Shown here: positions 1 to 64,000 of the stretch, piece after piece | Position numbering within the stretch: position 1 is the first letter of the stretch | Layout: each line of letters starts with the position of its first letter | Source of the DNA: Candidatus Micrarchaeota archaeon | GTDB lineage: Archaea; Micrarchaeota; Micrarchaeia; Norongarragalinales; SBBD01 | DNA: 64,000 nucleotides | NCBI GenBank assembly: GCA_018819225.1 | Contig: JAHJQN010000004.1 | Location: 685 to 64,684 of the forward strand | Direction: 5' to 3' | Position numbers and translations under genes: made by a program | Notes under the pieces: generated by a model | What the model saw: the letters and a program-made list of their open reading frames with translations, nothing else | Database searches by the model: none | What the model was told of the DNA's origin: nothing

Positions 1-5
1 TCGAG

Positions 6-259
6 GCTTCAATGGAGCCACGGTTTTTCAACCATGGGAAACGGGTTATGGGCGTTAATTTTTATAGCGGTGTTTAGCTTCAATGGAGCCACGGTTTTTC
101 AACCATGGGAAACTTCAACAGTATTCCAATCACTAGTATCGGGGTCAGGCTTCAATGGAGCCACGGTTTTTCAACCATGGGAAACTTTCGCCCAACGATA
201 CCCCGCCCCAGCTCCAGGTAATGCTTCAATGGAGCCACGGTTTTTCAACCATGGGAAAG
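6..259 (-). CRISPR. CRISPR array, partial (runs off the window start). Four copies of a 37-nt repeat, + strand GCTTCAATGGAGCCACGGTTTTTCAACCATGGGAAAC, at 6-42, 77-113, 149-185 and 223-259. Spacers are 34, 35 and 37 nt.
   Basis: Repeats read directly. Copies 1-3 are identical and copy 4 differs only at base 259 (G for C). The strand call is tentative. On the minus strand the repeat reads GTTTCCCATGG...CCATTGAAGC, the internal stem CCAUGG/CCGUGG closes with a G-U wobble (C-A mismatch on the + strand), and the array is co-directional with the cas operon. Confidence 0.93.
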
Positions 260-426
260 GCTTTTTATTTGCCGGTAAGGGGGTTTTCGAGTGCTTGAGG
301 TTATTGATGGATTTATTGTGATGAGATAGTTAAAAAGTTGCTGTTTTGTCTCGTCGTTACCTCGTAGAATGGTTTTTGCGAGAGGTGGTGCGCTCCGGTC
401 TCTGCATCTAGGCGCTCGCAAGAGCG
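260..426 (-). promoter_or_regulatory. Putative CRISPR leader between the cas2 stop and the nearest repeat
   Basis: 167-nt non-coding, partly AT-rich gap in the usual leader position if the array is transcribed on the minus strand. No motif-level proof. Confidence 0.4.
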
Positions 427-726
427 TTACACTATTGTTGGCGATCGGTCTTTCAAAGGTTTCTGCCTGCCTATGGACTCAATACGGTTTTTGCCCGTTC
501 CTTCTGCCGGTCCAAGGTTTGCTATGATTATCCGGTCTTCGTCTTGTTTGATTATTTCCGTTAGGGCTGCGTAGAGCATGACTTTTTCTTTTGGGGTAAG
601 CCGGCAAATGAATACGGAATATTGTGTATGTTCGCCGTATCCTTTCATCGTTAGGTAAACTTGGTGAAGGCGTTTTGGGTCCATGATGTCATAGCTTACC
701 AGATAGACGTTTTTCATTATCGTCAC
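427..726 (-). CDS. cas2: CRISPR-associated endoribonuclease Cas2
   Basis: 99 aa. N-terminal beta strand VYLVSYDI with the conserved Asp. Size and position directly after cas1 are typical. 4-nt overlap with the upstream gene. Confidence 0.9.
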   Translation of the reverse strand: MTIMKNVYLVSYDIMDPKRLHQVYLTMKGYGEHTQYSVFICRLTPKEKVMLYAALTEIIKQDEDRIIIANLGPAEGTGKNRIESIGRQKPLKDRSPTIV

Positions 727-2399
727 CTAGTGCAGAACGTGGGGTATTCTGGTATTTCCTCGTTCAAGTATTTGCCGAGCAGGCGTGCTTGCACTTCGAT
801 TATACGGCGGTAGCTGATGGAATACTTGAAAATGGGGTGGGTTACTTTTGTTTCGAGGCGGCGTTCGTAGGCCTGCAATACTCTCTTCCGCGCTGGGGGT
901 TCTATGGAAACGGCTCCCGCCCGTTTGACGAAATCTCCGGAACCAATTTCTTCATTGTTTATCATAGTCAACACCGTTGAGTCGCCGATAAGGGGACGAA
1001 ATTCTTCCATCAAGTCAAGTGCGAGGGCAGGCTTGCCATAGCGCGGCGCGTGATAGAATCCGAGGTAGGGGTCAAACCCAGTTGCCAACAGGGTTACCGT
1101 GAAGTCTTTTGTCATCAGGGCATAAACGTAGGAGAGCAAGGCGTTTACCGGGTCGCGGGGCGGACGGCGGTTGCGGTCATTGAAGGCAAACGTCTTGTCC
1201 ATCGACTCGGGTTTCAGCATTCCTTGAAAATGCATGAAGTAAACCCTGGCAGCAATTCCCTCTATCCCGAGGAGTTCCTCGCTTGTTTTTGCTTCAAGAG
1301 CTTGTTCGGAATGATTGGCCATGGCGTCAAGGGCTTCTGGGGGAACGCTATCGTTGTTTCGTCGCAGCATCGTCCGGCAGTTACGAATTTTGCCGTTCGT
1401 GAAGGCGCGCGCTAGTTTCAACGACGTTTCAGGGTCTTCCGCCACTCTGAACTGCTTTCGCCGCAATTCGACGTTCTTGTGGCTCATTCCGTGGGTAATT
1501 GCGTAAAACCACCCGCCGTAGGAGTAGTGGCAAATAGGCGTGTTTCTATCGCAAAGGGCGTGCTGGGCTTGAGCCGTTATTTGGACGTTCCCGAAAACGG
1601 CTAATTGGGATACTTCGATTAGGCGGGTTCTTGCCAAGACTCCGTCCCGGTTTTTTATCACGAGTTCTTCGCCATTCTTGGTTACCGTTGCCCCCTGTTC
1701 TTGTACGTAAACCGGAAGCGCTTCGTCGAGAGCCGGGACAATTCTACGCGCTTCGTCTTTGACTTGGCTCGAAAGCAAGTTCGTTTCATCTGGAAGGCAG
1801 ATTCCGACGAGGGAACAGCGAGGGCATTTTGGGCTGTCTTCAAGAGGCAGTGGAATACGCGGGCTTCCAGCGGCTTGTTTTGCCTTATCAACAAACTCGG
1901 CGGTCTGCCTTGCCAATTCGTCGGTAATATCAACGTTTACGCGGGCTTTCGACTTCATGTAATACACTATGCCCGAATCGCATTCATAGCCGTTCTCGCG
2001 CAAAATCAGCGCCTGCGCACATACCTGAATTCGGTCGGCAAGCCAAGCGCCTTCAGGAATGTCCGGTTTTGACCCCTTCTTGTAGTCTACGGGCGTCGCT
2101 TTGCTTCCCTCTCCTTCGACCAAGTCTATTTTTGCGATGAGGCCACATATTTCTCCAGAAAGCGTTATGGAACGTGCATGGAATTTTTCTTGGCTCGCGT
2201 CTTCTGAAGAAGGCATCGTACCTTTCTCTACGTCCACCTTCCGGTGCCTGAAGGCGCCTTCAAGCGTGTCCGCGGACTCCTCAAACTCTCCTTCCACCCA
2301 CTCCAAGTAAAATAGTCGTGGGCAGTAAACGAATTCGTTCAACATCCGCGCGGGTAGAAGCTCGGGATAAGCCGCACTAGCCTTTTGTTCGGGTGCCAT
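723..2399 (-). CDS. cas1: Cas4-Cas1 fusion protein
   Basis: 558 aa. The N-terminal Cas4/RecB-like part has FVYCPRLFYLEW and the Cys cluster CPRCSLVGICLPDE. The C-terminal half looks like Cas1 (LLSYVYALM, MEEFRPLIGD). This fusion is typical of subtype I-G (I-U). Confidence 0.9.
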   Translation of the reverse strand: MAPEQKASAAYPELLPARMLNEFVYCPRLFYLEWVEGEFEESADTLEGAFRHRKVDVEKGTMPSSEDASQEKFHARSITLSGEICGLIAKIDLVEGEGSKATPVDYKKGSKPDIPEGAWLADRIQVCAQALILRENGYECDSGIVYYMKSKARVNVDITDELARQTAEFVDKAKQAAGSPRIPLPLEDSPKCPRCSLVGICLPDETNLLSSQVKDEARRIVPALDEALPVYVQEQGATVTKNGEELVIKNRDGVLARTRLIEVSQLAVFGNVQITAQAQHALCDRNTPICHYSYGGWFYAITHGMSHKNVELRRKQFRVAEDPETSLKLARAFTNGKIRNCRTMLRRNNDSVPPEALDAMANHSEQALEAKTSEELLGIEGIAARVYFMHFQGMLKPESMDKTFAFNDRNRRPPRDPVNALLSYVYALMTKDFTVTLLATGFDPYLGFYHAPRYGKPALALDLMEEFRPLIGDSTVLTMINNEEIGSGDFVKRAGAVSIEPPARKRVLQAYERRLETKVTHPIFKYSISYRRIIEVQARLLGKYLNEEIPEYPTFCTR

Positions 2400-2425
2400 T
2401 CATCATCGCGCCTCCTGGATCGGTT

Positions 2426-3952
2426 TCAGTTTTTTATCGGGAGAAACAATCCAAGGCCAAAATGGTTTCCGTAGCCTACGGCAATCGGTCCTTGGCGTGG
2501 TTCGTTGAATTCCAGCTCGCAAGAATAGCCAGTATTTCCAGCTCTCTGCCCCCCACCGGTCTTGCGTTGAAGCGAAAAGCCCATCAGCGAACGGTCGGCG
2601 AGGCCCAGCGGCCGGCATTTGACTTTAGCGGCAATATGCCCGTCGGCTGAAAGAAGCCTCGACAAGTCGTGTTCCGGCGAACCGATTTGCAGCCCGCTTA
2701 TTGTGTCAATCTTCGGTTTTCCTGCCCGGGTAAACTTGGGATATCTCGTCGGAACGAATGGCGTGCTGGACTTCCATCGGAGTGATTTCGAGAATAGTGG
2801 AACGCCGTCGAAGGTCTTCTTGTCTCCCACCGCCAAAAGCATTAAACGGATGTCATGGCCGCCGTGGCCCCAGACTTTTTCGATTCCGCGAAGGGCGCGT
2901 TCGGCATTTTCATTGAAGCCCATTTGGGCATAAACCGTAACGTAATTAACGGTTTTTCTCGAGCGACTTGGCGCGTCCGTGCTTTCGCAAAAAATATAGG
3001 CATGCTGGTGCCCTTCAAGAGGTCTCCGTTCTTCATCGCAGCCAGTAAAAACCAGTTCTTCATTGGACAGTTTTACGAGAGACTGGTGGATTCTTTCGGC
3101 TAACGATAGCGCGTGCTTCAAATTGGGTTGAACCGCGCTTGCTATCGCGTACCTTGCAACAGTCGGCTTCGTTGTACGCGAAAAGGGCGTTAAATCTGAG
3201 AGCACGTTCAACACTTGCTTCTTGCGTGCATAACGCGCCCATTTGCTGGCCGGCGGCTTGTCCCAGCCCTCGTCCTTCATATCGCTCACTTGGACTTTCA
3301 TCGCCCCGAAAGTGTTTTCCGGTAACCCAGTTTTTACGAATTTGCCGGCGTTTTCGGACTTCCATGTGTCATATTCCTTTTCGCCCATGCAAGCAAGCAG
3401 CCGTATCAGTTCATGCTTTCCATCGACGGGAAGTTCGGCTGCCGGGTAGGCTCGGCTGTAGGAAGCATCGCCATCTATTTTGACAAGCTCTTGTTCGTCC
3501 GCTAGCCGGGCATCTGCTTGTGACTCCGCGCGGCCGAAATAGCTTAGTCCTGCGAGCAGTTGCCCCAATGCTCGGGTTTCCCTAGCATCCAACTCGATTG
3601 CGTTCCAATAAACTACCAGCGGCTTTCCTTCCGGGACGGCAGCAAAAGCGTCGAGAACTAGGGCCGTGTTTTCTCTTCCATCCTTGATTTCCCCGATTGG
3701 CATGAAGTGGCGAGTGTGAGCCAAAGTTGCCGGAGGAAGGAGGTAGTCCGGCAAGGCGCTCAATTTGTCTAGAAGGGAAATGAACTCTTCCTGCTTAATG
3801 ATATCCTGGCCTTTCTGGTACCATACCGCGATGAGCGCGCGCAAAAAACGCCAAGGCGACGGAGGCCATTCTATCGCGCCTTCGTTTACCTGCTTGTCCC
3901 AAGGGGTGGCGTGGTACTTGCCGGCAATGAAGTTTATTCTTACGGCTAGCAT
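2426..3952 (-). CDS. csb2: Csb2 (Cas5-Cas6 fusion, GSU0054 family) of subtype I-G
   Basis: 508 aa. The N-terminus AIEWPPSPWRFLRALIAVW matches my recollection of the Csb2 family. It sits between cas7 and cas4-cas1 as in I-G loci. Confidence 0.75.
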   Translation of the reverse strand: MLAVRINFIAGKYHATPWDKQVNEGAIEWPPSPWRFLRALIAVWYQKGQDIIKQEEFISLLDKLSALPDYLLPPATLAHTRHFMPIGEIKDGRENTALVLDAFAAVPEGKPLVVYWNAIELDARETRALGQLLAGLSYFGRAESQADARLADEQELVKIDGDASYSRAYPAAELPVDGKHELIRLLACMGEKEYDTWKSENAGKFVKTGLPENTFGAMKVQVSDMKDEGWDKPPASKWARYARKKQVLNVLSDLTPFSRTTKPTVARYAIASAVQPNLKHALSLAERIHQSLVKLSNEELVFTGCDEERRPLEGHQHAYIFCESTDAPSRSRKTVNYVTVYAQMGFNENAERALRGIEKVWGHGGHDIRLMLLAVGDKKTFDGVPLFSKSLRWKSSTPFVPTRYPKFTRAGKPKIDTISGLQIGSPEHDLSRLLSADGHIAAKVKCRPLGLADRSLMGFSLQRKTGGGQRAGNTGYSCELEFNEPRQGPIAVGYGNHFGLGLFLPIKN

Positions 3953-3961
3953 ATTCTCACT

Positions 3962-4999
3962 TCATTCGGCTTCTCCGCCGTCTCCTTCGACATCGTCTTC
4001 ACTTATTCCAGCCTCACCTTTTGCTTTCTTATCTTTCTTGCCGACAAAGGTTTCGGTCAGCGAAGGCGAATTACCTAGTAAATGCGTTTCTTTGCATTTT
4101 CGGATGAGGGCGGGAAGCTCTCTCGATAATTCTTCTTCCGAGGGAAAAACAAATCCATCTGGCGAGGTTATTTTGATTGCTTCGGCTTTCAGGTCGCAAG
4201 CAGTTCTGAACCGCAGACCTTCGTTAAGCACCTTCCTGATTTTGAAGAGGGCCAATGCAACCAATAGCTTTTCGGCGTCTTTGCCCAAGCCGTATCCTCG
4301 AATCTGCGCCAAATCGAGGCTGAAAAAGGCGGTTATCTCTCCAGTATACTCGCTTCTTGCATAGGGCACATTGCCATATCCCTTGCTTGCGCCACCTTCT
4401 TCTTTGTTGGATGGGCTTACACTGTCGTTTTTCACGCCACCGCTGACTGCTTCGCTCACTCGTCTGGCTTCAACAAACGCGCTCAATGCACGCGCCACCC
4501 GGCATCGCCCTCCTGCATAATCTGGCATGAATATGCCATGCAGTAGAGCCCCTACGTCGTACTTGAACAGCAATTCCACTAAAGCCTTTCTTTCCGGATT
4601 GCCGAATGGCTTGTTCTCCTTCTTTCTCCCAAATCTATCTCCAAAATTCTTGTCGGTTTTGCTGTCCTTAGCGTCTAGGATATATGCGCTGTTAATCCTG
4701 TGCGCTTCAAGCATGCTGTTGGTCAATGGCTTGCCGGTTTGGTCATTTACTGCCACGTAGGGCAATCCTTTTAGTGGAGCAACTGGAGAATTGCCAATGC
4801 TGTCCCAGCAGACGGCTTCCATACGATTAGCCATGCTCTGGGCAGATTCTACGAGCAGCATTTTCGTGCCGTCGGGAGAATCGTACGTGGCTGCCCCGAT
4901 GTCCGGGAACCCGGTTGGCTGAAACCTTGTCCCCTGCAACGGCTTCAGTTCAACGCTGATTAACAGCCGCGGCTTTCCCTTCAAACCATCTAGATTCAT
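3962..4999 (-). CDS. csb1: Csb1 (Cas7, GSU0053 family) of subtype I-G
   Basis: 345 aa. Motifs RFQPTGFPDIG and LLVESAQSMANRME fit Csb1-type Cas7. 4-nt overlap with the upstream large-subunit gene. Confidence 0.75.
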   Translation of the reverse strand: MNLDGLKGKPRLLISVELKPLQGTRFQPTGFPDIGAATYDSPDGTKMLLVESAQSMANRMEAVCWDSIGNSPVAPLKGLPYVAVNDQTGKPLTNSMLEAHRINSAYILDAKDSKTDKNFGDRFGRKKENKPFGNPERKALVELLFKYDVGALLHGIFMPDYAGGRCRVARALSAFVEARRVSEAVSGGVKNDSVSPSNKEEGGASKGYGNVPYARSEYTGEITAFFSLDLAQIRGYGLGKDAEKLLVALALFKIRKVLNEGLRFRTACDLKAEAIKITSPDGFVFPSEEELSRELPALIRKCKETHLLGNSPSLTETFVGKKDKKAKGEAGISEDDVEGDGGEAE

Positions 5000-7158
5000 A
5001 CTCCCACCTCTTCGCGATTTAATAGCCTCAGTTTGAGAAGCGTAATATCCTCATACCCAAGCGGAAAGAGCAATGCTGCTGCAATCCGTTCGCACGACTT
5101 TGCCGGAATAGTAAAACTTGCGTATCCAGGAATCCGGCACCCGTCCGAATGCAATCGATGCACGGAGAGCTCAAGAGCTTTTTTTCCATCGCCAGAAGCC
5201 AGCCGTTTGTGTATTGCAGGAACCAACCGGATTTTGCTCCCGGTGACTTTGATGCCGATATAGCAGAGCTTTGCCACGGCATAACCTGCGCCAGGAAAAA
5301 GGCTTCGGCTTCTCCAGTCTTTAACTCGACTGCTTTGCAAAGCATTTTCACGCACGTCATTCCATTTCAAAAACATGAACCCGAACAGCAAGTCAACCAT
5401 TTTCTTCTCATCAAGGAACCCTTCCAGAAACGCATTCACGTCATTAAGGCGCGCACTAACTTTAGAACAGTCAGAGTAATTTGTAAGCCCAGCTTGTTGC
5501 AGTCTTAGAATGCGGTCTTTCATAATTTCATTTAGAAGATGGACAGGTTCCCCTGTAAACCGTAGCCATTTTTCCACATCCTTTACAATAACTCTATCCG
5601 TGTTATAGCGCGCCGTTTTCCTGTGCTGGTTTACCATCCAACGGCTGAATTCGTGGCTTAATAGAGACGCCAGCGATGCCGCAAGCCGGTATTCAGGGGT
5701 GCCGTCGTTGGCTTTCTCAAGCCATTTCGATGAAAGCATTTTACTTGCATTCAGGTTCCATCCCTTCGTATGCCGGACAGATTCTTTGACTGTTCTCCCC
5801 AAGACCGCAATGGTTTCCGCTGCCGGTTCCGGGTCTTCAAAACCGCGGTGGCACAAGCGGATTAGATTTTCTTCTAATTCCTTCAAGGCTATGGATTTTG
5901 ATTCGGAATCGTCGCTTTTCCTGTTTCTCCCAAGCCAGTCAATGGGGTCTTGGAGGAACTCCGCTGACGCCTTTCCCCGGGCGTCGAAGGTATCGTGTTT
6001 AACTGCAAAAAAAGCCTTGCCGTTGCGTTTAATAAAGGCATAGCGGTGAAATGAGTCGAGTCCGCGGTCAGTCCCAAGAGAAGACACGGATTGGGCGAAC
6101 TCGATAGCGTTTTTGGCACTGCGGTTTCCGAATTCTGCGCGGCCTTCTGAAAATAGGAATTCAATCTCGTTTATTGACGCGGGCTTTTCCCATGTCGGTA
6201 GCCACATCTCAGAACGGATCTCCTCGCCGGCATTGTATTTCTTCCGTTTCAGGTTAACGGCAGTCCCATAGCCACTAGTCGACGGCCTAACGCTGAACGG
6301 GAATGACATTGACGCAACAGATTGCTTGTGTTCGTATCTTCTTACTGCAGCGCCAGCGAAAACCAAAACCCCCTCGAGCGCCAGCACATAATCCCATGGA
6401 TTTGCAAAACTTTCCGAAACAAACCCAGTTGAAGCATTGAAGTTGCCAACTGCACTTGGATTAAGCTGCCCGAACTTTTCCTTTTCAATCCTATCAGTTT
6501 GTAAGTTAAACAGAGAATTTTGCAAATTCATTTTGTTATTTTCTTCCGGATTGACTGTAAAAATAGTTGAAATCCGTCTGATGAAAAGACTCGAAAAATC
6601 AGCCCTGCCGTCGTTTCCCCCTCCACCAAGCATGGGAAAACCCGCCCAATCTGCTTCAGTGGAAGTTATAACCAATACCGCATCAATCCACCTGACAGCT
6701 TCATTCGGCAAGCTATTTCTCAAACGAACAATCAAACTACTTTTTGCATCCCCGCCTTCTTTCTTGCCGATTTTATCTAGTGGCAAGCCATCATTTTTTG
6801 CGCCTTCCATTACCGTTCGAGCCACTTTTATGGTTTCAGCAAATTTTTCCAATCTTGGATTGTCAGAGTTCTCTATGTCATCCAAACCCCCGCTGGCTTT
6901 TTTATCCCCAAGGAATCCGCCGTCTTTGTTCCAAGGCGATACTATCGGAGTAGGAATATACTTATTAAGGAAAAAGCCCGTCAGATCTTCCTTGCTCAGT
7001 ACGGTCTGGAGAACGAACACGCCGTTTTTCCAGCAACCTCTTGCTCCGCTATCCGCCTGTTCCGCCACCAGTCGGAATACGCCAAGCGCCTTCAAGTAAT
7101 TGGACATGGGTTCCGTCGTGCAGCCTCCAAGATCAATATCGAGTGTTTCTCCGGTCAT
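4996..7158 (-). CDS. csx17: Large subunit Cas8u2/Csx17 of subtype I-G
   Basis: 720 aa, between cas3 and csb1 and translationally coupled to both by 4-nt overlaps. Assigned mainly by synteny and size; sequence-level recognition is weak. Confidence 0.6.
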   Translation of the reverse strand: MTGETLDIDLGGCTTEPMSNYLKALGVFRLVAEQADSGARGCWKNGVFVLQTVLSKEDLTGFFLNKYIPTPIVSPWNKDGGFLGDKKASGGLDDIENSDNPRLEKFAETIKVARTVMEGAKNDGLPLDKIGKKEGGDAKSSLIVRLRNSLPNEAVRWIDAVLVITSTEADWAGFPMLGGGGNDGRADFSSLFIRRISTIFTVNPEENNKMNLQNSLFNLQTDRIEKEKFGQLNPSAVGNFNASTGFVSESFANPWDYVLALEGVLVFAGAAVRRYEHKQSVASMSFPFSVRPSTSGYGTAVNLKRKKYNAGEEIRSEMWLPTWEKPASINEIEFLFSEGRAEFGNRSAKNAIEFAQSVSSLGTDRGLDSFHRYAFIKRNGKAFFAVKHDTFDARGKASAEFLQDPIDWLGRNRKSDDSESKSIALKELEENLIRLCHRGFEDPEPAAETIAVLGRTVKESVRHTKGWNLNASKMLSSKWLEKANDGTPEYRLAASLASLLSHEFSRWMVNQHRKTARYNTDRVIVKDVEKWLRFTGEPVHLLNEIMKDRILRLQQAGLTNYSDCSKVSARLNDVNAFLEGFLDEKKMVDLLFGFMFLKWNDVRENALQSSRVKDWRSRSLFPGAGYAVAKLCYIGIKVTGSKIRLVPAIHKRLASGDGKKALELSVHRLHSDGCRIPGYASFTIPAKSCERIAAALLFPLGYEDITLLKLRLLNREEVGV

Positions 7159-9662
7159 TCCAATCTCTCCTTTTTAGAAGCCTTCCAGTCAGCGATTCTC
7201 AACAGCATCTCGTAAAACCCAAGGCGAAACGGGCCCATGTTCGGGTCGTCACGCAAAGCGAGCGTCCGTTCGAGCCAACTACCTTCGCCGAGTTCCATTG
7301 GCGACAAGTCCAGTTTCACGCCCGAAGGAAGCATAGGCGGCACGGGCGGCAGTTCATCGCCGTCTTTAATTCCCCGCACCATACGCATCCCATCATCGGG
7401 CTGTGATTCTCCAGGTAGGGACCGCAATGACAAACGCACTTTCCCGTGGTGGGCGGCAATTAAATAGGCTATCAAGTCCGCGTTGGCTTGGCCGCTTGCG
7501 CCATTTTGAAGCCATGCTAGGGCTGACGCAAGCTCATGCCGGAAATGTTTTCTTTCATATTTTCCGCCTTTTCCTTTCGATTTAGCCCAAAGCTGGCTCG
7601 CGTCTAAATCAGGGTTTACATTCCGAAGCATGCCTTGGAATACCGGGTGCGATTTGCCTACATCATGCCAGCGGGCAGAGGTTTTAATGGCATCAGCTTT
7701 ATCTGGTTCCAGCCCGATTGCATCTGCCAACAGCGCAGCTTCTTTTTCAATGTCTATCAAGTGCGTTTCAAGAAGGACTGCCTTTCCGATATACGTTAGC
7801 GGGTCACTGTCGTGACTATCTACATCAGTTCTTGCATCTTCGCCTCCAGACGTGTTTTTTGGCTGCCATTCTTCGACTTTATTACGGCCTACGAGCTCAG
7901 TGTCCCAGCCAATTATCTTATTGTAGCCGCCATCTTTGCAGCCGAGTAGCAAGATTTGGCCAGGAGCTAGAAGTCTTGGGTCTTTCACTCGTTCGAACTT
8001 TTCTTCCAACGGATTCCAACGCAAAAAGCCGGTAAATGCATTTTTCCTGGGTTTGGGCTTTTCCTTGCTTTCATCGCCTTCAGCGCCTTTAGGTTTTCCC
8101 AATAGTCTTCTCACATCCCCAATCGGCACGCTACAAAGCTCCTCCCGCACCGGTTCAATATAATCTGATTTTTCATCGACATTCTTTTTCCAGAAAATCT
8201 GCACATCCGTATCGCCAGTTTCTCGAATGAACCTGGACACGTCAAGGTCGTTGCCGGTTAAGTCGGGTGTCGTATCGAAGAGGTCAACAACATCACGCCA
8301 CCGAATTACTTGGCATTCCATTTGCGAGGGCTTAAAATCCCGGCTTGCCTCTTCCAAGCTGTTTATACCAACGTCATTGAGTTTGGCAAGCAATTTCCTC
8401 GCCGAGTCCACTTCTAAGGGTAAATAGGGCGCATGGAAGTCAGTCTTGCCCCTCCCATTATCCGAATCCAGGGCATTTGAAGCATCTGCCCACATGACTT
8501 CTGCAATGTCATCACATTCCCCGTACCGATTGCATCTACCAAAGCGCTGCACGAGCGAAGGCCAAGAGGCAATTTCGGTAAAGAGCTTTGCAGCGGATAC
8601 ATCAACGCCTGCCTCAACCACTTGTGTCGCAACCACGACACGGCTCTTGCCCGCGTTGTTCTTGCCAACCAACCATTCAATGTTTTCTTTCCGATCTTCA
8701 GGACGAAAACGAGAATGGATGAGAATGACATGAATTCCCGATTGGGATGCATCTACCCGGTTTTTTACTTCACAGAACAACCTCCGAGCCCGCTCAACAG
8801 TATTTACGACTGCCAAGCTTAGTGTTCCGTTGGAGTGGCCGTCAACAAGGATTTTAGCCACCTTGCTGAAATAATCCTTGTCATCAATAGTAACGTGCAG
8901 TTTTTTCAAGGGCTTAATTGCATCGAGGCGTTTTTTCAGGTTCGGCTGGCCCTTGTCTTCGTCACCGAGTACGAGAACGCCTTCCATTTCTGGGGCGGGG
9001 TGGTCGAAAGTCGTCATCCGATTCCTATCCACTGTAGCGCTCATCCAAAGCGTGTGGGCGGGTTTCATGCAACCGAGTTTCAAGCGCATTGCCTGCATTT
9101 GCGCCGAAGTCTCCACGCCAACGCCCATGAGTTGGACTTCATCCATTACCCACAGGCAATCATTGTTCAACAACGCGTAGTGGATGGGCCAACGATTACG
9201 AGACATACCATAACCCCGGTTCAAAGCCCTCGAAAGCAGCATGTCTTGAGTGCCGATGAGTATAGCATCATGTTCGGGATATTCATCCCACTCGTCCTTG
9301 CTCTCTCCTCCCATCAAAACCGTGACCGCGATATTATCTTCACCGCTTCCGGGCGTTTCCGCAAGCAAATCCAGGTTCTTAAGCCATTGTCTCGATTCTT
9401 CCCGAGTCTGTTCCACCAATACCCGCATTGGCAGGCAGTAAACAAGCCGCCGCGGCGTACTAGCTCGGATTGAGCTGCCTGAGAAACGCCGCCGCCACAA
9501 CCAAGCAAGTACGGCAGCCGCGGTCTTCCCCGCGCCAGTCGGAACATTCAAAACTTCGGGAAATTCCGCAGATGAAGCCAGTTGCCTCTGGTACGGGAAA
9601 GGCTTTTTTCCAGTCGTCTTCTCAAAAAAGTCTTCGAACGATATATATGAACTGGTGGTCAA
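7155..9662 (-). CDS. cas3: Cas3 helicase-nuclease with the HD domain at the C-terminus
   Basis: 835 aa. Helicase motif I NVPTGAGKT and motif II VMDEVQL. C-terminal HD signature (RWHDVGKSHP, HELASALAW, IAAHHGK). A C-terminal HD domain is the I-G arrangement. Confidence 0.9.
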   Translation of the reverse strand: MTTSSYISFEDFFEKTTGKKPFPYQRQLASSAEFPEVLNVPTGAGKTAAAVLAWLWRRRFSGSSIRASTPRRLVYCLPMRVLVEQTREESRQWLKNLDLLAETPGSGEDNIAVTVLMGGESKDEWDEYPEHDAILIGTQDMLLSRALNRGYGMSRNRWPIHYALLNNDCLWVMDEVQLMGVGVETSAQMQAMRLKLGCMKPAHTLWMSATVDRNRMTTFDHPAPEMEGVLVLGDEDKGQPNLKKRLDAIKPLKKLHVTIDDKDYFSKVAKILVDGHSNGTLSLAVVNTVERARRLFCEVKNRVDASQSGIHVILIHSRFRPEDRKENIEWLVGKNNAGKSRVVVATQVVEAGVDVSAAKLFTEIASWPSLVQRFGRCNRYGECDDIAEVMWADASNALDSDNGRGKTDFHAPYLPLEVDSARKLLAKLNDVGINSLEEASRDFKPSQMECQVIRWRDVVDLFDTTPDLTGNDLDVSRFIRETGDTDVQIFWKKNVDEKSDYIEPVREELCSVPIGDVRRLLGKPKGAEGDESKEKPKPRKNAFTGFLRWNPLEEKFERVKDPRLLAPGQILLLGCKDGGYNKIIGWDTELVGRNKVEEWQPKNTSGGEDARTDVDSHDSDPLTYIGKAVLLETHLIDIEKEAALLADAIGLEPDKADAIKTSARWHDVGKSHPVFQGMLRNVNPDLDASQLWAKSKGKGGKYERKHFRHELASALAWLQNGASGQANADLIAYLIAAHHGKVRLSLRSLPGESQPDDGMRMVRGIKDGDELPPVPPMLPSGVKLDLSPMELGEGSWLERTLALRDDPNMGPFRLGFYEMLLRIADWKASKKERLE

Positions 9663-9754
9663 ACCAATCTTCCCCTGTGTTATTCGGGGGTTGACATCTT
9701 TACAAGAGCCCTGTATTCACTTCCCCTCCATCACGTAACAATCTCTGCCAGCGA

Positions 9755-10735
9755 ATGTGTTTAAAGCTTCCGCAACCTCGTTTCCTGAATGCACTGTTTG
9801 GACTCGACTGCACCATTACCCGTAACGGGTCGGGTAACCACGCTGGGCCCAAAGTGAAAAGCGGAGAGGTAGGCCGTCGAGTGTCGTTAAAGCAGGGGCT
9901 ATTCTGCTCCATTCAGAAGGTCTATAGCCAGCTTTCGAGCAGACGGGCGTATTCGCTTTACAAGAACGCGGAAGGCAGAGAGCAGATAGCGAAAGCGCCC
10001 AGCTACAATGTCGTGAACGTGTTTCTGAACCGTGAGGACGTTACTCCACTACTGCAAAACCTACTATCGCTCTCTGCCATGCCGTTGAAGGCAGTAGAAA
10101 CCGACTTCGCAGTAGATAGCTCTGGATTCAGGACTACCTGTTTTGGCGCATACGCCGAAGAGAAGTATAGCCTGCAAAGAGTCCACAAGTTCATCAAAGC
10201 CCACGCCATCATAGGTGTTAAAACGAATGTAATAACCGGTGTCGAAGTCTTGGAGGGCAACAGCGCAGATAGTCCGCAGTTGCCTGTTCTTGTTGAAAGG
10301 ACGGTTGAAGGGGGTTTCATAGCCAAGGAAGTGTCTGCCGACAAAGCATATAGCGGCCGGTCAAATATCGAAGCTATACACGCGGTCGGCGGGACTCCTT
10401 ACATACCTTTCAAGAGCAACGCTTCGGGCAAGAGCAGGGGTTCTTCCCTATGGCGCAAGGCGTTCTTCTTTTTCCAACTTCACGCCGACAAGTTCTTTCA
10501 ACACTATCACAAGCGCAGCAACGTCGAGAGTGTCTTTGGAGCAGTCAAAAAGAAGTTCGGCGAAACCATCAAGGCCAAGAACCCCGTAGCCCAAAAGAAC
10601 GAGTTGCTATGCAAGCTGATAGCCTACAACGTAACCGTATTGATTCAGGAAATGTTTGAACTCGGAATAAAGCCAGACTTCTCTGCTCAGGAAGTCGGCG
10701 GGGGCTCACAAAGTAGCCTTATGAGCAGACTTTAA
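9755..10735 (+). CDS. DDE transposase, IS4/IS5-like, probably lacking its N-terminus
   Basis: 326 aa. Candidate DDE residues lie in AVDSSGF, SADKAYSG and NVESVFGAVKKKFG. The region before VSLKQGLFCSIQKVYSQLSSRRA looks like only the tail of the usual N-terminal domain. The frame closes at a TGA at 9692-9694, only 33 nt from the cas3 start. Confidence 0.7.
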   Translation: MCLKLPQPRFLNALFGLDCTITRNGSGNHAGPKVKSGEVGRRVSLKQGLFCSIQKVYSQLSSRRAYSLYKNAEGREQIAKAPSYNVVNVFLNREDVTPLLQNLLSLSAMPLKAVETDFAVDSSGFRTTCFGAYAEEKYSLQRVHKFIKAHAIIGVKTNVITGVEVLEGNSADSPQLPVLVERTVEGGFIAKEVSADKAYSGRSNIEAIHAVGGTPYIPFKSNASGKSRGSSLWRKAFFFFQLHADKFFQHYHKRSNVESVFGAVKKKFGETIKAKNPVAQKNELLCKLIAYNVTVLIQEMFELGIKPDFSAQEVGGGSQSSLMSRL

Positions 10736-10743
10736 GAGCAAAG

Positions 10744-10849
10744 CTCCCTTCCGGCCATCGACGAGGACCGTTTCGTTGCCCGCCATTTCCTATCCTTTCC
10801 TATCCCCTACCCGGAAGCCCGCTATGACCTAGGAAATGAACTCACTGCC
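10744..10849 (+). repeat. Repeat C1, about 105 nt
   Basis: Manual alignment to 13854-13958 gives 82/102 identical positions. Contains CTTCCGG...CCGGAAG and CATTTCCTA...TAGGAAATG complementary pairs in interleaved order. Confidence 0.85.
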
Positions 10850-10882
10850 CTAAAACGGATATGTCCGTGTTTTGACTATATA

Positions 10883-10950
10883 CATTTGCCCCTTCATAAA
10901 GGGGTAAAAATAGGTATATTTGCCCCTCTAAAGAGTAACATTTATAAACA
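10883..10950 (+). promoter_or_regulatory. Promoter/operator region of the ATPase cassette
   Basis: Half-sites ATTTGCCCCT at 10884-10893 and 10918-10927, with an inverted copy AAGGGGTAAA at 10899-10908. TATA-like ACATTTATAAAC lies about 25 nt before the ATG at 10971. Confidence 0.45.
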
Positions 10951-10970
10951 AAGTCCCTTACAATGGTTGT

Positions 10971-12404
10971 ATGGACGATGCAGAATTGTTGAAATTGCTT
11001 TATACGTTTAATCCTTGGTGGGAAGGCAAAACGGTAAGTGTGCCTGAGAAGAAGCGGCGAGATTATTACGTATTATTGAAAGCGTTAGAGGACAAACAGA
11101 TAACTGCTATCCTTGGTCCTCGTAGGGTAGGGAAGTCCGTGTTAATGCAGCAGCTTATTACCCAATTATTGGAGGAAAAAGTAAATCCGAAAAGTATTCT
11201 GTTCGTACGTTTGGACGAGCCGCGTTTTGATCAAGAAAAGGGGCTTCTGATCAATCGTTTGCTTGAGGTATACTTGAAATACGTGCTTGAGTCGGAATTG
11301 GGTTCTTATCCAAAGAAAATCTATATTTTACTGGATGAAATCCAGCATGTTGAAAAATGGAACGAGACGTTAAAAAGTTATTACGATAGGGGGTACAAGA
11401 TTAAATTCGTGGTCAGTGGTTCTTCTGCTGCGGGGATAACAAAGGGAAGCTCAGAGTCCCTTGCTGGCAGAATTTCGATTCATCTCGTCATGCCTTTGAA
11501 ATTCATTGATTATCTAAAATTTAAGGGGATAAACGGCAATATTGAAAATGTAAGTTTTAGGCTTCGGGAAAGTTTAAAGTCCGCAATTGAAAAAGGAAAC
11601 GCATCTGATTTCGTAAAGGGCTTGAACAACAATTTATCAAATGCAGTGCAGAAGCAAGCTCAAATTGAACGCCTTCTTTCCGAATATATGATTAAGGGTG
11701 GATATATCGAGCTTATTGAAAATAAGGATTATGCTTGGTGTGCAAAATATCTTCAAGACCTTATGCAATTAGTGATCTACAAAGATATTGTTAAGGTGTT
11801 TGGAATTAGAAATCCAAAAGCAATGGAAGATTTACTACTCTTTTTAGGAAACCATTCATCCGAATTGTTCTCAGAAACAAGCGCATCTTCAAAACTTAAT
11901 ATGAAGCAGGAAACCGTTGGTGAATATTTAGATTATCTTGAAGAGGTTTTTTTGGCAAGGCGATCGGCAATATACTCTAAAAATAGGTCAAAGCAATTGC
12001 GGAATCCAAAAAAAGTGTATATTTGCGATACCGGAATCCGAAACGTTCTAAACGGCACTTATTCGAGAAGTGCTTTGCGGGATAGTAAAGACGTCGGTTT
12101 GATGGCAGAAACTGTTGCCCATGACCATCTAGTGCGGTTGGCTTTTCATCTCAACTCATATGATCCGAAGTGCTATTATTGGAAGAATGGGAAAGAAATT
12201 GACAACGTTATCGTCCATGGAAAGAAAGCAATTCCGATTGAAGTAAAATATAAAAACGACATCGTCTCTGAAGATTCAAAGTGTTGCTCGGAATTTATTG
12301 TAAGAAATGACAGTCCTTTTGGTATAGTAATTACAAAGGATAAATTTTCTCACAAAGATAAAATTATTTTCGTCCCATTTTGGTATTTTCTTCTTTTATG
12401 CTAA
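10971..12404 (+). CDS. AAA+ ATPase, COG1373/DUF4143-like
   Basis: 477 aa. Walker A GPRRVGKS and Walker B ILLDEIQHV. Length and C-terminal architecture are typical of the archaeal 'ATPase plus DUF4143' family. Confidence 0.75.
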   Translation: MDDAELLKLLYTFNPWWEGKTVSVPEKKRRDYYVLLKALEDKQITAILGPRRVGKSVLMQQLITQLLEEKVNPKSILFVRLDEPRFDQEKGLLINRLLEVYLKYVLESELGSYPKKIYILLDEIQHVEKWNETLKSYYDRGYKIKFVVSGSSAAGITKGSSESLAGRISIHLVMPLKFIDYLKFKGINGNIENVSFRLRESLKSAIEKGNASDFVKGLNNNLSNAVQKQAQIERLLSEYMIKGGYIELIENKDYAWCAKYLQDLMQLVIYKDIVKVFGIRNPKAMEDLLLFLGNHSSELFSETSASSKLNMKQETVGEYLDYLEEVFLARRSAIYSKNRSKQLRNPKKVYICDTGIRNVLNGTYSRSALRDSKDVGLMAETVAHDHLVRLAFHLNSYDPKCYYWKNGKEIDNVIVHGKKAIPIEVKYKNDIVSEDSKCCSEFIVRNDSPFGIVITKDKFSHKDKIIFVPFWYFLLLC

Positions 12405-12432
12405 TAATGAATCATTGACGAAAAACCTTGCC

Positions 12433-12551
12433 GCTGCTCATGATTTATTTCATCTCGCCAAAGGTTGATTTATATTTTCGCGCCGAATTCGGTAATCTAA
12501 TGCCGACAATTTTGATGCTTTTAGCCTACGGCAAGGAATGCGGCCAAGGCG
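12433..12551 (+). repeat. Cassette-junction element copy A1 (degenerate)
   Basis: Contains GCTGCTCATGATTTATTTCATCTCGCCAAAGGTTGATTTAT, the palindrome GCCGAATTCGG and the end GGCCAAGGCG. Aligns with 17425-17540. Confidence 0.85.
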
Positions 12552-12616
12552 CTTGAGTTTCAACCCAAACGCCCTGTTAATCCGTGTCTGCGGGTTTTAC
12601 CGTACAATATCGTTCG

Positions 12617-12695
12617 AAAATGTGTGGTAATTCTGTCCCTTTGGGTTTTGGCACACATTTGTTCCTTGAAATGTGTGGTAAGATTAATTAAGTCC
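12617..12695 (+). promoter_or_regulatory. Promoter/operator region of Fic cassette 1
   Basis: Exact 13-nt direct repeat AAATGTGTGGTAA at 12618-12630 and 12669-12681. Inverted copy CACACATTT at 12652-12660. TATA-like GATTAATTAAG lies about 25 nt before the ATG at 12714. Confidence 0.45.
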
Positions 12696-12713
12696 AAACT
12701 GCATACTATTTGC

Positions 12714-13646
12714 ATGAGGATTCGCAAGAAGGGTGTCAACGGAAAAGAGTACTATTACCTAGAGGAAACACTCAGGTTGGAAAAGCCTAAAGCGTATTCG
12801 ATATTCCTTGGTGCAAAAAAGCCCGGAAAAAGGCAGCTTGAGGCCTTCCGGAGGAAGCTGATCGATAAAATTTATGATGATTTGCTTTGGAAAAGGGGAC
12901 GGGTTTACCTTTCCAAAGAGCAATTGATTGAAGCTGAAAAACGAAGGCGGCGGTATACCGCGAGGGTTAAACGCCTGGGAAGGGCGGCTCGAGATGAAAA
13001 AGACGAAACCGATACCGTCAATTTTGTTTATACCACTCTCACGACCGAAGGGGTGCCGATAACCAAGGAAGACGCGAGCCTCGCCTACCGGTTTACCCAG
13101 AAGAACGTCAAGAGCCTGAGGGACGAGAGCCTTCGGGTAGCGCTTGACATGATTAAGGGGCTAAGGTTTGTCAAGGAGAGCAAAACCGGCATTTCAATGG
13201 ATTTCTTCCTCAATTTGCATGAAATCATCATGGCGGAATATGGCGAAACGGGGCCGGGAAGCATCCGGGACGTGCCAGCCTTCATTTACCTGAAAAGCCT
13301 TGAGAAAGTCGAGGAAATTGGCTTTAGGCCTTCTCCGCCAGATATGATAAGAAAGAAGCTTGAGGAATTGGTCGTATGGTATAATGCAAACATAGGCAAA
13401 TTGAACGCAATCGAGTTTGCAAGCCTGTTACACCTCCGCTTTTACATGATTCACCCTTTCAAGGACGGAAATAAGCGTATATCCAGGCTGCTTCTTAACA
13501 AGGCATTCCTTGATTCGGGCTATCCGATGCTGAACATTTCCAAGCAGTCGATGGACTATTTCGATGCCCTGATAAGATCGGTGGAAAGGAAAGCCGAGCG
13601 ACCGTTCGTCGAGTTTGTTTACGCCCGGTTTATTCAGGATATTTGA
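12714..13646 (+). CDS. Fic-domain protein with a non-canonical active-site motif
   Basis: Fic motif HPFKDGNKRISR, where canonical HxFx(D/E)GNGRxxR has G and this has K. Inhibitory-helix-like TLTTEG. I prefer the ATG at 12714 (MRIRKKGVNGKEYYYLEE, parallel to the N-terminus of the second Fic) over the GTG at 12624 given in the ORF track. Confidence 0.8.
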   Translation: MRIRKKGVNGKEYYYLEETLRLEKPKAYSIFLGAKKPGKRQLEAFRRKLIDKIYDDLLWKRGRVYLSKEQLIEAEKRRRRYTARVKRLGRAARDEKDETDTVNFVYTTLTTEGVPITKEDASLAYRFTQKNVKSLRDESLRVALDMIKGLRFVKESKTGISMDFFLNLHEIIMAEYGETGPGSIRDVPAFIYLKSLEKVEEIGFRPSPPDMIRKKLEELVVWYNANIGKLNAIEFASLLHLRFYMIHPFKDGNKRISRLLLNKAFLDSGYPMLNISKQSMDYFDALIRSVERKAERPFVEFVYARFIQDI

Positions 13647-13704
13647 CCCGCTCCATCAAGGTTATCAGAAAAACGGGTGGTAGCTGCAAATTTGTGATAA
13701 CTGA

Positions 13705-13780
13705 CCAAGGGTTATTTAAATTTTCGTGCTTAATTTGGCACTGTGGTGCCAACTTTTCGAAGGGGTCTAGACGCAGGTGA
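13705..13780 (+). repeat. Cassette-junction element copy B1
   Basis: CCAAGGGTTATTTAAATTTTCGTGCTTAATTTGGCACTGTGGTGCCAACTTTTCGAAGGGGTCTAGACGC. Same architecture as the other copies. Confidence 0.8.
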
Positions 13781-13853
13781 ATGCCTCGCCCTCAAAACCG
13801 CTTGTTTTTCACCCCTGGCACAGCTCTTCTTGCTCGAATCTATATAACGTCTG

Positions 13854-13958
13854 CTCCTTCCGGCCATTGACGAGAGCTATTATGTTGCCCGCCATTTCTT
13901 ATGCTTTCCCATTTCCTACTCGGAAACCTACCGTGACATAGGAAATGAACTCTCTGCC
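13854..13958 (+). repeat. Repeat C2, a solo copy of the transposase 3' flank
   Basis: See C1. There is no transposase next to this copy. Confidence 0.85.
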
Positions 13959-13976
13959 GGAGAACCTTCTACATAT

Positions 13977-14038
13977 GCCAAATGTAGTGGGGAACTATAG
14001 CCGATAAACTTAAATAGTCTTCGCCACTACAATTTGGC
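13977..14038 (+). promoter_or_regulatory. Promoter/operator region of Fic cassette 2
   Basis: Inverted repeat GCCAAATGTAGTGG (13977-13990) and CCACTACAATTTGGC (14024-14038) brackets a TATA-like AAACTTAAATAGTC. It ends at the ATG at 14039. Confidence 0.5.
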
Positions 14039-14956
14039 ATGACATTCGTTAGAAAGAGAAGCAAGGGCAACACGTACTACTACGAGCTTGTGGAAAGCCG
14101 CCGGGAAGGCGGCAAGGTCCGGCAGAACGTCCTGAAATACTTTCCAAGCGCGCATGAGGCTGAAAGCTACGCCAAGGGCGCAGGAATTGAGTTTAGAATG
14201 GCCCAAGAGAATTGGATTGATTCCACTTTGGCGCAAAGACTGGAAGACAAGCTCCGAAAACTGAATTCATTGCGTCCGCTTCCGCAGGAAATGCTCAAGC
14301 GGTTGCGCGAGAAGTTCGAGGTTGACATGACGTATAATTCCAACGCCATCGAGGGCAACCGCCTTAACTTGAGGGAAACCTGGCTCGTCCTGAGAAAGGG
14401 TATGACGATACGCGGAAAGTCGATGGTTGAGCACTTGGAGGCCACCAACCACTTGGAAGCTCTCAGTTTGCTTGAAAAAATGGCTAACCGTAAAAAGGAA
14501 GTAGTCGAAGCGGATGTCTTATCCCTGCATGCGGCGGTTCTTGATAAAATCGACTCCCCGAACGCTGGCTTTTACCGGCATGAGCAAGTCTACATCCAGG
14601 GTTCGAAACTCACACTTCCAAATTGGAGGAAAGTCCCGGAAATGATGAAAACGGTATTCGGTGAATTCAAAGCCCGAAAGACCAGAATTGAGGCGGTTTA
14701 CTCGGCGGTTAAAATTCACTACGAAACCGTCCGAATCCACCCCTTCGTCGACGGCAACGGAAGGCTTGCCCGCCTGTTAATGAACCTGAGGCTGATGCGC
14801 GCTGGCTTTCCTCCAATGGTGCTGCGCCGAGAGGAAAGGCGTGCCTATTACTCGGCGCTTGAAAAAGCCGACAAGGGCGACTTTAGGCCGATATCCATGC
14901 TGGTTGCAAAGGACGTTGAAGCTGCGTTGGATCTTTACTTGGACTCAGTCGCATGA
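14039..14956 (+). CDS. Fic-domain protein (canonical AMPylase-type motif)
   Basis: 305 aa. HPFVDGNGRLARLL matches HxFx(D/E)GNGRxxR. N-terminal inhibitory motif SNAIEGN. Confidence 0.88.
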   Translation: MTFVRKRSKGNTYYYELVESRREGGKVRQNVLKYFPSAHEAESYAKGAGIEFRMAQENWIDSTLAQRLEDKLRKLNSLRPLPQEMLKRLREKFEVDMTYNSNAIEGNRLNLRETWLVLRKGMTIRGKSMVEHLEATNHLEALSLLEKMANRKKEVVEADVLSLHAAVLDKIDSPNAGFYRHEQVYIQGSKLTLPNWRKVPEMMKTVFGEFKARKTRIEAVYSAVKIHYETVRIHPFVDGNGRLARLLMNLRLMRAGFPPMVLRREERRAYYSALEKADKGDFRPISMLVAKDVEAALDLYLDSVA

Positions 14957-15037
14957 GTTAATACTGTGATTGAGTGCCGTATCGATATGAGGGATTTCAA
15001 CCCCCCGGCTAGACGCCTAGGCACGGATTCGAACCGA

Positions 15038-16123
15038 CTATTCTACACTTTTCTGGGTGCCTTTTTGGAGATCCTTGAGTTCTTGGATGATGACATTGAG
15101 GTTTAGTAGTTGTGCGACGTGCATGACGTATAAATTGTGGTCTGGGCGGCTGAATATTTCTGGTTTTGCTAGAAATTGTCCCACTCGGGAGTCGTACGGC
15201 GATAGCTTTCTGTCCGCTTTGGATAGTTGTTTTATCGCAATGCGGGGGCTTCCGTAAATGCTTGCTGCGGTTTGAGCGTGTTTGGTGAAATCCGTTCTTC
15301 CACGTGCATTAACCAGAAGGTTGCGCAGTTCTTTTTTTTGTTTGGGTGTGCCTCCGGCTGCTGCTGCGATTCTTCTTGCCGCGAGAGACCATACGACCCC
15401 CTTTATTCGGTTGTATTTTGCTATCGCTTGCGGCTTGCCTTCGAGCAGTTCGTCCAAGTCGTAGGGTGTCTTGGCGTATAGCCGATCGAATTTGCGTTTT
15501 AATTCCTTGAACGTTTTCCAATGGGCGATGTTAGTCTTCTCTGCCGGTATGGCCTTGGCGGCTTTTACTGGTTTGTGTTCTTTTACCGCTTGGAGGTATG
15601 CGGTTAGCCCGTTTTGGTGGGCGGTAATGTTGGTTAACCTGTTAGAATATTTTTCCTGCAATTCCTTGTATTGCGGGTTTTTCAGAAGATCTTCTTCCAT
15701 GGCGTAGGAGTAGATTGCGACCTTTACTTTCGGGTGCCGTTCAAGCACTTCGCGTGCGACCGAAATTCCGGTTACCGGCATTTTTACTTCGGCTTGGGTT
15801 GCAAGTTGGTGAAATTGCCTCGCGTTCGGCTCGCTTGTATTTGCGTCCCTCATGAATTGCAGCGCCTGCTGTTCCGAGCGGCCTTCCATAACGTAGCGTC
15901 GCATTGCTTCGTTAGGCCACCGGATGCGGCTTAGGTCGTATGTAACATGGTCGGTCAGCTGCCAGTCAATAATCACGTGGGTCGGCTTGTGCGCCCGGAT
16001 TTCGCTGTGCATCTCCAGCGGGAATTTTGCGTGGGCAGCGGGCATCCCGTGCTCGTTTATCGTGTTCGTGATTAGTTGCCGTACGCCCGGCTCGTCGTGT
16101 ACAACCAGCAGTTTCGGTGGCAT
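15038..16123 (-). CDS. Hypothetical protein with a degenerate receiver (CheY-like) N-terminus
   Basis: 361-aa ORF preceded by its own TATA-like promoter. The N-terminus KLLVVHDEPGVRQLI...THVIIDWQL resembles a REC domain with substitutions and an insertion. No other recognisable motif. Confidence 0.6.
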   Translation of the reverse strand: MPPKLLVVHDEPGVRQLITNTINEHGMPAAHAKFPLEMHSEIRAHKPTHVIIDWQLTDHVTYDLSRIRWPNEAMRRYVMEGRSEQQALQFMRDANTSEPNARQFHQLATQAEVKMPVTGISVAREVLERHPKVKVAIYSYAMEEDLLKNPQYKELQEKYSNRLTNITAHQNGLTAYLQAVKEHKPVKAAKAIPAEKTNIAHWKTFKELKRKFDRLYAKTPYDLDELLEGKPQAIAKYNRIKGVVWSLAARRIAAAAGGTPKQKKELRNLLVNARGRTDFTKHAQTAASIYGSPRIAIKQLSKADRKLSPYDSRVGQFLAKPEIFSRPDHNLYVMHVAQLLNLNVIIQELKDLQKGTQKSVE

Positions 16124-16217
16124 GATTTGCTTCTGTCTGCGTTTTCTTTAAAACCCTTTCAAAAAGGCGGTTTTCCCAACTTTCATTCAGTATACTGTCG
16201 GGCATTTGACAAGAAAA

Positions 16218-17276
16218 TTATTTTCTAGTCCTTTGGAGTTTTCTTTCAGCTTTTAATATGCGTCTTTGATTAGGGTGGCGCATTTTGAAGTGTTCCCAAT
16301 CCAGTAAATAGGGAAGTCGTTCGTGTTCGCGGGATTGACCTTTCCAGGCGGGTGCGTCATATAATTCCCTTCTTTTCCCTAATTGTCGTATGTTAACCCA
16401 TGGAAAGCCTATTTCCGGTAGGGCAACTTTCTGTCGCATCATTTTGGCGAATCCGGGGCTTCGCGCGGTTGCTTTTATGAGTCCGGTTCGGATGATTCCG
16501 CCTGTCCGGTTTGCTGCCCTGCTGTAGGCGGATTCCGCGTGCAATCCGTATTCTGCGACAAGGCGGCCGATGGCGACGTCCTCCCATGGATGTAATACAG
16601 CGAATAATCTTCTGCGTTCATGTTTATCTCTGCCCATGAACAGGAGGCGGTTGTATTCCAGTGCGGCGAGTTCCTTTTCGAAACGAGCAAGTTTTCGGTC
16701 GGAAAGGTTCGGGCTCTTTTGTTTTAATGTTTGTACGCCGTTTCTGGCGATGACTCTTCCGAGGATGCGCAACAGGCTGTCTTTCGTGCGTTCGGAGGCT
16801 CTCGTTTTTCCGGCGTTTCGGCGCTGGACTTTGTGGAATCGTGCGATGAGCTGGTCGGGAAGCATTCGGAAATCGAGAGGTTCTTCCATCCATTTTATGG
16901 GCGGTGGTTCATTCTTGAGTTGTCTTAAATGGTCTCGTTTTGCAAAGTCTCCTGTGAGATTCACTAGCTGTTTCATAGCCCATGTGGGTTGGCTTTCTCC
17001 AAATCCTCTTTCGTGAGACCGTTCGATGTTGGTTCGGAGTGTTGTTAGGGAGTTTTGGTGGCTTACGGGTTGGTGTCGGAATAGGTATTCCATCGCGTAG
17101 TGCACGATCCTTCTTTTATCCTCGCTGGATCGCGGCAGGCGGGCTCTGGCTCCCGCCATTCGAATAAGAAAGCTTCGCGCGTATTCATAGGCTTCGGGTC
17201 TTTCGAACCTTTCTTGCTCCGCATCGATTCTTGATACCCGCCTTCCGATGTAGCGGGGAAACGTGAAGCGCTTCAT
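16218..17276 (-). CDS. Hypothetical protein, very basic and Arg-rich
   Basis: 352-aa ORF. TATA-like ATATTTAAAACC lies about 25-30 nt upstream on the minus strand. No motif that I recognise. Confidence 0.55.
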   Translation of the reverse strand: MKRFTFPRYIGRRVSRIDAEQERFERPEAYEYARSFLIRMAGARARLPRSSEDKRRIVHYAMEYLFRHQPVSHQNSLTTLRTNIERSHERGFGESQPTWAMKQLVNLTGDFAKRDHLRQLKNEPPPIKWMEEPLDFRMLPDQLIARFHKVQRRNAGKTRASERTKDSLLRILGRVIARNGVQTLKQKSPNLSDRKLARFEKELAALEYNRLLFMGRDKHERRRLFAVLHPWEDVAIGRLVAEYGLHAESAYSRAANRTGGIIRTGLIKATARSPGFAKMMRQKVALPEIGFPWVNIRQLGKRRELYDAPAWKGQSREHERLPYLLDWEHFKMRHPNQRRILKAERKLQRTRK

Positions 17277-17424
17277 ATGATCGTTAATTTGAATTAGGTT
17301 TTAAATATTGTGTGATACCAGCTTAGAAGCCCGCATGTCATTCCTTTCAGATTTTATCGCTTACTTACGCATCAGATTGTTTGAACGACGCGCCTCCATC
17401 CAAAACCGTTTCTCGAACCAAATC

Positions 17425-17540
17425 GCTGCTCACGATTTATCTCATCTCGCCAAAGGTTGATTTATTGATTCGCGCCGAATTCGGCACGACAGTGCCAACT
17501 TTTTTGAGGCGTTGAGCCCTCGTCCAGGAGCTCGGCCAAG
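17425..17540 (+). repeat. Cassette-junction element copy A2
   Basis: GCTGCTCACGATTTATCTCATCTCGCCAAAGGTTGATTTATTGATTCGCGCCGAATTCGGCACGACAGTGCCAACTTTTTTGAGGCGTTGAGCCCTCGTCCAGGAGCTCGGCCAAG. Confidence 0.9.
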
Positions 17541-17609
17541 TCAAATCCATTTTTTTAGCTCACACGCCTGTTTGAAAACAGGTGGTTGTTCGAGTGGGTT
17601 TTGCGTGTT

Positions 17610-17894
17610 TCAATCGTATGTGTGCTCGTCCCTGAGGCCGAAATTGAGCACCTGAATCTTCTTTCGCTTCCAGTCCACGAAATACTGTAGCCGATAACGG
17701 GAAAGGCGGATGCGAAAGTATCCGTCGCCGCCCGACAGCTTGGTCACATCGTAGCGTTTCGCGGGGACGGGCTCAGTTTGGAGTATTCCGGCAAGTTCAT
17801 GCACGCGCTTCCTCATTTCCGGATTTGCTTTGCGGATTGCTTTAAGTGCTTGCGGACTGAAATAGATGTTAAACACAGAGGGCACCCGCAGCAT
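17610..17894 (-). CDS. RelE/ParE-family type II toxin
   Basis: 94 aa. The pattern YFRIRLSRYRLQYFVDWKRKKIQVLNFGLRDEHTY is typical of RelE/ParE. 1-nt overlap (TGATG) with the upstream small gene. Confidence 0.8.
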   Translation of the reverse strand: MLRVPSVFNIYFSPQALKAIRKANPEMRKRVHELAGILQTEPVPAKRYDVTKLSGGDGYFRIRLSRYRLQYFVDWKRKKIQVLNFGLRDEHTYD

Positions 17895-18094
17895 CAGAAC
17901 AGCGTCCTTGTGTACGGGACCGAGTTTCCTTCGTCCATTTCGGACTTGATTTTTCGCAAGCGAGCCAGCTCCTTGGCGGAAGCCTTTTCTTCAGGGATCA
18001 GGCTTAAGAGCAAGGCGTTGTTTTTCTCCACTTCATGCTTCAAATTCTTGACTTCCCGATACAATATGTTGACGTTGACTTCCACGAATAACAC
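17894..18094 (-). CDS. Putative cognate antitoxin
   Basis: 66 aa, helical and charged, translationally coupled directly upstream of the RelE-like gene. The start codon is uncertain. Confidence 0.55.
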   Translation of the reverse strand: MLFVEVNVNILYREVKNLKHEVEKNNALLLSLIPEEKASAKELARLRKIKSEMDEGNSVPYTRTLF

Positions 18095-18110
18095 CGGAAT
18101 AATTAGCTAT

Positions 18111-18232
18111 CACCGGTTATTTAAATACGAGTGTAGCACGTTTCGGGTAATTTATTATTTCGCGTCGATTATGACGCGCAAACGCCAATTTTTAAGGCCT
18201 TGACCCCTCGTCTAGAAGCTTGGCCAAGGCGT
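18111..18232 (+). repeat. Cassette-junction element copy B2 (long variant with a duplicated AT-rich 5' module)
   Basis: GGTTATTTAAATACGAG..., then TTTATTATTTCGCGTCGATTATGACGCGCAAACGCCAATTTTTAAGGCCTTGACCCCTCGTCTAGAAGCTTGGCCAAGGCG. Confidence 0.8.
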
Positions 18233-18268
18233 TCTGGCTTTTTTTTTGGGGGGGGGCATCGTTTCAGG

Positions 18269-18679
18269 TTACAGTATTCCCACTTTTTTGGCGAGCTCTG
18301 CGGTTGAATACACTGGAATCCTCGTTTGCGCCTTCAAGTCCTTGTCGTTAGACCATACAGCCGCGTTTTCCTTAAGCGCAACTGCTACGTACAGCCAGTC
18401 CTTGGGGTCCGAAACGAGGGTTCGTGCGGCAGGCAGGTACGGTTTCAATTCCCGGTCGGGAACGAGTTCAATGAACGAAAGCACGTCTCTAATCAACGCG
18501 TCAAATTTTTTCTCTCCGTACGCGTATTTTCCAAGCAGGTACGTGCGGTATTTCAAGTACTCGCGCGCGATGAATTTCGGTGCATACAATTGCAAGTCTG
18601 GGTTGAACAAGAGCCTTCGCGTCATGCCGTCCTTCAGGAGAGCAGCAAACAAGACGTTGGCATCAATTACGGTCTTCAT
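18269..18679 (-). CDS. vapC: PIN-domain toxin VapC
   Basis: 136 aa. N-terminal VIDANVLFAAL and C-terminal WSNDKDL supply the acidic PIN residues. Overlaps the upstream antitoxin gene. Confidence 0.85.
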   Translation of the reverse strand: MKTVIDANVLFAALLKDGMTRRLLFNPDLQLYAPKFIAREYLKYRTYLLGKYAYGEKKFDALIRDVLSFIELVPDRELKPYLPAARTLVSDPKDWLYVAVALKENAAVWSNDKDLKAQTRIPVYSTAELAKKVGIL

Positions 18680-18905
18680 TCAGAAGCGCCTTGGCATGTT
18701 TTCGGGCGGATGCGTCGACTTTCTTTACGAGGATTTTGACGTCCTCTTCGGTCAGCCTGCTCCCGGAAGCTAGCGCTTCGGTTCTTTCGAGCGCTTCCAG
18801 CTTTTCTCCGATGACGGTTCGGATGGCGCTTGACCAGCGGATGTCCTTATGCTGGTCCATACGTTTCTTCAGGTCATCGGGAATGAACAACGTGACGTTT
18901 GCCAT
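18663..18905 (-). CDS. vapB: VapB-type antitoxin
   Basis: 80 aa. N-terminus MANVTLFIPDDLKKRMD has the ribbon-helix-helix/AbrB-like antitoxin pattern. 17-nt overlap with vapC. Confidence 0.7.
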   Translation of the reverse strand: MANVTLFIPDDLKKRMDQHKDIRWSSAIRTVIGEKLEALERTEALASGSRLTEEDVKILVKKVDASARKHAKALLNEDRN

Positions 18906-18922
18906 TTTTGTTCACCTTTTCT

Positions 18923-18942
18923 TATATGTGTAATCACATATA
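18923..18942 (-). promoter_or_regulatory. Palindromic operator in the vapBC promoter
   Basis: Perfect 8-bp arms TATATGTG-TAAT-CACATATA overlap a TATA-like ATTTATAT (minus strand) about 20-45 nt upstream of the vapB ATG. Confidence 0.5.
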
Positions 18943-19035
18943 AATACCTTTGCATTTGTTCATTCGTGTATTATAGTTCCTTTAACTTCCTCTGCTTTAT
19001 GAAAAGTCTGACCAGAATATTATGGATAAACTTGG

Positions 19036-19128
19036 CAAAGGTTGATTTATTTATTCGTGCCAAATTTAGCACGATAATGCCATTTATTTTGAGGCGTTGA
19101 GTCCGTGTCTAGGAGCTCGGCCAAGGCG
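19036..19128 (+). repeat. Cassette-junction element copy A3
   Basis: 93 nt, with 90/93 positions identical to 20289-20381 by manual count. Confidence 0.92.
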
Positions 19129-19450
19129 TCGAACCTATACCTAACAGTAGGTTCGACTCCCTATCAGGGTGTCATACCTTCGCCGTTGGTGACCCTGTTT
19201 TGGGCCTTTCTGAAGCCTTTATTGGCTTTTCATTGGCTTTTTTGACGCTATTTTCCCATTTTCCTGGCAACCACCTTTGACGCTCTGGCTCAAGCCTTTG
19301 CTCTATAAATAGCTTGCTCCAGCACCCTGATTCCGTTCATCAACAAAATCCTTTCAGGCGATAGGCTAGGAGGTATTGGATTCCTTGCAATTACATTTCG
19401 AGACACCTCGCGGCTCGCAATCTCTGACTTGCCATGCCCTTACTAATGCC

Positions 19451-19510
19451 GCAAGGGTCTCATATCAATTCGTGCTAAATTTGGCACGGTGGTGCCAACT
19501 TTGTTGATAG
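19451..19510 (+). repeat. Cassette-junction element copy B3 (5' half only)
   Basis: GCAAGGGTCTCATATCAATTCGTGCTAAATTTGGCACGGTGGTGCCAACTTTGTTGATAGG. Confidence 0.7.
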
Positions 19511-19567
19511 GACCAGCAAACGGCTTAACCTCTCGTTAGGGTTTTGATGTGAAATGTGCCACAATTA

Positions 19568-20227
19568 TTATTGAGCACTTGCCGACTCTTTGAATTCTCT
19601 TCTTATCTTTTCTGCTTTTCGAAGCATTTTGTTTATCGCTCCACGATTAAACCAGGTGTCGGGTTGAAATGGAAACATGCGCCCATCCATTAGTTTATAG
19701 TCTATGATTACCGGAATCGATTTGCCTTCTCCGATATTCTTCACCATAATGTTATCCGGGTGAAGATCCATTAACGGCGTCTTATTGGATTTAAAATAAT
19801 TAATAAGTTCATCGAATTTACTCCAAAAATGTGGGTTGAGCTTGCCTTGGTTCATGCTGAGCGGCGTTGCTGGAGTTCCATCCGCATTTCTTACTCGTTC
19901 CATGTGGAGGACGCTGTTAAGCCCTGAACCCTCTAACTTCAATACTTTCGCAAAGCAATCTGACAATCTGCGAGGCGAGTGGGAAAAACAGCGGTTGTAG
20001 TTATCTTTTTCCATACGATTTAGGTCGGTTGATCCATATTTCCAGCGGATATACCAGCCTAAAGGGTAATCGACATGGAAAAAACCATAGTTTTTTGTCC
20101 GAAAACCTTTGTGTCTTTTTTCAACGATGTCTTCATGAAAAGTTACTTTTCGGTATCTTCCTTCACCGATTGACGCAAGTCGTCTTCTGCTTTGTTGTTC
20201 GGGCAAGCCCCCGATTTTGAAACGCAT
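19568..20227 (-). CDS. Atypical protein-kinase-like protein (YrbL/Kdo-kinase-like fold)
   Basis: 219 aa. Catalytic-loop-like MDLHPDNIMV followed by VIIDY (DFG-equivalent position). The assignment rests on these motifs only. Confidence 0.5.
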   Translation of the reverse strand: MRFKIGGLPEQQSRRRLASIGEGRYRKVTFHEDIVEKRHKGFRTKNYGFFHVDYPLGWYIRWKYGSTDLNRMEKDNYNRCFSHSPRRLSDCFAKVLKLEGSGLNSVLHMERVRNADGTPATPLSMNQGKLNPHFWSKFDELINYFKSNKTPLMDLHPDNIMVKNIGEGKSIPVIIDYKLMDGRMFPFQPDTWFNRGAINKMLRKAEKIRREFKESASAQ

Positions 20228-20288
20228 AATTACCTTCGGTCTTATCTTTCTTTAAAACCCTTTCAAAGTTGGTTTTTTCCTTAGTTTT

Positions 20289-20381
20289 CAAAGGTTGATT
20301 TATTTATTCGTGCCAAATTTAGCACGATAATGCCATTTATTTTGAGGCGTTGAGCCCGCGTCTAGGAGTTCGGCCAAGGCG
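20289..20381 (+). repeat. Cassette-junction element copy A4
   Basis: 93 nt, near-identical to A3. Confidence 0.92.
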
Positions 20382-20391
20382 CTCGGAATTT

Positions 20392-20709
20392 TTAATCGAT
20401 TCGAAATACTCGGAACTGTTCGTCTTCATACTCGGCCGCAAAGGTTGATATGAGACGCTTGACCGTTGGACACAATGTTTCGCTGTCCGATTCCTTGCGT
20501 TGAACAAACGCTCGCACTTTTCCTTCTTTCATGAATTGCATTGCAACTGATAAATCGCTGCAATACTGCATACCCGACTTCACGTTCTGCATTACGCTCT
20601 CATCAAAAGGCCCGTAAGCCGCGTCCCTTCCGGATAATTGAATCCATTGAGCCTTAGTCACCATAGATAGGAGTGCGCATTCTGGGATATTACGTTTCGT
20701 TGCCTCCAC
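20392..20709 (-). CDS. Hypothetical protein
   Basis: 105-aa ORF filling the last module of the island. No recognisable motif. Confidence 0.45.
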   Translation of the reverse strand: MEATKRNIPECALLSMVTKAQWIQLSGRDAAYGPFDESVMQNVKSGMQYCSDLSVAMQFMKEGKVRAFVQRKESDSETLCPTVKRLISTFAAEYEDEQFRVFRID

Positions 20710-20836
20710 TTCCTCCCGTTCTTTGGACTTGACCCCTTTTTTAATGATTGGGATTTAGCTTCCGCCTTGCAATCGCAGTGTATTTAAATCTCTGAGCTGA
20801 AAACGCTTCAAAAATGCCGGAGGAGGGATTCCACTT

Positions 20837-21541
20837 ATGGTAGAGAAAAAGTTGTTGAAAGTGCTTGAAAATCAGAAGGCAACCCCTACGGTCGATGTGT
20901 TGAAATTGGCTGACGAAACCGGTAATCCGTTTTCGTTTAAGCCCGGGCAATTCGGTATGCTTCATGTTCAAGAAAACGGTGGCGAGGTCAAGCGCCCGTA
21001 CTCGTTTGCATCGTCTCCGAACGAGAAGCGTTTCGTGGAGTTTTGCATTAAGCGCGTTCCCAAGGGACGCGTATCCAATTTGGTGTGTGATCTGATCGTG
21101 GGTCGAGGTCTCATGGTTTCTGGTCCGTACGGCGTATTTCGTTTGCGCGGGAATGAAAAAGAGATCGTTTTTCTCGCGAGTGGAACCGGGATTGCTCCGT
21201 TCAAGTCCATGATTGAATCCTTGTTTGAACAGGGATCGGATAAATCCATATGGTTATTGTTTGGAATTCGCAATGAATCGGAAATCATCTACCGTTCTTT
21301 CTTCGAGAATCTTGCGGAACAGCACTCGAATTTTCACTTCTATCCCGTGCTCAGCGACAAGGAGCTCGGTGATTGGAAGGGCGAGCGGGGTTTTGTTAGC
21401 GATGCGATTGACCGCGTGCTTCCTTCTTTGGATGAGAAAGAGTTCTATTTGTGCGGGGTACCCGTTATGGTGAAGTCCGTGAACGACTTCCTGCTGCAAA
21501 AAGGCGTTCTCAAGGAACGCATTTTCATGGAGCAATACTGA
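20837..21541 (+). CDS. FNR-like FAD/NAD(P)-binding oxidoreductase
   Basis: 234 aa. FAD-binding RPYSFAS and NAD(P)-binding LASGTGIAPF. Confidence 0.8.
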   Translation: MVEKKLLKVLENQKATPTVDVLKLADETGNPFSFKPGQFGMLHVQENGGEVKRPYSFASSPNEKRFVEFCIKRVPKGRVSNLVCDLIVGRGLMVSGPYGVFRLRGNEKEIVFLASGTGIAPFKSMIESLFEQGSDKSIWLLFGIRNESEIIYRSFFENLAEQHSNFHFYPVLSDKELGDWKGERGFVSDAIDRVLPSLDEKEFYLCGVPVMVKSVNDFLLQKGVLKERIFMEQY

Positions 21542-21545
21542 TTCC

Positions 21546-22235
21546 TTACGAGGGCGTCCACGTACAGACGACTTCGGGATCCGGGCACTCCGGGTTTTCT
21601 CCGGGGCAGTCACTGCATGCAAACGTTTCCGAGTACTTGCAGCAGCAGCTGTAGCTGTTGTAGTCCCCCCACGTCCATGAGTACACTTGCGTGTATATGC
21701 AGAGCGTGTTGCACTCCGGGGCTTCTTCTTGAGCGGTTTCCTGACACGATCTTTCGTCTAAGTTATCGCCGAGGAATTCTCCGAATCCGCCGCTAGCGCA
21801 TTGCGCGTTGCAGTCCACGGGCGTTGCATCGCATTCGTCTCCGATTCCATCTCCATCCATGTCGCTTTGGTCGGAATTGGGCACGTCCGCGCAATTATCC
21901 GCATCGCCACATTCTCCGTCGTTATCGTAATCGTTGTATGAATCATACGGGCAGGCATCGCACGCGTCTCCAATCGTATCTTCATCCATGTCTTCTTGTC
22001 CGGAGTTGGCGACCATGGGACAGTTATCCTTGTCATTCAAAATACCGTCTCCGTCGTAATCCGGATTATCTGATGGGGTGGGTGTCGCACCGTCTGTAGG
22101 CGTTACGGTCGCCTCATCAACTGGAGTCGGTGTGGGCTCGTCATCCGTGGGTTCAGCGACCACGCACTTGCATTCCACGCATACTTTGGGTGGTTCGCAC
22201 GTATCGGGGTATGTCATCGGATTGCCATACCGCAA
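21546..22235 (-). CDS. Cys-rich Ca-binding protein with thrombospondin type-3-like repeats. The N-terminal signal lies in another frame.
   Basis: Repeats DYDGDGILNDKDNC, DMDEDTIGDACDAC and DMDGDGIGDECD. A lipoprotein-type signal MMGNKLHAVIIISTLFLSGC is encoded by the overlapping ORF 22153-22395 in a different frame. Confidence 0.6.
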   Translation of the reverse strand: MRYGNPMTYPDTCEPPKVCVECKCVVAEPTDDEPTPTPVDEATVTPTDGATPTPSDNPDYDGDGILNDKDNCPMVANSGQEDMDEDTIGDACDACPYDSYNDYDNDGECGDADNCADVPNSDQSDMDGDGIGDECDATPVDCNAQCASGGFGEFLGDNLDERSCQETAQEEAPECNTLCIYTQVYSWTWGDYNSYSCCCKYSETFACSDCPGENPECPDPEVVCTWTPS

Positions 22236-22500
22236 TGGCGTCCGCTACTCCGTATGTTTCAATGCATCCGGATAGGAACAACGTACTGATGATAATGACT
22301 GCGTGCAGCTTGTTTCCCATCATGGTAGCCCCTTCTAAGAAATCAGACGGAACGCACCTTGTTTTATTCATATAACCGGGTTCCGATCTCTTCAAGGGGT
22401 TTGGGTTATCTAATCATCCTCCTGATCGACATTCAACCGCATGTTTTAATACGGTGTTCGAGTGCTTTCACGGTATGTGGGAATAGAGACGTAGTTTTTC

Positions 22501-22959
22501 ATGAAAAAGAAAATTTTCAAAGCGAAAACCGATAACGAGTTTTTGGACCAACTCGCTTTCATTATTTTTGTTGCGGGGTTCCGTTATTCCTTGGTTGAAA
22601 AGCGCTGGCCCGCCATTACAAAAGCGTTTCGGAAATTTTCGATTCGCTCGCTTTCCTCGACCAACGAACAGGATGTGGCGCGCATCATGGAGTCCAAGGG
22701 CATGATTCGAAACCGCCAAAAAGTGGAAGCGATCATCCAGAATGCGGTGATGTGCCGGGAGATTCAAAAGGAGTACGGAAGCGTACTGCAGTGGATTGAC
22801 GAGGCGAAAAAAAGCGAGACCGAAGGCATTTTTCACCGGATTCCCCTCAAGGAACGATTTCAGGAGTTCAATCGCATCGGGGAAACGACGTCGGGTTGGC
22901 TGGCCAACTTATATTCGAGTCCGAAACAATATGTAGTGTACGAGATTCCCGGCACGTAA
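22501..22959 (+). CDS. DNA-3-methyladenine glycosylase I (Tag)-like protein
   Basis: 152 aa. The pattern VAGFRYSLVEKRWPAITKAFRKF...MIRNRQKVEAIIQNA resembles the Tag family. Confidence 0.6.
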   Translation: MKKKIFKAKTDNEFLDQLAFIIFVAGFRYSLVEKRWPAITKAFRKFSIRSLSSTNEQDVARIMESKGMIRNRQKVEAIIQNAVMCREIQKEYGSVLQWIDEAKKSETEGIFHRIPLKERFQEFNRIGETTSGWLANLYSSPKQYVVYEIPGT

Positions 22960-22965
22960 GCCATT

Positions 22966-23520
22966 CTATTCCTTCCACTTGATGCTGCAGCCCATTGATG
23001 GCCGGAATGGCTTGTCAACTTTTTTTCCTTGCAACACCATTTCGATGGCCTCGGCCATATCCTTTTTCGTGACCGGTGCCCCGGGACTCATGGCGTCATC
23101 CAATCTTCCGTGCCACGCCAATTCGTGTTTCCCATCGAAGAGAAAGGGATCGGGCGTGCATACCGCCCCATATTGTTTCGCGACGTCTTGCGTGTCATCC
23201 ACCAAATACGGAAAAGGAAAACGGTTTTCTTGAGCAAATTGTATCATGTGTTCAAAATCGTCGTCGGGATAATTGACGGGATCGTTGGAGTTGATCAGAA
23301 TGATTTGAAGTCCGCGGGAAGCGAATGATTCGTGGAGTTCGCGGATGGCCGCCATCTTGGCTTTGACGTACGGGCAATGATTGCAGCCGAAAATGATGAG
23401 TACGGCTTTCGCTTGGGAGAATGACGGCAACGAGTACGTTTTTCCATCGGTTCCGTTAAGCCGGAAATCCGGGGCTTTGTCGTTGACGGTGAGTGTTTGT
23501 TTCGATTCCAATAGAACCAT
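22966..23520 (-). CDS. Thioredoxin-fold (AhpC/TSA-like) protein
   Basis: 184 aa. VLIIFGCNHCPYVKA contains a CxxC. It lies 18 nt downstream of the helicase gene on the same strand. Confidence 0.65.
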   Translation of the reverse strand: MVLLESKQTLTVNDKAPDFRLNGTDGKTYSLPSFSQAKAVLIIFGCNHCPYVKAKMAAIRELHESFASRGLQIILINSNDPVNYPDDDFEHMIQFAQENRFPFPYLVDDTQDVAKQYGAVCTPDPFLFDGKHELAWHGRLDDAMSPGAPVTKKDMAEAIEMVLQGKKVDKPFRPSMGCSIKWKE

Positions 23521-23537
23521 TGCTTTTCTCCCTGGAA

Positions 23538-26500
23538 TTATTTGTCGAGTCGCCTGACTTCCCGTTTAATGTCCCGGATGACGGTATCGGGATCTTCCCA
23601 CCATTGTCGACTCGGCACACGGAATACGTTCCATCCGCGCTTTTCCAAAAACCGGTGCCTGTAGACGTCCCATTCCTTAGCGTCTTGCGTATTGCGGTAG
23701 GTTCGTCCATCGCATTCGATTCCAAGCAAGTAATCCGGAGTATTCGGTGCCCGAGCAATGGCGAGATCGAGCGCATAAGGCGCAGCGCCCACGCCTTCCA
23801 TGACGTGAATCCCTTCCGCTTTAAGCGCGTGCATGATTTGTTGAGGAATAGGTCGAACGCCGTCCGAGAACACGTCGACGGTTTCCCCAGTATCCCGCGT
23901 TTCGCCGAGGTTTTTTAAGAGCTTTCGGGAATCGCGGTCGGCGCCCATGGACACGAGTTTCGCATACTCCAAGTATTTGCGTAGGAGCCGTGGTCCCTTG
24001 TTCGCGGCCTCCTCGGTTTTCAGGTCTTGGGGTGCGATGGATGAAACGAGATACGTTTTTTCTCGGGCGCGCGAGACCGCAACATTTAACCGGTTTTCTC
24101 CGCCTGCGGCACTCAGGCTGCCGAATTGCGTAATCACTTTCCCTCCTTCTTTCGTTGGCGCGTACCCGATGGAGAATATGATGACATCTCGCTCGTCCCC
24201 TTGAACGTTTTCAATATTTTTAACGAATAATCCTTGTACCTCCTCGTCGAGCATGCGTTCTTTTTCCCGGCGGTAGTTCATGTAGAACGATCGGTCATCC
24301 CTCGCTTTGCGGTCCAAGAGGTTTTCAATGAGCTCTTTTTGTTCGGCGTTGAACGTTATGACGCCGATGCTAGGCGGTCGCTTTGTAGAGATCAGTTTTT
24401 CGATGAGTTGAACGACTTTCTCGGCTTCGATCCGGTTTCGTCGGGCATCCCACGTTCCATTCACCTGCACCCATTCAATCACGGGGCTTTTTCGGTCGCG
24501 TTGGCTTGCGGGAACGTGCGCGATTCGACCGTGGTAAAACGCGTGGTTGGAGAAGGCAATGAGTTCCTCGTGTTTCGAGCGGTAATGCCATTTGAGCATG
24601 AGTTCCGCGTAGCGTTTTTTGGCGAGTTGAAGAAAGCTCTCGTTTTCTTTTGCTTCGGTTATGGCTTCGGGTCGTTCCGCGTCCTCGTCATCGATATCAT
24701 CGAGGTACGCTTCGAATAAATCAAAGGGAGGAAGCTGTTTTTCATCGCCGGCAACGACGACGCTTTTAGCTCGGTGCACCGAGGGAATGGCATCTTCCAG
24801 CGTGCATTGGGATGCTTCATCGAACACCACCAAATCGAACAGGCCTTGCTGGAGGGGAAACAACGCGGAAACGGTTTCAGGGGATGCCAGCCAGCACGGG
24901 AACACGTTGAGGAGTCCCCGATCCCAGAATTCGTTGGCAAAACGGCGCATGGGCCAGCGGTGGCTTTGTTTTTCTGCCTCGTATTTCATGAGTTTCAATT
25001 CGGAGTACTTGGCTTTAGCCATTCCTTCAAGCCAGGCTCTTTTGACGCGTCTTCGGTTGACGAGTTTTCGTTCTTCCAGTCGGTCTCGTGCTTCTTTTCG
25101 GCGGCGTTCATAGGTTCCGGAATCCATTTTGCATACGAGGGGCACGTCCGCTTCGCCTGCGGTGATCCATTGGAAGCAGAACGCATGTTCCAATTGATCC
25201 AACGCTTTGCGAATGTCTTTGGGTTCCTGCACGAGCGGTCGCACGATATCCAATGCCTTCTTCTCGGAATCCGTTAACTCGTCTTTCCAGGCATCCAATC
25301 GTCTCAAATCCTCTTTCTTTCCAATCAGTTTTCGCATGCCAGCGAGATCACTTCCAGATTCCCCGATGGACGCCTTGTTAAGAAGTTGTCCGGCGGAATC
25401 AGGCCCAAACACGTTCTGAACGTTTTTCGCATGCTCTTCAAAGGATTTCATGAGCTCGTTGTATCGTACGAGCGCTTGAATGGATTCAACGGCTTTACTG
25501 CCGGCTTTGCCGTTTCCCGTCAGGAAACGCTTGGCTTGGCTTTTTCCGTATTCATTGTTTTCGTGGCATTTCTGCAGCAATTCTTCCAGCCAATTCCTGG
25601 TATTCCAGAACGTGCGGCTGGCGAAACGCAGCGGCGAAGCGCCTGCATACTTCTTTAATTCCGTTACTAGTTTCTCGGTGTCGGGATAATGAATTCCCTT
25701 TTGGCTCGGCAATCGTTTCCATGCGTTTCCTTTCGTGATAGCCGATAATTGACCTTGCAGTTTGGATAAGGATTCCAAACTTTCCTCTAGATTCCTCCAA
25801 TCTTCCGTGGTCAGGTTTGAGAAACGAGTTTTCGAACCCAAAGGCAATGAATACCCGCTCAAGGCTAACGGCATCACGTCCTCCAGTTTTCTTCGCAACT
25901 CTTTCATTCCGCCATAATCAAACGAGTTTTCGAGTCCTTGAAGCTGCATGGAAGGAGCTTGGGGCGCGGGATCGTTTGAGTACAATTGATGTAAAGAGAC
26001 TCCGCAGGGAAGCGTTTGATGTAATGCTTGATGGTAGTCGGATATTTGGCTCAGCAATTCTTCGGCTTTCGAACCGGCTTTTTCGGTGGCTTCCGGATAT
26101 TGCTCGAATGCCAGGAAATCGTGAATCACTCGGGCGGTTTTATCAAAAACGGCATTCCGGTCTTTTTCGTAATCGTGTACCACCACGCCCAGATCGGCTA
26201 AACCGATGCCTTTCAATCGATTGTAAACCACATCGAGTGCCGCCCGCTTTTCACAAACAACGAGCACGGTCTTTCCGGCGACAATGTGGTCGGCAATTAA
26301 ATTAACGATGACTTGCGATTTACCGGTTCCGGGCGGTCCATGAACGGTTAAACCCGGTAATTTGCGGCTCGCGAGGATCACGCGTTCCTGACTGGAATCC
26401 ACATCCGTGACCATGACGGGTGGTTCGTCCGTTTCTTCGATGCGTGGGGGTTCCGGAGCCGGTTTTCCATTGAAGAAATCGTGTAAAACGCCTTCGCGGG

Positions 26501-27371
26501 GAGGATTGCTGCGCATGGCATCATAGTCGGATAATAACGTGCTGCTCGTTTGCGGAAACTGACCCATGATGGCGTGTCGGAGGAGATGCACGCGTCCCAC
26601 CATATCGGTCGGGGCTTTTTCGTCCCGCATTTGCCGGAATTTGGCGAGTCGTTCTTCCTCGAGAATACGTTCATTGTCGAATGAAACGCCTAATTCTTTG
26701 TATTTCGCGATCGCGTTCTGTACGGGATTGCCTTCCGTGGGAATTTCTTCATCGATTTCTTGTTCGAAATTAACTCCGTTAAATTTCTGGTACGCGATTA
26801 AGAACGCGCGATTCAGTAGCGGACGGCGATCTTCATCCGCACGGGCCACGAACTCCATTTTCTTGTAGTCTTTTTCGAGGACGATGGGAAAGAGTGCGAT
26901 CGGACATCGGAAATAGGTTCCATCCCGAAAATTGCCTTCGACGAACGGATATCCGATAAACAAGTCGTAGTTGCCGCTTTCCTTTTCGATGAAATCGGCT
27001 TCTCGCTGCAAATGATTCAGTTTGTAGCTTAGATTCAAGTGTTTTTCATTGGAAGAAAAAACTTTGACGAGTCGCACGGTTTTGCGCTTGCGAATTTTTT
27101 CGAGTATTCCCGGAGTTTCGCCTTCCGAGTCTTCCACAAGGTTATGGAGGTCGAAGTGTAACCGCATGTTTAATCGAAGCAACCGCAGGCTGCGGTTCTT
27201 TTTGCTGACATCGGTTAGCCGATCTTTCAGCGTGGAAAGCACGGCGGATAATTCGGAGGGAGTTCCGCCGGCTTCTTTGGCGGCTTCTGGCGTGACACTT
27301 CCTTCGCGTACTTGTTCTATGAGCATTTGAGCCTGCGTTTTCATCGCAGTAATTTTCCCTCTTCGATTCAA
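23538..27371 (-). CDS. SF1 (Upf1-like) helicase fused to a C-terminal Vsr/DUF559-like endonuclease domain
   Basis: 1277 aa. Walker A HGPPGTGKSQ, motif II VVFDEASQ, VQGDERDVIIFS and LNVAVSRAREK. The C-terminus reads LLGIECDGRTYRN...FLEKRGWNVFRVPSRQWW. Confidence 0.8.
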   Translation of the reverse strand: MNRRGKITAMKTQAQMLIEQVREGSVTPEAAKEAGGTPSELSAVLSTLKDRLTDVSKKNRSLRLLRLNMRLHFDLHNLVEDSEGETPGILEKIRKRKTVRLVKVFSSNEKHLNLSYKLNHLQREADFIEKESGNYDLFIGYPFVEGNFRDGTYFRCPIALFPIVLEKDYKKMEFVARADEDRRPLLNRAFLIAYQKFNGVNFEQEIDEEIPTEGNPVQNAIAKYKELGVSFDNERILEEERLAKFRQMRDEKAPTDMVGRVHLLRHAIMGQFPQTSSTLLSDYDAMRSNPPREGVLHDFFNGKPAPEPPRIEETDEPPVMVTDVDSSQERVILASRKLPGLTVHGPPGTGKSQVIVNLIADHIVAGKTVLVVCEKRAALDVVYNRLKGIGLADLGVVVHDYEKDRNAVFDKTARVIHDFLAFEQYPEATEKAGSKAEELLSQISDYHQALHQTLPCGVSLHQLYSNDPAPQAPSMQLQGLENSFDYGGMKELRRKLEDVMPLALSGYSLPLGSKTRFSNLTTEDWRNLEESLESLSKLQGQLSAITKGNAWKRLPSQKGIHYPDTEKLVTELKKYAGASPLRFASRTFWNTRNWLEELLQKCHENNEYGKSQAKRFLTGNGKAGSKAVESIQALVRYNELMKSFEEHAKNVQNVFGPDSAGQLLNKASIGESGSDLAGMRKLIGKKEDLRRLDAWKDELTDSEKKALDIVRPLVQEPKDIRKALDQLEHAFCFQWITAGEADVPLVCKMDSGTYERRRKEARDRLEERKLVNRRRVKRAWLEGMAKAKYSELKLMKYEAEKQSHRWPMRRFANEFWDRGLLNVFPCWLASPETVSALFPLQQGLFDLVVFDEASQCTLEDAIPSVHRAKSVVVAGDEKQLPPFDLFEAYLDDIDDEDAERPEAITEAKENESFLQLAKKRYAELMLKWHYRSKHEELIAFSNHAFYHGRIAHVPASQRDRKSPVIEWVQVNGTWDARRNRIEAEKVVQLIEKLISTKRPPSIGVITFNAEQKELIENLLDRKARDDRSFYMNYRREKERMLDEEVQGLFVKNIENVQGDERDVIIFSIGYAPTKEGGKVITQFGSLSAAGGENRLNVAVSRAREKTYLVSSIAPQDLKTEEAANKGPRLLRKYLEYAKLVSMGADRDSRKLLKNLGETRDTGETVDVFSDGVRPIPQQIMHALKAEGIHVMEGVGAAPYALDLAIARAPNTPDYLLGIECDGRTYRNTQDAKEWDVYRHRFLEKRGWNVFRVPSRQWWEDPDTVIRDIKREVRRLDK

Positions 27372-27484
27372 CCCGGTGAAACTACTCGCGCAATATTAAA
27401 AAACAGGTCGCATGAGCCCATAATTAAGGTTATTAACGGTTCCTTACTTTTCAATATTGGTCGATTAATACGTTATCCCATCGG

Positions 27485-30400
27485 TTGCTACTATTTTGCT
27501 TTGCCATCCTATTGTTATTGGGTAGTGCGCATGCTGCCATTGAACGTTTATACGGGGATTTGGGAACCGATATATCGGAACTGCGGGGGCATAGTTCCAT
27601 TCAATTGATTCCCGATGGATCGGGAGGCGCGTTATTCATGTGGGTGGACGACGAGGACGGCACTGTCGACGCTCTCGACGATCCCAGGGCATACATCAAT
27701 CAATTCAATAAGTTTGGAAGGCAGTTATGGCCGAATTCCGCCGTGATTGATAGCCCGAGTTCATATATTTACGGCGGAGCGACGTTGTTGGAGCATCCGG
27801 TGGATGGATTCTATGTCTTGCATACCTCCGGAATAACGACTAGACGGACGTATGTAAATCGATATAATTCGGACGGAACCGTTGTTTGGACGAATAAAGT
27901 ATTCTTTAACAGTATTAGTTACGATCGCTATAGTATCAAGGCAACGTTAATCGATGATTTAGGCAACGTGTTTGTTCTCTTTACGCACTGTATCACGGGT
28001 GTGAGCTGCAGCGAAGTGGGCGCGAGGTTTCGCCGCCTCGTTCTCAAGGGAATGGATCCGAATGGGAACGTGTTTTTGAGTATTGAAGTCAGGAATCAAA
28101 TTGACGCCCAAGATTATAGCACCGGATCCGCGAAGATAATTCCCGATAATTCAGGAGGCGCGTATATTGCATGGAAAGAAACCGAGGAAGGAGAATTACG
28201 TATCACGCATTTGGATTCTTCCGGTAGCGTCGCTGCGGATTGGATTGGAGGCGATTCGTTGATCGTTCATGCGGTCAATCCCGGATACGATACCCCTCAA
28301 GGTTTGGGGGGACTGGATTATTCCAGTGACGGTTTCATCTACGTGGTCGCAACAATGGGTCATTTAGCGAGTACGTTTACTTCCATTCAAGTTTACAAAC
28401 TCAATTTGGACGGAACCCCTGCCATTTCTTGGGATTCGAATGGAGTCACGCAAGCAACTCAACGCAGCTTTTCCACGACGTTTGTTCCGGATCATGCGGG
28501 AGGTTATTATGTATACGGTACCACGATGGAATATTTCATAAGCGGTAAAGGATACTGGGGGGACACGTGGATCCACCGTTTTGACTCCAATGGACTTCCT
28601 GCTGCGGGCTGGAGCGATTGGATTCGAGTGGATGCCGCTTCATGGTCAAGTCAACATGTTCTTGAAGATAATGACGATATATTCGTGGGCTTTGTGAACA
28701 AGGTGGCGGATCCGGATAATCGCTTGTATTACGTTACGAAATACCAGGCGGACGGCACGATGTATCCTGAATGGTCTCCCAATATTGCCATTTCTTTGGA
28801 TGCTTCTTGGCTTGGTTTAGGGGGTTTTGCTCCGATGAGTGATGAAATGCAAGGTTTTACCGTTGCTTTTGGAAAACGAGGAACCGACGGTAATGGCAGA
28901 CCTCCATCCAATGTATTAGCACAGCGTTTGAATGAAGGCAATCTACCGCTTTCTATAGGGCCCATTTATTGCGATAAAGGAGATGGTTTTGAAGAATGCG
29001 TGAACATGCAGTTTGGAAATATTATTACGCAAGTGGAAGCGGAGTGCACGGATCCTGATTACGGCATAGATCGCGTCCGATTGCGTGTCTATGACCCGGA
29101 TAACGACCTTCGAGCGGACGGTTATCATACCAGCGTGAATGGCGATTTCTTCATTCTGGATGGCTTATCCGTTAACCTAGATGAGTTGGGTACCTGGCGC
29201 GTTAGAGCTGATTGTTACGGATTCCCTGGTGAATCCGACACGAATACGGTTGTTTGGGATGTGAGCCCTCCTTCTCCCCCGACCATTATTTCAGCGGATT
29301 GCGATACCTCTGGCGCAGGAACGTGGGTAGACTGCACAACGCTGGAATACAATCAAATGATTATGCGCACGCGAGCTGAATGCACGGATCCGAATGGCGA
29401 TGTCACGATCGTTCAACTGACGATGACCGATCCGGTTAGCACCGTTGTTTACGATTTAGCTGCAGCGAATGAACCGGCCACAGATTATTATGTCGTGGAT
29501 CACGCGGATGTGACACTGGATATTGAAGGAAGTTGGCAGGTGGACGTGCACTGCGAGGATTCCGCTGCATTATTTGATGATGCAACCATCAATTGGTTGA
29601 TTACAGCTCCGGTGGGTGGTCCACAACCTCCAATAGCTTCTGCAACGAGCGCTTCGGGAGCTCCGGATGATGTTCTTACTCTTTCGGGAGCCGGCAGTTA
29701 TGATCCGGATGGAGGAACTATTCAAGACTATTCGTGGGCGAATGTATTAGGCGATCCATCGGGTTGCATTATTGGCGCCATGGATCAAATGGATTTAACC
29801 ATTCAATGCCCGCTTCCCGAACGCGTTTTGCGGTTTGAGTTGACGGTTACCGATGATGAAAGCGAGCAAGGAACCGATTTGGCGGATGCGACGTGGTCCG
29901 TCTCCGGAGTCAACCAACCGCCGATAGCAGTCGTAGAGAGCGCAACGGGTCCCATTAATACGGATTTGGCGCTTGTGGGCCACAACAGTAACGATCCCGA
30001 TGGTTTTATTGACTCGTTTGCGTGGAGCTTGGTTTCCGGGGACTTGACCGGATGCGTGGAGAATGATTTGGATCAAGGGGACATGCATATTCAGTGCGAT
30101 TCCGCGAAATCGTTGTTGTATGAGTTGACGGTTACCGACAATGACGCGGAAACGGATTCAGCTCAAGCTGCTGCGGTATTCAATGAAGGCGGTCCGGGCA
30201 CCGGTTCGTCGACTCCTGGTTTCGCCATTCAAGAATTGACGGTAATTGCGTTGGATTGTCCGCGTTTGGTTGCAACGGATGAAACGCAAGTCATTGTTCA
30301 ATGCTTGGAGAACGGTGTCGCGTGTTCGGAGTCGGACATATTGTTGACGGGTGCTCCGAACTCGTTTGTGAGTCAGGAAGCGAACGCGTTATATTATTCG

Positions 30401-30574
30401 GTTGAAACCGTTCAGGCTGGTGATTTCAAGTTGAAGGCGGAAACCTCTTTTGGCAGCGCGACGTGTTCCATTCGACGTCCTCAAGTGGAAGCCGGAAGTC
30501 TTCCTGACTTCTCGGTTTACTTGATTCCGCTCTTCGTGTCTACAGCCCTATATCTAAGGAGAAGAAAGGCGTAG
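27485..30574 (+). CDS. Large secreted, C-terminally anchored surface protein
   Basis: 1029 aa. Signal-like N-terminus LLFCFAILLLLGSAHA with a TTG start. Repeated PPIA...GSYDPDG.I..Y.W modules look PKD-like. C-terminal TM segment followed by RRRKA. Confidence 0.7.
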   Translation: MLLFCFAILLLLGSAHAAIERLYGDLGTDISELRGHSSIQLIPDGSGGALFMWVDDEDGTVDALDDPRAYINQFNKFGRQLWPNSAVIDSPSSYIYGGATLLEHPVDGFYVLHTSGITTRRTYVNRYNSDGTVVWTNKVFFNSISYDRYSIKATLIDDLGNVFVLFTHCITGVSCSEVGARFRRLVLKGMDPNGNVFLSIEVRNQIDAQDYSTGSAKIIPDNSGGAYIAWKETEEGELRITHLDSSGSVAADWIGGDSLIVHAVNPGYDTPQGLGGLDYSSDGFIYVVATMGHLASTFTSIQVYKLNLDGTPAISWDSNGVTQATQRSFSTTFVPDHAGGYYVYGTTMEYFISGKGYWGDTWIHRFDSNGLPAAGWSDWIRVDAASWSSQHVLEDNDDIFVGFVNKVADPDNRLYYVTKYQADGTMYPEWSPNIAISLDASWLGLGGFAPMSDEMQGFTVAFGKRGTDGNGRPPSNVLAQRLNEGNLPLSIGPIYCDKGDGFEECVNMQFGNIITQVEAECTDPDYGIDRVRLRVYDPDNDLRADGYHTSVNGDFFILDGLSVNLDELGTWRVRADCYGFPGESDTNTVVWDVSPPSPPTIISADCDTSGAGTWVDCTTLEYNQMIMRTRAECTDPNGDVTIVQLTMTDPVSTVVYDLAAANEPATDYYVVDHADVTLDIEGSWQVDVHCEDSAALFDDATINWLITAPVGGPQPPIASATSASGAPDDVLTLSGAGSYDPDGGTIQDYSWANVLGDPSGCIIGAMDQMDLTIQCPLPERVLRFELTVTDDESEQGTDLADATWSVSGVNQPPIAVVESATGPINTDLALVGHNSNDPDGFIDSFAWSLVSGDLTGCVENDLDQGDMHIQCDSAKSLLYELTVTDNDAETDSAQAAAVFNEGGPGTGSSTPGFAIQELTVIALDCPRLVATDETQVIVQCLENGVACSESDILLTGAPNSFVSQEANALYYSVETVQAGDFKLKAETSFGSATCSIRRPQVEAGSLPDFSVYLIPLFVSTALYLRRRKA

Positions 30575-30579
30575 GTTCT

Positions 30580-31212
30580 ATGCCTGGAAATTCGCATGAA
30601 GAAGAGATGCGGAGTCGGGGACGCAAATGGATTGTTGAAGGATCGCCGCTTCACGTTATTTCAGATGATTTGCGCCTTGATATCGGGTACGAGATTCGCT
30701 CTCGCTTGAAAACACTTCCTTCCGGTCGGCGATTAGTTGTATTGGATAGCGGGTGTGGCCATGAAGCCGGTGCAGTCCGAGAACTCGTGCAAATGTTCCG
30801 CAAGGAAGTGGAAAAAGGGCGTTTGGAAATTCACGGAATCCATTTGGCTAGCTCCCGATCTTGGAACGCTTTTCTGGAAAACCATCGGGGTTCGGGAGTC
30901 ATCTTTCACAATAAGACGCTTCGTGAGTTTGCGGATACGGGAATCCATCCGGACATCATATACGATCATTTCGGGGCCATTGCGCATGAACCTTCCCGGA
31001 GACGAGAGTTGGCTTCCACGTATGTGCGCATTCTGAAATCAAAAGGCGTTCTCGCGTTCCATATTCCGCGTGAGGTATTTGATAGAAGGAACGATCCCCA
31101 TCATTGGGGTTTGCCTAGTACGGTTCGGGTAGTGAATCTAGGGGAAACGGAGAGCGATATTGGCGCTGGAGATGATATGGTTTCCAAAGTGTTTCACATC
31201 CGAAAACATTGA
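30580..31212 (+). CDS. Putative class I SAM-dependent methyltransferase-like protein
   Basis: 210 aa. Motif I-like VVLDSGCGHEAG. Lies 5 nt after the surface-protein gene. Confidence 0.4.
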   Translation: MPGNSHEEEMRSRGRKWIVEGSPLHVISDDLRLDIGYEIRSRLKTLPSGRRLVVLDSGCGHEAGAVRELVQMFRKEVEKGRLEIHGIHLASSRSWNAFLENHRGSGVIFHNKTLREFADTGIHPDIIYDHFGAIAHEPSRRRELASTYVRILKSKGVLAFHIPREVFDRRNDPHHWGLPSTVRVVNLGETESDIGAGDDMVSKVFHIRKH

Positions 31213-31311
31213 CGCGGGAGTTCGTTTGAATAGGCGTTAGCTACCGCTAATCATAGTTAAACAGGTAAGGGCGCAGCATTCTCGCTGCGCCCTCAATAAA
31301 AAAGAAAAAAG

Positions 31312-34300
31312 TTATTTCTTCTTGGCCTTCTTTTCCTTCTTCTTGCCGCCCAATACGAACAAGAACGCTAGGGCAATCAATCCCAGCACCGCCAAGCCGT
31401 ACTCCCACGGGAATAATCGTCCTGCAAACAAGCCCGTCAATGAAGACGTTTCTTCATCGGATTCCATTTCCAGTTCTTGTCCGCTAGACGATTCCGTTGG
31501 CACTGTTTCCTCTATCACTTCTTCAGCGGGAATCACGGTCCACTCGTTCTTCTCTTCAACCTCTGTCGGGGACGCGGGTCGTTCCTTTTCTTCGACCTCG
31601 ACAGGTTCCTGGTTTTCTGCAGGAGGTTGGGCCACGTAACCGCTTGAGTAGCTTCCACTACTTCCGCTGCTTCCTTGGTTGTTGGCCGGTGGTGGTGTTC
31701 CGGGTGCTTGGGCCACGATTTTCTCTCCTACGTTGCCTACCGCGTCCACGGCGCTGACACTCCACGTGCCTTCCACGCCTCCGGTATCGAAAGAGGTTTC
31801 TTCCGTCATGCCTACATACCCGTCGTTAACGAATACTTTGTAGTAGTCGATGCCGCTGGGGTCCGTGGCTGGCGTCCAACTCACCTCGTCTCCTGAAATG
31901 ATAACGTTCGTGGGTCCGTTGGGTCCCTGTAAATCGATAATGAACTCGAGTTCAGGGTCCGTGCAGTGGGGCGGAATATCATCGTCTGGAGGCAGATCGC
32001 CTTCGAAGAGGATATCGCACGCGCGCGAGCGGAGGTAGTACGTTATTCCGTTCTCTAATCCTTCTTCAAGGGCGTTGAAGTCTTCTCCATAGATCCCTTC
32101 AAACATATCCCCTTCAAGCAAGGGAATGGTTCTCCAGTCGGAATCGTAGGTGGTTTCATTTCCAATAGGCGTGCCTCCTAGCAACGTATTGATGTCTTCG
32201 TAGATGCGGTATTGCACCGTATCCGCAAGTACTCCGGACACGTCGGAAACGTCCAACGCGATAGGAATGACTTCTCCATACGTTTCTCCGTAGACGGGGG
32301 AGATAATCATCTTATCCGGTGGCGTGTTATCGACCATCATCGTCGTGCTCGTGTTGCCTCGGTTGTATTCCATGTCCATGGCATACAACCACAACGTATG
32401 CGATCCGTCCCACAATCCTACTCGAACGTCTCCAAATACCTTGCATGTGTGATCCGTCAGGATTTCGCCTGCAAAGTTGAAGTGTTGTGGTTCTTCGAGG
32501 CATTCGTCGAGTACGTGGATGGTGATGAGTTGTTCTCTCAATATCGCTCCGTCTCCAAGGATTCGAATCCAGAAAATGTAGTCTCCGGGTTCGGTGCCTT
32601 CCGGTACTTCAAACCAGAACTCAAAGAACAGGGTTTGGTTTCCTGTTACGTTCTCGTAATTGAATGGCGTCCAAGTCACCCAGTCCGCGTATCCGGGCTG
32701 GATTTCAACGTACACTTCGTCAATTACCGCCGTTTCATTTTCAATGGATGCGACAATGACTTCCGGAATTTGCGAGGAATCATTCAAATCAAAGTACTGG
32801 CCTCCGGTTTGATCGGACATGTACTGCCATGCATTCGGATCTTCTCCAGAGAATACGGAAATAACGGATAGTTTGTTGGTGGCTAATTGCCCAACGACTT
32901 CCTCGAAATCGAGGTCGTCTTCCGTGTCAACGATTTCATCGCGTCCCGGATCCTTGCCCGTTGAATATCCGTTGAATCCGCAATCATGCGGAACATCGTC
33001 TCCGAACATGATGACGATTTTCTTTGCGGTGTCCCTGAATCCAGCGAATTGTGCTTCATAGAGCGCGCGTGTGTACGATTCCGGCGAATCGTATCCGGAT
33101 CCTAAATTCAGGTCGTTGATGGCATCAGAAACAGCGGAAGTGTCGCCCGTTATGGCCTCGTCCAGCATGTACGAGTAATCGCCTTCCTCAGGGTCTCCGT
33201 ATGTTGCAGAGTATCCGCAGTTGCTGCCCTCATCATCTATATACTGGTGCGGGTAGTCCATGAACGAAGCCGCTCCGAACATGGAGTCATCCACGAGCAG
33301 GCTGATCGCGTCCATGATATCCAGTGCAGACCCTTTCACTTCGTCTAATTCATCTCCCATGCTGCCCGTCAAGTCCAATGCGAACAAAACGTCGATAGCG
33401 GTGATGGGAGTCGAGTTCGTGGTCACGTTCTTTTCTTCGTGCACGTTTTCTCCGGGGTATAGCCATGCTTCGACTGTGTTCTCAGTAAAGATCGGGTCAT
33501 AGCCTTCTTCTTCTCCGCATTCGGATTGAACGATTTCTCCCGAACATTGGAGCAATGCGGAGTCGGGATCCGTGGCTTCCAAGTAAGCGACGAAGTAGTC
33601 GTTCGTTGAAATCGGGCCGTCAAGTCCTTCCGTATCCGTCAGGATGACGAATGGAGGTTCGTTGTCAATGTCCATGACAATCGGATCATTTTCGGCATCC
33701 TGCGCAATCGCGTAGAGCCGGTTGCAGCTGCGGTCCGATATGTCGATGACGAGATACGCTTTATCTGTTAATCCCGAGTCTTCCGGAATCTGGAGCGTTC
33801 CATCGCATACTCCATCAGAGTATGGAACCGTTCCAAGCGGCACCATCAAATAGCGGTCGCCCAAGTAATCCAGCAAATCGTAGATTTCGTATCCGTGGTT
33901 CAACATCCACATGACGTACGCGAGTTCGTCACCGTTGAGTTCTTCAAAGAAGATGTCGATGGCGTAGAACGTGCATTCATTAAATCCGGATACCGGATTG
34001 CCTTCGTCATAGGCCGGCGCATATACCGAGAAGACTTCCCCGTCGTGGTACCATCGTCCGGAAGTGGGGTTCAAAACCCATGCGCGCGGTTTCTCCTTGT
34101 CGAAGTAATCCGTTTCGTTCTGGATCATTTCATAGTTGCCCAACAAATCTTCGCTGTAGTACTCGAATTCGTACACTCCTTGGTGCTTGTCGTGGAACGA
34201 GAAGTTCGATTCCGCATCATATTCATACCATCCGTGCCACGGTCCGTTGTTCTTGCGGTAACGGTAATACGTGGTCGCGTTGTCGATGTGGCAAATCGCT

Positions 34301-37300
34301 CCTCCGTCCAACGTAGTGAACCCGATATCCGTGTTCCGACACACGTAGTAATCGCAATCATCTTCCGGAGTACATTCCGTGTAATCGCCGGAGAGATGCT
34401 TCGTGGTGGTCGGCGGCATCGAGTCCACGCGATCGATTTCGTTGAAGATGCCTTCCGTGTTTCCGAGGGCGTCCTCACACGTAAACTCGATTTCGTGTAC
34501 GGAGTCTTCATCAAAGTTTATGACAATGGGCTCTTCTTCCGCGCCTTCCCATTCCGTCCAGTTGCCTTCATCCAATCTCCAGCGGTAGGAGAGGAGGACG
34601 TGGTCGACGGGATGCGGTCCGTTGTCATAACATTCCAGCGTGATGTTCGTGTCTTGCGTGATAAAGTAGTGGCAGTCGTCTCTCCCAAGTTCTTCTTCGC
34701 AGTTGAAAGAGGGTTCGCCCATGAACTTCAAGATTTGGGGCGCCTGCGTGTCTACAATATCTACTTCGTATTGATGTTCTTCCTCGTTTCCGAGCGCATC
34801 AATGCAGTAGTACTCGAGTTCGTGTCGCGAGTCTTGCGGGAACGTGAACGGCTCTTCGTACGTCATCCATTCCCCGTACTCGCCCTCGTTCACGCGGTAC
34901 CGGTAGTATAATTCGGTTTCATCCACGGGGTGCGGTTCCGGATCCTCGCACTCTAACTCGATTTCCGTGTTTTGCGTGATGTACCAGTCGCATTCTTCTT
35001 CGGGTTCGCATGCGTGTTTCGGGTCTCCCACTGTTTTTTCGGTGGAAGGCGCTTCCGAGTCCACGACATCGATTTCGAAGAAGCTGCCGGCCTTGTTTCC
35101 CAGGCTGTCCTCGCAATAGTATTCCACTTCATGCACGGAATCTTCCTGGAAGTAGAACGAGAATTGCTCATTTTCATCCATTCCCCATTCGCTCCATTCC
35201 TCCCATTCGTCTCCGAAGTCCTCTTTCCAGCGCATGCGCGAGTAAATCGCGACGTGGTCGACGGGATGCGGTTCTTCATCGATGCAATTGATTTCGATTT
35301 CCGTTTCTTGCGTCACATACCAATCGCAATCCTGGCCTTCTTCACAAGCCACTTTCGGTTCTCCCACGATCTTCGTGACGTTGGGCGCTTGCGTATCGAC
35401 AATATCGTATTCGTACTGGATCTCTTCTTGATTTCCAAGCGCATCCGAACAATAGTACTGCAACGTATGATACGAGTCTTCGGGGAACGTAAACGGATCC
35501 GTGTATGTCGTCCATTCCGTCCAGTTTTGGTCGTTCACTTGGTATCGGTAATATATTTCTTGGTGACCCACGGGGTGCGGTTCAGGGTCATTGCATTCCA
35601 TGGAGATTTCCGTGTTTTGCGTGATGTACCAGTCGCATTCTTCTTCGGGTTCGCATGCGTGTTTCGGGTCTCCCACTGTTTTTTCGGTGGAAGGCGCTTC
35701 CGAGTCCACGACATCGACTTCGAAGTAGTGTTCGCCTTCATTTCCTAACGCATCCACTGCGTAGTATTCGATGGTGTGGATGGAGTCTTCTTCAAACGAG
35801 AACGGTCCTTCGTAGGCCATCCATTCCGTCCACTCGCCTCCGTTGACATTGTATCGGTAGTATACAATACTGTGGTCAACGGGGTGCGGATCCGGGTCTG
35901 TCGCGTTGAACGTGATGGGCGTATATTGAGAAATATACCAGTCGCATTCTTCTTCTGGTTCGCATGCATGCTTGGGTTCGCCCACGGATTTCTCTACGGT
36001 GGGTCCAACCGTATCCACGATATCCACTTCGAATTGGTGTTCTTCCTCGTTTCCGAGCGCATCAATGCAATAGTACTCTAATGTGTGGTTCGAGTCCGTC
36101 GGGTATGTGAATGGCTCTTCGTACAACATCCATTCCGTAAATCCACCGTCATTCACATTATAGCGGTAATACGTTTCTTCCCTTCCAACGGGATGCGGCT
36201 GCGGATCGGAACAATCCAACGTAATCTCGGTTTCCGTGGTCATGTACCAGTCGCAGTATTCGCCTTCTTCGCATGCGTGTTTGGGTTCGCCCACTTCCTT
36301 TTCGGTTACCGGAGGCTGCGAATCCACGATATCGTATTCAAAGTACATGGGTCCCACGTTTCCGACGTAATCTACGGCATAATAGCGTAACAAATGCCAC
36401 GAGTCTTCGGCGTACGTGAATGGCTCTTCGTACAACATCCATTCCGTGCAATCCCCGCCTTCTTCCTCGCCGTCTCCTTCGATCACATTGAGGAATACGC
36501 AATACTTGTAGTAAATGGAGATTTCCTCGTTTTCGGCGTGTCCGAAGTCTGTTGCGTTAAATGAAATAGGGGTGCTTTGGTTGATGTACCAATCGCAGAT
36601 CGAATTCGGGCCGCATGCGACTTTCGGTTCGCCGACGGTCTTGTCGACAATGGGTGGTTCCGAATCCACTTTCTCGACTTGCACGTGCGTGTCTTCCTCG
36701 TTACCCAGCGCGTCCACGCAGTACCATTCGAGTTCGTGACGCGAATCCTCTTCGTACGTAAAGGGTGCTTCGTACTCGCGCCATTCGTTAAACTGGCCTT
36801 CATCGAGTTTCCAGTGGTAGTATATTCTTACGTCGTCGGACGGATGCGGTTCCGCGTCATCACAGAATAGAGAGATCGTGGTGCTTTGGTTGGTGTAGTA
36901 ATCGCAATCGTCTCCGGGTCCGCAAGGCGCGTTCGGCTCGCCCAATTCCTTGTAACTGACAGGAGCTTGCGTGTCCACGATATCGATTTCGAACATGTGT
37001 TCTTCTTCGTTCGTGCAGGAGTCAATGCTGTAGTACTCGATTTGGTGGATGCTGTCTTCGTTAAACTGGAATGGTGTCGTGTACAAATTCCATGCCGACC
37101 ACGTTCCCCAGTCGTCCGCGTAATCGTACTTCCATCGGATTCGGTAGTAAATCATTTCGTTGTTGGAATAGTTTCCATCCGCGGGAATGTAGTCGTTGGC
37201 ATCGAACGTGATCACGGTATCCTGCGTGACAAACCAGCATTCGTCGCCGCCATATTCGCATGCGACTTTCGGTTCGGAAACATTTTTGTCGGTGGTCGGC

Positions 37301-38307
37301 GGCACGGTGTCAATCATGAAGAATAACGGGAATTGCGTGTTGATTTTTCCCCAGTTTCCTGCCGCGTCTTCGGCGTGCAGCTTGAACGCATGCCCTCCTT
37401 CTTCCAGTTCTTGTTCCGTTGCATTAATGGTCGCGTTGGCGTAAGCGCAGAAGAAATTGTTCCACATGAAGTTGTTGCCAAGATCCATGGGGTATCCCCA
37501 TCCATTCGGAATATTGAAGTCGTCAATGAAGTATTCGGATCGGTTGATCAATGATTCCGAGTCGCACATTTTTGCGGAAATGTCTGCAGCCGTGCAAACC
37601 CAGTACGGAAGAACCACGTCCTGCGGGTTTTCAGGCGCGATTATGTCTACATCAAATGAATCCCATGCACAGTCTCCCCAAAGCTCTTCCGAGTTCATTC
37701 CTCGAACATATACAAAGTGGCGTCCGTCAGGAATAGATTCAAGATCAACGGGTCCTTCGTAAACGAACTCGATCAAGTTGTCCAGATCGTAGCTCCCGTC
37801 GTCCATCGGGTAGATGCCGGCGCCGGTTCCCGGAACGCCGCACTCATCAATATAGTATTCGCCGTGCGCAATCGGGCACGCGTCATCCTCAATAAGGGCT
37901 TCGATGTAAATAATGCCGTTCGTGGGATCGGGGTAAACGGAAACAAACGTCACAACGGGTCCGTCTTCACATTCTCCGGTCAAGGGAAGCTGTTCTCCTC
38001 CGCCTAATGAACTGATATCGAATCCGCTTGCCTTCACTTCTTGCGATGGAATGGTGCTCGATATCACGTCGCCGACTTCCCGGTCTTCTACGACTTCCGG
38101 GGTTTCTTCCAAGATGGCGATTTCTTTTACGATATCTTGCGAGGTATCGATGTTTAGATCCAATGCCAGCGAATCGCTCAAGTCGGGGGAAGTGGTCGAG
38201 CTGACGCTAAGCAATGTCGCGGCGATTAATAGAAACAAGTGGATATGGTATTCGGCAATCAGGTTTCCGAACGTGTTCATTGCATTGCTCTTCATGTTTC
38301 GTTTCAT
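31312..38307 (-). CDS. Giant surface protein or adhesin: vWA domain, more than 10 tandem ~107-aa repeats, FN3-like module, C-terminal TM anchor
   Basis: 2331 aa. N-terminal hydrophobic signal. Repeat unit VGEPKHACEPEEECDWY..HPVDH..YYRY..G.W.EW..YE.PF.F.EDS.H.LEYY..DALGNEE. vWA MIDAS-like DVLFALDLTGSMGDE. C-terminal TM followed by KKKEKKAKKK. Confidence 0.85.
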   Translation of the reverse strand: MKRNMKSNAMNTFGNLIAEYHIHLFLLIAATLLSVSSTTSPDLSDSLALDLNIDTSQDIVKEIAILEETPEVVEDREVGDVISSTIPSQEVKASGFDISSLGGGEQLPLTGECEDGPVVTFVSVYPDPTNGIIYIEALIEDDACPIAHGEYYIDECGVPGTGAGIYPMDDGSYDLDNLIEFVYEGPVDLESIPDGRHFVYVRGMNSEELWGDCAWDSFDVDIIAPENPQDVVLPYWVCTAADISAKMCDSESLINRSEYFIDDFNIPNGWGYPMDLGNNFMWNNFFCAYANATINATEQELEEGGHAFKLHAEDAAGNWGKINTQFPLFFMIDTVPPTTDKNVSEPKVACEYGGDECWFVTQDTVITFDANDYIPADGNYSNNEMIYYRIRWKYDYADDWGTWSAWNLYTTPFQFNEDSIHQIEYYSIDSCTNEEEHMFEIDIVDTQAPVSYKELGEPNAPCGPGDDCDYYTNQSTTISLFCDDAEPHPSDDVRIYYHWKLDEGQFNEWREYEAPFTYEEDSRHELEWYCVDALGNEEDTHVQVEKVDSEPPIVDKTVGEPKVACGPNSICDWYINQSTPISFNATDFGHAENEEISIYYKYCVFLNVIEGDGEEEGGDCTEWMLYEEPFTYAEDSWHLLRYYAVDYVGNVGPMYFEYDIVDSQPPVTEKEVGEPKHACEEGEYCDWYMTTETEITLDCSDPQPHPVGREETYYRYNVNDGGFTEWMLYEEPFTYPTDSNHTLEYYCIDALGNEEEHQFEVDIVDTVGPTVEKSVGEPKHACEPEEECDWYISQYTPITFNATDPDPHPVDHSIVYYRYNVNGGEWTEWMAYEGPFSFEEDSIHTIEYYAVDALGNEGEHYFEVDVVDSEAPSTEKTVGDPKHACEPEEECDWYITQNTEISMECNDPEPHPVGHQEIYYRYQVNDQNWTEWTTYTDPFTFPEDSYHTLQYYCSDALGNQEEIQYEYDIVDTQAPNVTKIVGEPKVACEEGQDCDWYVTQETEIEINCIDEEPHPVDHVAIYSRMRWKEDFGDEWEEWSEWGMDENEQFSFYFQEDSVHEVEYYCEDSLGNKAGSFFEIDVVDSEAPSTEKTVGDPKHACEPEEECDWYITQNTEIELECEDPEPHPVDETELYYRYRVNEGEYGEWMTYEEPFTFPQDSRHELEYYCIDALGNEEEHQYEVDIVDTQAPQILKFMGEPSFNCEEELGRDDCHYFITQDTNITLECYDNGPHPVDHVLLSYRWRLDEGNWTEWEGAEEEPIVINFDEDSVHEIEFTCEDALGNTEGIFNEIDRVDSMPPTTTKHLSGDYTECTPEDDCDYYVCRNTDIGFTTLDGGAICHIDNATTYYRYRKNNGPWHGWYEYDAESNFSFHDKHQGVYEFEYYSEDLLGNYEMIQNETDYFDKEKPRAWVLNPTSGRWYHDGEVFSVYAPAYDEGNPVSGFNECTFYAIDIFFEELNGDELAYVMWMLNHGYEIYDLLDYLGDRYLMVPLGTVPYSDGVCDGTLQIPEDSGLTDKAYLVIDISDRSCNRLYAIAQDAENDPIVMDIDNEPPFVILTDTEGLDGPISTNDYFVAYLEATDPDSALLQCSGEIVQSECGEEEGYDPIFTENTVEAWLYPGENVHEEKNVTTNSTPITAIDVLFALDLTGSMGDELDEVKGSALDIMDAISLLVDDSMFGAASFMDYPHQYIDDEGSNCGYSATYGDPEEGDYSYMLDEAITGDTSAVSDAINDLNLGSGYDSPESYTRALYEAQFAGFRDTAKKIVIMFGDDVPHDCGFNGYSTGKDPGRDEIVDTEDDLDFEEVVGQLATNKLSVISVFSGEDPNAWQYMSDQTGGQYFDLNDSSQIPEVIVASIENETAVIDEVYVEIQPGYADWVTWTPFNYENVTGNQTLFFEFWFEVPEGTEPGDYIFWIRILGDGAILREQLITIHVLDECLEEPQHFNFAGEILTDHTCKVFGDVRVGLWDGSHTLWLYAMDMEYNRGNTSTTMMVDNTPPDKMIISPVYGETYGEVIPIALDVSDVSGVLADTVQYRIYEDINTLLGGTPIGNETTYDSDWRTIPLLEGDMFEGIYGEDFNALEEGLENGITYYLRSRACDILFEGDLPPDDDIPPHCTDPELEFIIDLQGPNGPTNVIISGDEVSWTPATDPSGIDYYKVFVNDGYVGMTEETSFDTGGVEGTWSVSAVDAVGNVGEKIVAQAPGTPPPANNQGSSGSSGSYSSGYVAQPPAENQEPVEVEEKERPASPTEVEEKNEWTVIPAEEVIEETVPTESSSGQELEMESDEETSSLTGLFAGRLFPWEYGLAVLGLIALAFLFVLGGKKKEKKAKKK

Positions 38308-38703
38308 GCGACTTCACCCCGAAGTAGAATCTCGTGAGAATTAGGACGTGAAACAAACGCCAGCGTAATGGAATAAAAATAATCTGCATTTGAAAAATTC
38401 GTATTCGTTAAGGAAAAATGAAAATCAGGTTCATCGGATCGCGAATCTGGTGGGGTTTCCCATTCACATGGGCCCTCAGTAGTATCTTCCACGTTGTTCA
38501 ACCGATCCCCCCTTAAAAAAAGTAAACGTCATTTATCCACAAAGATATAAAAACGTTTTGATAACTGGATGGTAGTAACATTCAGTGAAAATTGAAGTCT
38601 GTGCTTTTGAGTTATATCACTCAGAGTACTGACTAGTATTCATAAAATGAGAAAAAATAGATTTGGGAACGACAAATCCGCTCCCATTAAAAAAATAAAA
38701 AAA

Positions 38704-40386
38704 TTATTTTCCTTTCTTTCCGTTCATTCCCGCTAACGGTAACCAGCTCGAGCGGAACGCGTACAACAACGCGAGGATGATTACGATGAACGCTCCCCAG
38801 AGCGGCTGCAAGTTCGCAGTAAACAATCCGGTGGCGCTACTCGGTTGAGGTTCCGGGCTTGCCGTTGCTTCTTCCGTCGGAATTGGTGTAGCCGTTGCGA
38901 TGGGTGTTGCCGTAGGCGTTGCAGACGGTTGTCCTGCGGTACCCTCATCTTCTACGGGTGCCGTCGTGGGTTCCGGCGTGACCTCCGGGGTCGGCTCAGG
39001 AGTGCCCGTGATGACAAGTTCTTCAGGCTCAGGTGTAGCCGAAGGACGCAGGAACGGGTCGCCAGTTCCGCCATTGCTTCCGCCACCTCCCGGAGGGGGC
39101 GTGGGTTCTTGAGGCGGATTGAAGGAAAGCGTTTCCGCGTCTCCTGAAATCTCGTCTTCGTCTTCCGCGTGCATGTCGATCAAACCGATGTCGTTGTATT
39201 TGATGGTGAACATCGCTACGCCGTCAATGAACTCGAGATCGGTTTCCAATTCCTGAACCGTATTCAAGTACAGCGCAGCAGGCGTTTGAACGTTGATAGA
39301 TAATGTGGCCATTCCGTTGAAGTCCTCTACGGTTTGATCCTCGTCGTTTTGGGCGTACACTATCACATCAAAAATCGCGTACACTAGAGTACTTTCCGGA
39401 GCGTCGATGAAGTAGTGGTCCAAGTGTCCCATCGTCTGATAGGCCTCGTACCAATGACTTTCCTCGTTTCCGACGTTATCCACGGAATAAAACTCGAGAT
39501 CGTGCCATCCGGAAATATACTCCTCGAGCGTGAACGGAATGGAGTATGTCCTCCATTCGCCTTCATCCACGCGGTAGTAAATCGCGGCAACACCGGAAGC
39601 AGGGCTTCCCTGATCTTCGGCGCTGAATGAAATCTCTTCGTCTTCAAGGAACGGAGAACCCGGTGCATCGATCGCGGTAATCGGAGGCAAGTGGTCTACG
39701 CAAGCCGTGCTTTCCTTGGGTACTTCCACGTTATCCGCCATGTCGACGGAGAAATAGCACACGGTCTGGCAGCCCGCATTCTCCAAATAGAACGCTGCAC
39801 TGTATTCGTTCCAATCATCGGGCTCCACGGTTTCACACGCCTCGCCTGAATTCCAGTACGAGGCTTGTGCGCCCGACACATCATCGACTTCGAGAGTCAA
39901 CGGCGTGCTCGAGCTGATAAATTGATTCGGTTCCTCATAATAGTTAGGGAACCCATATACAATAGAGGTATCCGGGGCCGTGTCGTCCAAATAGACGGGC
40001 GTGACCAAGCTGTACTGCAATCCGCTGATCGGATATTCGCCGCCTTGTCCTTCCCCATCGCCTTCATATGGTTCTGCGATTTCATATCCTTGTACTGCAA
40101 GGGTGTAGGGTCCTTCATCAAAACCCGTTGTATCCCAGCTGCAACTGTAATCCGTAATCCCGGTACATCCTTCCACTGCATAGAAGTCTTCAGGGAACGA
40201 ATCACAAATCGCGGTATTCGAGCACCAGAATACCGAGAACTTGGGTTTTACACTCGACCAAGAGATCGAAACCACGTCTCCCGTATTCCACGCTTCCCCG
40301 CTTTGAGGCGTATTAATACTGACTACAATGGCGGAGGCCATTGAAATGGCGAGCGCCAATACCACTAATGCTGCAACATATTTCAT
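38704..40386 (-). CDS. Surface protein with the same repeat type, a Pro/Thr-rich stalk and a C-terminal TM anchor
   Basis: I prefer the start at MKYVAALVVLALAISMASA (ATG at 40386) over the ORF-track start at 40479. Contains a PT-rich linker and a terminal hydrophobic helix. Confidence 0.75.
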   Translation of the reverse strand: MKYVAALVVLALAISMASAIVVSINTPQSGEAWNTGDVVSISWSSVKPKFSVFWCSNTAICDSFPEDFYAVEGCTGITDYSCSWDTTGFDEGPYTLAVQGYEIAEPYEGDGEGQGGEYPISGLQYSLVTPVYLDDTAPDTSIVYGFPNYYEEPNQFISSSTPLTLEVDDVSGAQASYWNSGEACETVEPDDWNEYSAAFYLENAGCQTVCYFSVDMADNVEVPKESTACVDHLPPITAIDAPGSPFLEDEEISFSAEDQGSPASGVAAIYYRVDEGEWRTYSIPFTLEEYISGWHDLEFYSVDNVGNEESHWYEAYQTMGHLDHYFIDAPESTLVYAIFDVIVYAQNDEDQTVEDFNGMATLSINVQTPAALYLNTVQELETDLEFIDGVAMFTIKYNDIGLIDMHAEDEDEISGDAETLSFNPPQEPTPPPGGGGSNGGTGDPFLRPSATPEPEELVITGTPEPTPEVTPEPTTAPVEDEGTAGQPSATPTATPIATATPIPTEEATASPEPQPSSATGLFTANLQPLWGAFIVIILALLYAFRSSWLPLAGMNGKKGK

Positions 40387-40673
40387 ATCGATACCACCTT
40401 GAGTAATCTTTTTTTTATTATCATTTGACCATGATTCACGGATAGCCCGAGCTGCAATTTTCTTACCCATTATTTTCAACCCCTTGATCGCCAGCCATGG
40501 CGGATTCAGTGAAAGATCACCAGAAAAAACAAAGGCATCCGCGCTGGTCCAATTTGTGCCTCCTGCACTGTAGTAACATTTAGATCTAACTATATAAACA
40601 TTTGCTTAGGCGGAAAATAATAGAGGCGCGCGGGTTTATTAAGCCCGTTTGCGAAAACCACTCGATAGCGGGT

Positions 40674-42143
40674 ATGAACGAGTTAGGGCGATCCATACTA
40701 GCGGCGTTGAACCATCAGGACGAACCAATGGAAGCCGGTTCCTTGGCCTCTAAAGTGCACGCGGATCCTCATGCCGTAATGAGCGCTCTGGAATCCTTAA
40801 AACTCGAGGGACTCGTTACCCTGGAACAAGGAAAGGAACGCAGCAAAACCATTTGGTTGAACGCGGAAGGAATGTCCTATTACAAGGAGGCGACCCCGGA
40901 ACGGCGACTCGCCAACGTGATAAAAAAAGGCGGAAAAATCGAATTGAAAGAGGCGTTGGATCTCGCCAGGCTTTCGGGTCACGAGAAAAACGTGGCATTT
41001 CGTTGGGCGGCTGAAGAAGAACTTCTTAAGTTTGAACGGGACGGCCAACAGACGGTTCTGCGATTCATTAGTGACAAGCGTACGCTGACCGAGCAGGCAT
41101 TGGATTCACTGGCCGATCTGAAAGTCGATGAAAAAGCATTATCTACCGATATCGTATCCAACCTGCGAAAACGCCATCTATTAGAGGAAAAAGAGTCGCC
41201 GAAAACCGTTTTTGTATCGATTACTGAGAACGGAACGCGGTTATTGCGCGCGGGCGTCAAGAAGTTAGTCACCCAACTTTCTCCGCACATGTTGAAAGAT
41301 GGTAGTTGGCGCAAGGCGCGTTTCCAGGATTATGATTTGAAGACCGTTGTCACGTCGCTTCAGGCAGGCAAACGCCATTCCTATTTACGTTTCATTCGCG
41401 AAATCAAGGATGCGCTTATTTCCATGGGATTTCAGGAATCCGATGGCCCGATTGCCGAACTGGAATTCTGGAACATGGACGTCTTATTCATGCCGCAGGA
41501 TCATCCGGCCCGCGACATTCACGACGTGTTCCACTTGGATTTGCCTCCCGGAAAAGTTTCTGATGAAAAACTCTGGGCACGGGTTCAACGGGCCCATGAA
41601 AAAGGGCTGAATGGTTCGCGAGGCTGGGGCTATGAATGGAACCAGCGTTTCGCCCGCCGTATCGTGCTTCGCTCTCAGACCACGACCGTAAGCGCCCGAG
41701 CGCTTTCCAAGAAAATGACCCCTCCCTTACGCGTATTTTGCATCGGCCGCGTGTTCCGTCCGGATCAAATCGATTGGAAGCATTTCATTGAATTCAATCA
41801 ATGCGAGGGCATCGTAGCCGACGAGAACATGAATTTCCGCGAATTATTGGGTTATTTGAAAACATTTGCCGTCGAGGTGTTCGGAGCGGAAGCCGTGCGT
41901 TTCGTGCCCAGTTACTTCCCGTTCACCGAGCCTTCCGTCGAAATGTACGCGAAGGTTCAAGGAAAATGGACGGAAGTGGGTGGGGCAGGGATGTTTCGGC
42001 CGGAGATGTTAGCCGCACTGCAGTGCGATGTACCGGTGCTTGCTTGGGGTTTGGGCTTGGATCGTCTTGCGATGAAGAAGCTGGGGGTTACGGATATTCG
42101 TGAATTGTTTTCTCAGGACTTGAATTACTTGAGGGGCGTTTGA
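40674..42143 (+). CDS. pheS: Phenylalanine--tRNA ligase alpha subunit (archaeal type)
   Basis: Class II core motifs (FMPQDHPARD, LRSQTT, FRPD, GAGMFRPE). I prefer the ATG at 40674 (MNELGRS) as the start. Confidence 0.9.
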   Translation: MNELGRSILAALNHQDEPMEAGSLASKVHADPHAVMSALESLKLEGLVTLEQGKERSKTIWLNAEGMSYYKEATPERRLANVIKKGGKIELKEALDLARLSGHEKNVAFRWAAEEELLKFERDGQQTVLRFISDKRTLTEQALDSLADLKVDEKALSTDIVSNLRKRHLLEEKESPKTVFVSITENGTRLLRAGVKKLVTQLSPHMLKDGSWRKARFQDYDLKTVVTSLQAGKRHSYLRFIREIKDALISMGFQESDGPIAELEFWNMDVLFMPQDHPARDIHDVFHLDLPPGKVSDEKLWARVQRAHEKGLNGSRGWGYEWNQRFARRIVLRSQTTTVSARALSKKMTPPLRVFCIGRVFRPDQIDWKHFIEFNQCEGIVADENMNFRELLGYLKTFAVEVFGAEAVRFVPSYFPFTEPSVEMYAKVQGKWTEVGGAGMFRPEMLAALQCDVPVLAWGLGLDRLAMKKLGVTDIRELFSQDLNYLRGV

Positions 42144-43790
42144 ATGGTTTCGGTGACCGTCAAAAAAGCGTATTTGTTGGGGCTTTTGAATAAAAAAGTG
42201 AGGGATGCGGAGCTGGAGGAAGCGCTTTTTCAAGTCAAAGCAGGTTCCGATGATGTTTCCGGGGAAGAACTTTCGTTGGAGGTCACGGGGGATCGCCCGG
42301 ATTTGCTCTCTGCGGAGGGAGTGGCCCGCGCACTCAAGGGGTATTTCGGGGTGGAAAAAGGAATCCCTTCCCTTAAACTGGGCCGAAGCGACGTCAGCAT
42401 TCACGTGGAAAAGGAGGCAGCCGCGATACGACCGTATTTGGTGGGCGCCGTTATCGAACATGCCTCGTTGTCTGAAGAGGATGTCGTGGACTTGTTTCAA
42501 ATGCAGGAAAAACTGGATATGACTCATGGCCGCAAACGCCGGAAAATCTCGATCGGTTTGTATGATATGCGTATTCTGAAACCCCCGTTTTATTTCCGTG
42601 CATTTGCGCCGGATTCCATTCATTTTATTCCTCTCAAATCGGATAGAAAAATGACGTTAAAACAGATTTTGGAACATCATGACAAGGGTAAGGCTTACGC
42701 GCACTTGGTTAACGCGCATAAAAAATATCCGTGCTTGGTGGATGCGGACAAGGAAGTCCTTTCACTGGTACCCGTCATTAACGGCATTTCGACATCGGTT
42801 ACCGCGAAAAGCAACCGCATTTTTATCGATCATACGGGTTCCGACCTTCCGGCCATGAACGCATCATTGAACATGTTATGCCAGTATTTTGCAGACCGCG
42901 GAGCCTCCGTGAAAACCGTGGACGTCATCTATCCAAAACACAAGCTGACCACGCCGAATCCCACTCCTCAAAAAATGAATGCATCGATTCCGGGAATCAA
43001 TCGCATGCTTGGAACGGATTTGTCGTCGAAGCGTATGATTTCGTGTTTGGAACGCCAACGCATATCCGCATCCGTTACCGGAACCCAGTTGCATTGCCGG
43101 ATTCCGGCGTACCGGGCGGACTTTATGCATCCCGTGGACTTGATTGAAGAAGTCGCGATGGGTTATGGCTACAACGCGTTTGAAGTCAAACGCCCCAGTA
43201 TTTTCACGAAAGGATCGATTTCCGAAACCACGCGTTTAACCGATTCGTTAGAGGACGTCATGATCGGTTACGGATTCCAGCAAGTGGCCACGTACATCAC
43301 GACGAAATCCGCCCAGTCTCAAAAAACGCATTCCGACGTACCGGGAATTCGCATCCTTAATCCCGTTAGTGAAGAATATTCTTCGGTTCGAAGCCGCTTG
43401 TTGCCAAATATGATGGACGTCCTTTCAAAGAATACGCATGCGTCATACCCTCAGAAGTTGTTTGAGATTGGAGAGGTGGTCGTCGCCGACGTTTCTGCCG
43501 AGACCAAGACGCGTAACGAGCTTCGTTTATGCGCGGTGAGCGCGCATTCGGAAGCGCATTTGACGGAATCCGCATCCGTGTTGGGAGCGATTATGCAGGT
43601 TTTGGATCGCGCGTTCCGTCTCGAACGATTCAATCAATTGCCGTTTCTGGAGGGGCGCGGCGCCACCATCGTCGAGTCGTTGACGGGGACTTCCCGGATT
43701 ACGGGTCGGGTGGGTGAGCTGCACCCGCGCGTTCTCGAATCGTTTCACATCGAGGTGCCGGTAGCCGTTTTTGAGGTTCGGGTGAAGTAA
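42144..43790 (+). CDS. pheT: Phenylalanine--tRNA ligase beta subunit (archaeal type)
   Basis: 548 aa, directly abutting pheS. Its size and B3/4-B5-like regions are typical of archaeal PheT. Confidence 0.85.
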   Translation: MVSVTVKKAYLLGLLNKKVRDAELEEALFQVKAGSDDVSGEELSLEVTGDRPDLLSAEGVARALKGYFGVEKGIPSLKLGRSDVSIHVEKEAAAIRPYLVGAVIEHASLSEEDVVDLFQMQEKLDMTHGRKRRKISIGLYDMRILKPPFYFRAFAPDSIHFIPLKSDRKMTLKQILEHHDKGKAYAHLVNAHKKYPCLVDADKEVLSLVPVINGISTSVTAKSNRIFIDHTGSDLPAMNASLNMLCQYFADRGASVKTVDVIYPKHKLTTPNPTPQKMNASIPGINRMLGTDLSSKRMISCLERQRISASVTGTQLHCRIPAYRADFMHPVDLIEEVAMGYGYNAFEVKRPSIFTKGSISETTRLTDSLEDVMIGYGFQQVATYITTKSAQSQKTHSDVPGIRILNPVSEEYSSVRSRLLPNMMDVLSKNTHASYPQKLFEIGEVVVADVSAETKTRNELRLCAVSAHSEAHLTESASVLGAIMQVLDRAFRLERFNQLPFLEGRGATIVESLTGTSRITGRVGELHPRVLESFHIEVPVAVFEVRVK

Positions 43791-43794
43791 TCCG

Positions 43795-44475
43795 ATGCAG
43801 AAACATGATATCCTTCCGCTGATTTTGATTCTGGCTTCTTTTTTTCTGGCATTCGCGTATTATGATTCCGTTCCAGACGACATGGCGATTCATTTCGATG
43901 CATCCGGTCATCCTGAGGAGTTCGTGCACAAATCCGTCGGACTCGTCTTGGTTCCCGTCATTGGCATCATCGTATTCCTCCTCCTGCGCTTCCTGCCCTT
44001 GTTCGCCACGGATACGGATCGTAAACAGTTGCTGCACATGAGTCGCATCATTTACGGACTCGCCATGTTCATTCTATTCTTTTTCTTATTCGTTCAAGTC
44101 TTCATCATTGCCTCGAATACCGGGTATCGCGTTTCGGTTTCGTTGTTCTCGATCCCGCTCGCCATATTATTCGGCTATTTGGGTTGGGTGATGCCGAAGC
44201 TGGAGCGGAATTACTTCATAGGACTCCGTTTTCCTTGGACGTTGGCGGATAACGAAAATTGGGTGCTCACGCACCGGTTTTCCCGGTATCTGTTTCTATC
44301 CGCTTCCCTGTTCATCCTATCCTCCTTGTACTTTACGACGTATGGCATCTGGCTCATCATCGTTCCCATTATTTTGACCCTATTCGTCAGCGCCGCTTAT
44401 TCCTACAAATTATATCGTAAGACGCATTCTGGAATCGTGAAAACGAAATCGAGGTCCGCGCGTAAAAAACGTTAA
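43795..44475 (+). CDS. Membrane protein, DUF1648/SdpI-like
   Basis: 226 aa with several TM helices. The N-terminal pattern P..MAIHFDASG.P resembles DUF1648. Confidence 0.55.
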   Translation: MQKHDILPLILILASFFLAFAYYDSVPDDMAIHFDASGHPEEFVHKSVGLVLVPVIGIIVFLLLRFLPLFATDTDRKQLLHMSRIIYGLAMFILFFFLFVQVFIIASNTGYRVSVSLFSIPLAILFGYLGWVMPKLERNYFIGLRFPWTLADNENWVLTHRFSRYLFLSASLFILSSLYFTTYGIWLIIVPIILTLFVSAAYSYKLYRKTHSGIVKTKSRSARKKR

Positions 44476-45641
44476 ACCAGGATCGCTTTTTTCTTGCAAA
44501 GGAGAAGTACGGCGACATTCTCCGGGAGTTCTTTTTCTTCCTCTTTCTTCAACGCATAGGATTCTCCTTGCAGTTCGAAAGCCGCCGCCTCCTTCATTTT
44601 CATTCGAACCCGAGCTGTTCTTGAAAACGCGAGAGCTTCTTTCGTGGGATCGAAGGTTGGCAGTTCCTGTTGGCTCATGGTTTTGGCGATGAATCCCGTG
44701 TCCCCATGAAGCGATTGCGGCATGCGAATCAATCGAACCATATCGTACGATACGCGTTCGTCCACGTTGACGCTTTTCAGTTGCATGGTGCGTTGCAATA
44801 GATCTCGCCAGACGGTTTCCAATCCTTTGACGGCGCCCCAATTTCCCCGATCGATGTTTTGAATCATTAACGCCTGATTTTCCTTGATGAAATTGATTTG
44901 TTTTTTCGAGAGCCCTTCTTTCTTCATTTCCTCTTCGTTTCCGCGTTCAACGAGTCCCCTCGCTTTCGCGTAGACTCGTCCACTCCATCCTCTGGACGCG
45001 CTGGTGGGGCCCCGCAACACGTACTTGCGGCTCCCCAAATCCTGTTTTACAAATACGCGATCCATATCCAATGATTGAGCGGTCACGTAGTTCGAGAGTT
45101 GTTTGCGCGCTTCTTGCGACAACGATCTCACGCTGTCATCATCCACGTGCACGTGATATCCCTTTTGTCCCGAGAAGTTGATGGACAGATTTTTTTTTGA
45201 AAAACCGAAGTCTCCCAACAGATAGTCTTCCACGAGCGCATGCGTTTCCTCGCGTACCTTGTTCAAACAATGCGTGCATAACATCGGATTATGGTTTTCG
45301 TGTTCATACCCTGCATCCAAGTCAAAGATCAGTTCGGCGCCATGCGGCTCTTTTTTTCCCATGGGCGTCGCACCGGGATACCGGTAATAGGCCGCGGAAT
45401 ATGAAATGAAGAACGGGGATTCTCGTTGTATGAATTCCTGCAGTCCATGCGCGCTCTCGAATTGTTTGTGCCTATACTCGATTTTGCGCTCGAATCCGAA
45501 TCCGAATTCGCGTTCGTGTAACAAGCGCGGCGGGACCAAATGTTCGCGGTAATATCCCCTAAACTTGGCGCGCAAATAGTCCATTTCCTTGGGTGCGATG
45601 GTTAACGCGGTTACTGAGCTCATGTAGGCAGAGTGGCCCAA
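44472..45641 (-). CDS. priS: DNA primase small (catalytic) subunit PriS
   Basis: 389 aa. AELIFDLDA (DxD) and SGQKGYHVHV motifs of archaeo-eukaryotic primases. Confidence 0.85.
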   Translation of the reverse strand: MGHSAYMSSVTALTIAPKEMDYLRAKFRGYYREHLVPPRLLHEREFGFGFERKIEYRHKQFESAHGLQEFIQRESPFFISYSAAYYRYPGATPMGKKEPHGAELIFDLDAGYEHENHNPMLCTHCLNKVREETHALVEDYLLGDFGFSKKNLSINFSGQKGYHVHVDDDSVRSLSQEARKQLSNYVTAQSLDMDRVFVKQDLGSRKYVLRGPTSASRGWSGRVYAKARGLVERGNEEEMKKEGLSKKQINFIKENQALMIQNIDRGNWGAVKGLETVWRDLLQRTMQLKSVNVDERVSYDMVRLIRMPQSLHGDTGFIAKTMSQQELPTFDPTKEALAFSRTARVRMKMKEAAAFELQGESYALKKEEEKELPENVAVLLLCKKKAILV

Positions 45642-45796
45642 TAACTATTAATACCGTGCGGTGCCCTATTGCCGTTGAAACCATTTTTCGCATTTCCTCG
45701 GATCTCTCCGTCATAAATTTCGAAAAAAATGAGTTGCAAAAGAGCGAAAGTTATTATTCGCGGTTCCGGTATTTTCGAATGCGGGTTATGACGGCC

Positions 45797-47011
45797 TTAC
45801 TTGTACCGCAGGAACACGCCTAAACCCCGGAACGTCGCATGAAATTGTTCTCCGTCATGAGTATCCGTTGAAACGAGTTCGATTTCCACGCCGGATTTCT
45901 CCGCTTTTTCCTGAAGGATGTCGACGATGTTTATGCTCTTCACGATCTTTGCCTTCCCTTCCACTTTAGAGCACTTGAATATCGTCGTGGCTGGGTCGAT
46001 CGGACCTTCGATCACTTTCTTCTCGGTACTCCCGTCCGGGCATTCGAGCGTGACGTCATGCAGTTCCAATCCTTCCGTAATCAGCAGTTTGCTGGCTTTC
46101 CCGGTCTCGAGGGCCTCCCGGATTTCTTTGAGCCCGTACGTCGCTAATCCTTGCGTGCTGACTTCCCGCATGAAATGATCCAACAGCACCTTTTCTTCCA
46201 CGGCTTCGGCCTCGGAAATGAGGTCCTGGCTTTTTTCCAGGAGCTCGCGCAATCCGACTTCTTCCGTATAACCGGTATCCACGACGCCAATCACGTTGAG
46301 CTGGTGATGAAACGGCTTCATTCTGAGGAAATTTTCTTTGGCGGGCCCTGGGCCTCCGATAATCACGCCTTTCAAATTCTTTTCTTCCGCAAACGTGCTC
46401 ATCGCTTCCCCAATTCGCTTGTAATAATATTCCACTCCTTCCGTATGCAAACGGTCGAATCGTGCAGCAGACTGTCCTCCTTTCATGACTTTCTGGTGCG
46501 CCGTGCTATGCAGTTTCTTGATGATTTTCGTCCGTTTCCCTTTCAATAATGCGACCGTTGCCTCTTTCCCGTCCATGACCACGAGTCCATAACTCCCGGT
46601 TTGCTCCAGCATTTCTTCCAATGGTTCAATAGCAAATGCGGAATCGCATCGATAGAACTGGGTTCCTAGAGGGGTTGGCGGTATGATGGCGAAAAGCTGG
46701 AGGTCCTGTTTGCCTTCGCGTTGGCTGGTATTCCCGCAGAAAATGGCTACTCCTTTAGGGGGGGCTTTATGACCAAGTGTTTTCAAGTATTGCAAAACCT
46801 TATCCAATGCACCTTGCACGTTCTTTTGCGTTGTTTTGCTCTTAATGTTCGAGGCTTGCCCGTATTCGTCTTTCAACTTGGAGGATATGTCGGATACCGC
46901 GTATCCCGGGGTTATATATACGGAAATGAGCTCGGTTCCCCTCCCCTTGATCTTCTTCAATAAATCAATCTGCTTCTTGAACTCGTACGTCTCCTTGCTG
47001 AGCTTGGACAT
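45797..47011 (-). CDS. prf1: Peptide chain release factor aRF1
   Basis: 404 aa. NIKS motif (ASNIKSK) and GGQ motif (MKGGQSAARF). Confidence 0.93.
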   Translation of the reverse strand: MSKLSKETYEFKKQIDLLKKIKGRGTELISVYITPGYAVSDISSKLKDEYGQASNIKSKTTQKNVQGALDKVLQYLKTLGHKAPPKGVAIFCGNTSQREGKQDLQLFAIIPPTPLGTQFYRCDSAFAIEPLEEMLEQTGSYGLVVMDGKEATVALLKGKRTKIIKKLHSTAHQKVMKGGQSAARFDRLHTEGVEYYYKRIGEAMSTFAEEKNLKGVIIGGPGPAKENFLRMKPFHHQLNVIGVVDTGYTEEVGLRELLEKSQDLISEAEAVEEKVLLDHFMREVSTQGLATYGLKEIREALETGKASKLLITEGLELHDVTLECPDGSTEKKVIEGPIDPATTIFKCSKVEGKAKIVKSINIVDILQEKAEKSGVEIELVSTDTHDGEQFHATFRGLGVFLRYK

Positions 47012-47171
47012 GCGTCTTCAACCATGGTTTAATGTATATTGATGGACTAAAGCCTATGGACCGGGGCTTATAAACCGTTCTCGCTTAGTATTAATGTTAC
47101 TACTGGTTAATGGGAACGTTTATTAAGGAGTTTCGTCATATATAAATACGCTATTCCAGCGAGGGGCCATC

Positions 47172-47582
47172 ATGAACAACTCGGTTAAACTATATCTCGT
47201 ATCGTGCGGTAACTGCAAGTCGCGACAGGTATGGGATTCGGTGACTTATTATCGCATTTGCAACAATTGTGATTCCGCTTTGGTGTTGCGAACGGCTTCT
47301 CAAGTGGATTTATCCAAAGCGAAGGCCGAAAGCAATGGTAATCCCTTGGTGTACTCGCCTTACTTGGTCTATACGCTGGGTCCGGAAGAAGTGGATGTGG
47401 CCGTGATCGAGAAACGGCGCCGGCAGAAGGAGATGAAACAAGATATTGCGGACCGTCGGCAGTACGCGGAATCCGCCCGGTTTGTTTTTCCATCCAAACG
47501 CGCACCCGTGAAGAAGTCCAAGCCGTCTAAAGGAAAGAAAGTGAAGGGTGCCGTGAGCACTCAGAAAAAGCGCCGAAGTTAA
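47172..47582 (+). CDS. Zinc-ribbon protein with a Lys-rich tail
   Basis: 136 aa. CGNC...CNNC pair and a basic C-terminus. Confidence 0.5.
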   Translation: MNNSVKLYLVSCGNCKSRQVWDSVTYYRICNNCDSALVLRTASQVDLSKAKAESNGNPLVYSPYLVYTLGPEEVDVAVIEKRRRQKEMKQDIADRRQYAESARFVFPSKRAPVKKSKPSKGKKVKGAVSTQKKRRS

Positions 47583-47593
47583 TCGGCGAATAC

Positions 47594-48394
47594 TTACGCT
47601 TTTCTTCCGATCATCAACGCTCCGATAGCCGTCGCGTGCTCTGCATTAATCGGAACCCTCATCTTTCCTCCAAAAAGCTCCATGACCGCTTGAAGGCGTT
47701 CCCGGACTCGTTTGTTTCGGGCCACGACCCGTCCCGTGAAAACAATATCGTTAACGTGTTCTTTCTTCGCGGCAATGGCGGCTAATGTTCCCACGGATTC
47801 GGATACCAGGTTGAGCAAGCTGTACGCCACGTCTTCCTTCCGCGCCCTTTTCGTTTTGGTGGCTTGAGCGAAGTTACTGGCCGTCGCATCCGGGGGAACG
47901 ATTCCAACGGATCCTCCGGCGGCTTCGCCTACGGTCAAATCCAGGGTTGGTTTTCCTTTGCTGGCGAGTCGCTCGATTTCTTCGACGGGAACGTCTAAGA
48001 GTAATTTTCCGAGTCCGGCAAGCGTTCCTCCTCCGATTCCCGTTCCTACGACGTGCTTGACATTCTTTCCTTCCACCAATACCAGAGGGGTTCCGGTGCC
48101 AATGTTGACGACGAGCATGCGATTCATTTTCGTTAGGTACCTGGCTCCTTCTCCGATGGCCTCTATTTCAGGGACTCGAAGGACGTTCATGTTGCGCTCC
48201 AATTGCCGTATGCCTTCATTTTTTTTTTCCACGACGGCGATGCCGCCCGTAAACGCCACTTCATGTCCTTTTTTCAACAATGTCTCTAGGCGTTGAAAGG
48301 TGAACGAATCGGACGGAATAGTATACGTTTTCAAACGACTGTTCTTGAATAGCACGACGTCCGTATACGATGCTCCAAAATCGACTCCGATCAT
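47594..48394 (-). CDS. ASKHA-fold kinase, type II pantothenate kinase-like
   Basis: 266 aa. IGVDFGASYTD, NIGTGTP and GTGIGGGTLAGLGKLL resemble PanK-II/fumble motifs. Confidence 0.55.
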   Translation of the reverse strand: MIGVDFGASYTDVVLFKNSRLKTYTIPSDSFTFQRLETLLKKGHEVAFTGGIAVVEKKNEGIRQLERNMNVLRVPEIEAIGEGARYLTKMNRMLVVNIGTGTPLVLVEGKNVKHVVGTGIGGGTLAGLGKLLLDVPVEEIERLASKGKPTLDLTVGEAAGGSVGIVPPDATASNFAQATKTKRARKEDVAYSLLNLVSESVGTLAAIAAKKEHVNDIVFTGRVVARNKRVRERLQAVMELFGGKMRVPINAEHATAIGALMIGRKA

Positions 48395-48458
48395 TTGAAA
48401 ACCGCGATTCTAAAACGCGTACGGATTTAAAAGCCCGTGGATTCTTCGGTTGTTTTAG

Positions 48459-48788
48459 GTGGTACGCATGAAACAATGGGTCAAGATCCGACGTTTGGGT
48501 GCCATTAATACCGGAAAGATCCTAGCCGTGTGGATGGCTTTTATAGGCGTCGTCTATGCCGTAATATTCTTGCTGGTATTCAGCATCGGCTTCCTAACAA
48601 AAGCGTCACCGGCAAGTGGCGTGTTTGCAGGGGGTTTGGGTCTATTGATGTTCGCGCTGTTCCCTGTTCTGTTTGCGATAATGGGATTCGTTTACGGAAT
48701 CACTGGTGCAGCCATCTTCAATTTCCTTGTCGCCCGCATGGACGGTTGGGACATGCTAATGGAGTTCCCTGGCCCGAAAAAACGCTGA
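48459..48788 (+). CDS. Small membrane protein
   Basis: 109 aa with 2-3 hydrophobic helices. No homology inferred. Confidence 0.4.
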   Translation: MVRMKQWVKIRRLGAINTGKILAVWMAFIGVVYAVIFLLVFSIGFLTKASPASGVFAGGLGLLMFALFPVLFAIMGFVYGITGAAIFNFLVARMDGWDMLMEFPGPKKR

Positions 48789-48802
48789 TTTCTCTACGGT
48801 TT

Positions 48803-50449
48803 TCAAAGAATAAAGAGGGCAGCGAATGCCATGAGGGCCAGCGCCACGCCCACAATACCTTCCCCGGCAATAGCGCCTGCTGAAAGCACTCTACCTTTTT
48901 CCGTCCATTGCCTTTTATCGGCAACATGCCGTATCAATCCGCCAATGAATAGCGGGAACGAGAGTTCAATGGGAACATACATACCGATTCCGAACGCGAT
49001 ACTGGCAATGCCCCATCCCATGTAATTCGTGAACAACGTGAGAACGATTCCGAGCACGATTCCCATCTGCATCATAAGCGGAATCGTTGGTTGGGAAAGA
49101 ATTTCTTTTAGTGCGACGGCTTGGGGTGCCGGCAAGTCAACAGACCCTATTCCGTACGTGTATTGAAGCGCGAACAACACGGTTCCTAATACGATGGCTG
49201 CAGACACCAATCCAACGAGCTGCGCGACAATCTGATGTTCGGGTCTGGTTTTCAATATGTGCCCGGTTTTCAGATCCTGCATCACGTCCCCTGCTGTTCC
49301 TGCCGCGATGGCCACGATGGCCGCGAGAACTACTAAATACAGCGCGTTGAAACCGAACACTATTTTCGCAATCAGCATGACGAGGAACGCAAAGATTTCA
49401 AGGGGGTCGACGTTCATTTCCCCGGTGACGCGGGCAGCCACGAACGCCATGACAAAAGCCCCCATCATTGCAAATACCGCTAACACGACGTTCATTTCCG
49501 TGATGATGGTGAGTATGCCGGTAGCGACAATAATCGCCATTCCTGCGATCCGGCTTTGTTTCGCCTTATCCCACTCTTTCAACATGATCGATAGGGCGCG
49601 CAGGCCGTGTAAAATGAAATACGCGATGGCGGCCCCGAATACGATTCCGACTCCAATGGGTTTCGCGGTTTCAATGACGACTGAAAACTTGTCGCTCGCT
49701 CCCAGCATTAAGAAGTAGGGCACGATAAGGAAATACGTGGCAATGGCTCCCAAGAACCATGCGAACGTGAACCGCGGGCCAATTAAGTACCCGCCCGCAA
49801 ACGGAATCAATGAAATGGAACTTCCCAGTGAAAATGGTTTGGCGAGCGAGGATTTCAACGTTTCCAGATTGACGTATGCGGGAATCCATGCCAAGTAATC
49901 TCGGATGAACGAGAATGCGGCTCCGACTCCGATGGCTCCAAACAACCACCGAGCGTGTTTTCCTCCCCGGTCACCGGCTTTGATGAGCGATGCGGCCGCA
50001 GCTCCGTCAGGGTACGGCAGCTTGTCGCGTTCAATCATTTGTTTTCGTAACGGAACCGAGAACGCGAGTCCAATACCTCCTCCAATGATGGATATCCAGA
50101 AGATGTCCCACGTGCTGATGTCCATTCCGAGCATCCAGATAGCTGGAATCGTAAAGATCAAGCCCGCAGCCAGCAATCCTCCGGTGTTCGCTGCGGTTTG
50201 AAGAATATTCACTTCATTGGGATCCGTTTTTCCAAATAGTTTTAGCAATGCCAGTGCCACGAGCGAGGTCGTGAGAATCGGCCAGTATACGCCTCCGATT
50301 TTCAATCCGGCGAAAGCAGAGTACATGCCGACGAATATGGATAGAATGGCTCCCATCAATAGGGCGCGCAGGGTCAACGGAGGCCTCAACTTCAAACCCA
50401 TGAATAATCGTCCTAGCGGTTCGTCAATTCTTTCCATTTTTTCAGACAT
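48803..50449 (-). CDS. Polytopic membrane transporter, OPT (oligopeptide transporter) family-like
   Basis: 548 aa and highly hydrophobic throughout. The family call comes from length and general pattern only. Confidence 0.5.
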   Translation of the reverse strand: MSEKMERIDEPLGRLFMGLKLRPPLTLRALLMGAILSIFVGMYSAFAGLKIGGVYWPILTTSLVALALLKLFGKTDPNEVNILQTAANTGGLLAAGLIFTIPAIWMLGMDISTWDIFWISIIGGGIGLAFSVPLRKQMIERDKLPYPDGAAAASLIKAGDRGGKHARWLFGAIGVGAAFSFIRDYLAWIPAYVNLETLKSSLAKPFSLGSSISLIPFAGGYLIGPRFTFAWFLGAIATYFLIVPYFLMLGASDKFSVVIETAKPIGVGIVFGAAIAYFILHGLRALSIMLKEWDKAKQSRIAGMAIIVATGILTIITEMNVVLAVFAMMGAFVMAFVAARVTGEMNVDPLEIFAFLVMLIAKIVFGFNALYLVVLAAIVAIAAGTAGDVMQDLKTGHILKTRPEHQIVAQLVGLVSAAIVLGTVLFALQYTYGIGSVDLPAPQAVALKEILSQPTIPLMMQMGIVLGIVLTLFTNYMGWGIASIAFGIGMYVPIELSFPLFIGGLIRHVADKRQWTEKGRVLSAGAIAGEGIVGVALALMAFAALFIL

Positions 50450-50872
50450 TGCTTATAAGCCTTTCCGTCCCCGCGTTTTTTCGTCAATAATAGAACTTTA
50501 TCTCCCTCCTCAAATGGACTTCGCCAATACCTTTTTATGGAGTCGGTAATATGGATTTTCATATGATGATCATTGACGTGGTTTCCGTGAAAGCATCGGT
50601 TTCGTGGTCCATTGTCCTCGCGATCCTACTCTTGGTATTGATTGTCATAATTTATTTTGCTTCAAAGCAGCCTCCCCCTGATTCATCTTCTGGGAATATC
50701 CCTCGGACCGGAGTGGAATTGGAGAGCTTGATAGAAAGAGCGCGCGATTCCGTAAACGAAACGCCTTCGCAGTCCCACTAGCCACTCGAAGTTTTGTAAA
50801 AAAGGGTAGCGCGGAGCCGTTTCTGACTCCGCAAAAGTAGTGCGATTGCAAGAAAGAAAATGTTAGAACGGA

Positions 50873-51166
50873 TTAACCGAACAAGGACGCGAGACCCGCT
50901 GCAGCTTCTTCTTCCTTCTTTTCTTCCTTTTCTTCTTCCTTCTTGTCTGCTTTCTTGCCTTCTGCCGTTCCGGCAGCTGGTGCCGCGACGACGGCCGCTT
51001 GCTTGATGGCCTCCTCGATGTTCACGCCATCGAGTGACGCGACGAGGCTCTTCACTTTCGCCTCATCCGGTTGAGCGCCGATTGCGGACAACGTTTTCTT
51101 GACGTTATCTTCGTTGATCGGCTGCTTCGTCGAGTGCAGCAACAAGGCCGCATATACGTACTCCAT
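50873..51166 (-). CDS. rpl12: Ribosomal stalk protein aP1 (L12e)
   Basis: [12 protein letters not shown]-terminus, Ala/Glu/Lys-rich hinge and C-terminal GLASLFG. Confidence 0.93.
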
Positions 51167-51187
51167 CTCAAAACACCTCTAGAAACA

Positions 51188-52063
51188 CTATTCTTTTTTC
51201 TCTTCCTCTTTCGTTTCAACTGGTTTTTCAGCCAAACTCTCCTCCTTCTTTTCTTCCGCTGGTTTCTCTTCTTCTTTCTTCTCTCCGGCGGGTCGACCGC
51301 TCTTGGATTCCACGAGCGAGCTAATCGCGTTGGCTTCGCGGGCGGCTTTCTGAATGAGGAGTTCGATGCTGTAACGGTTCATGATACCTGCGAACACGGA
51401 TAGATTCAATGCGTGCTGGTGCGCGCTGGTTAGGCCGGAAATCCATTGCTCTTCGCTGATATCCAACACGTCTTCTTTATACAACGTTCCGTTATCAAAA
51501 GCGGCCCGCATTTTCATGCGGATTTCCATGGGCTCCACGTTCAGTTTTTGAAGGATGGAAACCACGCTCAATGAAATGGGCTCGCCTTTCTTCGCGACCA
51601 TGGAATCCTTCGAGATGACGACTTTCGGGCCCTGGATACGCGCATTGACTTTGGCAAGCTTTAATTCCGTGAGAATGGGTCCGGGAGGCAGGCTCGTTTC
51701 TCCAGCGGGAATCACGATGTCGTCGGGCGCGATTTGCCCGGCTTTCGCGAACGTCTTGCTCCTATTTTGCCTCAACCATTTCGCGAGATGGAACGGGTTG
51801 TCGTTCGATAACAATAACACGCAACTGCCTTCGAGGAACGTCTGCAGTTCTTTTAATTCGGGTCGGGCTTCATCCAATGCTCTTCGCATGAGCGTTTCCC
51901 GCGTCATGATGACTTCCGCTTTTCCTTTCAGGTTCTTGCGAATGCGGTTGTAATGCTTGGACGGCAAATTTTGAATACTGGCTACTGCCACGACTTTGTT
52001 CTCGCCGAGCTTTTTCTTCAGCTCTTTTACGGTCTGTTTTTTGTCTTTCCTGCTAAGAACCAT
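51188..52063 (-). CDS. rpl10: Ribosomal protein uL10 (aP0)
   Basis: 291 aa, between uL1 and aP1, with an acidic/Lys-rich C-terminal tail. Confidence 0.9.
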   Translation of the reverse strand: MVLSRKDKKQTVKELKKKLGENKVVAVASIQNLPSKHYNRIRKNLKGKAEVIMTRETLMRRALDEARPELKELQTFLEGSCVLLLSNDNPFHLAKWLRQNRSKTFAKAGQIAPDDIVIPAGETSLPPGPILTELKLAKVNARIQGPKVVISKDSMVAKKGEPISLSVVSILQKLNVEPMEIRMKMRAAFDNGTLYKEDVLDISEEQWISGLTSAHQHALNLSVFAGIMNRYSIELLIQKAAREANAISSLVESKSGRPAGEKKEEEKPAEEKKEESLAEKPVETKEEEKKE

Positions 52064-52064
52064 T

Positions 52065-52694
52065 TTAGTTCACGCAAATGGGTTTTCCCATCGTGGTTTT
52101 GATGCAAATGTTTCGAATTTGGGTTTCGGAAACGGATCGGCGAACCGCTTCCATTACGGTCATCACGTTTTCGGTAATGTGGTCAATGGGGAGCGTTTCT
52201 TTTGCGACAATGCAATGCAAGGCCGGTAAATACCGCCCTTTTGTTTTGAGGTTGATGCGCCGACGCGCCTTATCGACCGCATCTTCCACGTTCTGGTTGG
52301 GCAGCAACGGCTTGGGCAGTTTTCCATGGGCTCCAAGCACTTGTCCGAACGTTTTTCCCACCAGCGCCATCATTTGCGGCTGGGCGAGGAACGTGTAATT
52401 CAATAGACTTTTTTGTTTCTTGCGGTCTCCGGCATACGCTTGAATCTCTTCCGTCGTAATGACCATATCCGCGGCTTTGCGCGCTTCCAGCGCCGTTTGT
52501 CCTTCCGCAAAAATCCCGACTTTCACTTCTTTTGCGGGATACGGTAACGTGACGTCGACACTGATCCGGTTTTCCGGTTTCTTGAAATCCACGTCTTGGA
52601 AATTGATCGCCAAATCCACGCTTTGCGTAAACTTTCGGCTCCCTTTTTCCTTGATGGCTTCTTCAATGGCTTTTTGAACTTGTTCTCGGTTCAT
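52065..52694 (-). CDS. rpl1: Ribosomal protein uL1
   Basis: 209 aa. The N-terminus KAIEEAIKEKGSRKFTQSVDLAINF is typical of uL1. Conserved L1-L10-L12 gene order. Confidence 0.9.
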   Translation of the reverse strand: MNREQVQKAIEEAIKEKGSRKFTQSVDLAINFQDVDFKKPENRISVDVTLPYPAKEVKVGIFAEGQTALEARKAADMVITTEEIQAYAGDRKKQKSLLNYTFLAQPQMMALVGKTFGQVLGAHGKLPKPLLPNQNVEDAVDKARRRINLKTKGRYLPALHCIVAKETLPIDHITENVMTVMEAVRRSVSETQIRNICIKTTMGKPICVN

Positions 52695-52925
52695 GTCGCA
52701 TCGACCGTCCGATTCCTACCGGACCTATGTTTTTCCCAAAGCGCCTGTTGCACCAAGCGAACCCCTCCTGCTAGAAGCAGTGCGAGCGGGAAAATCAGCG
52801 TGTTTTATAGTACGGATGAAGCTTTATAAATATGCGTTTTGTTTGCGCGCTGTGAATAACGAACGTTTTTTAAAGACGGGCGCGTTGCTTTCGTTGATTC
52901 CGCTTGATGAGGGGGGTGTACGAAT

Positions 52926-55370
52926 ATGCAGAACATTTATTGGTTTAAGGAACTGAACCGCGATTCGTTAAGTATTGCGGGCGGTAAAGGCGCTAATTTG
53001 GGTGAGATGTTCAATCACGGTTTTCCGGTTCCGGAAGGATTCATCGTTTCAGCTAAAAGCTTTTTCGCGTTTATTCAAAACACGCAAATCGATCAAGTCA
53101 TTGCCGCCAAAACCAAGGATTTGAACGTGGACGATACGGCTAAATTACAGCAGACGAGTGAGGAAATCAAGCAAGCGATTATGAGCGTGCGCGTTCCCGA
53201 GGACATTCGCACGGACGTTCTTAAAGCGTACAACCAGTTATGCGGCGTAACCATGATGCCGACGCCTGCTCAAGAGCAATTCGTGGCGGTTCGCAGTTCA
53301 GCGACTGCCGAGGACTTGCCGGATGCGAGTTTTGCCGGCCAGCAGGACACGTATTTGAACATCAAGGGCGCGGATGCGTTGATTGATGCCGTGCAGCGCT
53401 GTTGGGCTTCCTTGTTCGGGGCTCGCGCGATCTACTACCGGCAAACCAATCACTTTGATCACCGGACCGTGGGCATTGCCGTTGTCGTGCAGCGCATGGT
53501 TCAGAGCGAGAAATCCGGAGTCATGTTTACGGTGGATCCGGTTTCCATGAATTACGATCAACTCGTTATCGAAGGCGGTTTTGGTCTGGGGGAAGCGATT
53601 GTCAGCGGTTCGATTACTCCGGATCGGTATGTGGTGGACAAACCCAGTGTCACGATGACGGAGAAGGAAATAAACGTGCAGGAGCGCGCGATCGTGAAAA
53701 CCGCTGAAGGGGATAAGTGGATGCCGGTTCAAGAAGAGATGCAGGGCTCGCAAAAGCTTTCCGAGAAGGAAGTGCTGGAGTTAGCCAAGCACGGTTTGCG
53801 CATCGAGAAACACTATAATTACCCTCAAGATATTGAGTGGGCGATTGAAGGCGGTAAGACGTACATCGTTCAAAGCCGCGCGATTACCACGTTGAAAAAG
53901 GCGGGCGCGCCCAAGAAAGGTGAGTCGAAGATGGTTGAATCGAATGCGAATGCGGTGGTGAAAGGCCCCAAGACGCCCGTCGGCGACGACCCGTTTGAAG
54001 TGGCGGAAGTCGCGATCGAGAACGCGAAGGAGATTTTAACGGGTTTGCGTGCGGCCCCCGGTATTGCTTGGGGACCCGTCAAAATCATTTTAGACCCGAA
54101 AGATATTTCTCGCGTTTACGAAGGAGACGTGCTCGTAACGCGTATGACGACCCCTGATTTTGTTCCGGCCATGAAACGAGCGGCCGCGATCGTTACGGAT
54201 GAAGGTGGGAGTACGTGTCATGCGGCGATTGTCTCGAGAGAGCTCGGCATTCCGTGCGTGGTGGGATCTCGTGAAGCGACGAAAAAGCTAAAAGAAAAGC
54301 AGATTGTTACGGTGGATGCGACGCGTGGCATCGTTTACGACGGTCGCGTCAAGTTTTCCGACAAGGAAATGGCGAAGGGCGGTGAAAATATCAATACGCT
54401 TTCCGGTACCGGAATTATTTCAACGGGCACGAAGATTTACGTGAATCTCGCTGAACCGGAGAAGGCCGACGAAATTGCTGGAAAGGATGTGGATGGGGTC
54501 GGGCTGTTGCGTGCGGAGTTCATGATCGCTGGAATCGGAAAGCATCCTCGTGCGATGATGAAGGCGGGCAAGCAGCAAGAATACGTGGACACGCTGGCGA
54601 AGGGTTTGCGAAAGTTTTGCGCCGCGTTTTCCCCGCGACCCGTTATTTTCCGTTGCACGGATTTCAAGACCAATGAATACCGTAATTTGGAGGGCGGCGA
54701 AGAGTTCGAGCCCAAGGAAGAGAATCCCATGATCGGCTACCGCGGTTGTTTCCGTTATATTAAGGAACCGGAAGTTTTTGCGTTGGAGCTGGAAGCGATC
54801 AAGAAAGTACGCGGACAGTACGGCATGACGAATCTGTGGATTATGCTGCCGTTCGTGCGACGTGTAAGCGATTTCCGCTTGTGCAAGGAATTAATTCATC
54901 ATTCTGGTTTGCGTAGGGATAATGATCTCAAGATCGGAATCATGTGCGAGATTCCTTCCAACGTCATCAATGCGGAGGCGTTCTGCAAGGAAGGGGTTGA
55001 TTTCTTCAGTATTGGTAGTAATGACTTAACGCAACTCACGCTGGGCGTGGATCGCGATTCGCCTCTGGTGGCCGAAGATTTTGATGAACGCGACGAAGCC
55101 GTGATCCGCAGCATCGAGCACGTGATCAACGTTTGCCACAAGTACGATGTGAAAGTGGGTATTTGCGGGCAGGCGCCGAGCACGTATCCGGAGTTTGCCG
55201 AGGCCCTCGTGCGTTTCGGAATCGATAGCATTAGCGTGAATCCGGACGTGATCGATCTCACGCGAAAGAACGTGGCTTCGGCGGAGAAGAAAGTGCTTCT
55301 CAAGAGCTCGAGGGACTCGCTCAAGCACCACGAGGACGCGCACGGTTGTTGCAGGAAGCACGTGCTTTGA
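52926..55370 (+). CDS. ppsA: Phosphoenolpyruvate synthase (pyruvate, water dikinase)
   Basis: 814 aa. N-terminal IAGGKGANLGEM and phosphohistidine segment GGSTCHAAIVSRELGIPCVVG. Confidence 0.92.
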   Translation: MQNIYWFKELNRDSLSIAGGKGANLGEMFNHGFPVPEGFIVSAKSFFAFIQNTQIDQVIAAKTKDLNVDDTAKLQQTSEEIKQAIMSVRVPEDIRTDVLKAYNQLCGVTMMPTPAQEQFVAVRSSATAEDLPDASFAGQQDTYLNIKGADALIDAVQRCWASLFGARAIYYRQTNHFDHRTVGIAVVVQRMVQSEKSGVMFTVDPVSMNYDQLVIEGGFGLGEAIVSGSITPDRYVVDKPSVTMTEKEINVQERAIVKTAEGDKWMPVQEEMQGSQKLSEKEVLELAKHGLRIEKHYNYPQDIEWAIEGGKTYIVQSRAITTLKKAGAPKKGESKMVESNANAVVKGPKTPVGDDPFEVAEVAIENAKEILTGLRAAPGIAWGPVKIILDPKDISRVYEGDVLVTRMTTPDFVPAMKRAAAIVTDEGGSTCHAAIVSRELGIPCVVGSREATKKLKEKQIVTVDATRGIVYDGRVKFSDKEMAKGGENINTLSGTGIISTGTKIYVNLAEPEKADEIAGKDVDGVGLLRAEFMIAGIGKHPRAMMKAGKQQEYVDTLAKGLRKFCAAFSPRPVIFRCTDFKTNEYRNLEGGEEFEPKEENPMIGYRGCFRYIKEPEVFALELEAIKKVRGQYGMTNLWIMLPFVRRVSDFRLCKELIHHSGLRRDNDLKIGIMCEIPSNVINAEAFCKEGVDFFSIGSNDLTQLTLGVDRDSPLVAEDFDERDEAVIRSIEHVINVCHKYDVKVGICGQAPSTYPEFAEALVRFGIDSISVNPDVIDLTRKNVASAEKKVLLKSSRDSLKHHEDAHGCCRKHVL

Positions 55371-55402
55371 TTCCGTTTTAAGGAGTCCGCATTAATCGGC
55401 TG

Positions 55403-56023
55403 CTAGTCTTGGTTTTTTCTAGCGAAGAAACAATAATACTTATCCGTATCCAGCCAAATCCTTCCCACGTCGAAGTCGTTAAACTCTTCGCGAATTTTCT
55501 CCTTGGTAAACAGGTAGTGGATCGCTCCTTTCTCATACCCATTTAACGACCAGTACGTTCGCGGCGCTAATTCCTTGACTTTCGATCCCTTGAACCGATG
55601 GCGAATTTTAGTCAGCGTAATAAACGCCCACCCCTTTTTCCTTAATACGCGGTGAACTTCTTGAATCGCCCTTCGAATCTCAATTATCTTTCCATGATGA
55701 AGGACTTGAACGGATACAACGGCATCAAAATAGTGGCTGGGAAACGGGAGTCTCGCGAACGCATTTCCTTTCACAAGTCTTGCCCGTTCTCCTCGTTTTT
55801 TCAGCCATTGCCTCGTGAGTTGAATGCCTTCATCCGAGTTATCCAGCGCGGTCACGTGAAAACCTTTCGAAGCCAGAAACACGGTGTGCCGGCCGGATCC
55901 GCACCCCAAATCAAGCACCCGTTGTGCTTTTTCTTTTTTAAGGAGGGCAACGAACGCATTCATGTTGGCATGGGGATTGTGAAAGTAGCGCCCGTGTTGC
56001 TTGAATAACGGGTCCCAGTTCAT
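55403..56023 (-). CDS. Class I SAM-dependent methyltransferase
   Basis: 206 aa. Motif I VLDLGCGSGRH. Confidence 0.75.
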   Translation of the reverse strand: MNWDPLFKQHGRYFHNPHANMNAFVALLKKEKAQRVLDLGCGSGRHTVFLASKGFHVTALDNSDEGIQLTRQWLKKRGERARLVKGNAFARLPFPSHYFDAVVSVQVLHHGKIIEIRRAIQEVHRVLRKKGWAFITLTKIRHRFKGSKVKELAPRTYWSLNGYEKGAIHYLFTKEKIREEFNDFDVGRIWLDTDKYYCFFARKNQD

Positions 56024-56075
56024 GAATGATGGGTATTCGGTTATTATTAAAAAAGTGTGAGTAACATGCCGTTAC

Positions 56076-56810
56076 CTAACGGCGAGGAATAACGGGTCGG
56101 AATTCAGGGCCTTCCATTCCCCTTTTAAGCAACCGGAAGTTCGCGCGTTGACCGGATGAAAGATTACTGCGATTTTCCCGCATGGAATCTAGAGTTGCTA
56201 CTAGATGGGGGCGTAATTTGTGGGACTGGTTTTCCATACCGATCCAAATAGCTAGTCGTTGATTGGATACGTGTTTACCATTCAATGCCTCCCTTAAGTG
56301 GTTCAGTGCAGCATCTTCCGCTTTCCATAAAGTGGTTCTGGAACGATCCATGGGAGCTTCAATCACCGCCCGACCCAATTCATCTGGCGGTCGATATCGA
56401 TCCAGAACGCGATCCACTGGGTTTGGATCTTTTGATCTCTTTCTCCTTTTATCATCCATTTTTCTTGTTTGGCGCATCAAATCACTCCAATAACGGAATA
56501 CTTCTGGAAGCTGTCTAGCCATTCTAACCATATGAATTCCTGCCCGTTGTCTTACAAGAACATTTTGATCTCGAACCATGGTAGTTGCTATTCTCCCGAT
56601 TAGTTGATGTTGGTAGGCGCTCGTATGTGCTTCTGCTGCGATGATACCTAGAACATCGACGGATCGGAGTTTTTCAGATTCGGATCCATTACGGAGTTGC
56701 CTATAAAGACGCGATAACTCTTTTCTGGAATCGGAAGTATTCAAGGTCAGGAATCTTTCGGCTTCTCTTCCTGCTTCTTTGAAATTTGATTCCGATTGTT
56801 TTGCTGGCAT
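56076..56810 (-). CDS. Hypothetical protein
   Basis: 244-aa ORF with no recognisable motif. Confidence 0.45.
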   Translation of the reverse strand: MPAKQSESNFKEAGREAERFLTLNTSDSRKELSRLYRQLRNGSESEKLRSVDVLGIIAAEAHTSAYQHQLIGRIATTMVRDQNVLVRQRAGIHMVRMARQLPEVFRYWSDLMRQTRKMDDKRRKRSKDPNPVDRVLDRYRPPDELGRAVIEAPMDRSRTTLWKAEDAALNHLREALNGKHVSNQRLAIWIGMENQSHKLRPHLVATLDSMRENRSNLSSGQRANFRLLKRGMEGPEFRPVIPRR

Positions 56811-56906
56811 GAATCGATTTATGTCTAGACGATTTAAAAATGTCTTCTTTGCAGAAAAAGAATTAGCGTTTGAGATTTTTGATGTACCTTTTTGAAAAGG
56901 TCCAAG

Positions 56907-56981
56907 TGGACCCGGGGAGATTTGAACTCCCGACCTTTCGATTATCAGTCGAACGCTCCAACCAGGCTAAGCTACGGGTCC
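56907..56981 (-). tRNA. tRNA-Ile (anticodon GAU), CCA not encoded
   Basis: The minus strand reads GGACCCG TA GCTT..GAGC G TTCGA CTGATAA TCGAA AGGTC GGGAG TTCAAAT CTCCC CGGGTCC A. All four stems pair and the anticodon loop is CU-GAU-AA. Confidence 0.9.
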
Positions 56982-57286
56982 TTAGCTCTCGCAAAAAAAG
57001 CTGGATTGTCTTTGGCGGTCGAACTCTTTTAAATTCATCGGTGATTGTCTCCGAGCTTCCAGTCGTTCCAGACCGGAGGCTGGGAAGGCGCACGCGAAAG
57101 CGTGGAAACGAGCCGGAATAACGGCATGCTTTTGGAAAGGGATTCGAAGGTCATGTGGGTCATCACCTGCCCTCTCCATCATTTCCAGCGGATTATTATG
57201 TTTCTCTGGACCCTGACACCCCGTTTCCAGTGATTCCTCTGACCGTATTAAAAACGCTTCCCGCATTGTTTTTATTTGAATCCATT

Positions 57287-58405
57287 ATGCGCAACATCTT
57301 CGCGGATACAGAAGGTCGCCAAGGCGTGTTCAAGAACGAGAAAGCCTTGCTGCCCGAGTTCTTGCCGCCAACGCTTCTGCATCGCGACCCGCATATTAAG
57401 GAACTCGCATTTGCAATGAAGCCTGCGATCCAGAATTCGCGTCCCGACAATCTCTTCCTTTTTGGCCCGACGGGAACCGGCAAGACCTCGTGCGTGAAAT
57501 ATGCGTTCCAGCAGCTTCAGGAGTACTCTCAACGCGTGGCGTGCGTGTACGTGAACTGCTGGGAGTTCGCCGGTAAACAAGCCGTGCTTTCCAAGCTCAC
57601 GGAGCATTTTGAGATCCCCTTGCCGAGACGCGGGCTCGCTTCCGATGAAGTGTTCCAACGCATTCTGCAGCGTGCAAAATATGACAAGAAGTCTCTCGTG
57701 ATCTGCTTGGATGAAGCCGATCGCTTGTTTCACCGCCACGATGAAAGCCTGTTGTACGAGTTCAGTCGAGCGCAGGAACATTTCGGTATTTCCATTGGAA
57801 TTCTGGCGATCAGCAACAATTCTTCTCTGATTGCTATGATGGATGAGCGCGCGAGAAGCTCGTTGCGCTTCAAGCCCTTGGAGTTCAAAGCGTATACTCC
57901 CATTCAATTGAAGCAAATCTTGGGTGAGCGCGCGAAGGACGCGTTCGTTCCGGGCTCGTTTTCTGAGGAAGTGATTGGCTTGTGCGCGGGCCATTCCGCG
58001 AAGCATAAAGGGGACGCGCGCGTGGCCATTGAAGCGTTGAGACAATCGGCTCGCGTGGCCGAGCGTAAAGGGCATCGCGAGATTACGGTGGGGGATGTGA
58101 AGGAAGCGTTTGCTGCGGGGGATGACGCGTCGTTGAAGAAGAACGTGGATTTCATGAACCCGAATGAGCGTTTGCTCTTGGAGATTTTGCAGGACGCGAA
58201 AAAAGATGACACGGATCTCACTTCGCGGGAAGTGTATACCGCGTTTTCGGATAAGAAGAAGGATTTGGGTGAGGAGGCGTTAAGCGAGCGCCAAATACGC
58301 AACTACTTGGAGGTGTTCGAGCGCGCGAAGATAGTTGAGACGAAGCTGATTGATGCTCCTGGAAGCGAGAAAGGGAAGACGAAACGGATTCGAGTCATTC
58401 GTTAA
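57287..58405 (+). CDS. cdc6: Orc1/Cdc6 replication initiator
   Basis: Walker A FGPTGTGKTS, Walker B LVICLDEAD and a C-terminal winged-helix-like region. I prefer the ATG at 57287 (MRNIFADTEG) over the ORF-track start at 57155. Confidence 0.88.
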   Translation: MRNIFADTEGRQGVFKNEKALLPEFLPPTLLHRDPHIKELAFAMKPAIQNSRPDNLFLFGPTGTGKTSCVKYAFQQLQEYSQRVACVYVNCWEFAGKQAVLSKLTEHFEIPLPRRGLASDEVFQRILQRAKYDKKSLVICLDEADRLFHRHDESLLYEFSRAQEHFGISIGILAISNNSSLIAMMDERARSSLRFKPLEFKAYTPIQLKQILGERAKDAFVPGSFSEEVIGLCAGHSAKHKGDARVAIEALRQSARVAERKGHREITVGDVKEAFAAGDDASLKKNVDFMNPNERLLLEILQDAKKDDTDLTSREVYTAFSDKKKDLGEEALSERQIRNYLEVFERAKIVETKLIDAPGSEKGKTKRIRVIR

Positions 58406-58992
58406 GTGATGATTTGATGTATTCTCCAGAATCCATTTCTTTTAACTATTCTTAGACGCATGTCCCGACACACTTTTTCTATATCCGCTTGTAAATGGGG
58501 TCGTTTACGTATGGCTGCGGGGGTAATCGTTAATATTCTATTATTTTGATGCGCCAATTCAATGGCTTTCCGAATTGCTCGTTTTCTCCAGCCCGCATAC
58601 CGTTTGCGTTCGGCAGGCTGAATGGCGTATTCCCCTGTTATCTTATAATGCGACTGAATCGAGTGAACCAGTAAATGGGCGGGTAATACATCAAATTTTA
58701 TGCTTCCAATGGAGCCGGGTGCGTTATGCCCGGGTGAACCTATTTTGGTGCCTTCGCGCGCGTGGTTAAAGACGTCGAAATGATCCAATCTTGGAAATAC
58801 GTATAATTGTTTAATAATTATTTCTTTTGAAGCGGTTAATGGGCCTGGAATCTGCGGGGAAACGATTAGCATATGCTGATCTCGTTCGCCTATCCATTTT
58901 CCGGTTTCCATTCGTTCTTGCTGAGGTATTCTCGTTAAGACATGGCGTGCGAAATGATGCGGTTTACCTAACTGGAACCGTTTGAGCACCAT
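58402..58992 (-). CDS. Hypothetical protein
   Basis: 196-aa ORF with no recognisable motif. Confidence 0.4.
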   Translation of the reverse strand: MVLKRFQLGKPHHFARHVLTRIPQQERMETGKWIGERDQHMLIVSPQIPGPLTASKEIIIKQLYVFPRLDHFDVFNHAREGTKIGSPGHNAPGSIGSIKFDVLPAHLLVHSIQSHYKITGEYAIQPAERKRYAGWRKRAIRKAIELAHQNNRILTITPAAIRKRPHLQADIEKVCRDMRLRIVKRNGFWRIHQIIT

Positions 58993-59016
58993 GTCGGGTT
59001 TTCCTATTCGTTCATT

Positions 59017-60096
59017 TTACTCGGGAAATGGGATGTTGATTTCGGGTTCGCCGAGCTGGCATTCCGACGCTGTTTTTACGAAGTACCCTTTCGTTGGCTC
59101 GAGAATCTTCGAAGTAATCCAGCGCCGGGACATCGCATCATAATACAGCGGCCCTTTGACGACTTGGCAGTTTCCTTTCATTTCTTGGAAGCGAGTGGTT
59201 TCATACGGTCCCGCGATGAGATTCCATCCCTTATACATGTGCATTCCAGCCATTTTATAGATTCCATCTCCTTCGACTGTGATTTGGCAGTCTTCTTTTG
59301 CCTTGAACCATAAGCCACTCGCATCCACGATCCATTCGCCTTTCTCGATTTTTCCTGACGGATTGTACTGGTTGAGTTGGTTGTGGTACGCGTACGTTTT
59401 TCCGGGTGTGCACGAGTTTTGGGTGATCACCGCTTGAATATTTCCTCTTTTGAACGGCTGGGAAAATAGGTTCCATCCTTTAACGAAGGAGATAACCTTT
59501 TTGTATTCTGGAACGCTGGTTGGAGTCGATGTAGGAACGCTGGTCGCTTGAATGGTCGGTGTATCGCCCGTTAGAATCTTGTCGATGAGTTCGATAAAGC
59601 GTTCGGCGGGTTGCGCACCAGATATCTTGTTTCCTCCGATGAAGAACGTGGGCGTGCCGCGGACTCCGAGGGCGTACCCTTCATCGTAATGCGCTTGCAC
59701 CCAGGCTTCTTTTACACCGGATTCCAGGCATTCGTTGAATGGATCGGTATGGAGTCCGATCGTGGCAGCGTATTGGCGCAATGCTTCGATGTCTAGATTT
59801 TCTTGGTTCTCGAAAAGGATGTTGTGGTATTCCGTGAATTTTCCTTGGTCTCGCGCGCATTCGGAGGCTTCCGCTGCTTTGAGCGCGTGAGGATGTAGGG
59901 TGGTCAGTGGGAAGTGTTTGTATTCGAATTTCACGAGCCCGGTGTCAAAGTACTTTTCCTTCAGGAGGGGATAGGTATCCGCGTAAAAACGGGCGCAGTA
60001 CGGGCATTGGAAGTCCGAATATTCTTGGAACGGTATGGGTACGGCCTGAACGCCTAAAACGAATAGCATGAGCACGGATAAGAACGCAAATTTCAC
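59017..60096 (-). CDS. Secreted DsbA-like thiol:disulfide oxidoreductase with a C-terminal extension
   Basis: Signal-like N-terminus, FQCPYCARF CxxC motif and GTPTFFIGG. Confidence 0.8.
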   Translation of the reverse strand: MKFAFLSVLMLFVLGVQAVPIPFQEYSDFQCPYCARFYADTYPLLKEKYFDTGLVKFEYKHFPLTTLHPHALKAAEASECARDQGKFTEYHNILFENQENLDIEALRQYAATIGLHTDPFNECLESGVKEAWVQAHYDEGYALGVRGTPTFFIGGNKISGAQPAERFIELIDKILTGDTPTIQATSVPTSTPTSVPEYKKVISFVKGWNLFSQPFKRGNIQAVITQNSCTPGKTYAYHNQLNQYNPSGKIEKGEWIVDASGLWFKAKEDCQITVEGDGIYKMAGMHMYKGWNLIAGPYETTRFQEMKGNCQVVKGPLYYDAMSRRWITSKILEPTKGYFVKTASECQLGEPEINIPFPE

Positions 60097-60204
60097 GGGT
60101 GATCACCTGAACGAGTTTCAGATTGGATGAAGAGAGTTGAATTGTTTTGTTTTAAAAGCTTTCTCGCTCCTTACTCGTACGGTTCCTTTTCACAGGTGTA
60201 ATGC

Positions 60205-61929
60205 ATGGTCGAACGCTACTTGATTACCGCCGCTCTTCCGTACGTGAATAATGTGCCGCATATCGGAAACATTGTCGGCAGTCATTTGCCGGCCGATGTA
60301 TTCGCGCGTTATTGCCGGTTAAAGCAACGAAACACGATTTTTATTGGCGGCACGGATGAACATGGCTCGCCTTCTGAAATTGCCGCACAAAAAGCGGGTA
60401 TCGGTATTCGGGATTTGTGTGATACGTTTTACGATATTCATGCGCGGATTTACAAGTGGTTTCATCTTTCGTACGACAACTTTTCGCGTACTTCGAGGCC
60501 GTTGCATCACGAGATGACGCAAGACTTTTTCTTGGCGCTTCAAAAAAACGGTTTGATTACGGAAAAGACGGTGCGCATGCCGTTTTGCGAGAAAGACCGG
60601 CGCTTTTTGCCGGATCGTTTCGTCGAAGGAACGTGTCCTCGATGCAAGTACGAGCAGGCGCGGGGGGATCAGTGCGAGAAATGCGCGGCGTTGCTGACTC
60701 CCGTTGAACTGCTGAAACCGTATTGTACTCTGTGCAGGAGCAAACCCGTGATTAAGGAAACCAAGCACCTCTTTTTATCATTGGATTCGTTGCAGCCTCC
60801 CTTGAAAGAATGGATTGAGAAGAATACGCATTGGAAGTCTCAAGTACGCAATCTCGCCTTGGGTTGGATTGCCGATGGATTGAAGAAGCGAGGTATTACG
60901 CGGGATCTCAAGTGGGGCGTGAAGGTTCCCGTTAAAGGGTATGAAAAAAAGGTGTTTTATGTTTGGTTTGACGCGCCCATTGGCTATATTTCAAGCACGA
61001 AGGAGTGGGTTTTGGAACAGGATGAATTCGAGGGTAAAGAGGACGCGGAGTTCCGGAAGTGGTGGACGCACCCGCAAACCAAGTTGTATCATTTTATTGG
61101 CAAGGACAACATTCCCTTTCATACCTTATTCTTTCCGGCCATGTTAATGGGAGGCCAGCAATATATTTTGCCGCACTACGTGTCGGGTTACCAATTCCTG
61201 AATTATGAGGGAGGTAAGCTCTCGAAGAGCAAAGGTCACGGCGTTTTTTGCGAATCCCTGGTCGATCATGAATCGGAGCTGGGTTTGCCGGCGGATGCCT
61301 GGCGTTTCTTCTTGATACTGAAGTTGCCGGAAGTGCGCGACACGGATTTCACGTGGAAGGAGTTTCAAAGCCGTTTGAACACGGAACTCATTGGCAACGT
61401 GGGTAACTTTGTTCACCGGGTCTCTTCGTTCATTGTAAAGAATCGGGAAGGCATTATTCCGAATAAATGCAAGTGGGAGGAAACGGATGAGCAGATGTTG
61501 GAAACGTTGGAGTCTTATGTTTCGGAGATCGATGGTTTGTACGATCAAATCAATTTGGTGGCGGCATTGCAGAAAACGATCGAATTGTCCGCTAAAGGCA
61601 ATCAGTACTTTCAGTCACAAGAGATCTGGAAGAATCCGGAGCGTCAGAATGCCGTATTGCACGTTTGTGCGCGTTTATGCAATGCGATTTCCGTTTTGAT
61701 GGCTCCGGTGACCCCCATTTTGTCGGCTCGTATGCGTCGCAGCTTCGGTTTGTCGGAATCGTTTTCGTGGGTGGATGTTCGCGATCAGGAGATCGGCGGT
61801 AAACGAGTGAGTCCGGAGATTTTGTTGACGCCGTTGGATGACGATAATCTGGCGCGGCTGAAAGCGATTTCAACTAAACTCGGAGATGTCGAGCAGCGGA
61901 TTGGGAAGCATAAAGCGCAACGCGACTAG
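60205..61929 (+). CDS. metG: Methionine--tRNA ligase
   Basis: 574 aa. HIGH-type PHIGNIVG, Zn knuckles CPRC...CEKC and KMSKS-type KLSKS. Confidence 0.92.
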   Translation: MVERYLITAALPYVNNVPHIGNIVGSHLPADVFARYCRLKQRNTIFIGGTDEHGSPSEIAAQKAGIGIRDLCDTFYDIHARIYKWFHLSYDNFSRTSRPLHHEMTQDFFLALQKNGLITEKTVRMPFCEKDRRFLPDRFVEGTCPRCKYEQARGDQCEKCAALLTPVELLKPYCTLCRSKPVIKETKHLFLSLDSLQPPLKEWIEKNTHWKSQVRNLALGWIADGLKKRGITRDLKWGVKVPVKGYEKKVFYVWFDAPIGYISSTKEWVLEQDEFEGKEDAEFRKWWTHPQTKLYHFIGKDNIPFHTLFFPAMLMGGQQYILPHYVSGYQFLNYEGGKLSKSKGHGVFCESLVDHESELGLPADAWRFFLILKLPEVRDTDFTWKEFQSRLNTELIGNVGNFVHRVSSFIVKNREGIIPNKCKWEETDEQMLETLESYVSEIDGLYDQINLVAALQKTIELSAKGNQYFQSQEIWKNPERQNAVLHVCARLCNAISVLMAPVTPILSARMRRSFGLSESFSWVDVRDQEIGGKRVSPEILLTPLDDDNLARLKAISTKLGDVEQRIGKHKAQRD

Positions 61930-62393
61930 TATTCATGTTCCATGAGGGTGCCGGCTTTTCTTCCGTGAATACGTTTCACAGCCTCCTGCAGAACGTGCCA
62001 TTCCCGTTGATCCATACCGAAATCCTGTTCGGCGGCAAAAGTCCTTGGATCATAGCCTCCACTAAAAAAACGCCACTCTTTCGACGGCTCCCTTTTTCTG
62101 TTGATCCACGCATCCCGTGTCTCTGAAGGGAGTCCGTTCCTAATAAGCTGTTCCGCGAGATTTCCATGAAACGTTTTTCCTAGACTGATATAGGCCTTTT
62201 TTGTATTAGTGTTGACGGCTCCGACGAATTTGATGTCCCCCCGAAAGAAACGATGCCAGACGGTTGAAAATCCTCCGCGAAACAGTCCAAAACGGCGGAG
62301 AGTAGGGTGTTTTATGATATGAACCACGTATCCTCCTTCAATGGTAGGCTGCGGTTTCTGCCTTCGCAAAGGCATGGTGAATTCCTCAGTCAA
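61926..62393 (-). CDS. Hypothetical protein
   Basis: 155-aa ORF, overlapped by hsp20 by 8 nt at its 5' end and overlapping the metG 3' end by 4 nt at its own 3' end. No recognisable motif. Confidence 0.4.
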   Translation of the reverse strand: MTEEFTMPLRRQKPQPTIEGGYVVHIIKHPTLRRFGLFRGGFSTVWHRFFRGDIKFVGAVNTNTKKAYISLGKTFHGNLAEQLIRNGLPSETRDAWINRKREPSKEWRFFSGGYDPRTFAAEQDFGMDQREWHVLQEAVKRIHGRKAGTLMEHEY

Positions 62394-62949
62394 TGGTTAC
62401 TTTTTTGCTCGTCTTTTTCTTCCGAGTCTTTCGCTTGAACGTGATTTCGAGCACGCCGTTGTTGTGTTTGGCCTTGGCGCTTTTGGATACGATTTCACAC
62501 GGCAATTCGATTTTGCGATGGAATTGTTTCTGATGAAAGAATGCGTGAATGGTCAGCGAATGAGCGGAGGCGTTTAGGTGGATATCCTCTTTTCCGGCTC
62601 CCGGCAATTCCGCGATCACGACAAGATCTTGGTCGCCTTCGATGATGTCAATAAGCGGCTCGCGGGAGACTTGAAACTCGATGGTCTCGTTTTTAGTGCG
62701 CACCGGGGGTTTCCTTCGCGCAAATAGGGGCGGGGTGTTGCCGAATCGGGACACTTGAGGTAACCCTTCCGGTGTAATCTTGATGGAAAAACCGTATATG
62801 TACGGCATGTGTTTTCGGGACAGGGCTTGATTTTGCGCATGCATGGCAAATACGTCTTCCACCATGCGATCCATATCGGAGTGAATGCGTTTGAACTCGT
62901 CTTGCATCGAATCGCTATTGCGTTCTCGTAACCCTTTTTTCTTTTTCAT
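62386..62949 (-). CDS. hsp20: Small heat-shock protein (Hsp20/alpha-crystallin domain)
   Basis: The pattern VIAELPGAGKEDIHL...FHRKIELP...AKHNNGVLEITF is typical of the alpha-crystallin domain. Confidence 0.85.
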   Translation of the reverse strand: MKKKKGLRERNSDSMQDEFKRIHSDMDRMVEDVFAMHAQNQALSRKHMPYIYGFSIKITPEGLPQVSRFGNTPPLFARRKPPVRTKNETIEFQVSREPLIDIIEGDQDLVVIAELPGAGKEDIHLNASAHSLTIHAFFHQKQFHRKIELPCEIVSKSAKAKHNNGVLEITFKRKTRKKKTSKKVTID

Positions 62950-63003
62950 ACGATCCGTTCCTCTTTTCGTTTCAGGTTTTAAAAAGGTTGGGGAAACGCC
63001 CCA

Positions 63004-64000
63004 TTAGAGACTTTGCAGACCGCTGGTTTCCCGGGTGAGTTGCCGAAAACCGTTTTTCGTGACTTCCACGTCGTCTTCAATGCGTACGCCCCCGACTCCG
63101 GGCACGTATACGCCGGGTTCCAGCGTGAATACCATGCCTTTCTTGAGATCGAATGAGTCCGTGCTGAGGACGAGTCCGTCGTGAACCTCGAGTCCGAGGG
63201 AATGACCCGTGGCGTGGTTGAAACGATTTCGAAATTCGGTGGCGTTGATTTCTTTTTCCACGAGCTGATGCACGAATCGCGCATTGACTCCTTCATGCAC
63301 TGCTGTTTTGGCTTTGGATTGCGCTTTTTCAACGATGGAGTACATGCGCTTTTGTTTTGCGCTCGGTGGACCGAGGACGAATGAGCGGGAGATGTCCGCG
63401 CAATATTTTTGATAGCGGGCTCCAAAATCGATGAGAACGCATTCACGGGGCTGCAAGCGCTTCACTCCGGGGGGATGATGAGGTTGAGCCGCGTTTTTTC
63501 CGAACGCGAAGATGGTTGGAAAAGCGGGTTCGGAGCCGAGCTTGCGCATCTCGTATTCGAGTGCGGCGACCGCCTCAAATTCCCGTACGCCGCTTTTTAG
63601 CGTGCGTTGATCCAGAATATTTTGAAGGGCTTTCTCAGACCATCGAATCGCTTTTTGGATGCGGCGAATTTCTTGAGGCGTTTTAATGGAGCGAATTTTC
63701 TGAAACGTGTTGGATGCGGGAATCCATTGTGTTTTTGGGAGCAGTCTCTGTAAGAAGTGAAGGGATTTGACGGGCAACACGGCATCATTATATGCAACGG
63801 ATTCGGGTTTTCCAATGCGTTCTCTTAGCAGTTTAGAAAAACCGTTTCCGGGTCCGTAGACTGAAATCGAAATGTGGTTTCCGAGCTGTTTTTTGGCGAG
63901 TTCGGCGTCGAGTCGGGGGGTAAATACGTGGATACAATTTCGGGTGATCCAAGCGGCACTCCCGTCAAACATGCCTTCCGTTATTCCCGTGCAATAAAAA
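63004..64000 (-). CDS. M24-family Xaa-Pro aminopeptidase, 5' end outside the window
   Basis: Metal-ligand motifs [13 protein letters not shown] and GGVRIEDDV. The frame stays open upstream of the M at 63972 to the window edge (FYCTGITEG resembles the usual YLTGF segment). Confidence 0.85.

Follow-up and report, generated by a model that had tools for sequence, protein, structure and literature searches.

We analysed a 64-kb stretch of the genome of a Micrarchaeota archaeon (the window), in which short genes alternate with co-oriented copies of one non-coding junction element, J. With somewhat better than even confidence, we read this island as a tandem array of small integrase-less integrative modules with attP-type ends. 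Its logic is integron-like, and its chemistry is most likely conventional: modules would enter a tRNA gene in tandem by ordinary attP x attB integration, using an integrase provided in trans. We favor ordinary chemistry because the 3' end of J equals the 3' end of tRNA-Asp and its 5' half matches the putative arm motif of an integrase family of Micrarchaeota; the wholly undescribed system that a preliminary description of this DNA had contemplated is therefore not needed. The overall interpretation given there was partly supported.

Short modules punctuated by a junction element

A profile HMM built from the seven copies in the preliminary description retrieved exactly those seven in the window (E = 1e-31 to 3e-21), all on the + strand between 12.4 and 20.4 kb and ~95-120 nt long. 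Their positions had been given correctly to within a few bases, the variant core of the copy at 17425 ending at 17543. The other matches in the window were solely of the palindrome against itself on the - strand, and a 12-copy HMM gave the same result. The latter revealed no copy in a further 9.3 kb upstream (L019). Seven copies in 8 kb against none in the ~65 kb around them is clear clustering, and J matches are restricted to this one cluster in the ~73 kb read from the source genome. All copies are intergenic, and the two-sided probability of 7/7 co-orientation by chance is 0.016. A weak partial match had also been noticed near 14998; by eye it is ~63% similar to the 3' half of J, and we regard it as unsupported because no HMM reports it at E <= 0.05.

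The gene assignments made earlier were right: a DUF4143 AAA ATPase, two Fic proteins, two orphans, a ParE/RelE-like toxin with its antitoxin, a PIN_2 VapC with an RHH VapB, a YrbL-like kinase, a 105-aa ORF and a DDE_Tnp_1 transposase (Table 1). The ATPase matches the candidate defence family PDC-S01 (PADLOC), the first Fic protein likely starts at 12714, as in a 310-aa gene call, and the 352-aa orphan is all-alpha, with no PDB fold match and no likeness to a recognisable recombinase. Between successive J cores the RelBE and VapBC modules span ~0.7 and 0.9 kb, each comprising one operon and one site.

Table 1. Features of the island and its left border, in window coordinates
Feature	Coordinates	Strand	Evidence or remark
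IS transposase DDE_Tnp_1, 326 aa	9755..10735	+	Pfam PF01609, E = 2e-18
D14a, conserved non-coding leader unit	10747..10940	+	direct repeat family D14; alignments
Cargo AAA ATPase (AAA_14 + DUF4143)	10971..12404	+	Pfam; PADLOC PDC-S01, E = 4e-69
J1, full; degenerate dyad from 12477, core GGCCAAGGCG 12542-12551	12432..12551	+	nhmmer E = 2e-24
Cargo Fic protein 1, SoFic-like	12624..13646	+	Pfam Fic; PADLOC SoFic
J2, 'short form'; dyad 13723	13705..13780	+	nhmmer E = 2e-21; L008/tRNA-Asp-flank alignment
D14b, second in-window tRNA-Asp downstream unit	13781..13965	+	D14 repeat family; alignments
Cargo Fic protein 2	14039..14956	+	Pfam Fic; PADLOC PDC-S04/SoFic
Candidate decayed J 3' half	14990..15030	+	~63% similar by eye; statistically unsupported
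Cargo, two orphan genes (361 aa + 352 aa)	15038..17276	-	
J3, full; dyad 17469, variant core GGCCAAGTCA 17534-17543	17424..17543	+	nhmmer E = 3e-28
Cargo ParE/RelE-like toxin (94 aa) + antitoxin (66 aa)	17610..18094	-	Pfam ParE_toxin, weak
J4, full; dyad element start 18159, core 18222-18231	18133..18231	+	nhmmer E = 2e-19
Cargo VapC (PIN_2) + VapB (RHH)	18269..18905	-	Pfam; RHH_12 gene call
J5, full	19036..19128	+	nhmmer; flank comparison
ORF-less unit	19129..19450	+	hairpin GTCGAACCTA..TAGGTTCGAC and TCCCTATCA at its start
J6, conserved 5' half; dyad 19469	19451..19540	+	nhmmer E = 3.5e-20
Cargo YrbL/PhoP-regulon-like kinase-fold protein, 219 aa	19568..20227	-	weak Pfam and NCBIfam matches
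J7, last full copy; core 20372-20381	20289..20381	+	nhmmer E = 3e-28
Vestige of J 5' edge, 20 nt, CTCGGCCGCAAAGGTTGAT	20432..20452	+	sequence reading

The IS transposase sits between cas3 and the island and truncates the promoter part of D14a, which in alignments lacks the TATA-bearing 5' part that other D14 copies have. D14a, upstream of the ATPase gene, contains the inverted repeat CATTTCCTAT..ATAGGAAATG and is a paralogue of the sequence directly after tRNA-Asp, 5.4 kb left of the window; D14b, upstream of the second Fic gene, carries a TATA-like CTATATAA at 13841-13848. J5 is followed by a hairpin and CTCCCT, as in the native tRNA-Asp downstream flank. The adjoining unit at 19129-19450 has no ORF of 50 aa or more and may be a decayed copy of this D14-like flank, to which its alignment is weak.

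The tRNA-Asp end of J

The 5' half of J consists of an AT box, the dyad CGTGCC-AAATTT-GGCACG (arms of 5-8 bp, AT-rich spacer of 6 bp) and a third half-site, GTGCCAAC. Roughly 45 nt from this dyad/arm motif, the 3' half terminates in CGGCCAAGGCG, the last 11 nt of the tRNA-Asp of the same genome, whose intron-bearing gene (anticodon GTC) is on the same strand as J. The probability that a boundary 11-mer would match the end of any of ~45 tRNAs by chance is roughly 1e-5. The conserved 3' end GGCCAAGGCG is found at 12551, 18231, 19128 and 20381. J1 and J3 have a 28-nt 5' extension in common, and the J4 dyad carries two compensatory changes (CGCGTC-GATTAT-GACGCG). In J2 and J6 the consensus match is confined to the 5' half: J2 has the AT box, dyad and GTGCCAAC, then runs through AAGGGGTCTAGAC into what is left of the native hairpin downstream of tRNA-Asp and is devoid of the distal core, while J6 has a 3' half of the type found at locus L005 (69-70% identity to the L004/L005 copies), devoid of the tRNA-Asp core. 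The vestige at 20432-20452 falls within the doubtful 105-aa ORF. An oligo-T run begins at most 10 nt after the core in three of five window copies (T7 after 10 nt in J3, T9 after 7 nt in J4, T5 after 8 nt in J7) and at the L008 tRNA junction, compared with 7% of random 30-nt windows containing such a run.

Comparison with other genomes placed the J 3' end at boundaries of homology. In the related MAG JAZDGU01 (locus L008), a 482-aa gene, tRNA-X and tRNA-Asp are in conserved synteny, and 1,214 nt comprising a Fic gene and J are located exactly between the tRNA-Asp end and the hairpin/D14 flank; in L024 and the source genome this flank follows tRNA-Asp directly, uninterrupted. The direct repeat CGGCCAAGGCGT flanks the insert on both sides. 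Moreover, three genomes (window, L003 and L043) share a unit made up of a RelB-like antitoxin and J, with differing right-hand neighbours. The window antitoxin shares 68% protein identity with that of L003 and 70% with that of L043 (P0134), and the window/L003 homology ends at GGCCAAGGCGT. The same toxin-antitoxin pair occurs without J at L034-L042 and L044. Within the window, J5 and J7 are identical at 90 of 93 positions by direct count, confirming the earlier figure (92% in alignment), and their identity starts and stops exactly at the element edges, the flanks sharing no identical bases. Homology thus breaks at the J 3' end in three comparisons (L008 Fic+J, antitoxin+J, and J5/J7), and all mapped breakpoints are at the tRNA-like core, ~55-65 nt away from the dyad. 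As had been proposed, J behaves like the relic of a recombination site and delimits the modules.

Two explanations that dispense with mobile modules were weighed against these data. The repeats could be remnants of a single ancestral intergenic region, spread within a variable defence island by segmental duplication, gene conversion or homologous recombination, with no site-specific recombination at all. Both D14 and J are present there in several copies, as are IS elements, and gene conversion could yield the near-identical pair. However, the other J pairs share just 45-79% identity and have unrelated flanks, J homologues are found in genomes in which the flanking protein is just 38-46% identical, and the L008 insertion at the tRNA-Asp end is precise; we find this explanation scarcely credible. 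Alternatively, J might be a self-standing intergenic repeat, either a miniature non-autonomous element, a promoter/operator-plus-terminator or a small RNA gene, that spread by itself, with the genes in between not mobile. Such a repeat would fit the two sharp edges with unrelated flanks, the 5' edges of several copies (CTCGCCAAAGG, CTTGGCAAAGG) that resemble the 3' core CTCGGCCAAGG as if J were repeat-bounded, the TATA-like AT box and trailing T-runs, the presence of J at several loci in JAZDFO01 and JAZDGU01, and the promoter position of the motif in the integrase units described below. We nonetheless consider it quite unlikely. The L008 insert is Fic plus J and not J by itself, antitoxin and J move jointly, and the J 3' end equals the tRNA end to the base. 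Further, J has neither terminal inverted repeats nor a target-site duplication, and it shows no Rfam family, no significant fold and covariation in one copy only. The AT box lies anywhere from ~60 to 185 nt from the start of the left-hand gene (estimated from coordinates), and the RelBE operon has a closer AT-rich box, TTATTTAAATA, which by eye is possibly its own TATA.

An integrase family linked to the J motif

The 5'-half block of J also lies beside the start of a gene for a ~400-aa Xer-like tyrosine integrase in other Micrarchaeota. Matches to the 28-nt core pattern were found in Micrarchaeota only, and in 9 independent contigs the core motif is within 100 nt of the start codon of one integrase family, in promoter position for the gene. 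The co-occurrence with a recombinase that the preliminary description had envisaged therefore exists for the core motif; no integrase adjoining a full J was found. In three contigs the integrase genes adjoin tRNA-Leu(CAG), tRNA-Leu(TAG) or tRNA-Leu(GAG). At L009, L013 and L015 no tRNA-Leu gene was detected beside the integrase, and in the upstream sequence read for L009 and L013 only 12-20-nt tRNA-Leu 3' fragments are left. As these varied tRNA-Leu contexts show, the family is mobile. In the integrase units the motif is ~33 nt from the tRNA end, a distance similar to that in J. Relatives have T4SS-like genes in their vicinity, or a second integrase and a resolvase as neighbours, and the integrase is 39% identical to that of a pleolipovirus (Geoglobus acetivorans pleomorphic virus 1). 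Some database entries name members of the family XerA.

The dyad could be a dif-like site for housekeeping XerA, with the modules as IMEX- or pdif-module-like passengers of chromosome dimer resolution. Its 5-8-bp arms and 6-bp AT-rich spacer are near the archaeal dif geometry of 11-6-11 (PMC8371274), and the linked recombinase has its best matches among XerA, XerC and XerD models and structures, in keeping with the name XerA. However, its XerA score of 101 bits is below the cut-off of 220, and it adjoins three tRNA-Leu isoacceptor genes or tRNA fragments only, occurs in tandem copies and mobile-element contexts, and has viral integrases as its closest annotated relatives. The pdif modules of Acinetobacter plasmids have inverted flanking sites, which housekeeping XerC/D use. 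Like pdif/IMEX modules, those studied here are small, often toxin-antitoxin units delimited by short dyad recombinase sites, with the recombinase elsewhere; unlike them, they have direct sites throughout, breakpoints far from the dyad at the tRNA-like core, and a mobile integrase as the linked recombinase. We therefore judge an exploitation of Xer/dif very unlikely.

Under the preferred reading of a tandem array of integrase-less modules, each J would be the attP-derived right end of one module, made up of P arm and crossover core, and its 5' half would be the arm motif of the Micrarchaeota tRNA-targeting tyrosine integrases. An integrase supplied in trans would join a circular module to the tRNA-Asp 3' end or, alternatively, to the equivalent core that terminates a previously integrated module, and each incoming module would contribute a tRNA 3' end of its own and, in many cases, an oligo-T terminator. 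Integration at either target would lead to head-to-tail stacking with junctions all pointing the same way; later decay, IS insertion and rearrangement would produce partial copies and an array parted from its tRNA. We infer that the integrase family acts on J, and in trans, and that the modules in the source genome probably are or were mobile.

Several observations count against this reading. No integrase of any family was detectable within the 73 kb read from the source genome, in line with the earlier remark that the window contains no visible recombinase, and in other MAGs no full J has one within ~10 kb. Compared with J, the motif of the integrase units lies on the other side of the tRNA and is inverted, so the J-integrase link rests on an inferred symmetric attP. 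The modules have no conserved left (P') arm and may thus have lost the ability to excise. The window array is ~17.8 kb from tRNA-Asp, which is followed directly by its 'empty-site' flank; at present, therefore, the array does not occupy the presumed attB. In other MAGs, several J copies (L003, L004, L005 and L043) abut core genes and have no tRNA in their vicinity. Finally, Logan SRR6514730, the sole second sample with the strain, had the same module order and no presence/absence polymorphism.

Relation to known modular arrays

CIMEs, the integrase-less cis-mobilizable elements of streptococcal ICE systems, occur in tandem at tRNA genes and, like integrated archaeal plasmids and viruses, usually measure several kb to tens of kb. 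In contrast, the modules described here, with the exception of one composite stretch of 5 kb, measure ~0.7-1.25 kb between J cores, and the small ones are single operons. Archaeal elements integrated in tandem at a single locus have been documented (PMC8371274). As in such accreted tRNA elements, the putative att core here is identical to a tRNA 3' end, direct core repeats bound an insert, stacking would be head-to-tail at one target, and integrase-less members would rely on supply in trans or cis; unlike in those, one arm (the P side) alone is conserved and the array is no longer beside the tRNA. We found no literature description of such arrays in a DPANN host. SNJ2-type archaeal integrases likewise use a short core at a tRNA 3' end (14 bp, against 11-12 bp here) and conserved arms (PMC5861418), and the Micrarchaeota family resembles them in being Xer-like 'simple' tyrosine integrases with int near the att site. 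However, SNJ2/pleolipovirus systems are whole proviruses with their own integrase and accessory proteins, SNJ2-like Orf2/Orf3 were not identified here, and the Micrarchaeota enzymes, predicted to act on J, have a C-terminal zinc ribbon.

The likeness to integron cassette arrays drawn in the preliminary description holds for the layout of one site per small module and fails for the site itself, which, as had been noted there, is not a canonical attC: J has no R''/R' (RYYYAAC/GTTRRRY) boxes and no whole-site or attC-type hairpin. Identity with an integron or CALIN is ruled out on these grounds. As in integron cassette arrays and CALINs, including archaeal integrons (PMC9668308, in whose text Micrarchaeota has 0 occurrences), each one- or two-gene module has one co-oriented site, almost all of which is upstream of the breakpoint, toxin-antitoxins are abundant in the cargo and no integrase is nearby; unlike integrons, which use a folded single-strand site and IntI, J is of the double-strand attP type and has a tRNA end as its core. 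A true analogue would require a dedicated recombinase, not necessarily of the Micrarchaeota family, that actively captures, excises and reshuffles single-operon cassettes, with J as attC and the tRNA-Asp end as attI, which would make the island a working gene-capture platform and not a fossil of serial integration. This is compatible with the single-operon RelBE and VapBC modules, the attC-like placing of nearly all site information on one side of the breakpoint, the toxin-antitoxin and defence cargo, the two 97% identical sites, which suggest recent exchange, and the same antitoxin+J cassette in three genomic contexts. However, neither an adjacent integrase nor a promoter/attI platform was seen, attC geometry is absent, the tRNA does not adjoin the array, module order is identical in the second sample, and partial and decayed sites suggest erosion instead of active turnover. 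We thus regard an active integron analogue as unlikely. The array of integrase-less modules that we favor suggests that genes were added small unit by small unit by a recombinase encoded elsewhere, giving this tiny-genome Micrarchaeota archaeon a row of small defence and toxin-antitoxin modules with J relics that mimic the end of tRNA-Asp at their junctions.

The junction element and its tRNA-like end

The preliminary description had reported a conserved element, here called J, repeated in one orientation at the module junctions of a gene island. A direct-repeat search, alignment and a profile HMM recovered seven such copies (J1 to J7, left to right) in the window, which is part of the 709-kb contig ena:ERZ27247117:k141_304414. 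A protein encoded immediately beyond the window edge is 100% identical to one of 'Candidatus Micrarchaeota archaeon'; with the antitoxin homologues and core-pattern matches given below, this supports assigning the contig to a Micrarchaeota (DPANN) archaeon. As had been stated, all seven lie on the + strand, in intergenic sequence and within 12.4-20.4 kb, and the gene content given for the island matched our gene calls. The proposed profile scan returned no J copy from the other window sequence or from 9.3 kb further upstream. The copies at 19036 and 20289 (J5 and J7) are indeed identical at 90 of 93 positions, and their identity ends exactly at both element edges. Successive sites in this co-oriented series of seven are 0.4-1.3 kb apart, except for one spacing of 3.7 kb.

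The 5' half of J contains, in order, (C)AAGG, an AT-rich box, a dyad (TTCGYGCC-RAATTY-GGCACG, with arms of 5-8 bp and a spacer of 6 bp) and a third half-site, GTGCCAAC, located 4-5 nt beyond the dyad. Dyad symmetry is kept across 24 sites in many genomes. Since compensatory changes occurred in J4 alone and were not significant compared with shuffles, we interpret the dyad as a putative protein-binding site, occupied by a dimer, rather than as a strand that folds. RNAalifold recovered the central dyad of J and a weak end-to-end helix, nothing more, and Rfam gave no match at gathering or permissive thresholds for either J or D14, a non-coding unit found directly 3' of tRNA-Asp. The 3' half of J (~45 nt) is conserved less than the 5' half. 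It terminates in (C/T)(T/G)CGGCCAAGGCG in three loci from other contigs (L003, L004 and L008) and in five copies of the window, including one variant, and a copy of the 'AAGGCG + hairpin' motif is also found inside the 3' half. The partial copy J2 looks like the product of a deletion, or of an alternative crossover, between two such 'AAGGCG + hairpin' copies. The 5' edges of several copies (those of J1, J3 and J5; TCTCGCCAAAGG, CTTGGCAAAGG) resemble the 3' core CTCGGCCAAGG, and a 20-nt vestige, CTCGGCCGCAAAGGTTGAT, is present 50 nt beyond the last J within a doubtful 105-aa ORF; J might itself have a core copy at either end.

The source contig beyond the window was covered by L019, a locus that runs as the reverse complement of the window, such that L019 position x equals window position 12400 - x. 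Two adjacent intron-bearing tRNA genes were detected there by Rfam and missed by ARAGORN in default mode. They share the strand of J, begin 5.4-5.8 kb to the left of the window, and the second of them is tRNA-Asp(GTC). L008 and L024, loci from other genomes, contain this pair as well. The final 11 nt of tRNA-Asp(GTC) are CGGCCAAGGCG, which is also the end of J1, J4, J5 and J7. Directly 3' of the source tRNA-Asp are a short hairpin, TCTAACCgtaGGCTAGA, then CTCCCTCA, a TATA-like box and D14.

D14 is conserved and non-coding. It contains the TATA-like sequence CTATATAA and an inverted repeat of 10 bp, CATTTCCTAT-N35-ATAGGAAATG, that is invariant, and it is positioned directly 3' of tRNA-Asp or of a J copy. 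The co-oriented gene that follows it differs each time (a MarR-like gene, the AAA ATPase, Fic2 or a 129-aa ORF). By our own estimate from alignments, D14 copies are ~80% identical, compared with 38% for the neighbouring protein between genomes. D14 may serve as a portable promoter-leader or form the second arm of the attachment system.

Coordinates of features in the window and in related loci
Feature	Locus	Position	Strand	Remarks
tRNA-Asp(GTC)	L019	17806-17939	-	intron ~60 nt; Rfam
Other tRNA gene of pair	L019	18021-18159	-	intron ~60 nt; Rfam
D14a	window	10747-10940		79% identical to D14b (repeat finder)
D14b	window	13781-13965		
D14	L019	17530-17760	-	
D14	L008	~540-700	-	
D14, 5' part	L024	2215-2315	-	
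20-nt vestige	window	20432-20452		
352-aa orphan gene	window	16218-17276	-	pLDDT 80, pTM 0.70, best PDB E about 1
Mini integrase unit (example)	L007	1018-2562		
Transposase, DDE_Tnp_1	window	9755-10735		
Transposase, IS66 family	L004	101-1378		
Transposase, IS66 family	L043	10368-11693		
CRISPR array	window	1-260		37-nt repeat GCTTCAATGGAGCCACGGTTTTTCAACCATGGGAAAC; continues past window start
CRISPR array, continuation	L019	~11980-13650		
CRISPR region	L020	8974-9306		
2,331-aa ORF	window	31312-38307	-	

Insertion at tRNA-Asp and recurrence of modules

Locus L008, from the MAG JAZDGU01, shares local synteny with the source genome, namely a 482-aa gene followed by tRNA-X and tRNA-Asp; the 482-aa protein is 38% identical to the 491-aa protein of the source. 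In L008, 1,214 nt comprising an opposite-strand Fic gene and a full J lie between the end of tRNA-Asp and the hairpin/D14 flank, and CGGCCAAGGCGT bounds this insert on both sides. An empty site is found in L024 (GCA_005239845.1), where the same hairpin directly follows tRNA-Asp and where TCTAGCCATAGGCTAGACTCCCTC exactly matches what comes after J in L008; the source genome is likewise empty at this position. Judged from these junctions, the L008 arrangement bears the classical signature of site-specific integration at a tRNA 3' end. What was inserted is cargo plus J, with J distal. Plain duplication does not explain such precise insertion at the tRNA.

One window module was found again in other loci. 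The RelB-like antitoxin adjacent to J4 has a 68%-identical homologue beside a J copy in the MAG JAZDFO01 (L003), and the antitoxin P0134, which is 70% identical to it, lies beside J on another JAZDGU01 contig (L043). The arrangement of antitoxin and J is the same in L003, L043 and the window, and to the right each of them has another neighbour (a VapBC module; a small ORF with MacB/FtsX; an M17 peptidase). Homology between the window and L003 spans the antitoxin gene and J and ends at GGCCAAGGCGT. All three homology breakpoints that were mapped fall at the tRNA-like core, ~55-65 nt downstream of the dyad. Named homologues of the island antitoxin all belong to Micrarchaeota, and the unnamed ones are metagenomic. 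Because the same toxin-antitoxin pair is found without J in other Micrarchaeota, J is not simply the promoter of the RelBE operon, and its assignment as part of that promoter was rejected. In three closely related groundwater Micrarchaeota contigs with flanks common to all three (L034, L035 and L036), the small genes on either side of a RelBE homologue differ (at ~8.3-9.7 kb and beyond 10.5 kb in each) and J is absent from this region, which looks to be a further variable spot that works by a different mechanism.

An oligo-T run begins within 10 nt after the core in three of five window J copies and at the L008 tRNA junction, and such runs occur in only 7% of random 30-nt windows. Oligo-T runs act as archaeal terminators, and their position after the core is what is expected for DNA selected to sit directly 3' of a tRNA gene. 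J might instead be a self-standing repeat, a regulatory unit or an sRNA. We consider this less probable, given that J travels with cargo and that the 3' edge of J falls at the tRNA end. MITE features were not found either: J lacks terminal inverted repeats, and no duplication was seen in the sequence around J5 or J7.

A tyrosine integrase family linked to the J motif

A 28-nt core pattern gave 6 matches in ~186,000 species genomes and 10 in JGI metagenomes, where by our own estimate ~4-5 per collection are expected by chance; within GTDB genomes the matches were restricted to Micrarchaeota MAGs. The pattern had no match in IMG/VR, and J had none in PLSDB. In nine contigs the motif was located <100 nt upstream of the start of one family of ~400-aa tyrosine recombinases, which carry a C-terminal zinc ribbon. 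The 5' half of J matches the site beside the integrase start in nine contigs (HMM positions ~17-67, E about 1e-7). These units target tRNA-Leu, with the motif inverted relative to the tRNA, and depending on the contig the integrase adjoins tRNA-Leu(CAG), tRNA-Leu(TAG) or tRNA-Leu(GAG). No tRNA-Leu gene was detected beside the integrase in L009, L013 and L015; the upstream sequence of L009 and L013 contains tRNA-Leu 3' fragments of 12-20 nt only. Mini integrase units with a J-type motif at the integrase start were seen in L006, L007, L009-L011 and L013-L016, and they look like ~1.5-kb integrative elements carrying little besides the integrase.

Two inverted motif copies bracket the integrase gene in L007 and L013, the second copy, past the stop codon, being seen only in these two. 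A degenerate repeat of the tRNA-Leu end (9 of 11 matches), which we noticed after the fact, lies ~27 nt beyond the second motif copy in L007 and is suggestive. Taken together, the motif, the tRNA-Leu context and the bracketing suggest a roughly symmetric attP in which the motif is positioned ~30-45 nt from the tRNA-end core on each side, and suggest that J is an integrase-less arm of such an attP with specificity for tRNA-Asp.

The integrase family is a large one and well conserved in Micrarchaeota, the best 120 matches all being 55-90% identical. It is closest to XerA/XerC/XerD, J contains a dyad and the motif was found beside a gene annotated as XerA, as might be expected if the modules exploited the Xer/dif system of the chromosome. 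However, the family scores 101 bits against a XerA cut-off of 220. Its best annotated relatives are archaeal pleolipovirus integrases (39% identity over 87% of the length), and relatives adjoin T4SS-like genes or are arrayed in tandem with another integrase and a resolvase; this is not a fixed housekeeping gene. Xer/dif recombination would further place breakpoints within the central 6-8 bp of the dyad, where none of the three mapped breakpoints falls. Since the recombinase is mobile and virus-related and the breakpoints lie outside the dyad, we consider Xer/dif exploitation unlikely, and we rejected housekeeping XerA/dif. GC skew over the window tracks gene orientation and is uninformative on a terminus or dif.

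Searches by tblastn and with the family HMM, which covered every ORF of the window, of L019 and of the J-bearing loci, did not find the integrase: it is missing from the 73 kb of source genome covered, from the modules and from the ~10 kb around each full J. The two orphan proteins of the island were considered as hidden recombinases and rejected: the 361-aa protein gave a weak receiver-like match only, and the model of the 352-aa protein, whose family is tiny (6 relatives among 1.8e9 representative proteins), is all-alpha with no PDB fold match. Because no integrase was detected in the modules or near a full J, and because the 352-aa orphan is without a recombinase fold, the modules are regarded as non-autonomous. 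IMG/VR contigs with related integrases (27-41% identity) contained no convincing J.

Proposed tandem accretion and its relation to integrons

The preliminary description had likened the island to integron cassette arrays (CALINs), while stating that the element is without canonical attC geometry. We searched 12 J copies on both strands with a regular expression for an attC box pair, that is, R'' (RYYYAAC) on the 5' side and R' (GTTRRRY) on the 3' side, 57-141 nt apart, and found none in this order and spacing. Single-stranded folds of J, top and bottom strands, gave z-scores of +1.2 to -3.0, the two lowest belonging to 19440-19540, a partial copy (-3.0), and to 19027-19130, a full one (-2.6). 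Consistent folding was confined to the short central dyad, and the two ends of the element show no complementarity. The statement on geometry was thereby borne out, and membership in the integron/CALIN class was rejected, both the R''/R' boxes and a whole-site hairpin being absent. An integron would also have an IntI integrase with the IntI-specific extra domain, in cis or elsewhere in the genome; in the window and the 9.3 kb upstream, no tyrosine recombinase of the searched family was found. The likeness to an integron array (at least two co-oriented sites <4 kb apart, with cassettes of one or two ORFs) is one of geometry only.

The best-supported explanation of the locus is that small, non-autonomous integrative modules accreted in tandem. 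Each of them would consist of cargo and an attP-derived end, the integrase would be supplied in trans, and module breakpoints would be expected at GGCCAAGGCG. The logic is integron-like, with one site per operon-sized cassette, the site nearly all on one side of the breakpoint, and co-orientation throughout. The earlier interpretation is partly supported. The chemistry would be conventional, as in other integration events that target tRNA genes. Among named concepts, the closest is an integrase-less cis-mobilizable element stacked at a tRNA att site, and tandem integration is also known in archaea (PMC8371274). SNJ2-type archaeal integrases use a 14-bp core at the tRNA 3' end, conserved arms and a MarR-like accessory protein (PMC5861418). 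The suggested attP, with its tRNA-end core and arms, resembles these, and a gene for a MarR-like protein of 315 aa adjoins tRNA-Asp/D14 in the source genome; a connection of that gene to J is speculation. On this view the Micrarchaeota island consists of miniature integrative modules of cassette size that have no integrase and are keyed to tRNA-Asp.

Several observations weigh against accretion, besides the failure to find an integrase in the source sequence covered or near a full J. An insert between an intact tRNA and a direct repeat of the tRNA end is found in L008 and not in the window, whose array is 17.8 kb from a tRNA-Asp with the 'empty-site' flank directly after it. Between tRNA-Asp and the array lie an IS, a second D14 copy and the CRISPR-Cas block; either this block is a large proximal module or the region was rearranged. 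J copies in other MAGs also adjoin core genes with no tRNA near, and no conserved left arm is visible in the modules. Exact-protein look-ups returned only the source contig and Logan SRR6514730 contigs, in which module order is identical; the assembled SRR6514730 contigs break at repeats. Apart from these points, transposases were observed immediately beside J or D14 in three genomes. IS insertion may be favoured or tolerated at such junctions, and arrays may have been moved by IS elements.

A more far-reaching reading, which taken as a whole we regard as rather unlikely, makes the locus a functional and actively shuffling integron analogue in Micrarchaeota (DPANN) that operates by ordinary double-strand att chemistry. 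Under it, single-operon cassettes of ~0.7-1.3 kb, each with a ~95-bp attP-type site, would recombine by crossover at the extreme 3' end of the site, which mimics the tRNA-Asp end. A pleolipovirus-related zinc-ribbon tyrosine integrase acting in trans would capture them serially downstream of tRNA-Asp, the D14 promoter-leader after that tRNA would be the platform promoter, and the result would be a defence and toxin-antitoxin platform beside CRISPR-Cas.

PADLOC matched the AAA ATPase to the candidate defence family PDC-S01 and both Fic proteins to SoFic/PDC-S04, and the locus is a defence and toxin-antitoxin island beside type I CRISPR-Cas. A type I cas operon with a Cas4-Cas1 fusion adjoins the CRISPR array. 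In the Logan SRR6514730 contig the interval between cas2 and the next gene is ~1.4 kb shorter, which reflects either collapse of the array during assembly or a difference between strains. Elsewhere in the window, the 2,331-aa ORF contains many diverged 309-nt (103-aa) tandem repeats with a weak Integrin_beta match, and it probably encodes a surface protein rich in repeats.

DPANN archaea are host-dependent, with genomes of less than 1 Mb, and to our knowledge little is known of how they gain or exchange accessory genes. This locus suggests a concrete route of gene acquisition for them, in which operon-sized modules of toxin-antitoxins and candidate defence genes (the PDC-S01 ATPase and SoFic-like proteins), each with a portable, tRNA-keyed attachment site, are stacked beside CRISPR-Cas. 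The J profile and the linked integrase family provide two searchable markers for modules of this type throughout Micrarchaeota. Should activity be confirmed, this would represent a second, mechanistically different answer to the integron problem of capturing small promoter-less or self-promoted cassettes with a trans-acting recombinase, as well as a compact new archaeal integrase/att pair.

Follow-up and report, generated by a model that had tools for sequence, protein, structure and literature searches.

A palindromic element shared by a toxin-antitoxin island and the upstream regions of Xer-like recombinase genes in Candidatus Micrarchaeota: a possible recombination site

DPANN archaea have tiny genomes, and little is understood of how such genomes gain and rearrange their accessory and defence genes. 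A stretch of 64,000 nucleotides from a Candidatus Micrarchaeota archaeon, the whole of which is referred to below as the window, raises this question in a concrete form. Within it, a palindromic element of 60-117 nt is repeated in seven related copies, all of them on the plus strand and all confined to an island of toxin-antitoxin and Fic genes between 12.4 and 20.4 kb. What kind of element is it, and what are its copies doing between the genes of a single island?

The host is an archaeon, as had been proposed for this DNA: the window encodes aRF1, Cdc6/Orc1 and an archaeal PheRS, and the best match of aRF1 (66% identity) is found in Candidatus Micrarchaeota MAGs. The window derives from a metagenomic contig of 709 kb and has an identical counterpart in a second sample. 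The island adjoins a CRISPR array and a type I cas operon, and a DDE transposase gene is found at its edge. Its cargo, encoded on both strands, includes a DUF4143 ATPase, two Fic proteins, a receiver-like protein, a protein without known function, a YrbL-like protein (a homologue search with the latter returned only the query itself), and toxin-antitoxin genes, namely a ParE-like toxin with its antitoxin and an RHH-PIN pair. The modules follow the order ATPase, Fic, Fic plus two genes, ParE toxin-antitoxin, PIN toxin-antitoxin, a non-coding stretch of 0.4 kb, YrbL-like gene and small ORF. Every copy of the element lies at a module boundary, regardless of the strand of the neighbouring gene.

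The positions of the copies are given in Table 1 together with the parts of the copy under study, A2; the motif coordinates in A2 and the existence of further copies, both put forward in the original prediction, were confirmed in the sequence. Copies A1-A4 and B2 share 72-97% identity over about 90 nt, and B1 and B3 retain only the head and a core of about 34 nt. Comparison of copies by blastn yields E-values from 1e-7 to 1e-38, and an 18-mer core pattern matches the window four times against 0.01 matches expected; the similarity of the copies is thus far above chance. Over exactly 93 nt, A3 and A4 share 97% identity; the similarity ends sharply, and their flanks are unrelated. The left extension of A2 (27 nt) is shared by A1 only, and B1 shows a deletion of about 32 nt relative to its homologue in another genome. 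When the left and right halves of the copies were compared by eye, no clear pattern of mosaicism was established. HMMs of the copies detected no eighth copy in the remaining 56 kb (approximately) of the window or in about 9 kb past its left end.

Table 1. Coordinates of the element copies, of the parts of copy A2 and of landmarks in the window (L067 and L068 are loci in other Candidatus Micrarchaeota MAGs)
Feature	Position	Strand	Description
CRISPR array	4-259		adjoins the island
Type I cas operon	723-9662		includes Cas_GSU0053, Cas4-Cas1 fusion and Cas3
Transposase gene	9755-10735		DDE_Tnp_1; island edge
A1	12432-12551	+	28 nt past the stop codon of the DUF4143 ATPase gene; 160 nt ahead of Fic1
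B1	about 13705-13766	+	tail mostly deleted; inside a block of about 300 nt (13660-13962) homologous to L067
A2 (element under study)	17424-17540	+	core 17451-17540, about 90-93 nt
A2, head	17451-17471	-	AAGG plus AT-rich TATA-like box TTGATTTATTGATT; its homologue upstream of the recombinase gene is the promoter-proximal part
A2, CAAAGG	17451-17456		within head
A2, dyad	17472-17487		left arm GCGCC, centre GAATTC, right arm GGCAC
A2, GCCGAATTCGGC	17474-17485		within dyad
A2, GGCAC	17483-17487		right arm
A2, third half-site GTGCC	17492-17496		direct repeat of the left arm, 4 nt past the right arm
A2, AAC + T6	17497-17505	+	T-rich tract; T6 at 17500-17505
A2, GC-rich tail	17506-17540		GAGGCGTTGAGCCC...GGCCAAG; common to A1-A4, B2 and L067
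B2	18140-18232	+	arms GCGTC/GACGC; flanked by the stop codon of PIN and the promoter of antitoxin-ParE
A3	19036-19128	+	a hairpin and CTCCCT come next, at 19129-19166
B3	about 19450-19512	+	tail variant AGCAAACGGC, common to L068
A4	20289-20381	+	see text for identity to A3

Relatives of the element are found in other genomes of the same lineage. A core pattern, TTCGYGCYNAATTYGGCACNNNNGTGCCAAC, has one locus among 185,579 species genomes, and a relaxed version of it, TTCGYGCYNAATTYRGCACNNNNRTGCCA, has three in the same set (L067, L068 and L069), all in Candidatus Micrarchaeota MAGs. L067 carries a copy with an A-type tail beside a Fic gene, within about 330 nt homologous to the window block that contains B1; the hairpin and CTCCCT that follow A3 also recur in L067, with compensatory changes. 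L068 carries a copy with a B3-type tail. The copy in L069 is flanked by the start of a gene of the Phage_integrase family, encoding 401 aa, and by the 3' end of a tRNA-Leu, and a weaker, inverted copy is present past the other end of the recombinase gene. Copies in two other species show 75-90% identity. Considered together with the sharp ends and the near-identity of A3 and A4, the existence of copies in other species argues for duplication or recombination and against convergence on a short motif.

The relatives also clarify how the cores of the window copies differ. The perfect palindrome GTGCCAAATTTGGCAC is present in L067 and L068, and one transition separates it from A3/A4 (G to A) and another from B1/B3 (C to T). 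Hence, these cores are explained by two independent, one-sided transitions that are neither compensatory nor the product of an inversion, and the inversion offered before as one of two ways to relate the B1/B3 core to the A3/A4 core is not required.

Other searches gave no relatives. A first genome-wide pattern based on the A-type head, AAGGTTGATTTATNNNTTCG, produced 46 single matches in unrelated bacteria, which are attributed to chance because nhmmer found their similarity to be limited to the pattern itself; its eight matches in viral contigs are chance matches too. The A-type pattern had no match in JGI metagenomes, and the strict core had none in viral contigs. A relaxed triple-site pattern matched one viral contig of 62% GC, without a head, probably by chance. 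Comparison of A3 with plasmid and phage collections by blastn yielded nothing. Two further identities were considered and rejected. As a small ORF, the element is open on both strands (plus ...KVDLFIRAKF...; minus ...ALAELLD.GSTPQ...), most copies have no start codon, and the substitutions are not enriched at third positions. As a tRNA fragment or att core, the reverse complement of the tail loosely resembles the D-arm of a class II tRNA, and the flank of A3 contains a GGTTCGA-like box, with no support from ARAGORN or Rfam for either.

Sharply bounded, mutually similar copies on an island with an IS at its edge admit an explanation in terms of transposition: the element might be non-autonomous (MITE- or PATE-like) or an IS end, spread by a transposase such as that encoded at the island edge and without any relation to the recombinase described below, and a repeat named D9 that follows the transposase gene and appears again next to B1 would fit this scenario. 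However, neither terminal inverted repeats nor target-site duplications were seen on reading the sequence at the ends of A3 and A4, the copies are clustered within 8 kb with none elsewhere in about 73 kb, and across the phylum the element occupies an orthologous, fixed position before the recombinase gene. We therefore regard spread by a transposase as improbable.

The architecture of the family is best seen in its consensus over 40 copies, AAGGnCTATTTnTnGnTTn-GTGCC-nAATTn-GGCAC-nATn-GTGCC. The dyad is made of 5-bp arms (GTGCC/GGCAC in the consensus) around a 6-bp AT-rich centre; the symmetric stretch is limited to these 5 bp per arm, and the outer positions are asymmetric. The TATA-like box is found 8-10 bp from the dyad, on the side opposite to the third half-site, and faces the minus strand. 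Not all the parts described in the original prediction are general. CCAAC followed by a T-run, ascribed to each copy, is found in A2, B1 and B3, the others being merely T-rich at that place; similarly, the GC-rich tail is shared by A1-A4 and B2, while B1 and B3 lack the GGCCAAGGCG tail. The T-rich tract is restricted to an orphan subfamily formed by the window copies, L067 and L068, and is absent from copies adjacent to a recombinase gene. In recombinase loci, the stretch that separates the site from tRNA-Leu contains the first part of the tail (AGGCGT) again. In B2, the head had been placed at the box GGTTATTTAAAT (18116-18127), which is not homologous to the head of other copies; on alignment, CGGGTAATTTATTATT (about 18144-18159) proves to be the head. 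Because only 25-33 nt separate GGTTATTTAAAT from the GTG start (18094) of the minus-strand antitoxin ORF that it precedes, it looks like the TATA box of the antitoxin operon itself.

The symmetry of the dyad is maintained by paired changes. This had been proposed from the window copies, with covariation in a larger set of copies named beforehand as the check. In a gapless alignment of 40 distinct copies, which inflates the figures since it was anchored by eye on the palindromes and the sequences are phylogenetically related, 80.6% of the cells of the dyad (columns 25-40) are paired, compared with 68.4% in shuffles, and both sides have changed in 42 cells, compared with 14.2 ± 3.2 (0/500 shuffles). 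Double changes occur in 8/8 pairs, and slid registers are only about 33-41% paired. Among the arm pairs observed are ATGCC/GGCAT, GCGTC/GACGC, ATGTC/GACAT and GAGACAC/GTGTCTC. In the third half-site, the motif GTGCC is conserved but covaries with neither arm.

Is this symmetry read in DNA or in RNA? The original prediction had allowed for a dimeric protein site as well as for a DNA or RNA hairpin. Mismatches in the arms are G·T in 14 cases and A·C in 13, with no strand preference, which points to duplex DNA read by a symmetric protein; an RNA hairpin would favour one class. The RNA hairpin of that proposal is thus not supported. A second hairpin that re-uses the right arm, GGCAC-n4-GTGCC, is indeed present in A2, B1 and B3, but covariation does not accompany it: in the same inflated alignment, columns 36-49 are 81% paired (77% in shuffles), with changes on both sides in 10 cells against 6.6 (54/500).

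These data bear on the possibility that the element acts as RNA, either as a terminator or attenuator made of a plus-strand hairpin, with one or the other of two alternative stems, and a U-tract, or as a small RNA gene transcribed from the TATA-like box. The second hairpin of A2, B1 and B3 is followed by CAAC and T3-T6, T-runs are also found after the tail in A2, B2 and A4, A1 and B1 lie directly after plus-strand genes, and some folds of single copies reach z values of about -3. Nevertheless, folds are inconsistent from copy to copy, several of them scoring no better than shuffled sequences, the T-tract is missing next to recombinase genes, and a plus-strand transcript starting 25 nt past the box would begin about 10 nt before the T6 run. 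Nor is there any Rfam match for the element: a scan of the window at gathering thresholds detected tRNA-Ile only, and an E-value scan of 12-21 kb gave only noise. An RNA function is, in our opinion, quite unlikely.

The gene next to the copy in L069 belongs to a family of tyrosine recombinases of about 400 aa, with a C-terminal zinc ribbon and an N-terminal extension, that is widespread in Micrarchaeota. Its homologues amount to 3443 database proteins at E ≤ 1e-10, the best 120 of which show 55-90% identity. The closest solved relatives are XerA of Pyrococcus (4A8E; 1.4e-14) and 5HXY of Thermoplasma, followed by XerD and IntI4. The best NCBIfam model is XerA_Arch (NF040815), with scores of 101-102 bits for three representatives, below the curated cut-off of 220; the recombinase is therefore described here as Xer-like and not as a certified XerA. 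Its near absence from IMG/VR indicates that the gene is cellular and not viral.

The association between the element and the recombinase gene extends beyond one locus. When 80 metagenomic loci of the gene were fetched, an HMM that was trained exclusively on the seven copies of the window located the site directly upstream of the recombinase in L070, L071, L092 and L096. Inspection of all the upstream regions by reading revealed this architecture in many of them. With an HMM of the family, the site was found just upstream of the recombinase in 41 of the 76 loci covered by the count, a generous figure as the model was trained on many of the loci scored, and always in opposite orientation to the gene. 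The median distance from the dyad centre to the first matched recombinase codon is about 54 nt. The original prediction had remarked that short arms around a 6-bp centre are also the layout of simple tyrosine-recombinase core sites; that suggestion, now supported by association, is the best lead available.

Canonical copies of the site overlap what is probably the promoter of the recombinase. There, the TATA-like box occupies the gene side of the dyad; its centre falls about 27-33 nt short of the start codon on the minus strand, and AAGG and a conserved GGAGG-like box come after it. Archaeal promoters have a TATA-to-start spacing of about 26 nt; by this rule, the canonical box is placed to serve the recombinase as its promoter and not to start a plus-strand RNA, contrary to the small plus-strand transcript envisaged before.

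On its other side, the canonical site usually has a tRNA-Leu as neighbour, and in many recombinase loci tRNA-Leu 3' fragments of 11-20 nt adjoin the site. Furthermore, when L069 is compared with L150, whose recombinase is 90% identical, synteny is lost within the last 10 nt or so of the tRNA. Taken together, the fragments and the break in the tRNA 3' end indicate that the neighbourhood is a hotspot for site-specific insertion. The break lies about 45 nt from the dyad, not within it, and this distance counts against a crossover at the dyad.

Recombinase loci also harbor additional copies of the site before other genes, at the same promoter position, distance and orientation. Such copies precede a conserved 40-aa ORF convergent with the recombinase (L069, L071, L074 and L075), ORF135 of an ORF135-ORF285 pair (L081 and L136) and a divergent paralogue of the recombinase (L081 and L112). 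An HMM of the region upstream of the second paralogue gave a marginal match in the window, at 13832-13857 (E 0.8). That the D9 repeats may stem from the upstream region of this paralogue is a tentative lead.

The reading that we favour, with a confidence that falls slightly short of an even chance, is that the element is a Micrarchaeota-specific recombinase-binding site of the dif/attI type that overlaps a promoter, and that the window copies are orphan junction sites. The recombinase would bind the dyad and the extra half-site, and the site would support recombination in the manner of dif beside xerS or attI beside intI while serving, at the same time, as an autoregulated promoter of the recombinase gene. 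The seven direct copies might then be junctions left by successive site-specific joining of self-contained modules, and those of the array could combine minus-strand promoter activity with a plus-strand stop at the T-tract. Inverted arms around a central region of 6-8 bp are characteristic of Xer/dif sites, and the 5-bp covarying arms and 6-bp centre of the element agree with this geometry. A single copy per replicon, in the terminus region, is a characteristic too, and there are seven here within 8 kb; chromosomal dif sites are expected to be unique, and therefore the number of sites counts against a chromosomal dif. A further difficulty for a recombinase site is that the window and about 9 kb past its left end hold no recombinase gene and, in a tblastn search with the recombinase, no remnant of one.

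The same organization could, however, reflect regulation. Under this explanation, the dyad and third half-site would be bound by a dimeric transcription factor upstream of BRE/TATA, without any recombination; the binder would be a dedicated regulator, or the recombinase acting as a repressor only, with control over the recombinase gene and a few neighbours, and the window copies would be duplicated promoter modules placed before toxin-antitoxin and other accessory genes. The additional copies at fixed distance and orientation from start codons in recombinase loci are what a regulon predicts, and A2, B2, A3 and A4 have a minus-strand gene on the head side. The half-site centres are 11 bp apart, a spacing that suits many dimeric archaeal regulators. 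On the other hand, A1, B1 and B3 have no correctly oriented gene on the head side, and the heads of the window copies lie 50-175 nt from the next start codon, each of the genes concerned having a closer TATA box of its own. Besides, the homology extends over 93-117 nt, is sharply bounded and takes in a tail of 40 nt that is remote from any promoter on the upstream side, which is not how regulons evolve, and all seven copies keep a single orientation despite the varied direction of the neighbouring genes. An operator-promoter module is thus a serious explanation but, in our judgment, a rather unlikely one. It is compatible with a recombinase site, since a recombinase that bound a site embedded in its own promoter would satisfy both explanations. 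The readings other than these two are, even considered together, slightly less likely still. Either way, the copies in the window probably mark joins between gene modules or reflect co-regulation.

Do the modules travel with the sites? RHH-PIN modules 55-65% identical to that of the window are found in three other Micrarchaeota contexts, with a conserved operator of their own and without the element. The idea that a cassette moves along with its site thus lacks support, and the observation that PIN modules move without the site is in line with the operator explanation. The island also invites comparison with an integron, in particular with a cluster of attC sites lacking an integrase (CALIN): an array of small modules, toxin-antitoxin pairs among them, is split by imperfect palindromes of about 100 nt in one orientation, and the motifs GTTGAGC and GCTCAAC fit GTTRRRY and RYYYAAC, respectively. 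An attC site is, by definition, bounded by terminal inverted boxes R'' (RYYYAAC) and R' (GTTRRRY) that enclose L''/L' and extrahelical bases within 57-141 nt. In the element, the R-like boxes are separated by 11 nt or stand in the wrong order, which by itself dismisses an attC identity. In addition, no L''/L' pair with extrahelical bases can be read in the sequence, outer pairing is not kept in A3/A4, cargo is found on both strands, the covarying dyad is a 16-bp palindrome of the double-strand type instead of a long bottom-strand hairpin, and neither IntI nor any tyrosine recombinase is encoded in the window or in about 9 kb past its left end. An attC array is accordingly the least credible of the explanations considered, and a very improbable one.

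An attractive speculation, to which we attach a low probability, is that Micrarchaeota harbor an undescribed cassette-assembly system, in which a zinc-ribbon, Xer-like recombinase with a promoter-embedded dyad site beside tRNA-Leu would act on copies of the site that delimit and shuffle toxin-antitoxin, Fic and defence modules in chromosomal arrays. If true, such a system would be an archaeal counterpart of integrons and dif modules that uses double-strand sites akin to attI or dif and not attC hairpins. A phylum-wide recombinase with a site of its own, together with an array of sites by a CRISPR-Cas locus, provides a concrete candidate mechanism for the reshuffling of accessory genes. Should regulation be the function, the element would still define a conserved cis-element and, around the recombinase of an uncultivated lineage, a small regulon. 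Among the papers listed in literature searches that touched on these topics, none describes the element or the recombinase subfamily in Micrarchaeota.

Comparison with known systems reveals partial likeness to several of them. Archaeal operator-promoter modules such as Lrp-type boxes share with the element a 16-18-bp AT-centred palindrome directly upstream of TATA and its presence before several genes; unlike them, the element shows homology over 93-117 nt, and three copies are without a target gene. Integrons offer another parallel. An attI site consists of a simple site next to intI plus extra, directly repeated integrase-binding sites; likewise, the Micrarchaeota site lies in the promoter region adjoining the recombinase gene and combines an inverted pair with a direct half-site, and short modules form arrays in both cases. 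Differences from integrons are the lack of attC hairpins and of an IntI-specific protein, cargo on both strands, and the location of the array away from the recombinase gene.

The dif modules of Acinetobacter are flanked by inversely oriented XerC/XerD sites. Two reports describe several Xer-type sites that bound small modules, often toxin-antitoxin or accessory ones, mainly on plasmids (PMC6449649, PMC13141974). The window resembles such modules in that its sites bound small, discrete units, and differs in that all sites are direct and chromosomal and a single recombinase would be involved. A further difference is that homologues of the RHH-PIN module exist in three other contexts without sites. 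IMEX arrays, in which integration leaves dif-like sites at junctions, are also reminiscent of the window, where the copies resemble junctions between accreted modules.

Single-recombinase Xer systems, of which XerS/difSL and XerH/difH are examples, have dif beside the recombinase gene as one module (PMC5357621), while in Thermococcales the archaeal dif is not adjacent to xerA (PMC2958812). Compared with XerS/difSL and XerH/difH, the Micrarchaeota site overlaps the promoter of the gene and has a third half-site, and recurs elsewhere, both ahead of other genes and as a set of seven orphans within a single island; the recombinase is extended at its N-terminus and ends in a C-terminal zinc ribbon, and the host belongs to DPANN. 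What the Micrarchaeota locus shares with these systems is a single Xer-like gene that forms one module with an adjoining, imperfect dyad site, whose inner dyad surrounds a 6-bp AT-rich centre.

In other Micrarchaeota, the site often lies directly upstream of the gene for the Xer-like tyrosine recombinase, and two arrangements with tRNA-Leu are found there. A complete tRNA-Leu gene stands beside the site in five recombinase loci (L069, L076, L108, L116 and L117). In ten others (L070, L074, L075, L077, L090, L094, L114, L123, L129 and L150), only 11–20 nt of the tRNA-Leu 3′ end (TGCAGGGGGAG...) are left beside the site, upstream of the recombinase gene, and the remainder of the tRNA is missing. 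Judged from sequence, such 3′ fragments are the signature of insertions at a tRNA 3′ end. The accessory genes found 3′ of the recombinase gene vary among other Micrarchaeota (L150, 12871–14547; genes called on the P0004 contig): one locus carries a Shedu-like SduA_C/NucS_C protein together with LigD fragments, and another carries a methyltransferase and T4SS-pilin-like genes.

A conserved ORF of about 40 aa lies in convergent orientation to the recombinase gene, with a slight overlap between the two (coordinates of this and other features are listed in the table). In the L069, L071, L074 and L075 clade, this ORF has a site copy of its own in promoter position; therefore, inverted sites bracket the recombinase gene in this clade.

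Features around the element copies and elsewhere in the window
Feature	Position	Strand or context
Conserved ~40-aa ORF (MEDEKLSLDELKPLLPSWLWELKKK...)	L069 1080–1202; also L071, L074, L075	downstream of recombinase gene
D9, ~100-nt non-coding repeat	window 10747–10856, 13856–13965; L067 572–724	
Hairpin then CTCCCT	window 19129–19166; L067 about 730–765 (minus strand)	downstream of A3 and of the L067 copy
64-nt repeat, 73% identity	window 16120–16183 and 20224–20287	
RHH-PIN operon TATA box, then palindrome ATATGTGATTACACATAT	window 18925–18950	also upstream of RHH in L154, L157, L158
2331-aa ORF	window 31312–38307	minus strand
CRISPR array and type I cas operon	window 1–9662	cas operon on minus strand

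Downstream of copy A3 and of the copy in L067, a locus of another micrarchaeote, a hairpin and CTCCCT come directly after GGCCAAGGCG; the stems (TCGAACCTA/TAGGTTCGA and TCTAGCC/GGCTAGA) differ in two base pairs, both changed in a compensatory way. Along the 415 nt that separate A3 from B3, no ORF reaches 50 aa. Between the tail of B2 and the PIN stop codon lies a T9–G9 homopolymer pair (ctttttttttggggggggg, 18237–18256). Inside a 105-aa minus-strand ORF, CTCGGCCGCAAAGGTTGATATGAG (20431–20454) looks like the tail end CTCGGCC joined to CAAAGGTTGAT of the head, with the dyad missing; this could reflect either chance or a collapsed site.

Within the D9 repeat, which is preceded by the TATA-like box TCTATATAA, the sequences CATTTCCTAT...ATAGGAAATG form an inverted repeat of 10 bp. 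Of the two copies in the window, one is directly 3′ of the DDE transposase gene and the other follows B1; a different Micrarchaeota species has a copy with ~80% identity. The TATA-like box before D9 bears a faint likeness to the region upstream of the second recombinase paralogue (HMM E 0.8). D9 may represent a small RNA gene or the end of an IS.

Two unrelated minus-strand genes, receiver-like and YrbL-like, each have the 64-nt repeat across their start codon and TTTTAAAG promoter region; as predicted from its sequence, the repeat is a second promoter module shared within the island. The TATA box and palindrome of the RHH-PIN operon are kept in four Micrarchaeota genomes in differing contexts, and the palindrome is presumably an operator of the RHH-PIN antitoxin.

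Two loci outside the island deserve mention. The 2331-aa ORF contains at least nine tandem repeat units of ~309 nt (103 aa) with 60–88% identity, and probably encodes a large, repetitive surface protein. At the left end of the window, the CRISPR array (37-nt repeat GCTTCAATGGAGCCACGGTTTTTCAACCATGGGAAAC, at least four units) continues past the window edge; a second sample has a shorter or collapsed version of it. The adjoining cas operon looks like subtype I-U/I-G because its members include a Cas4-Cas1 fusion, Cas2, a Cas_GSU0053-type Cas7 and Cas3.
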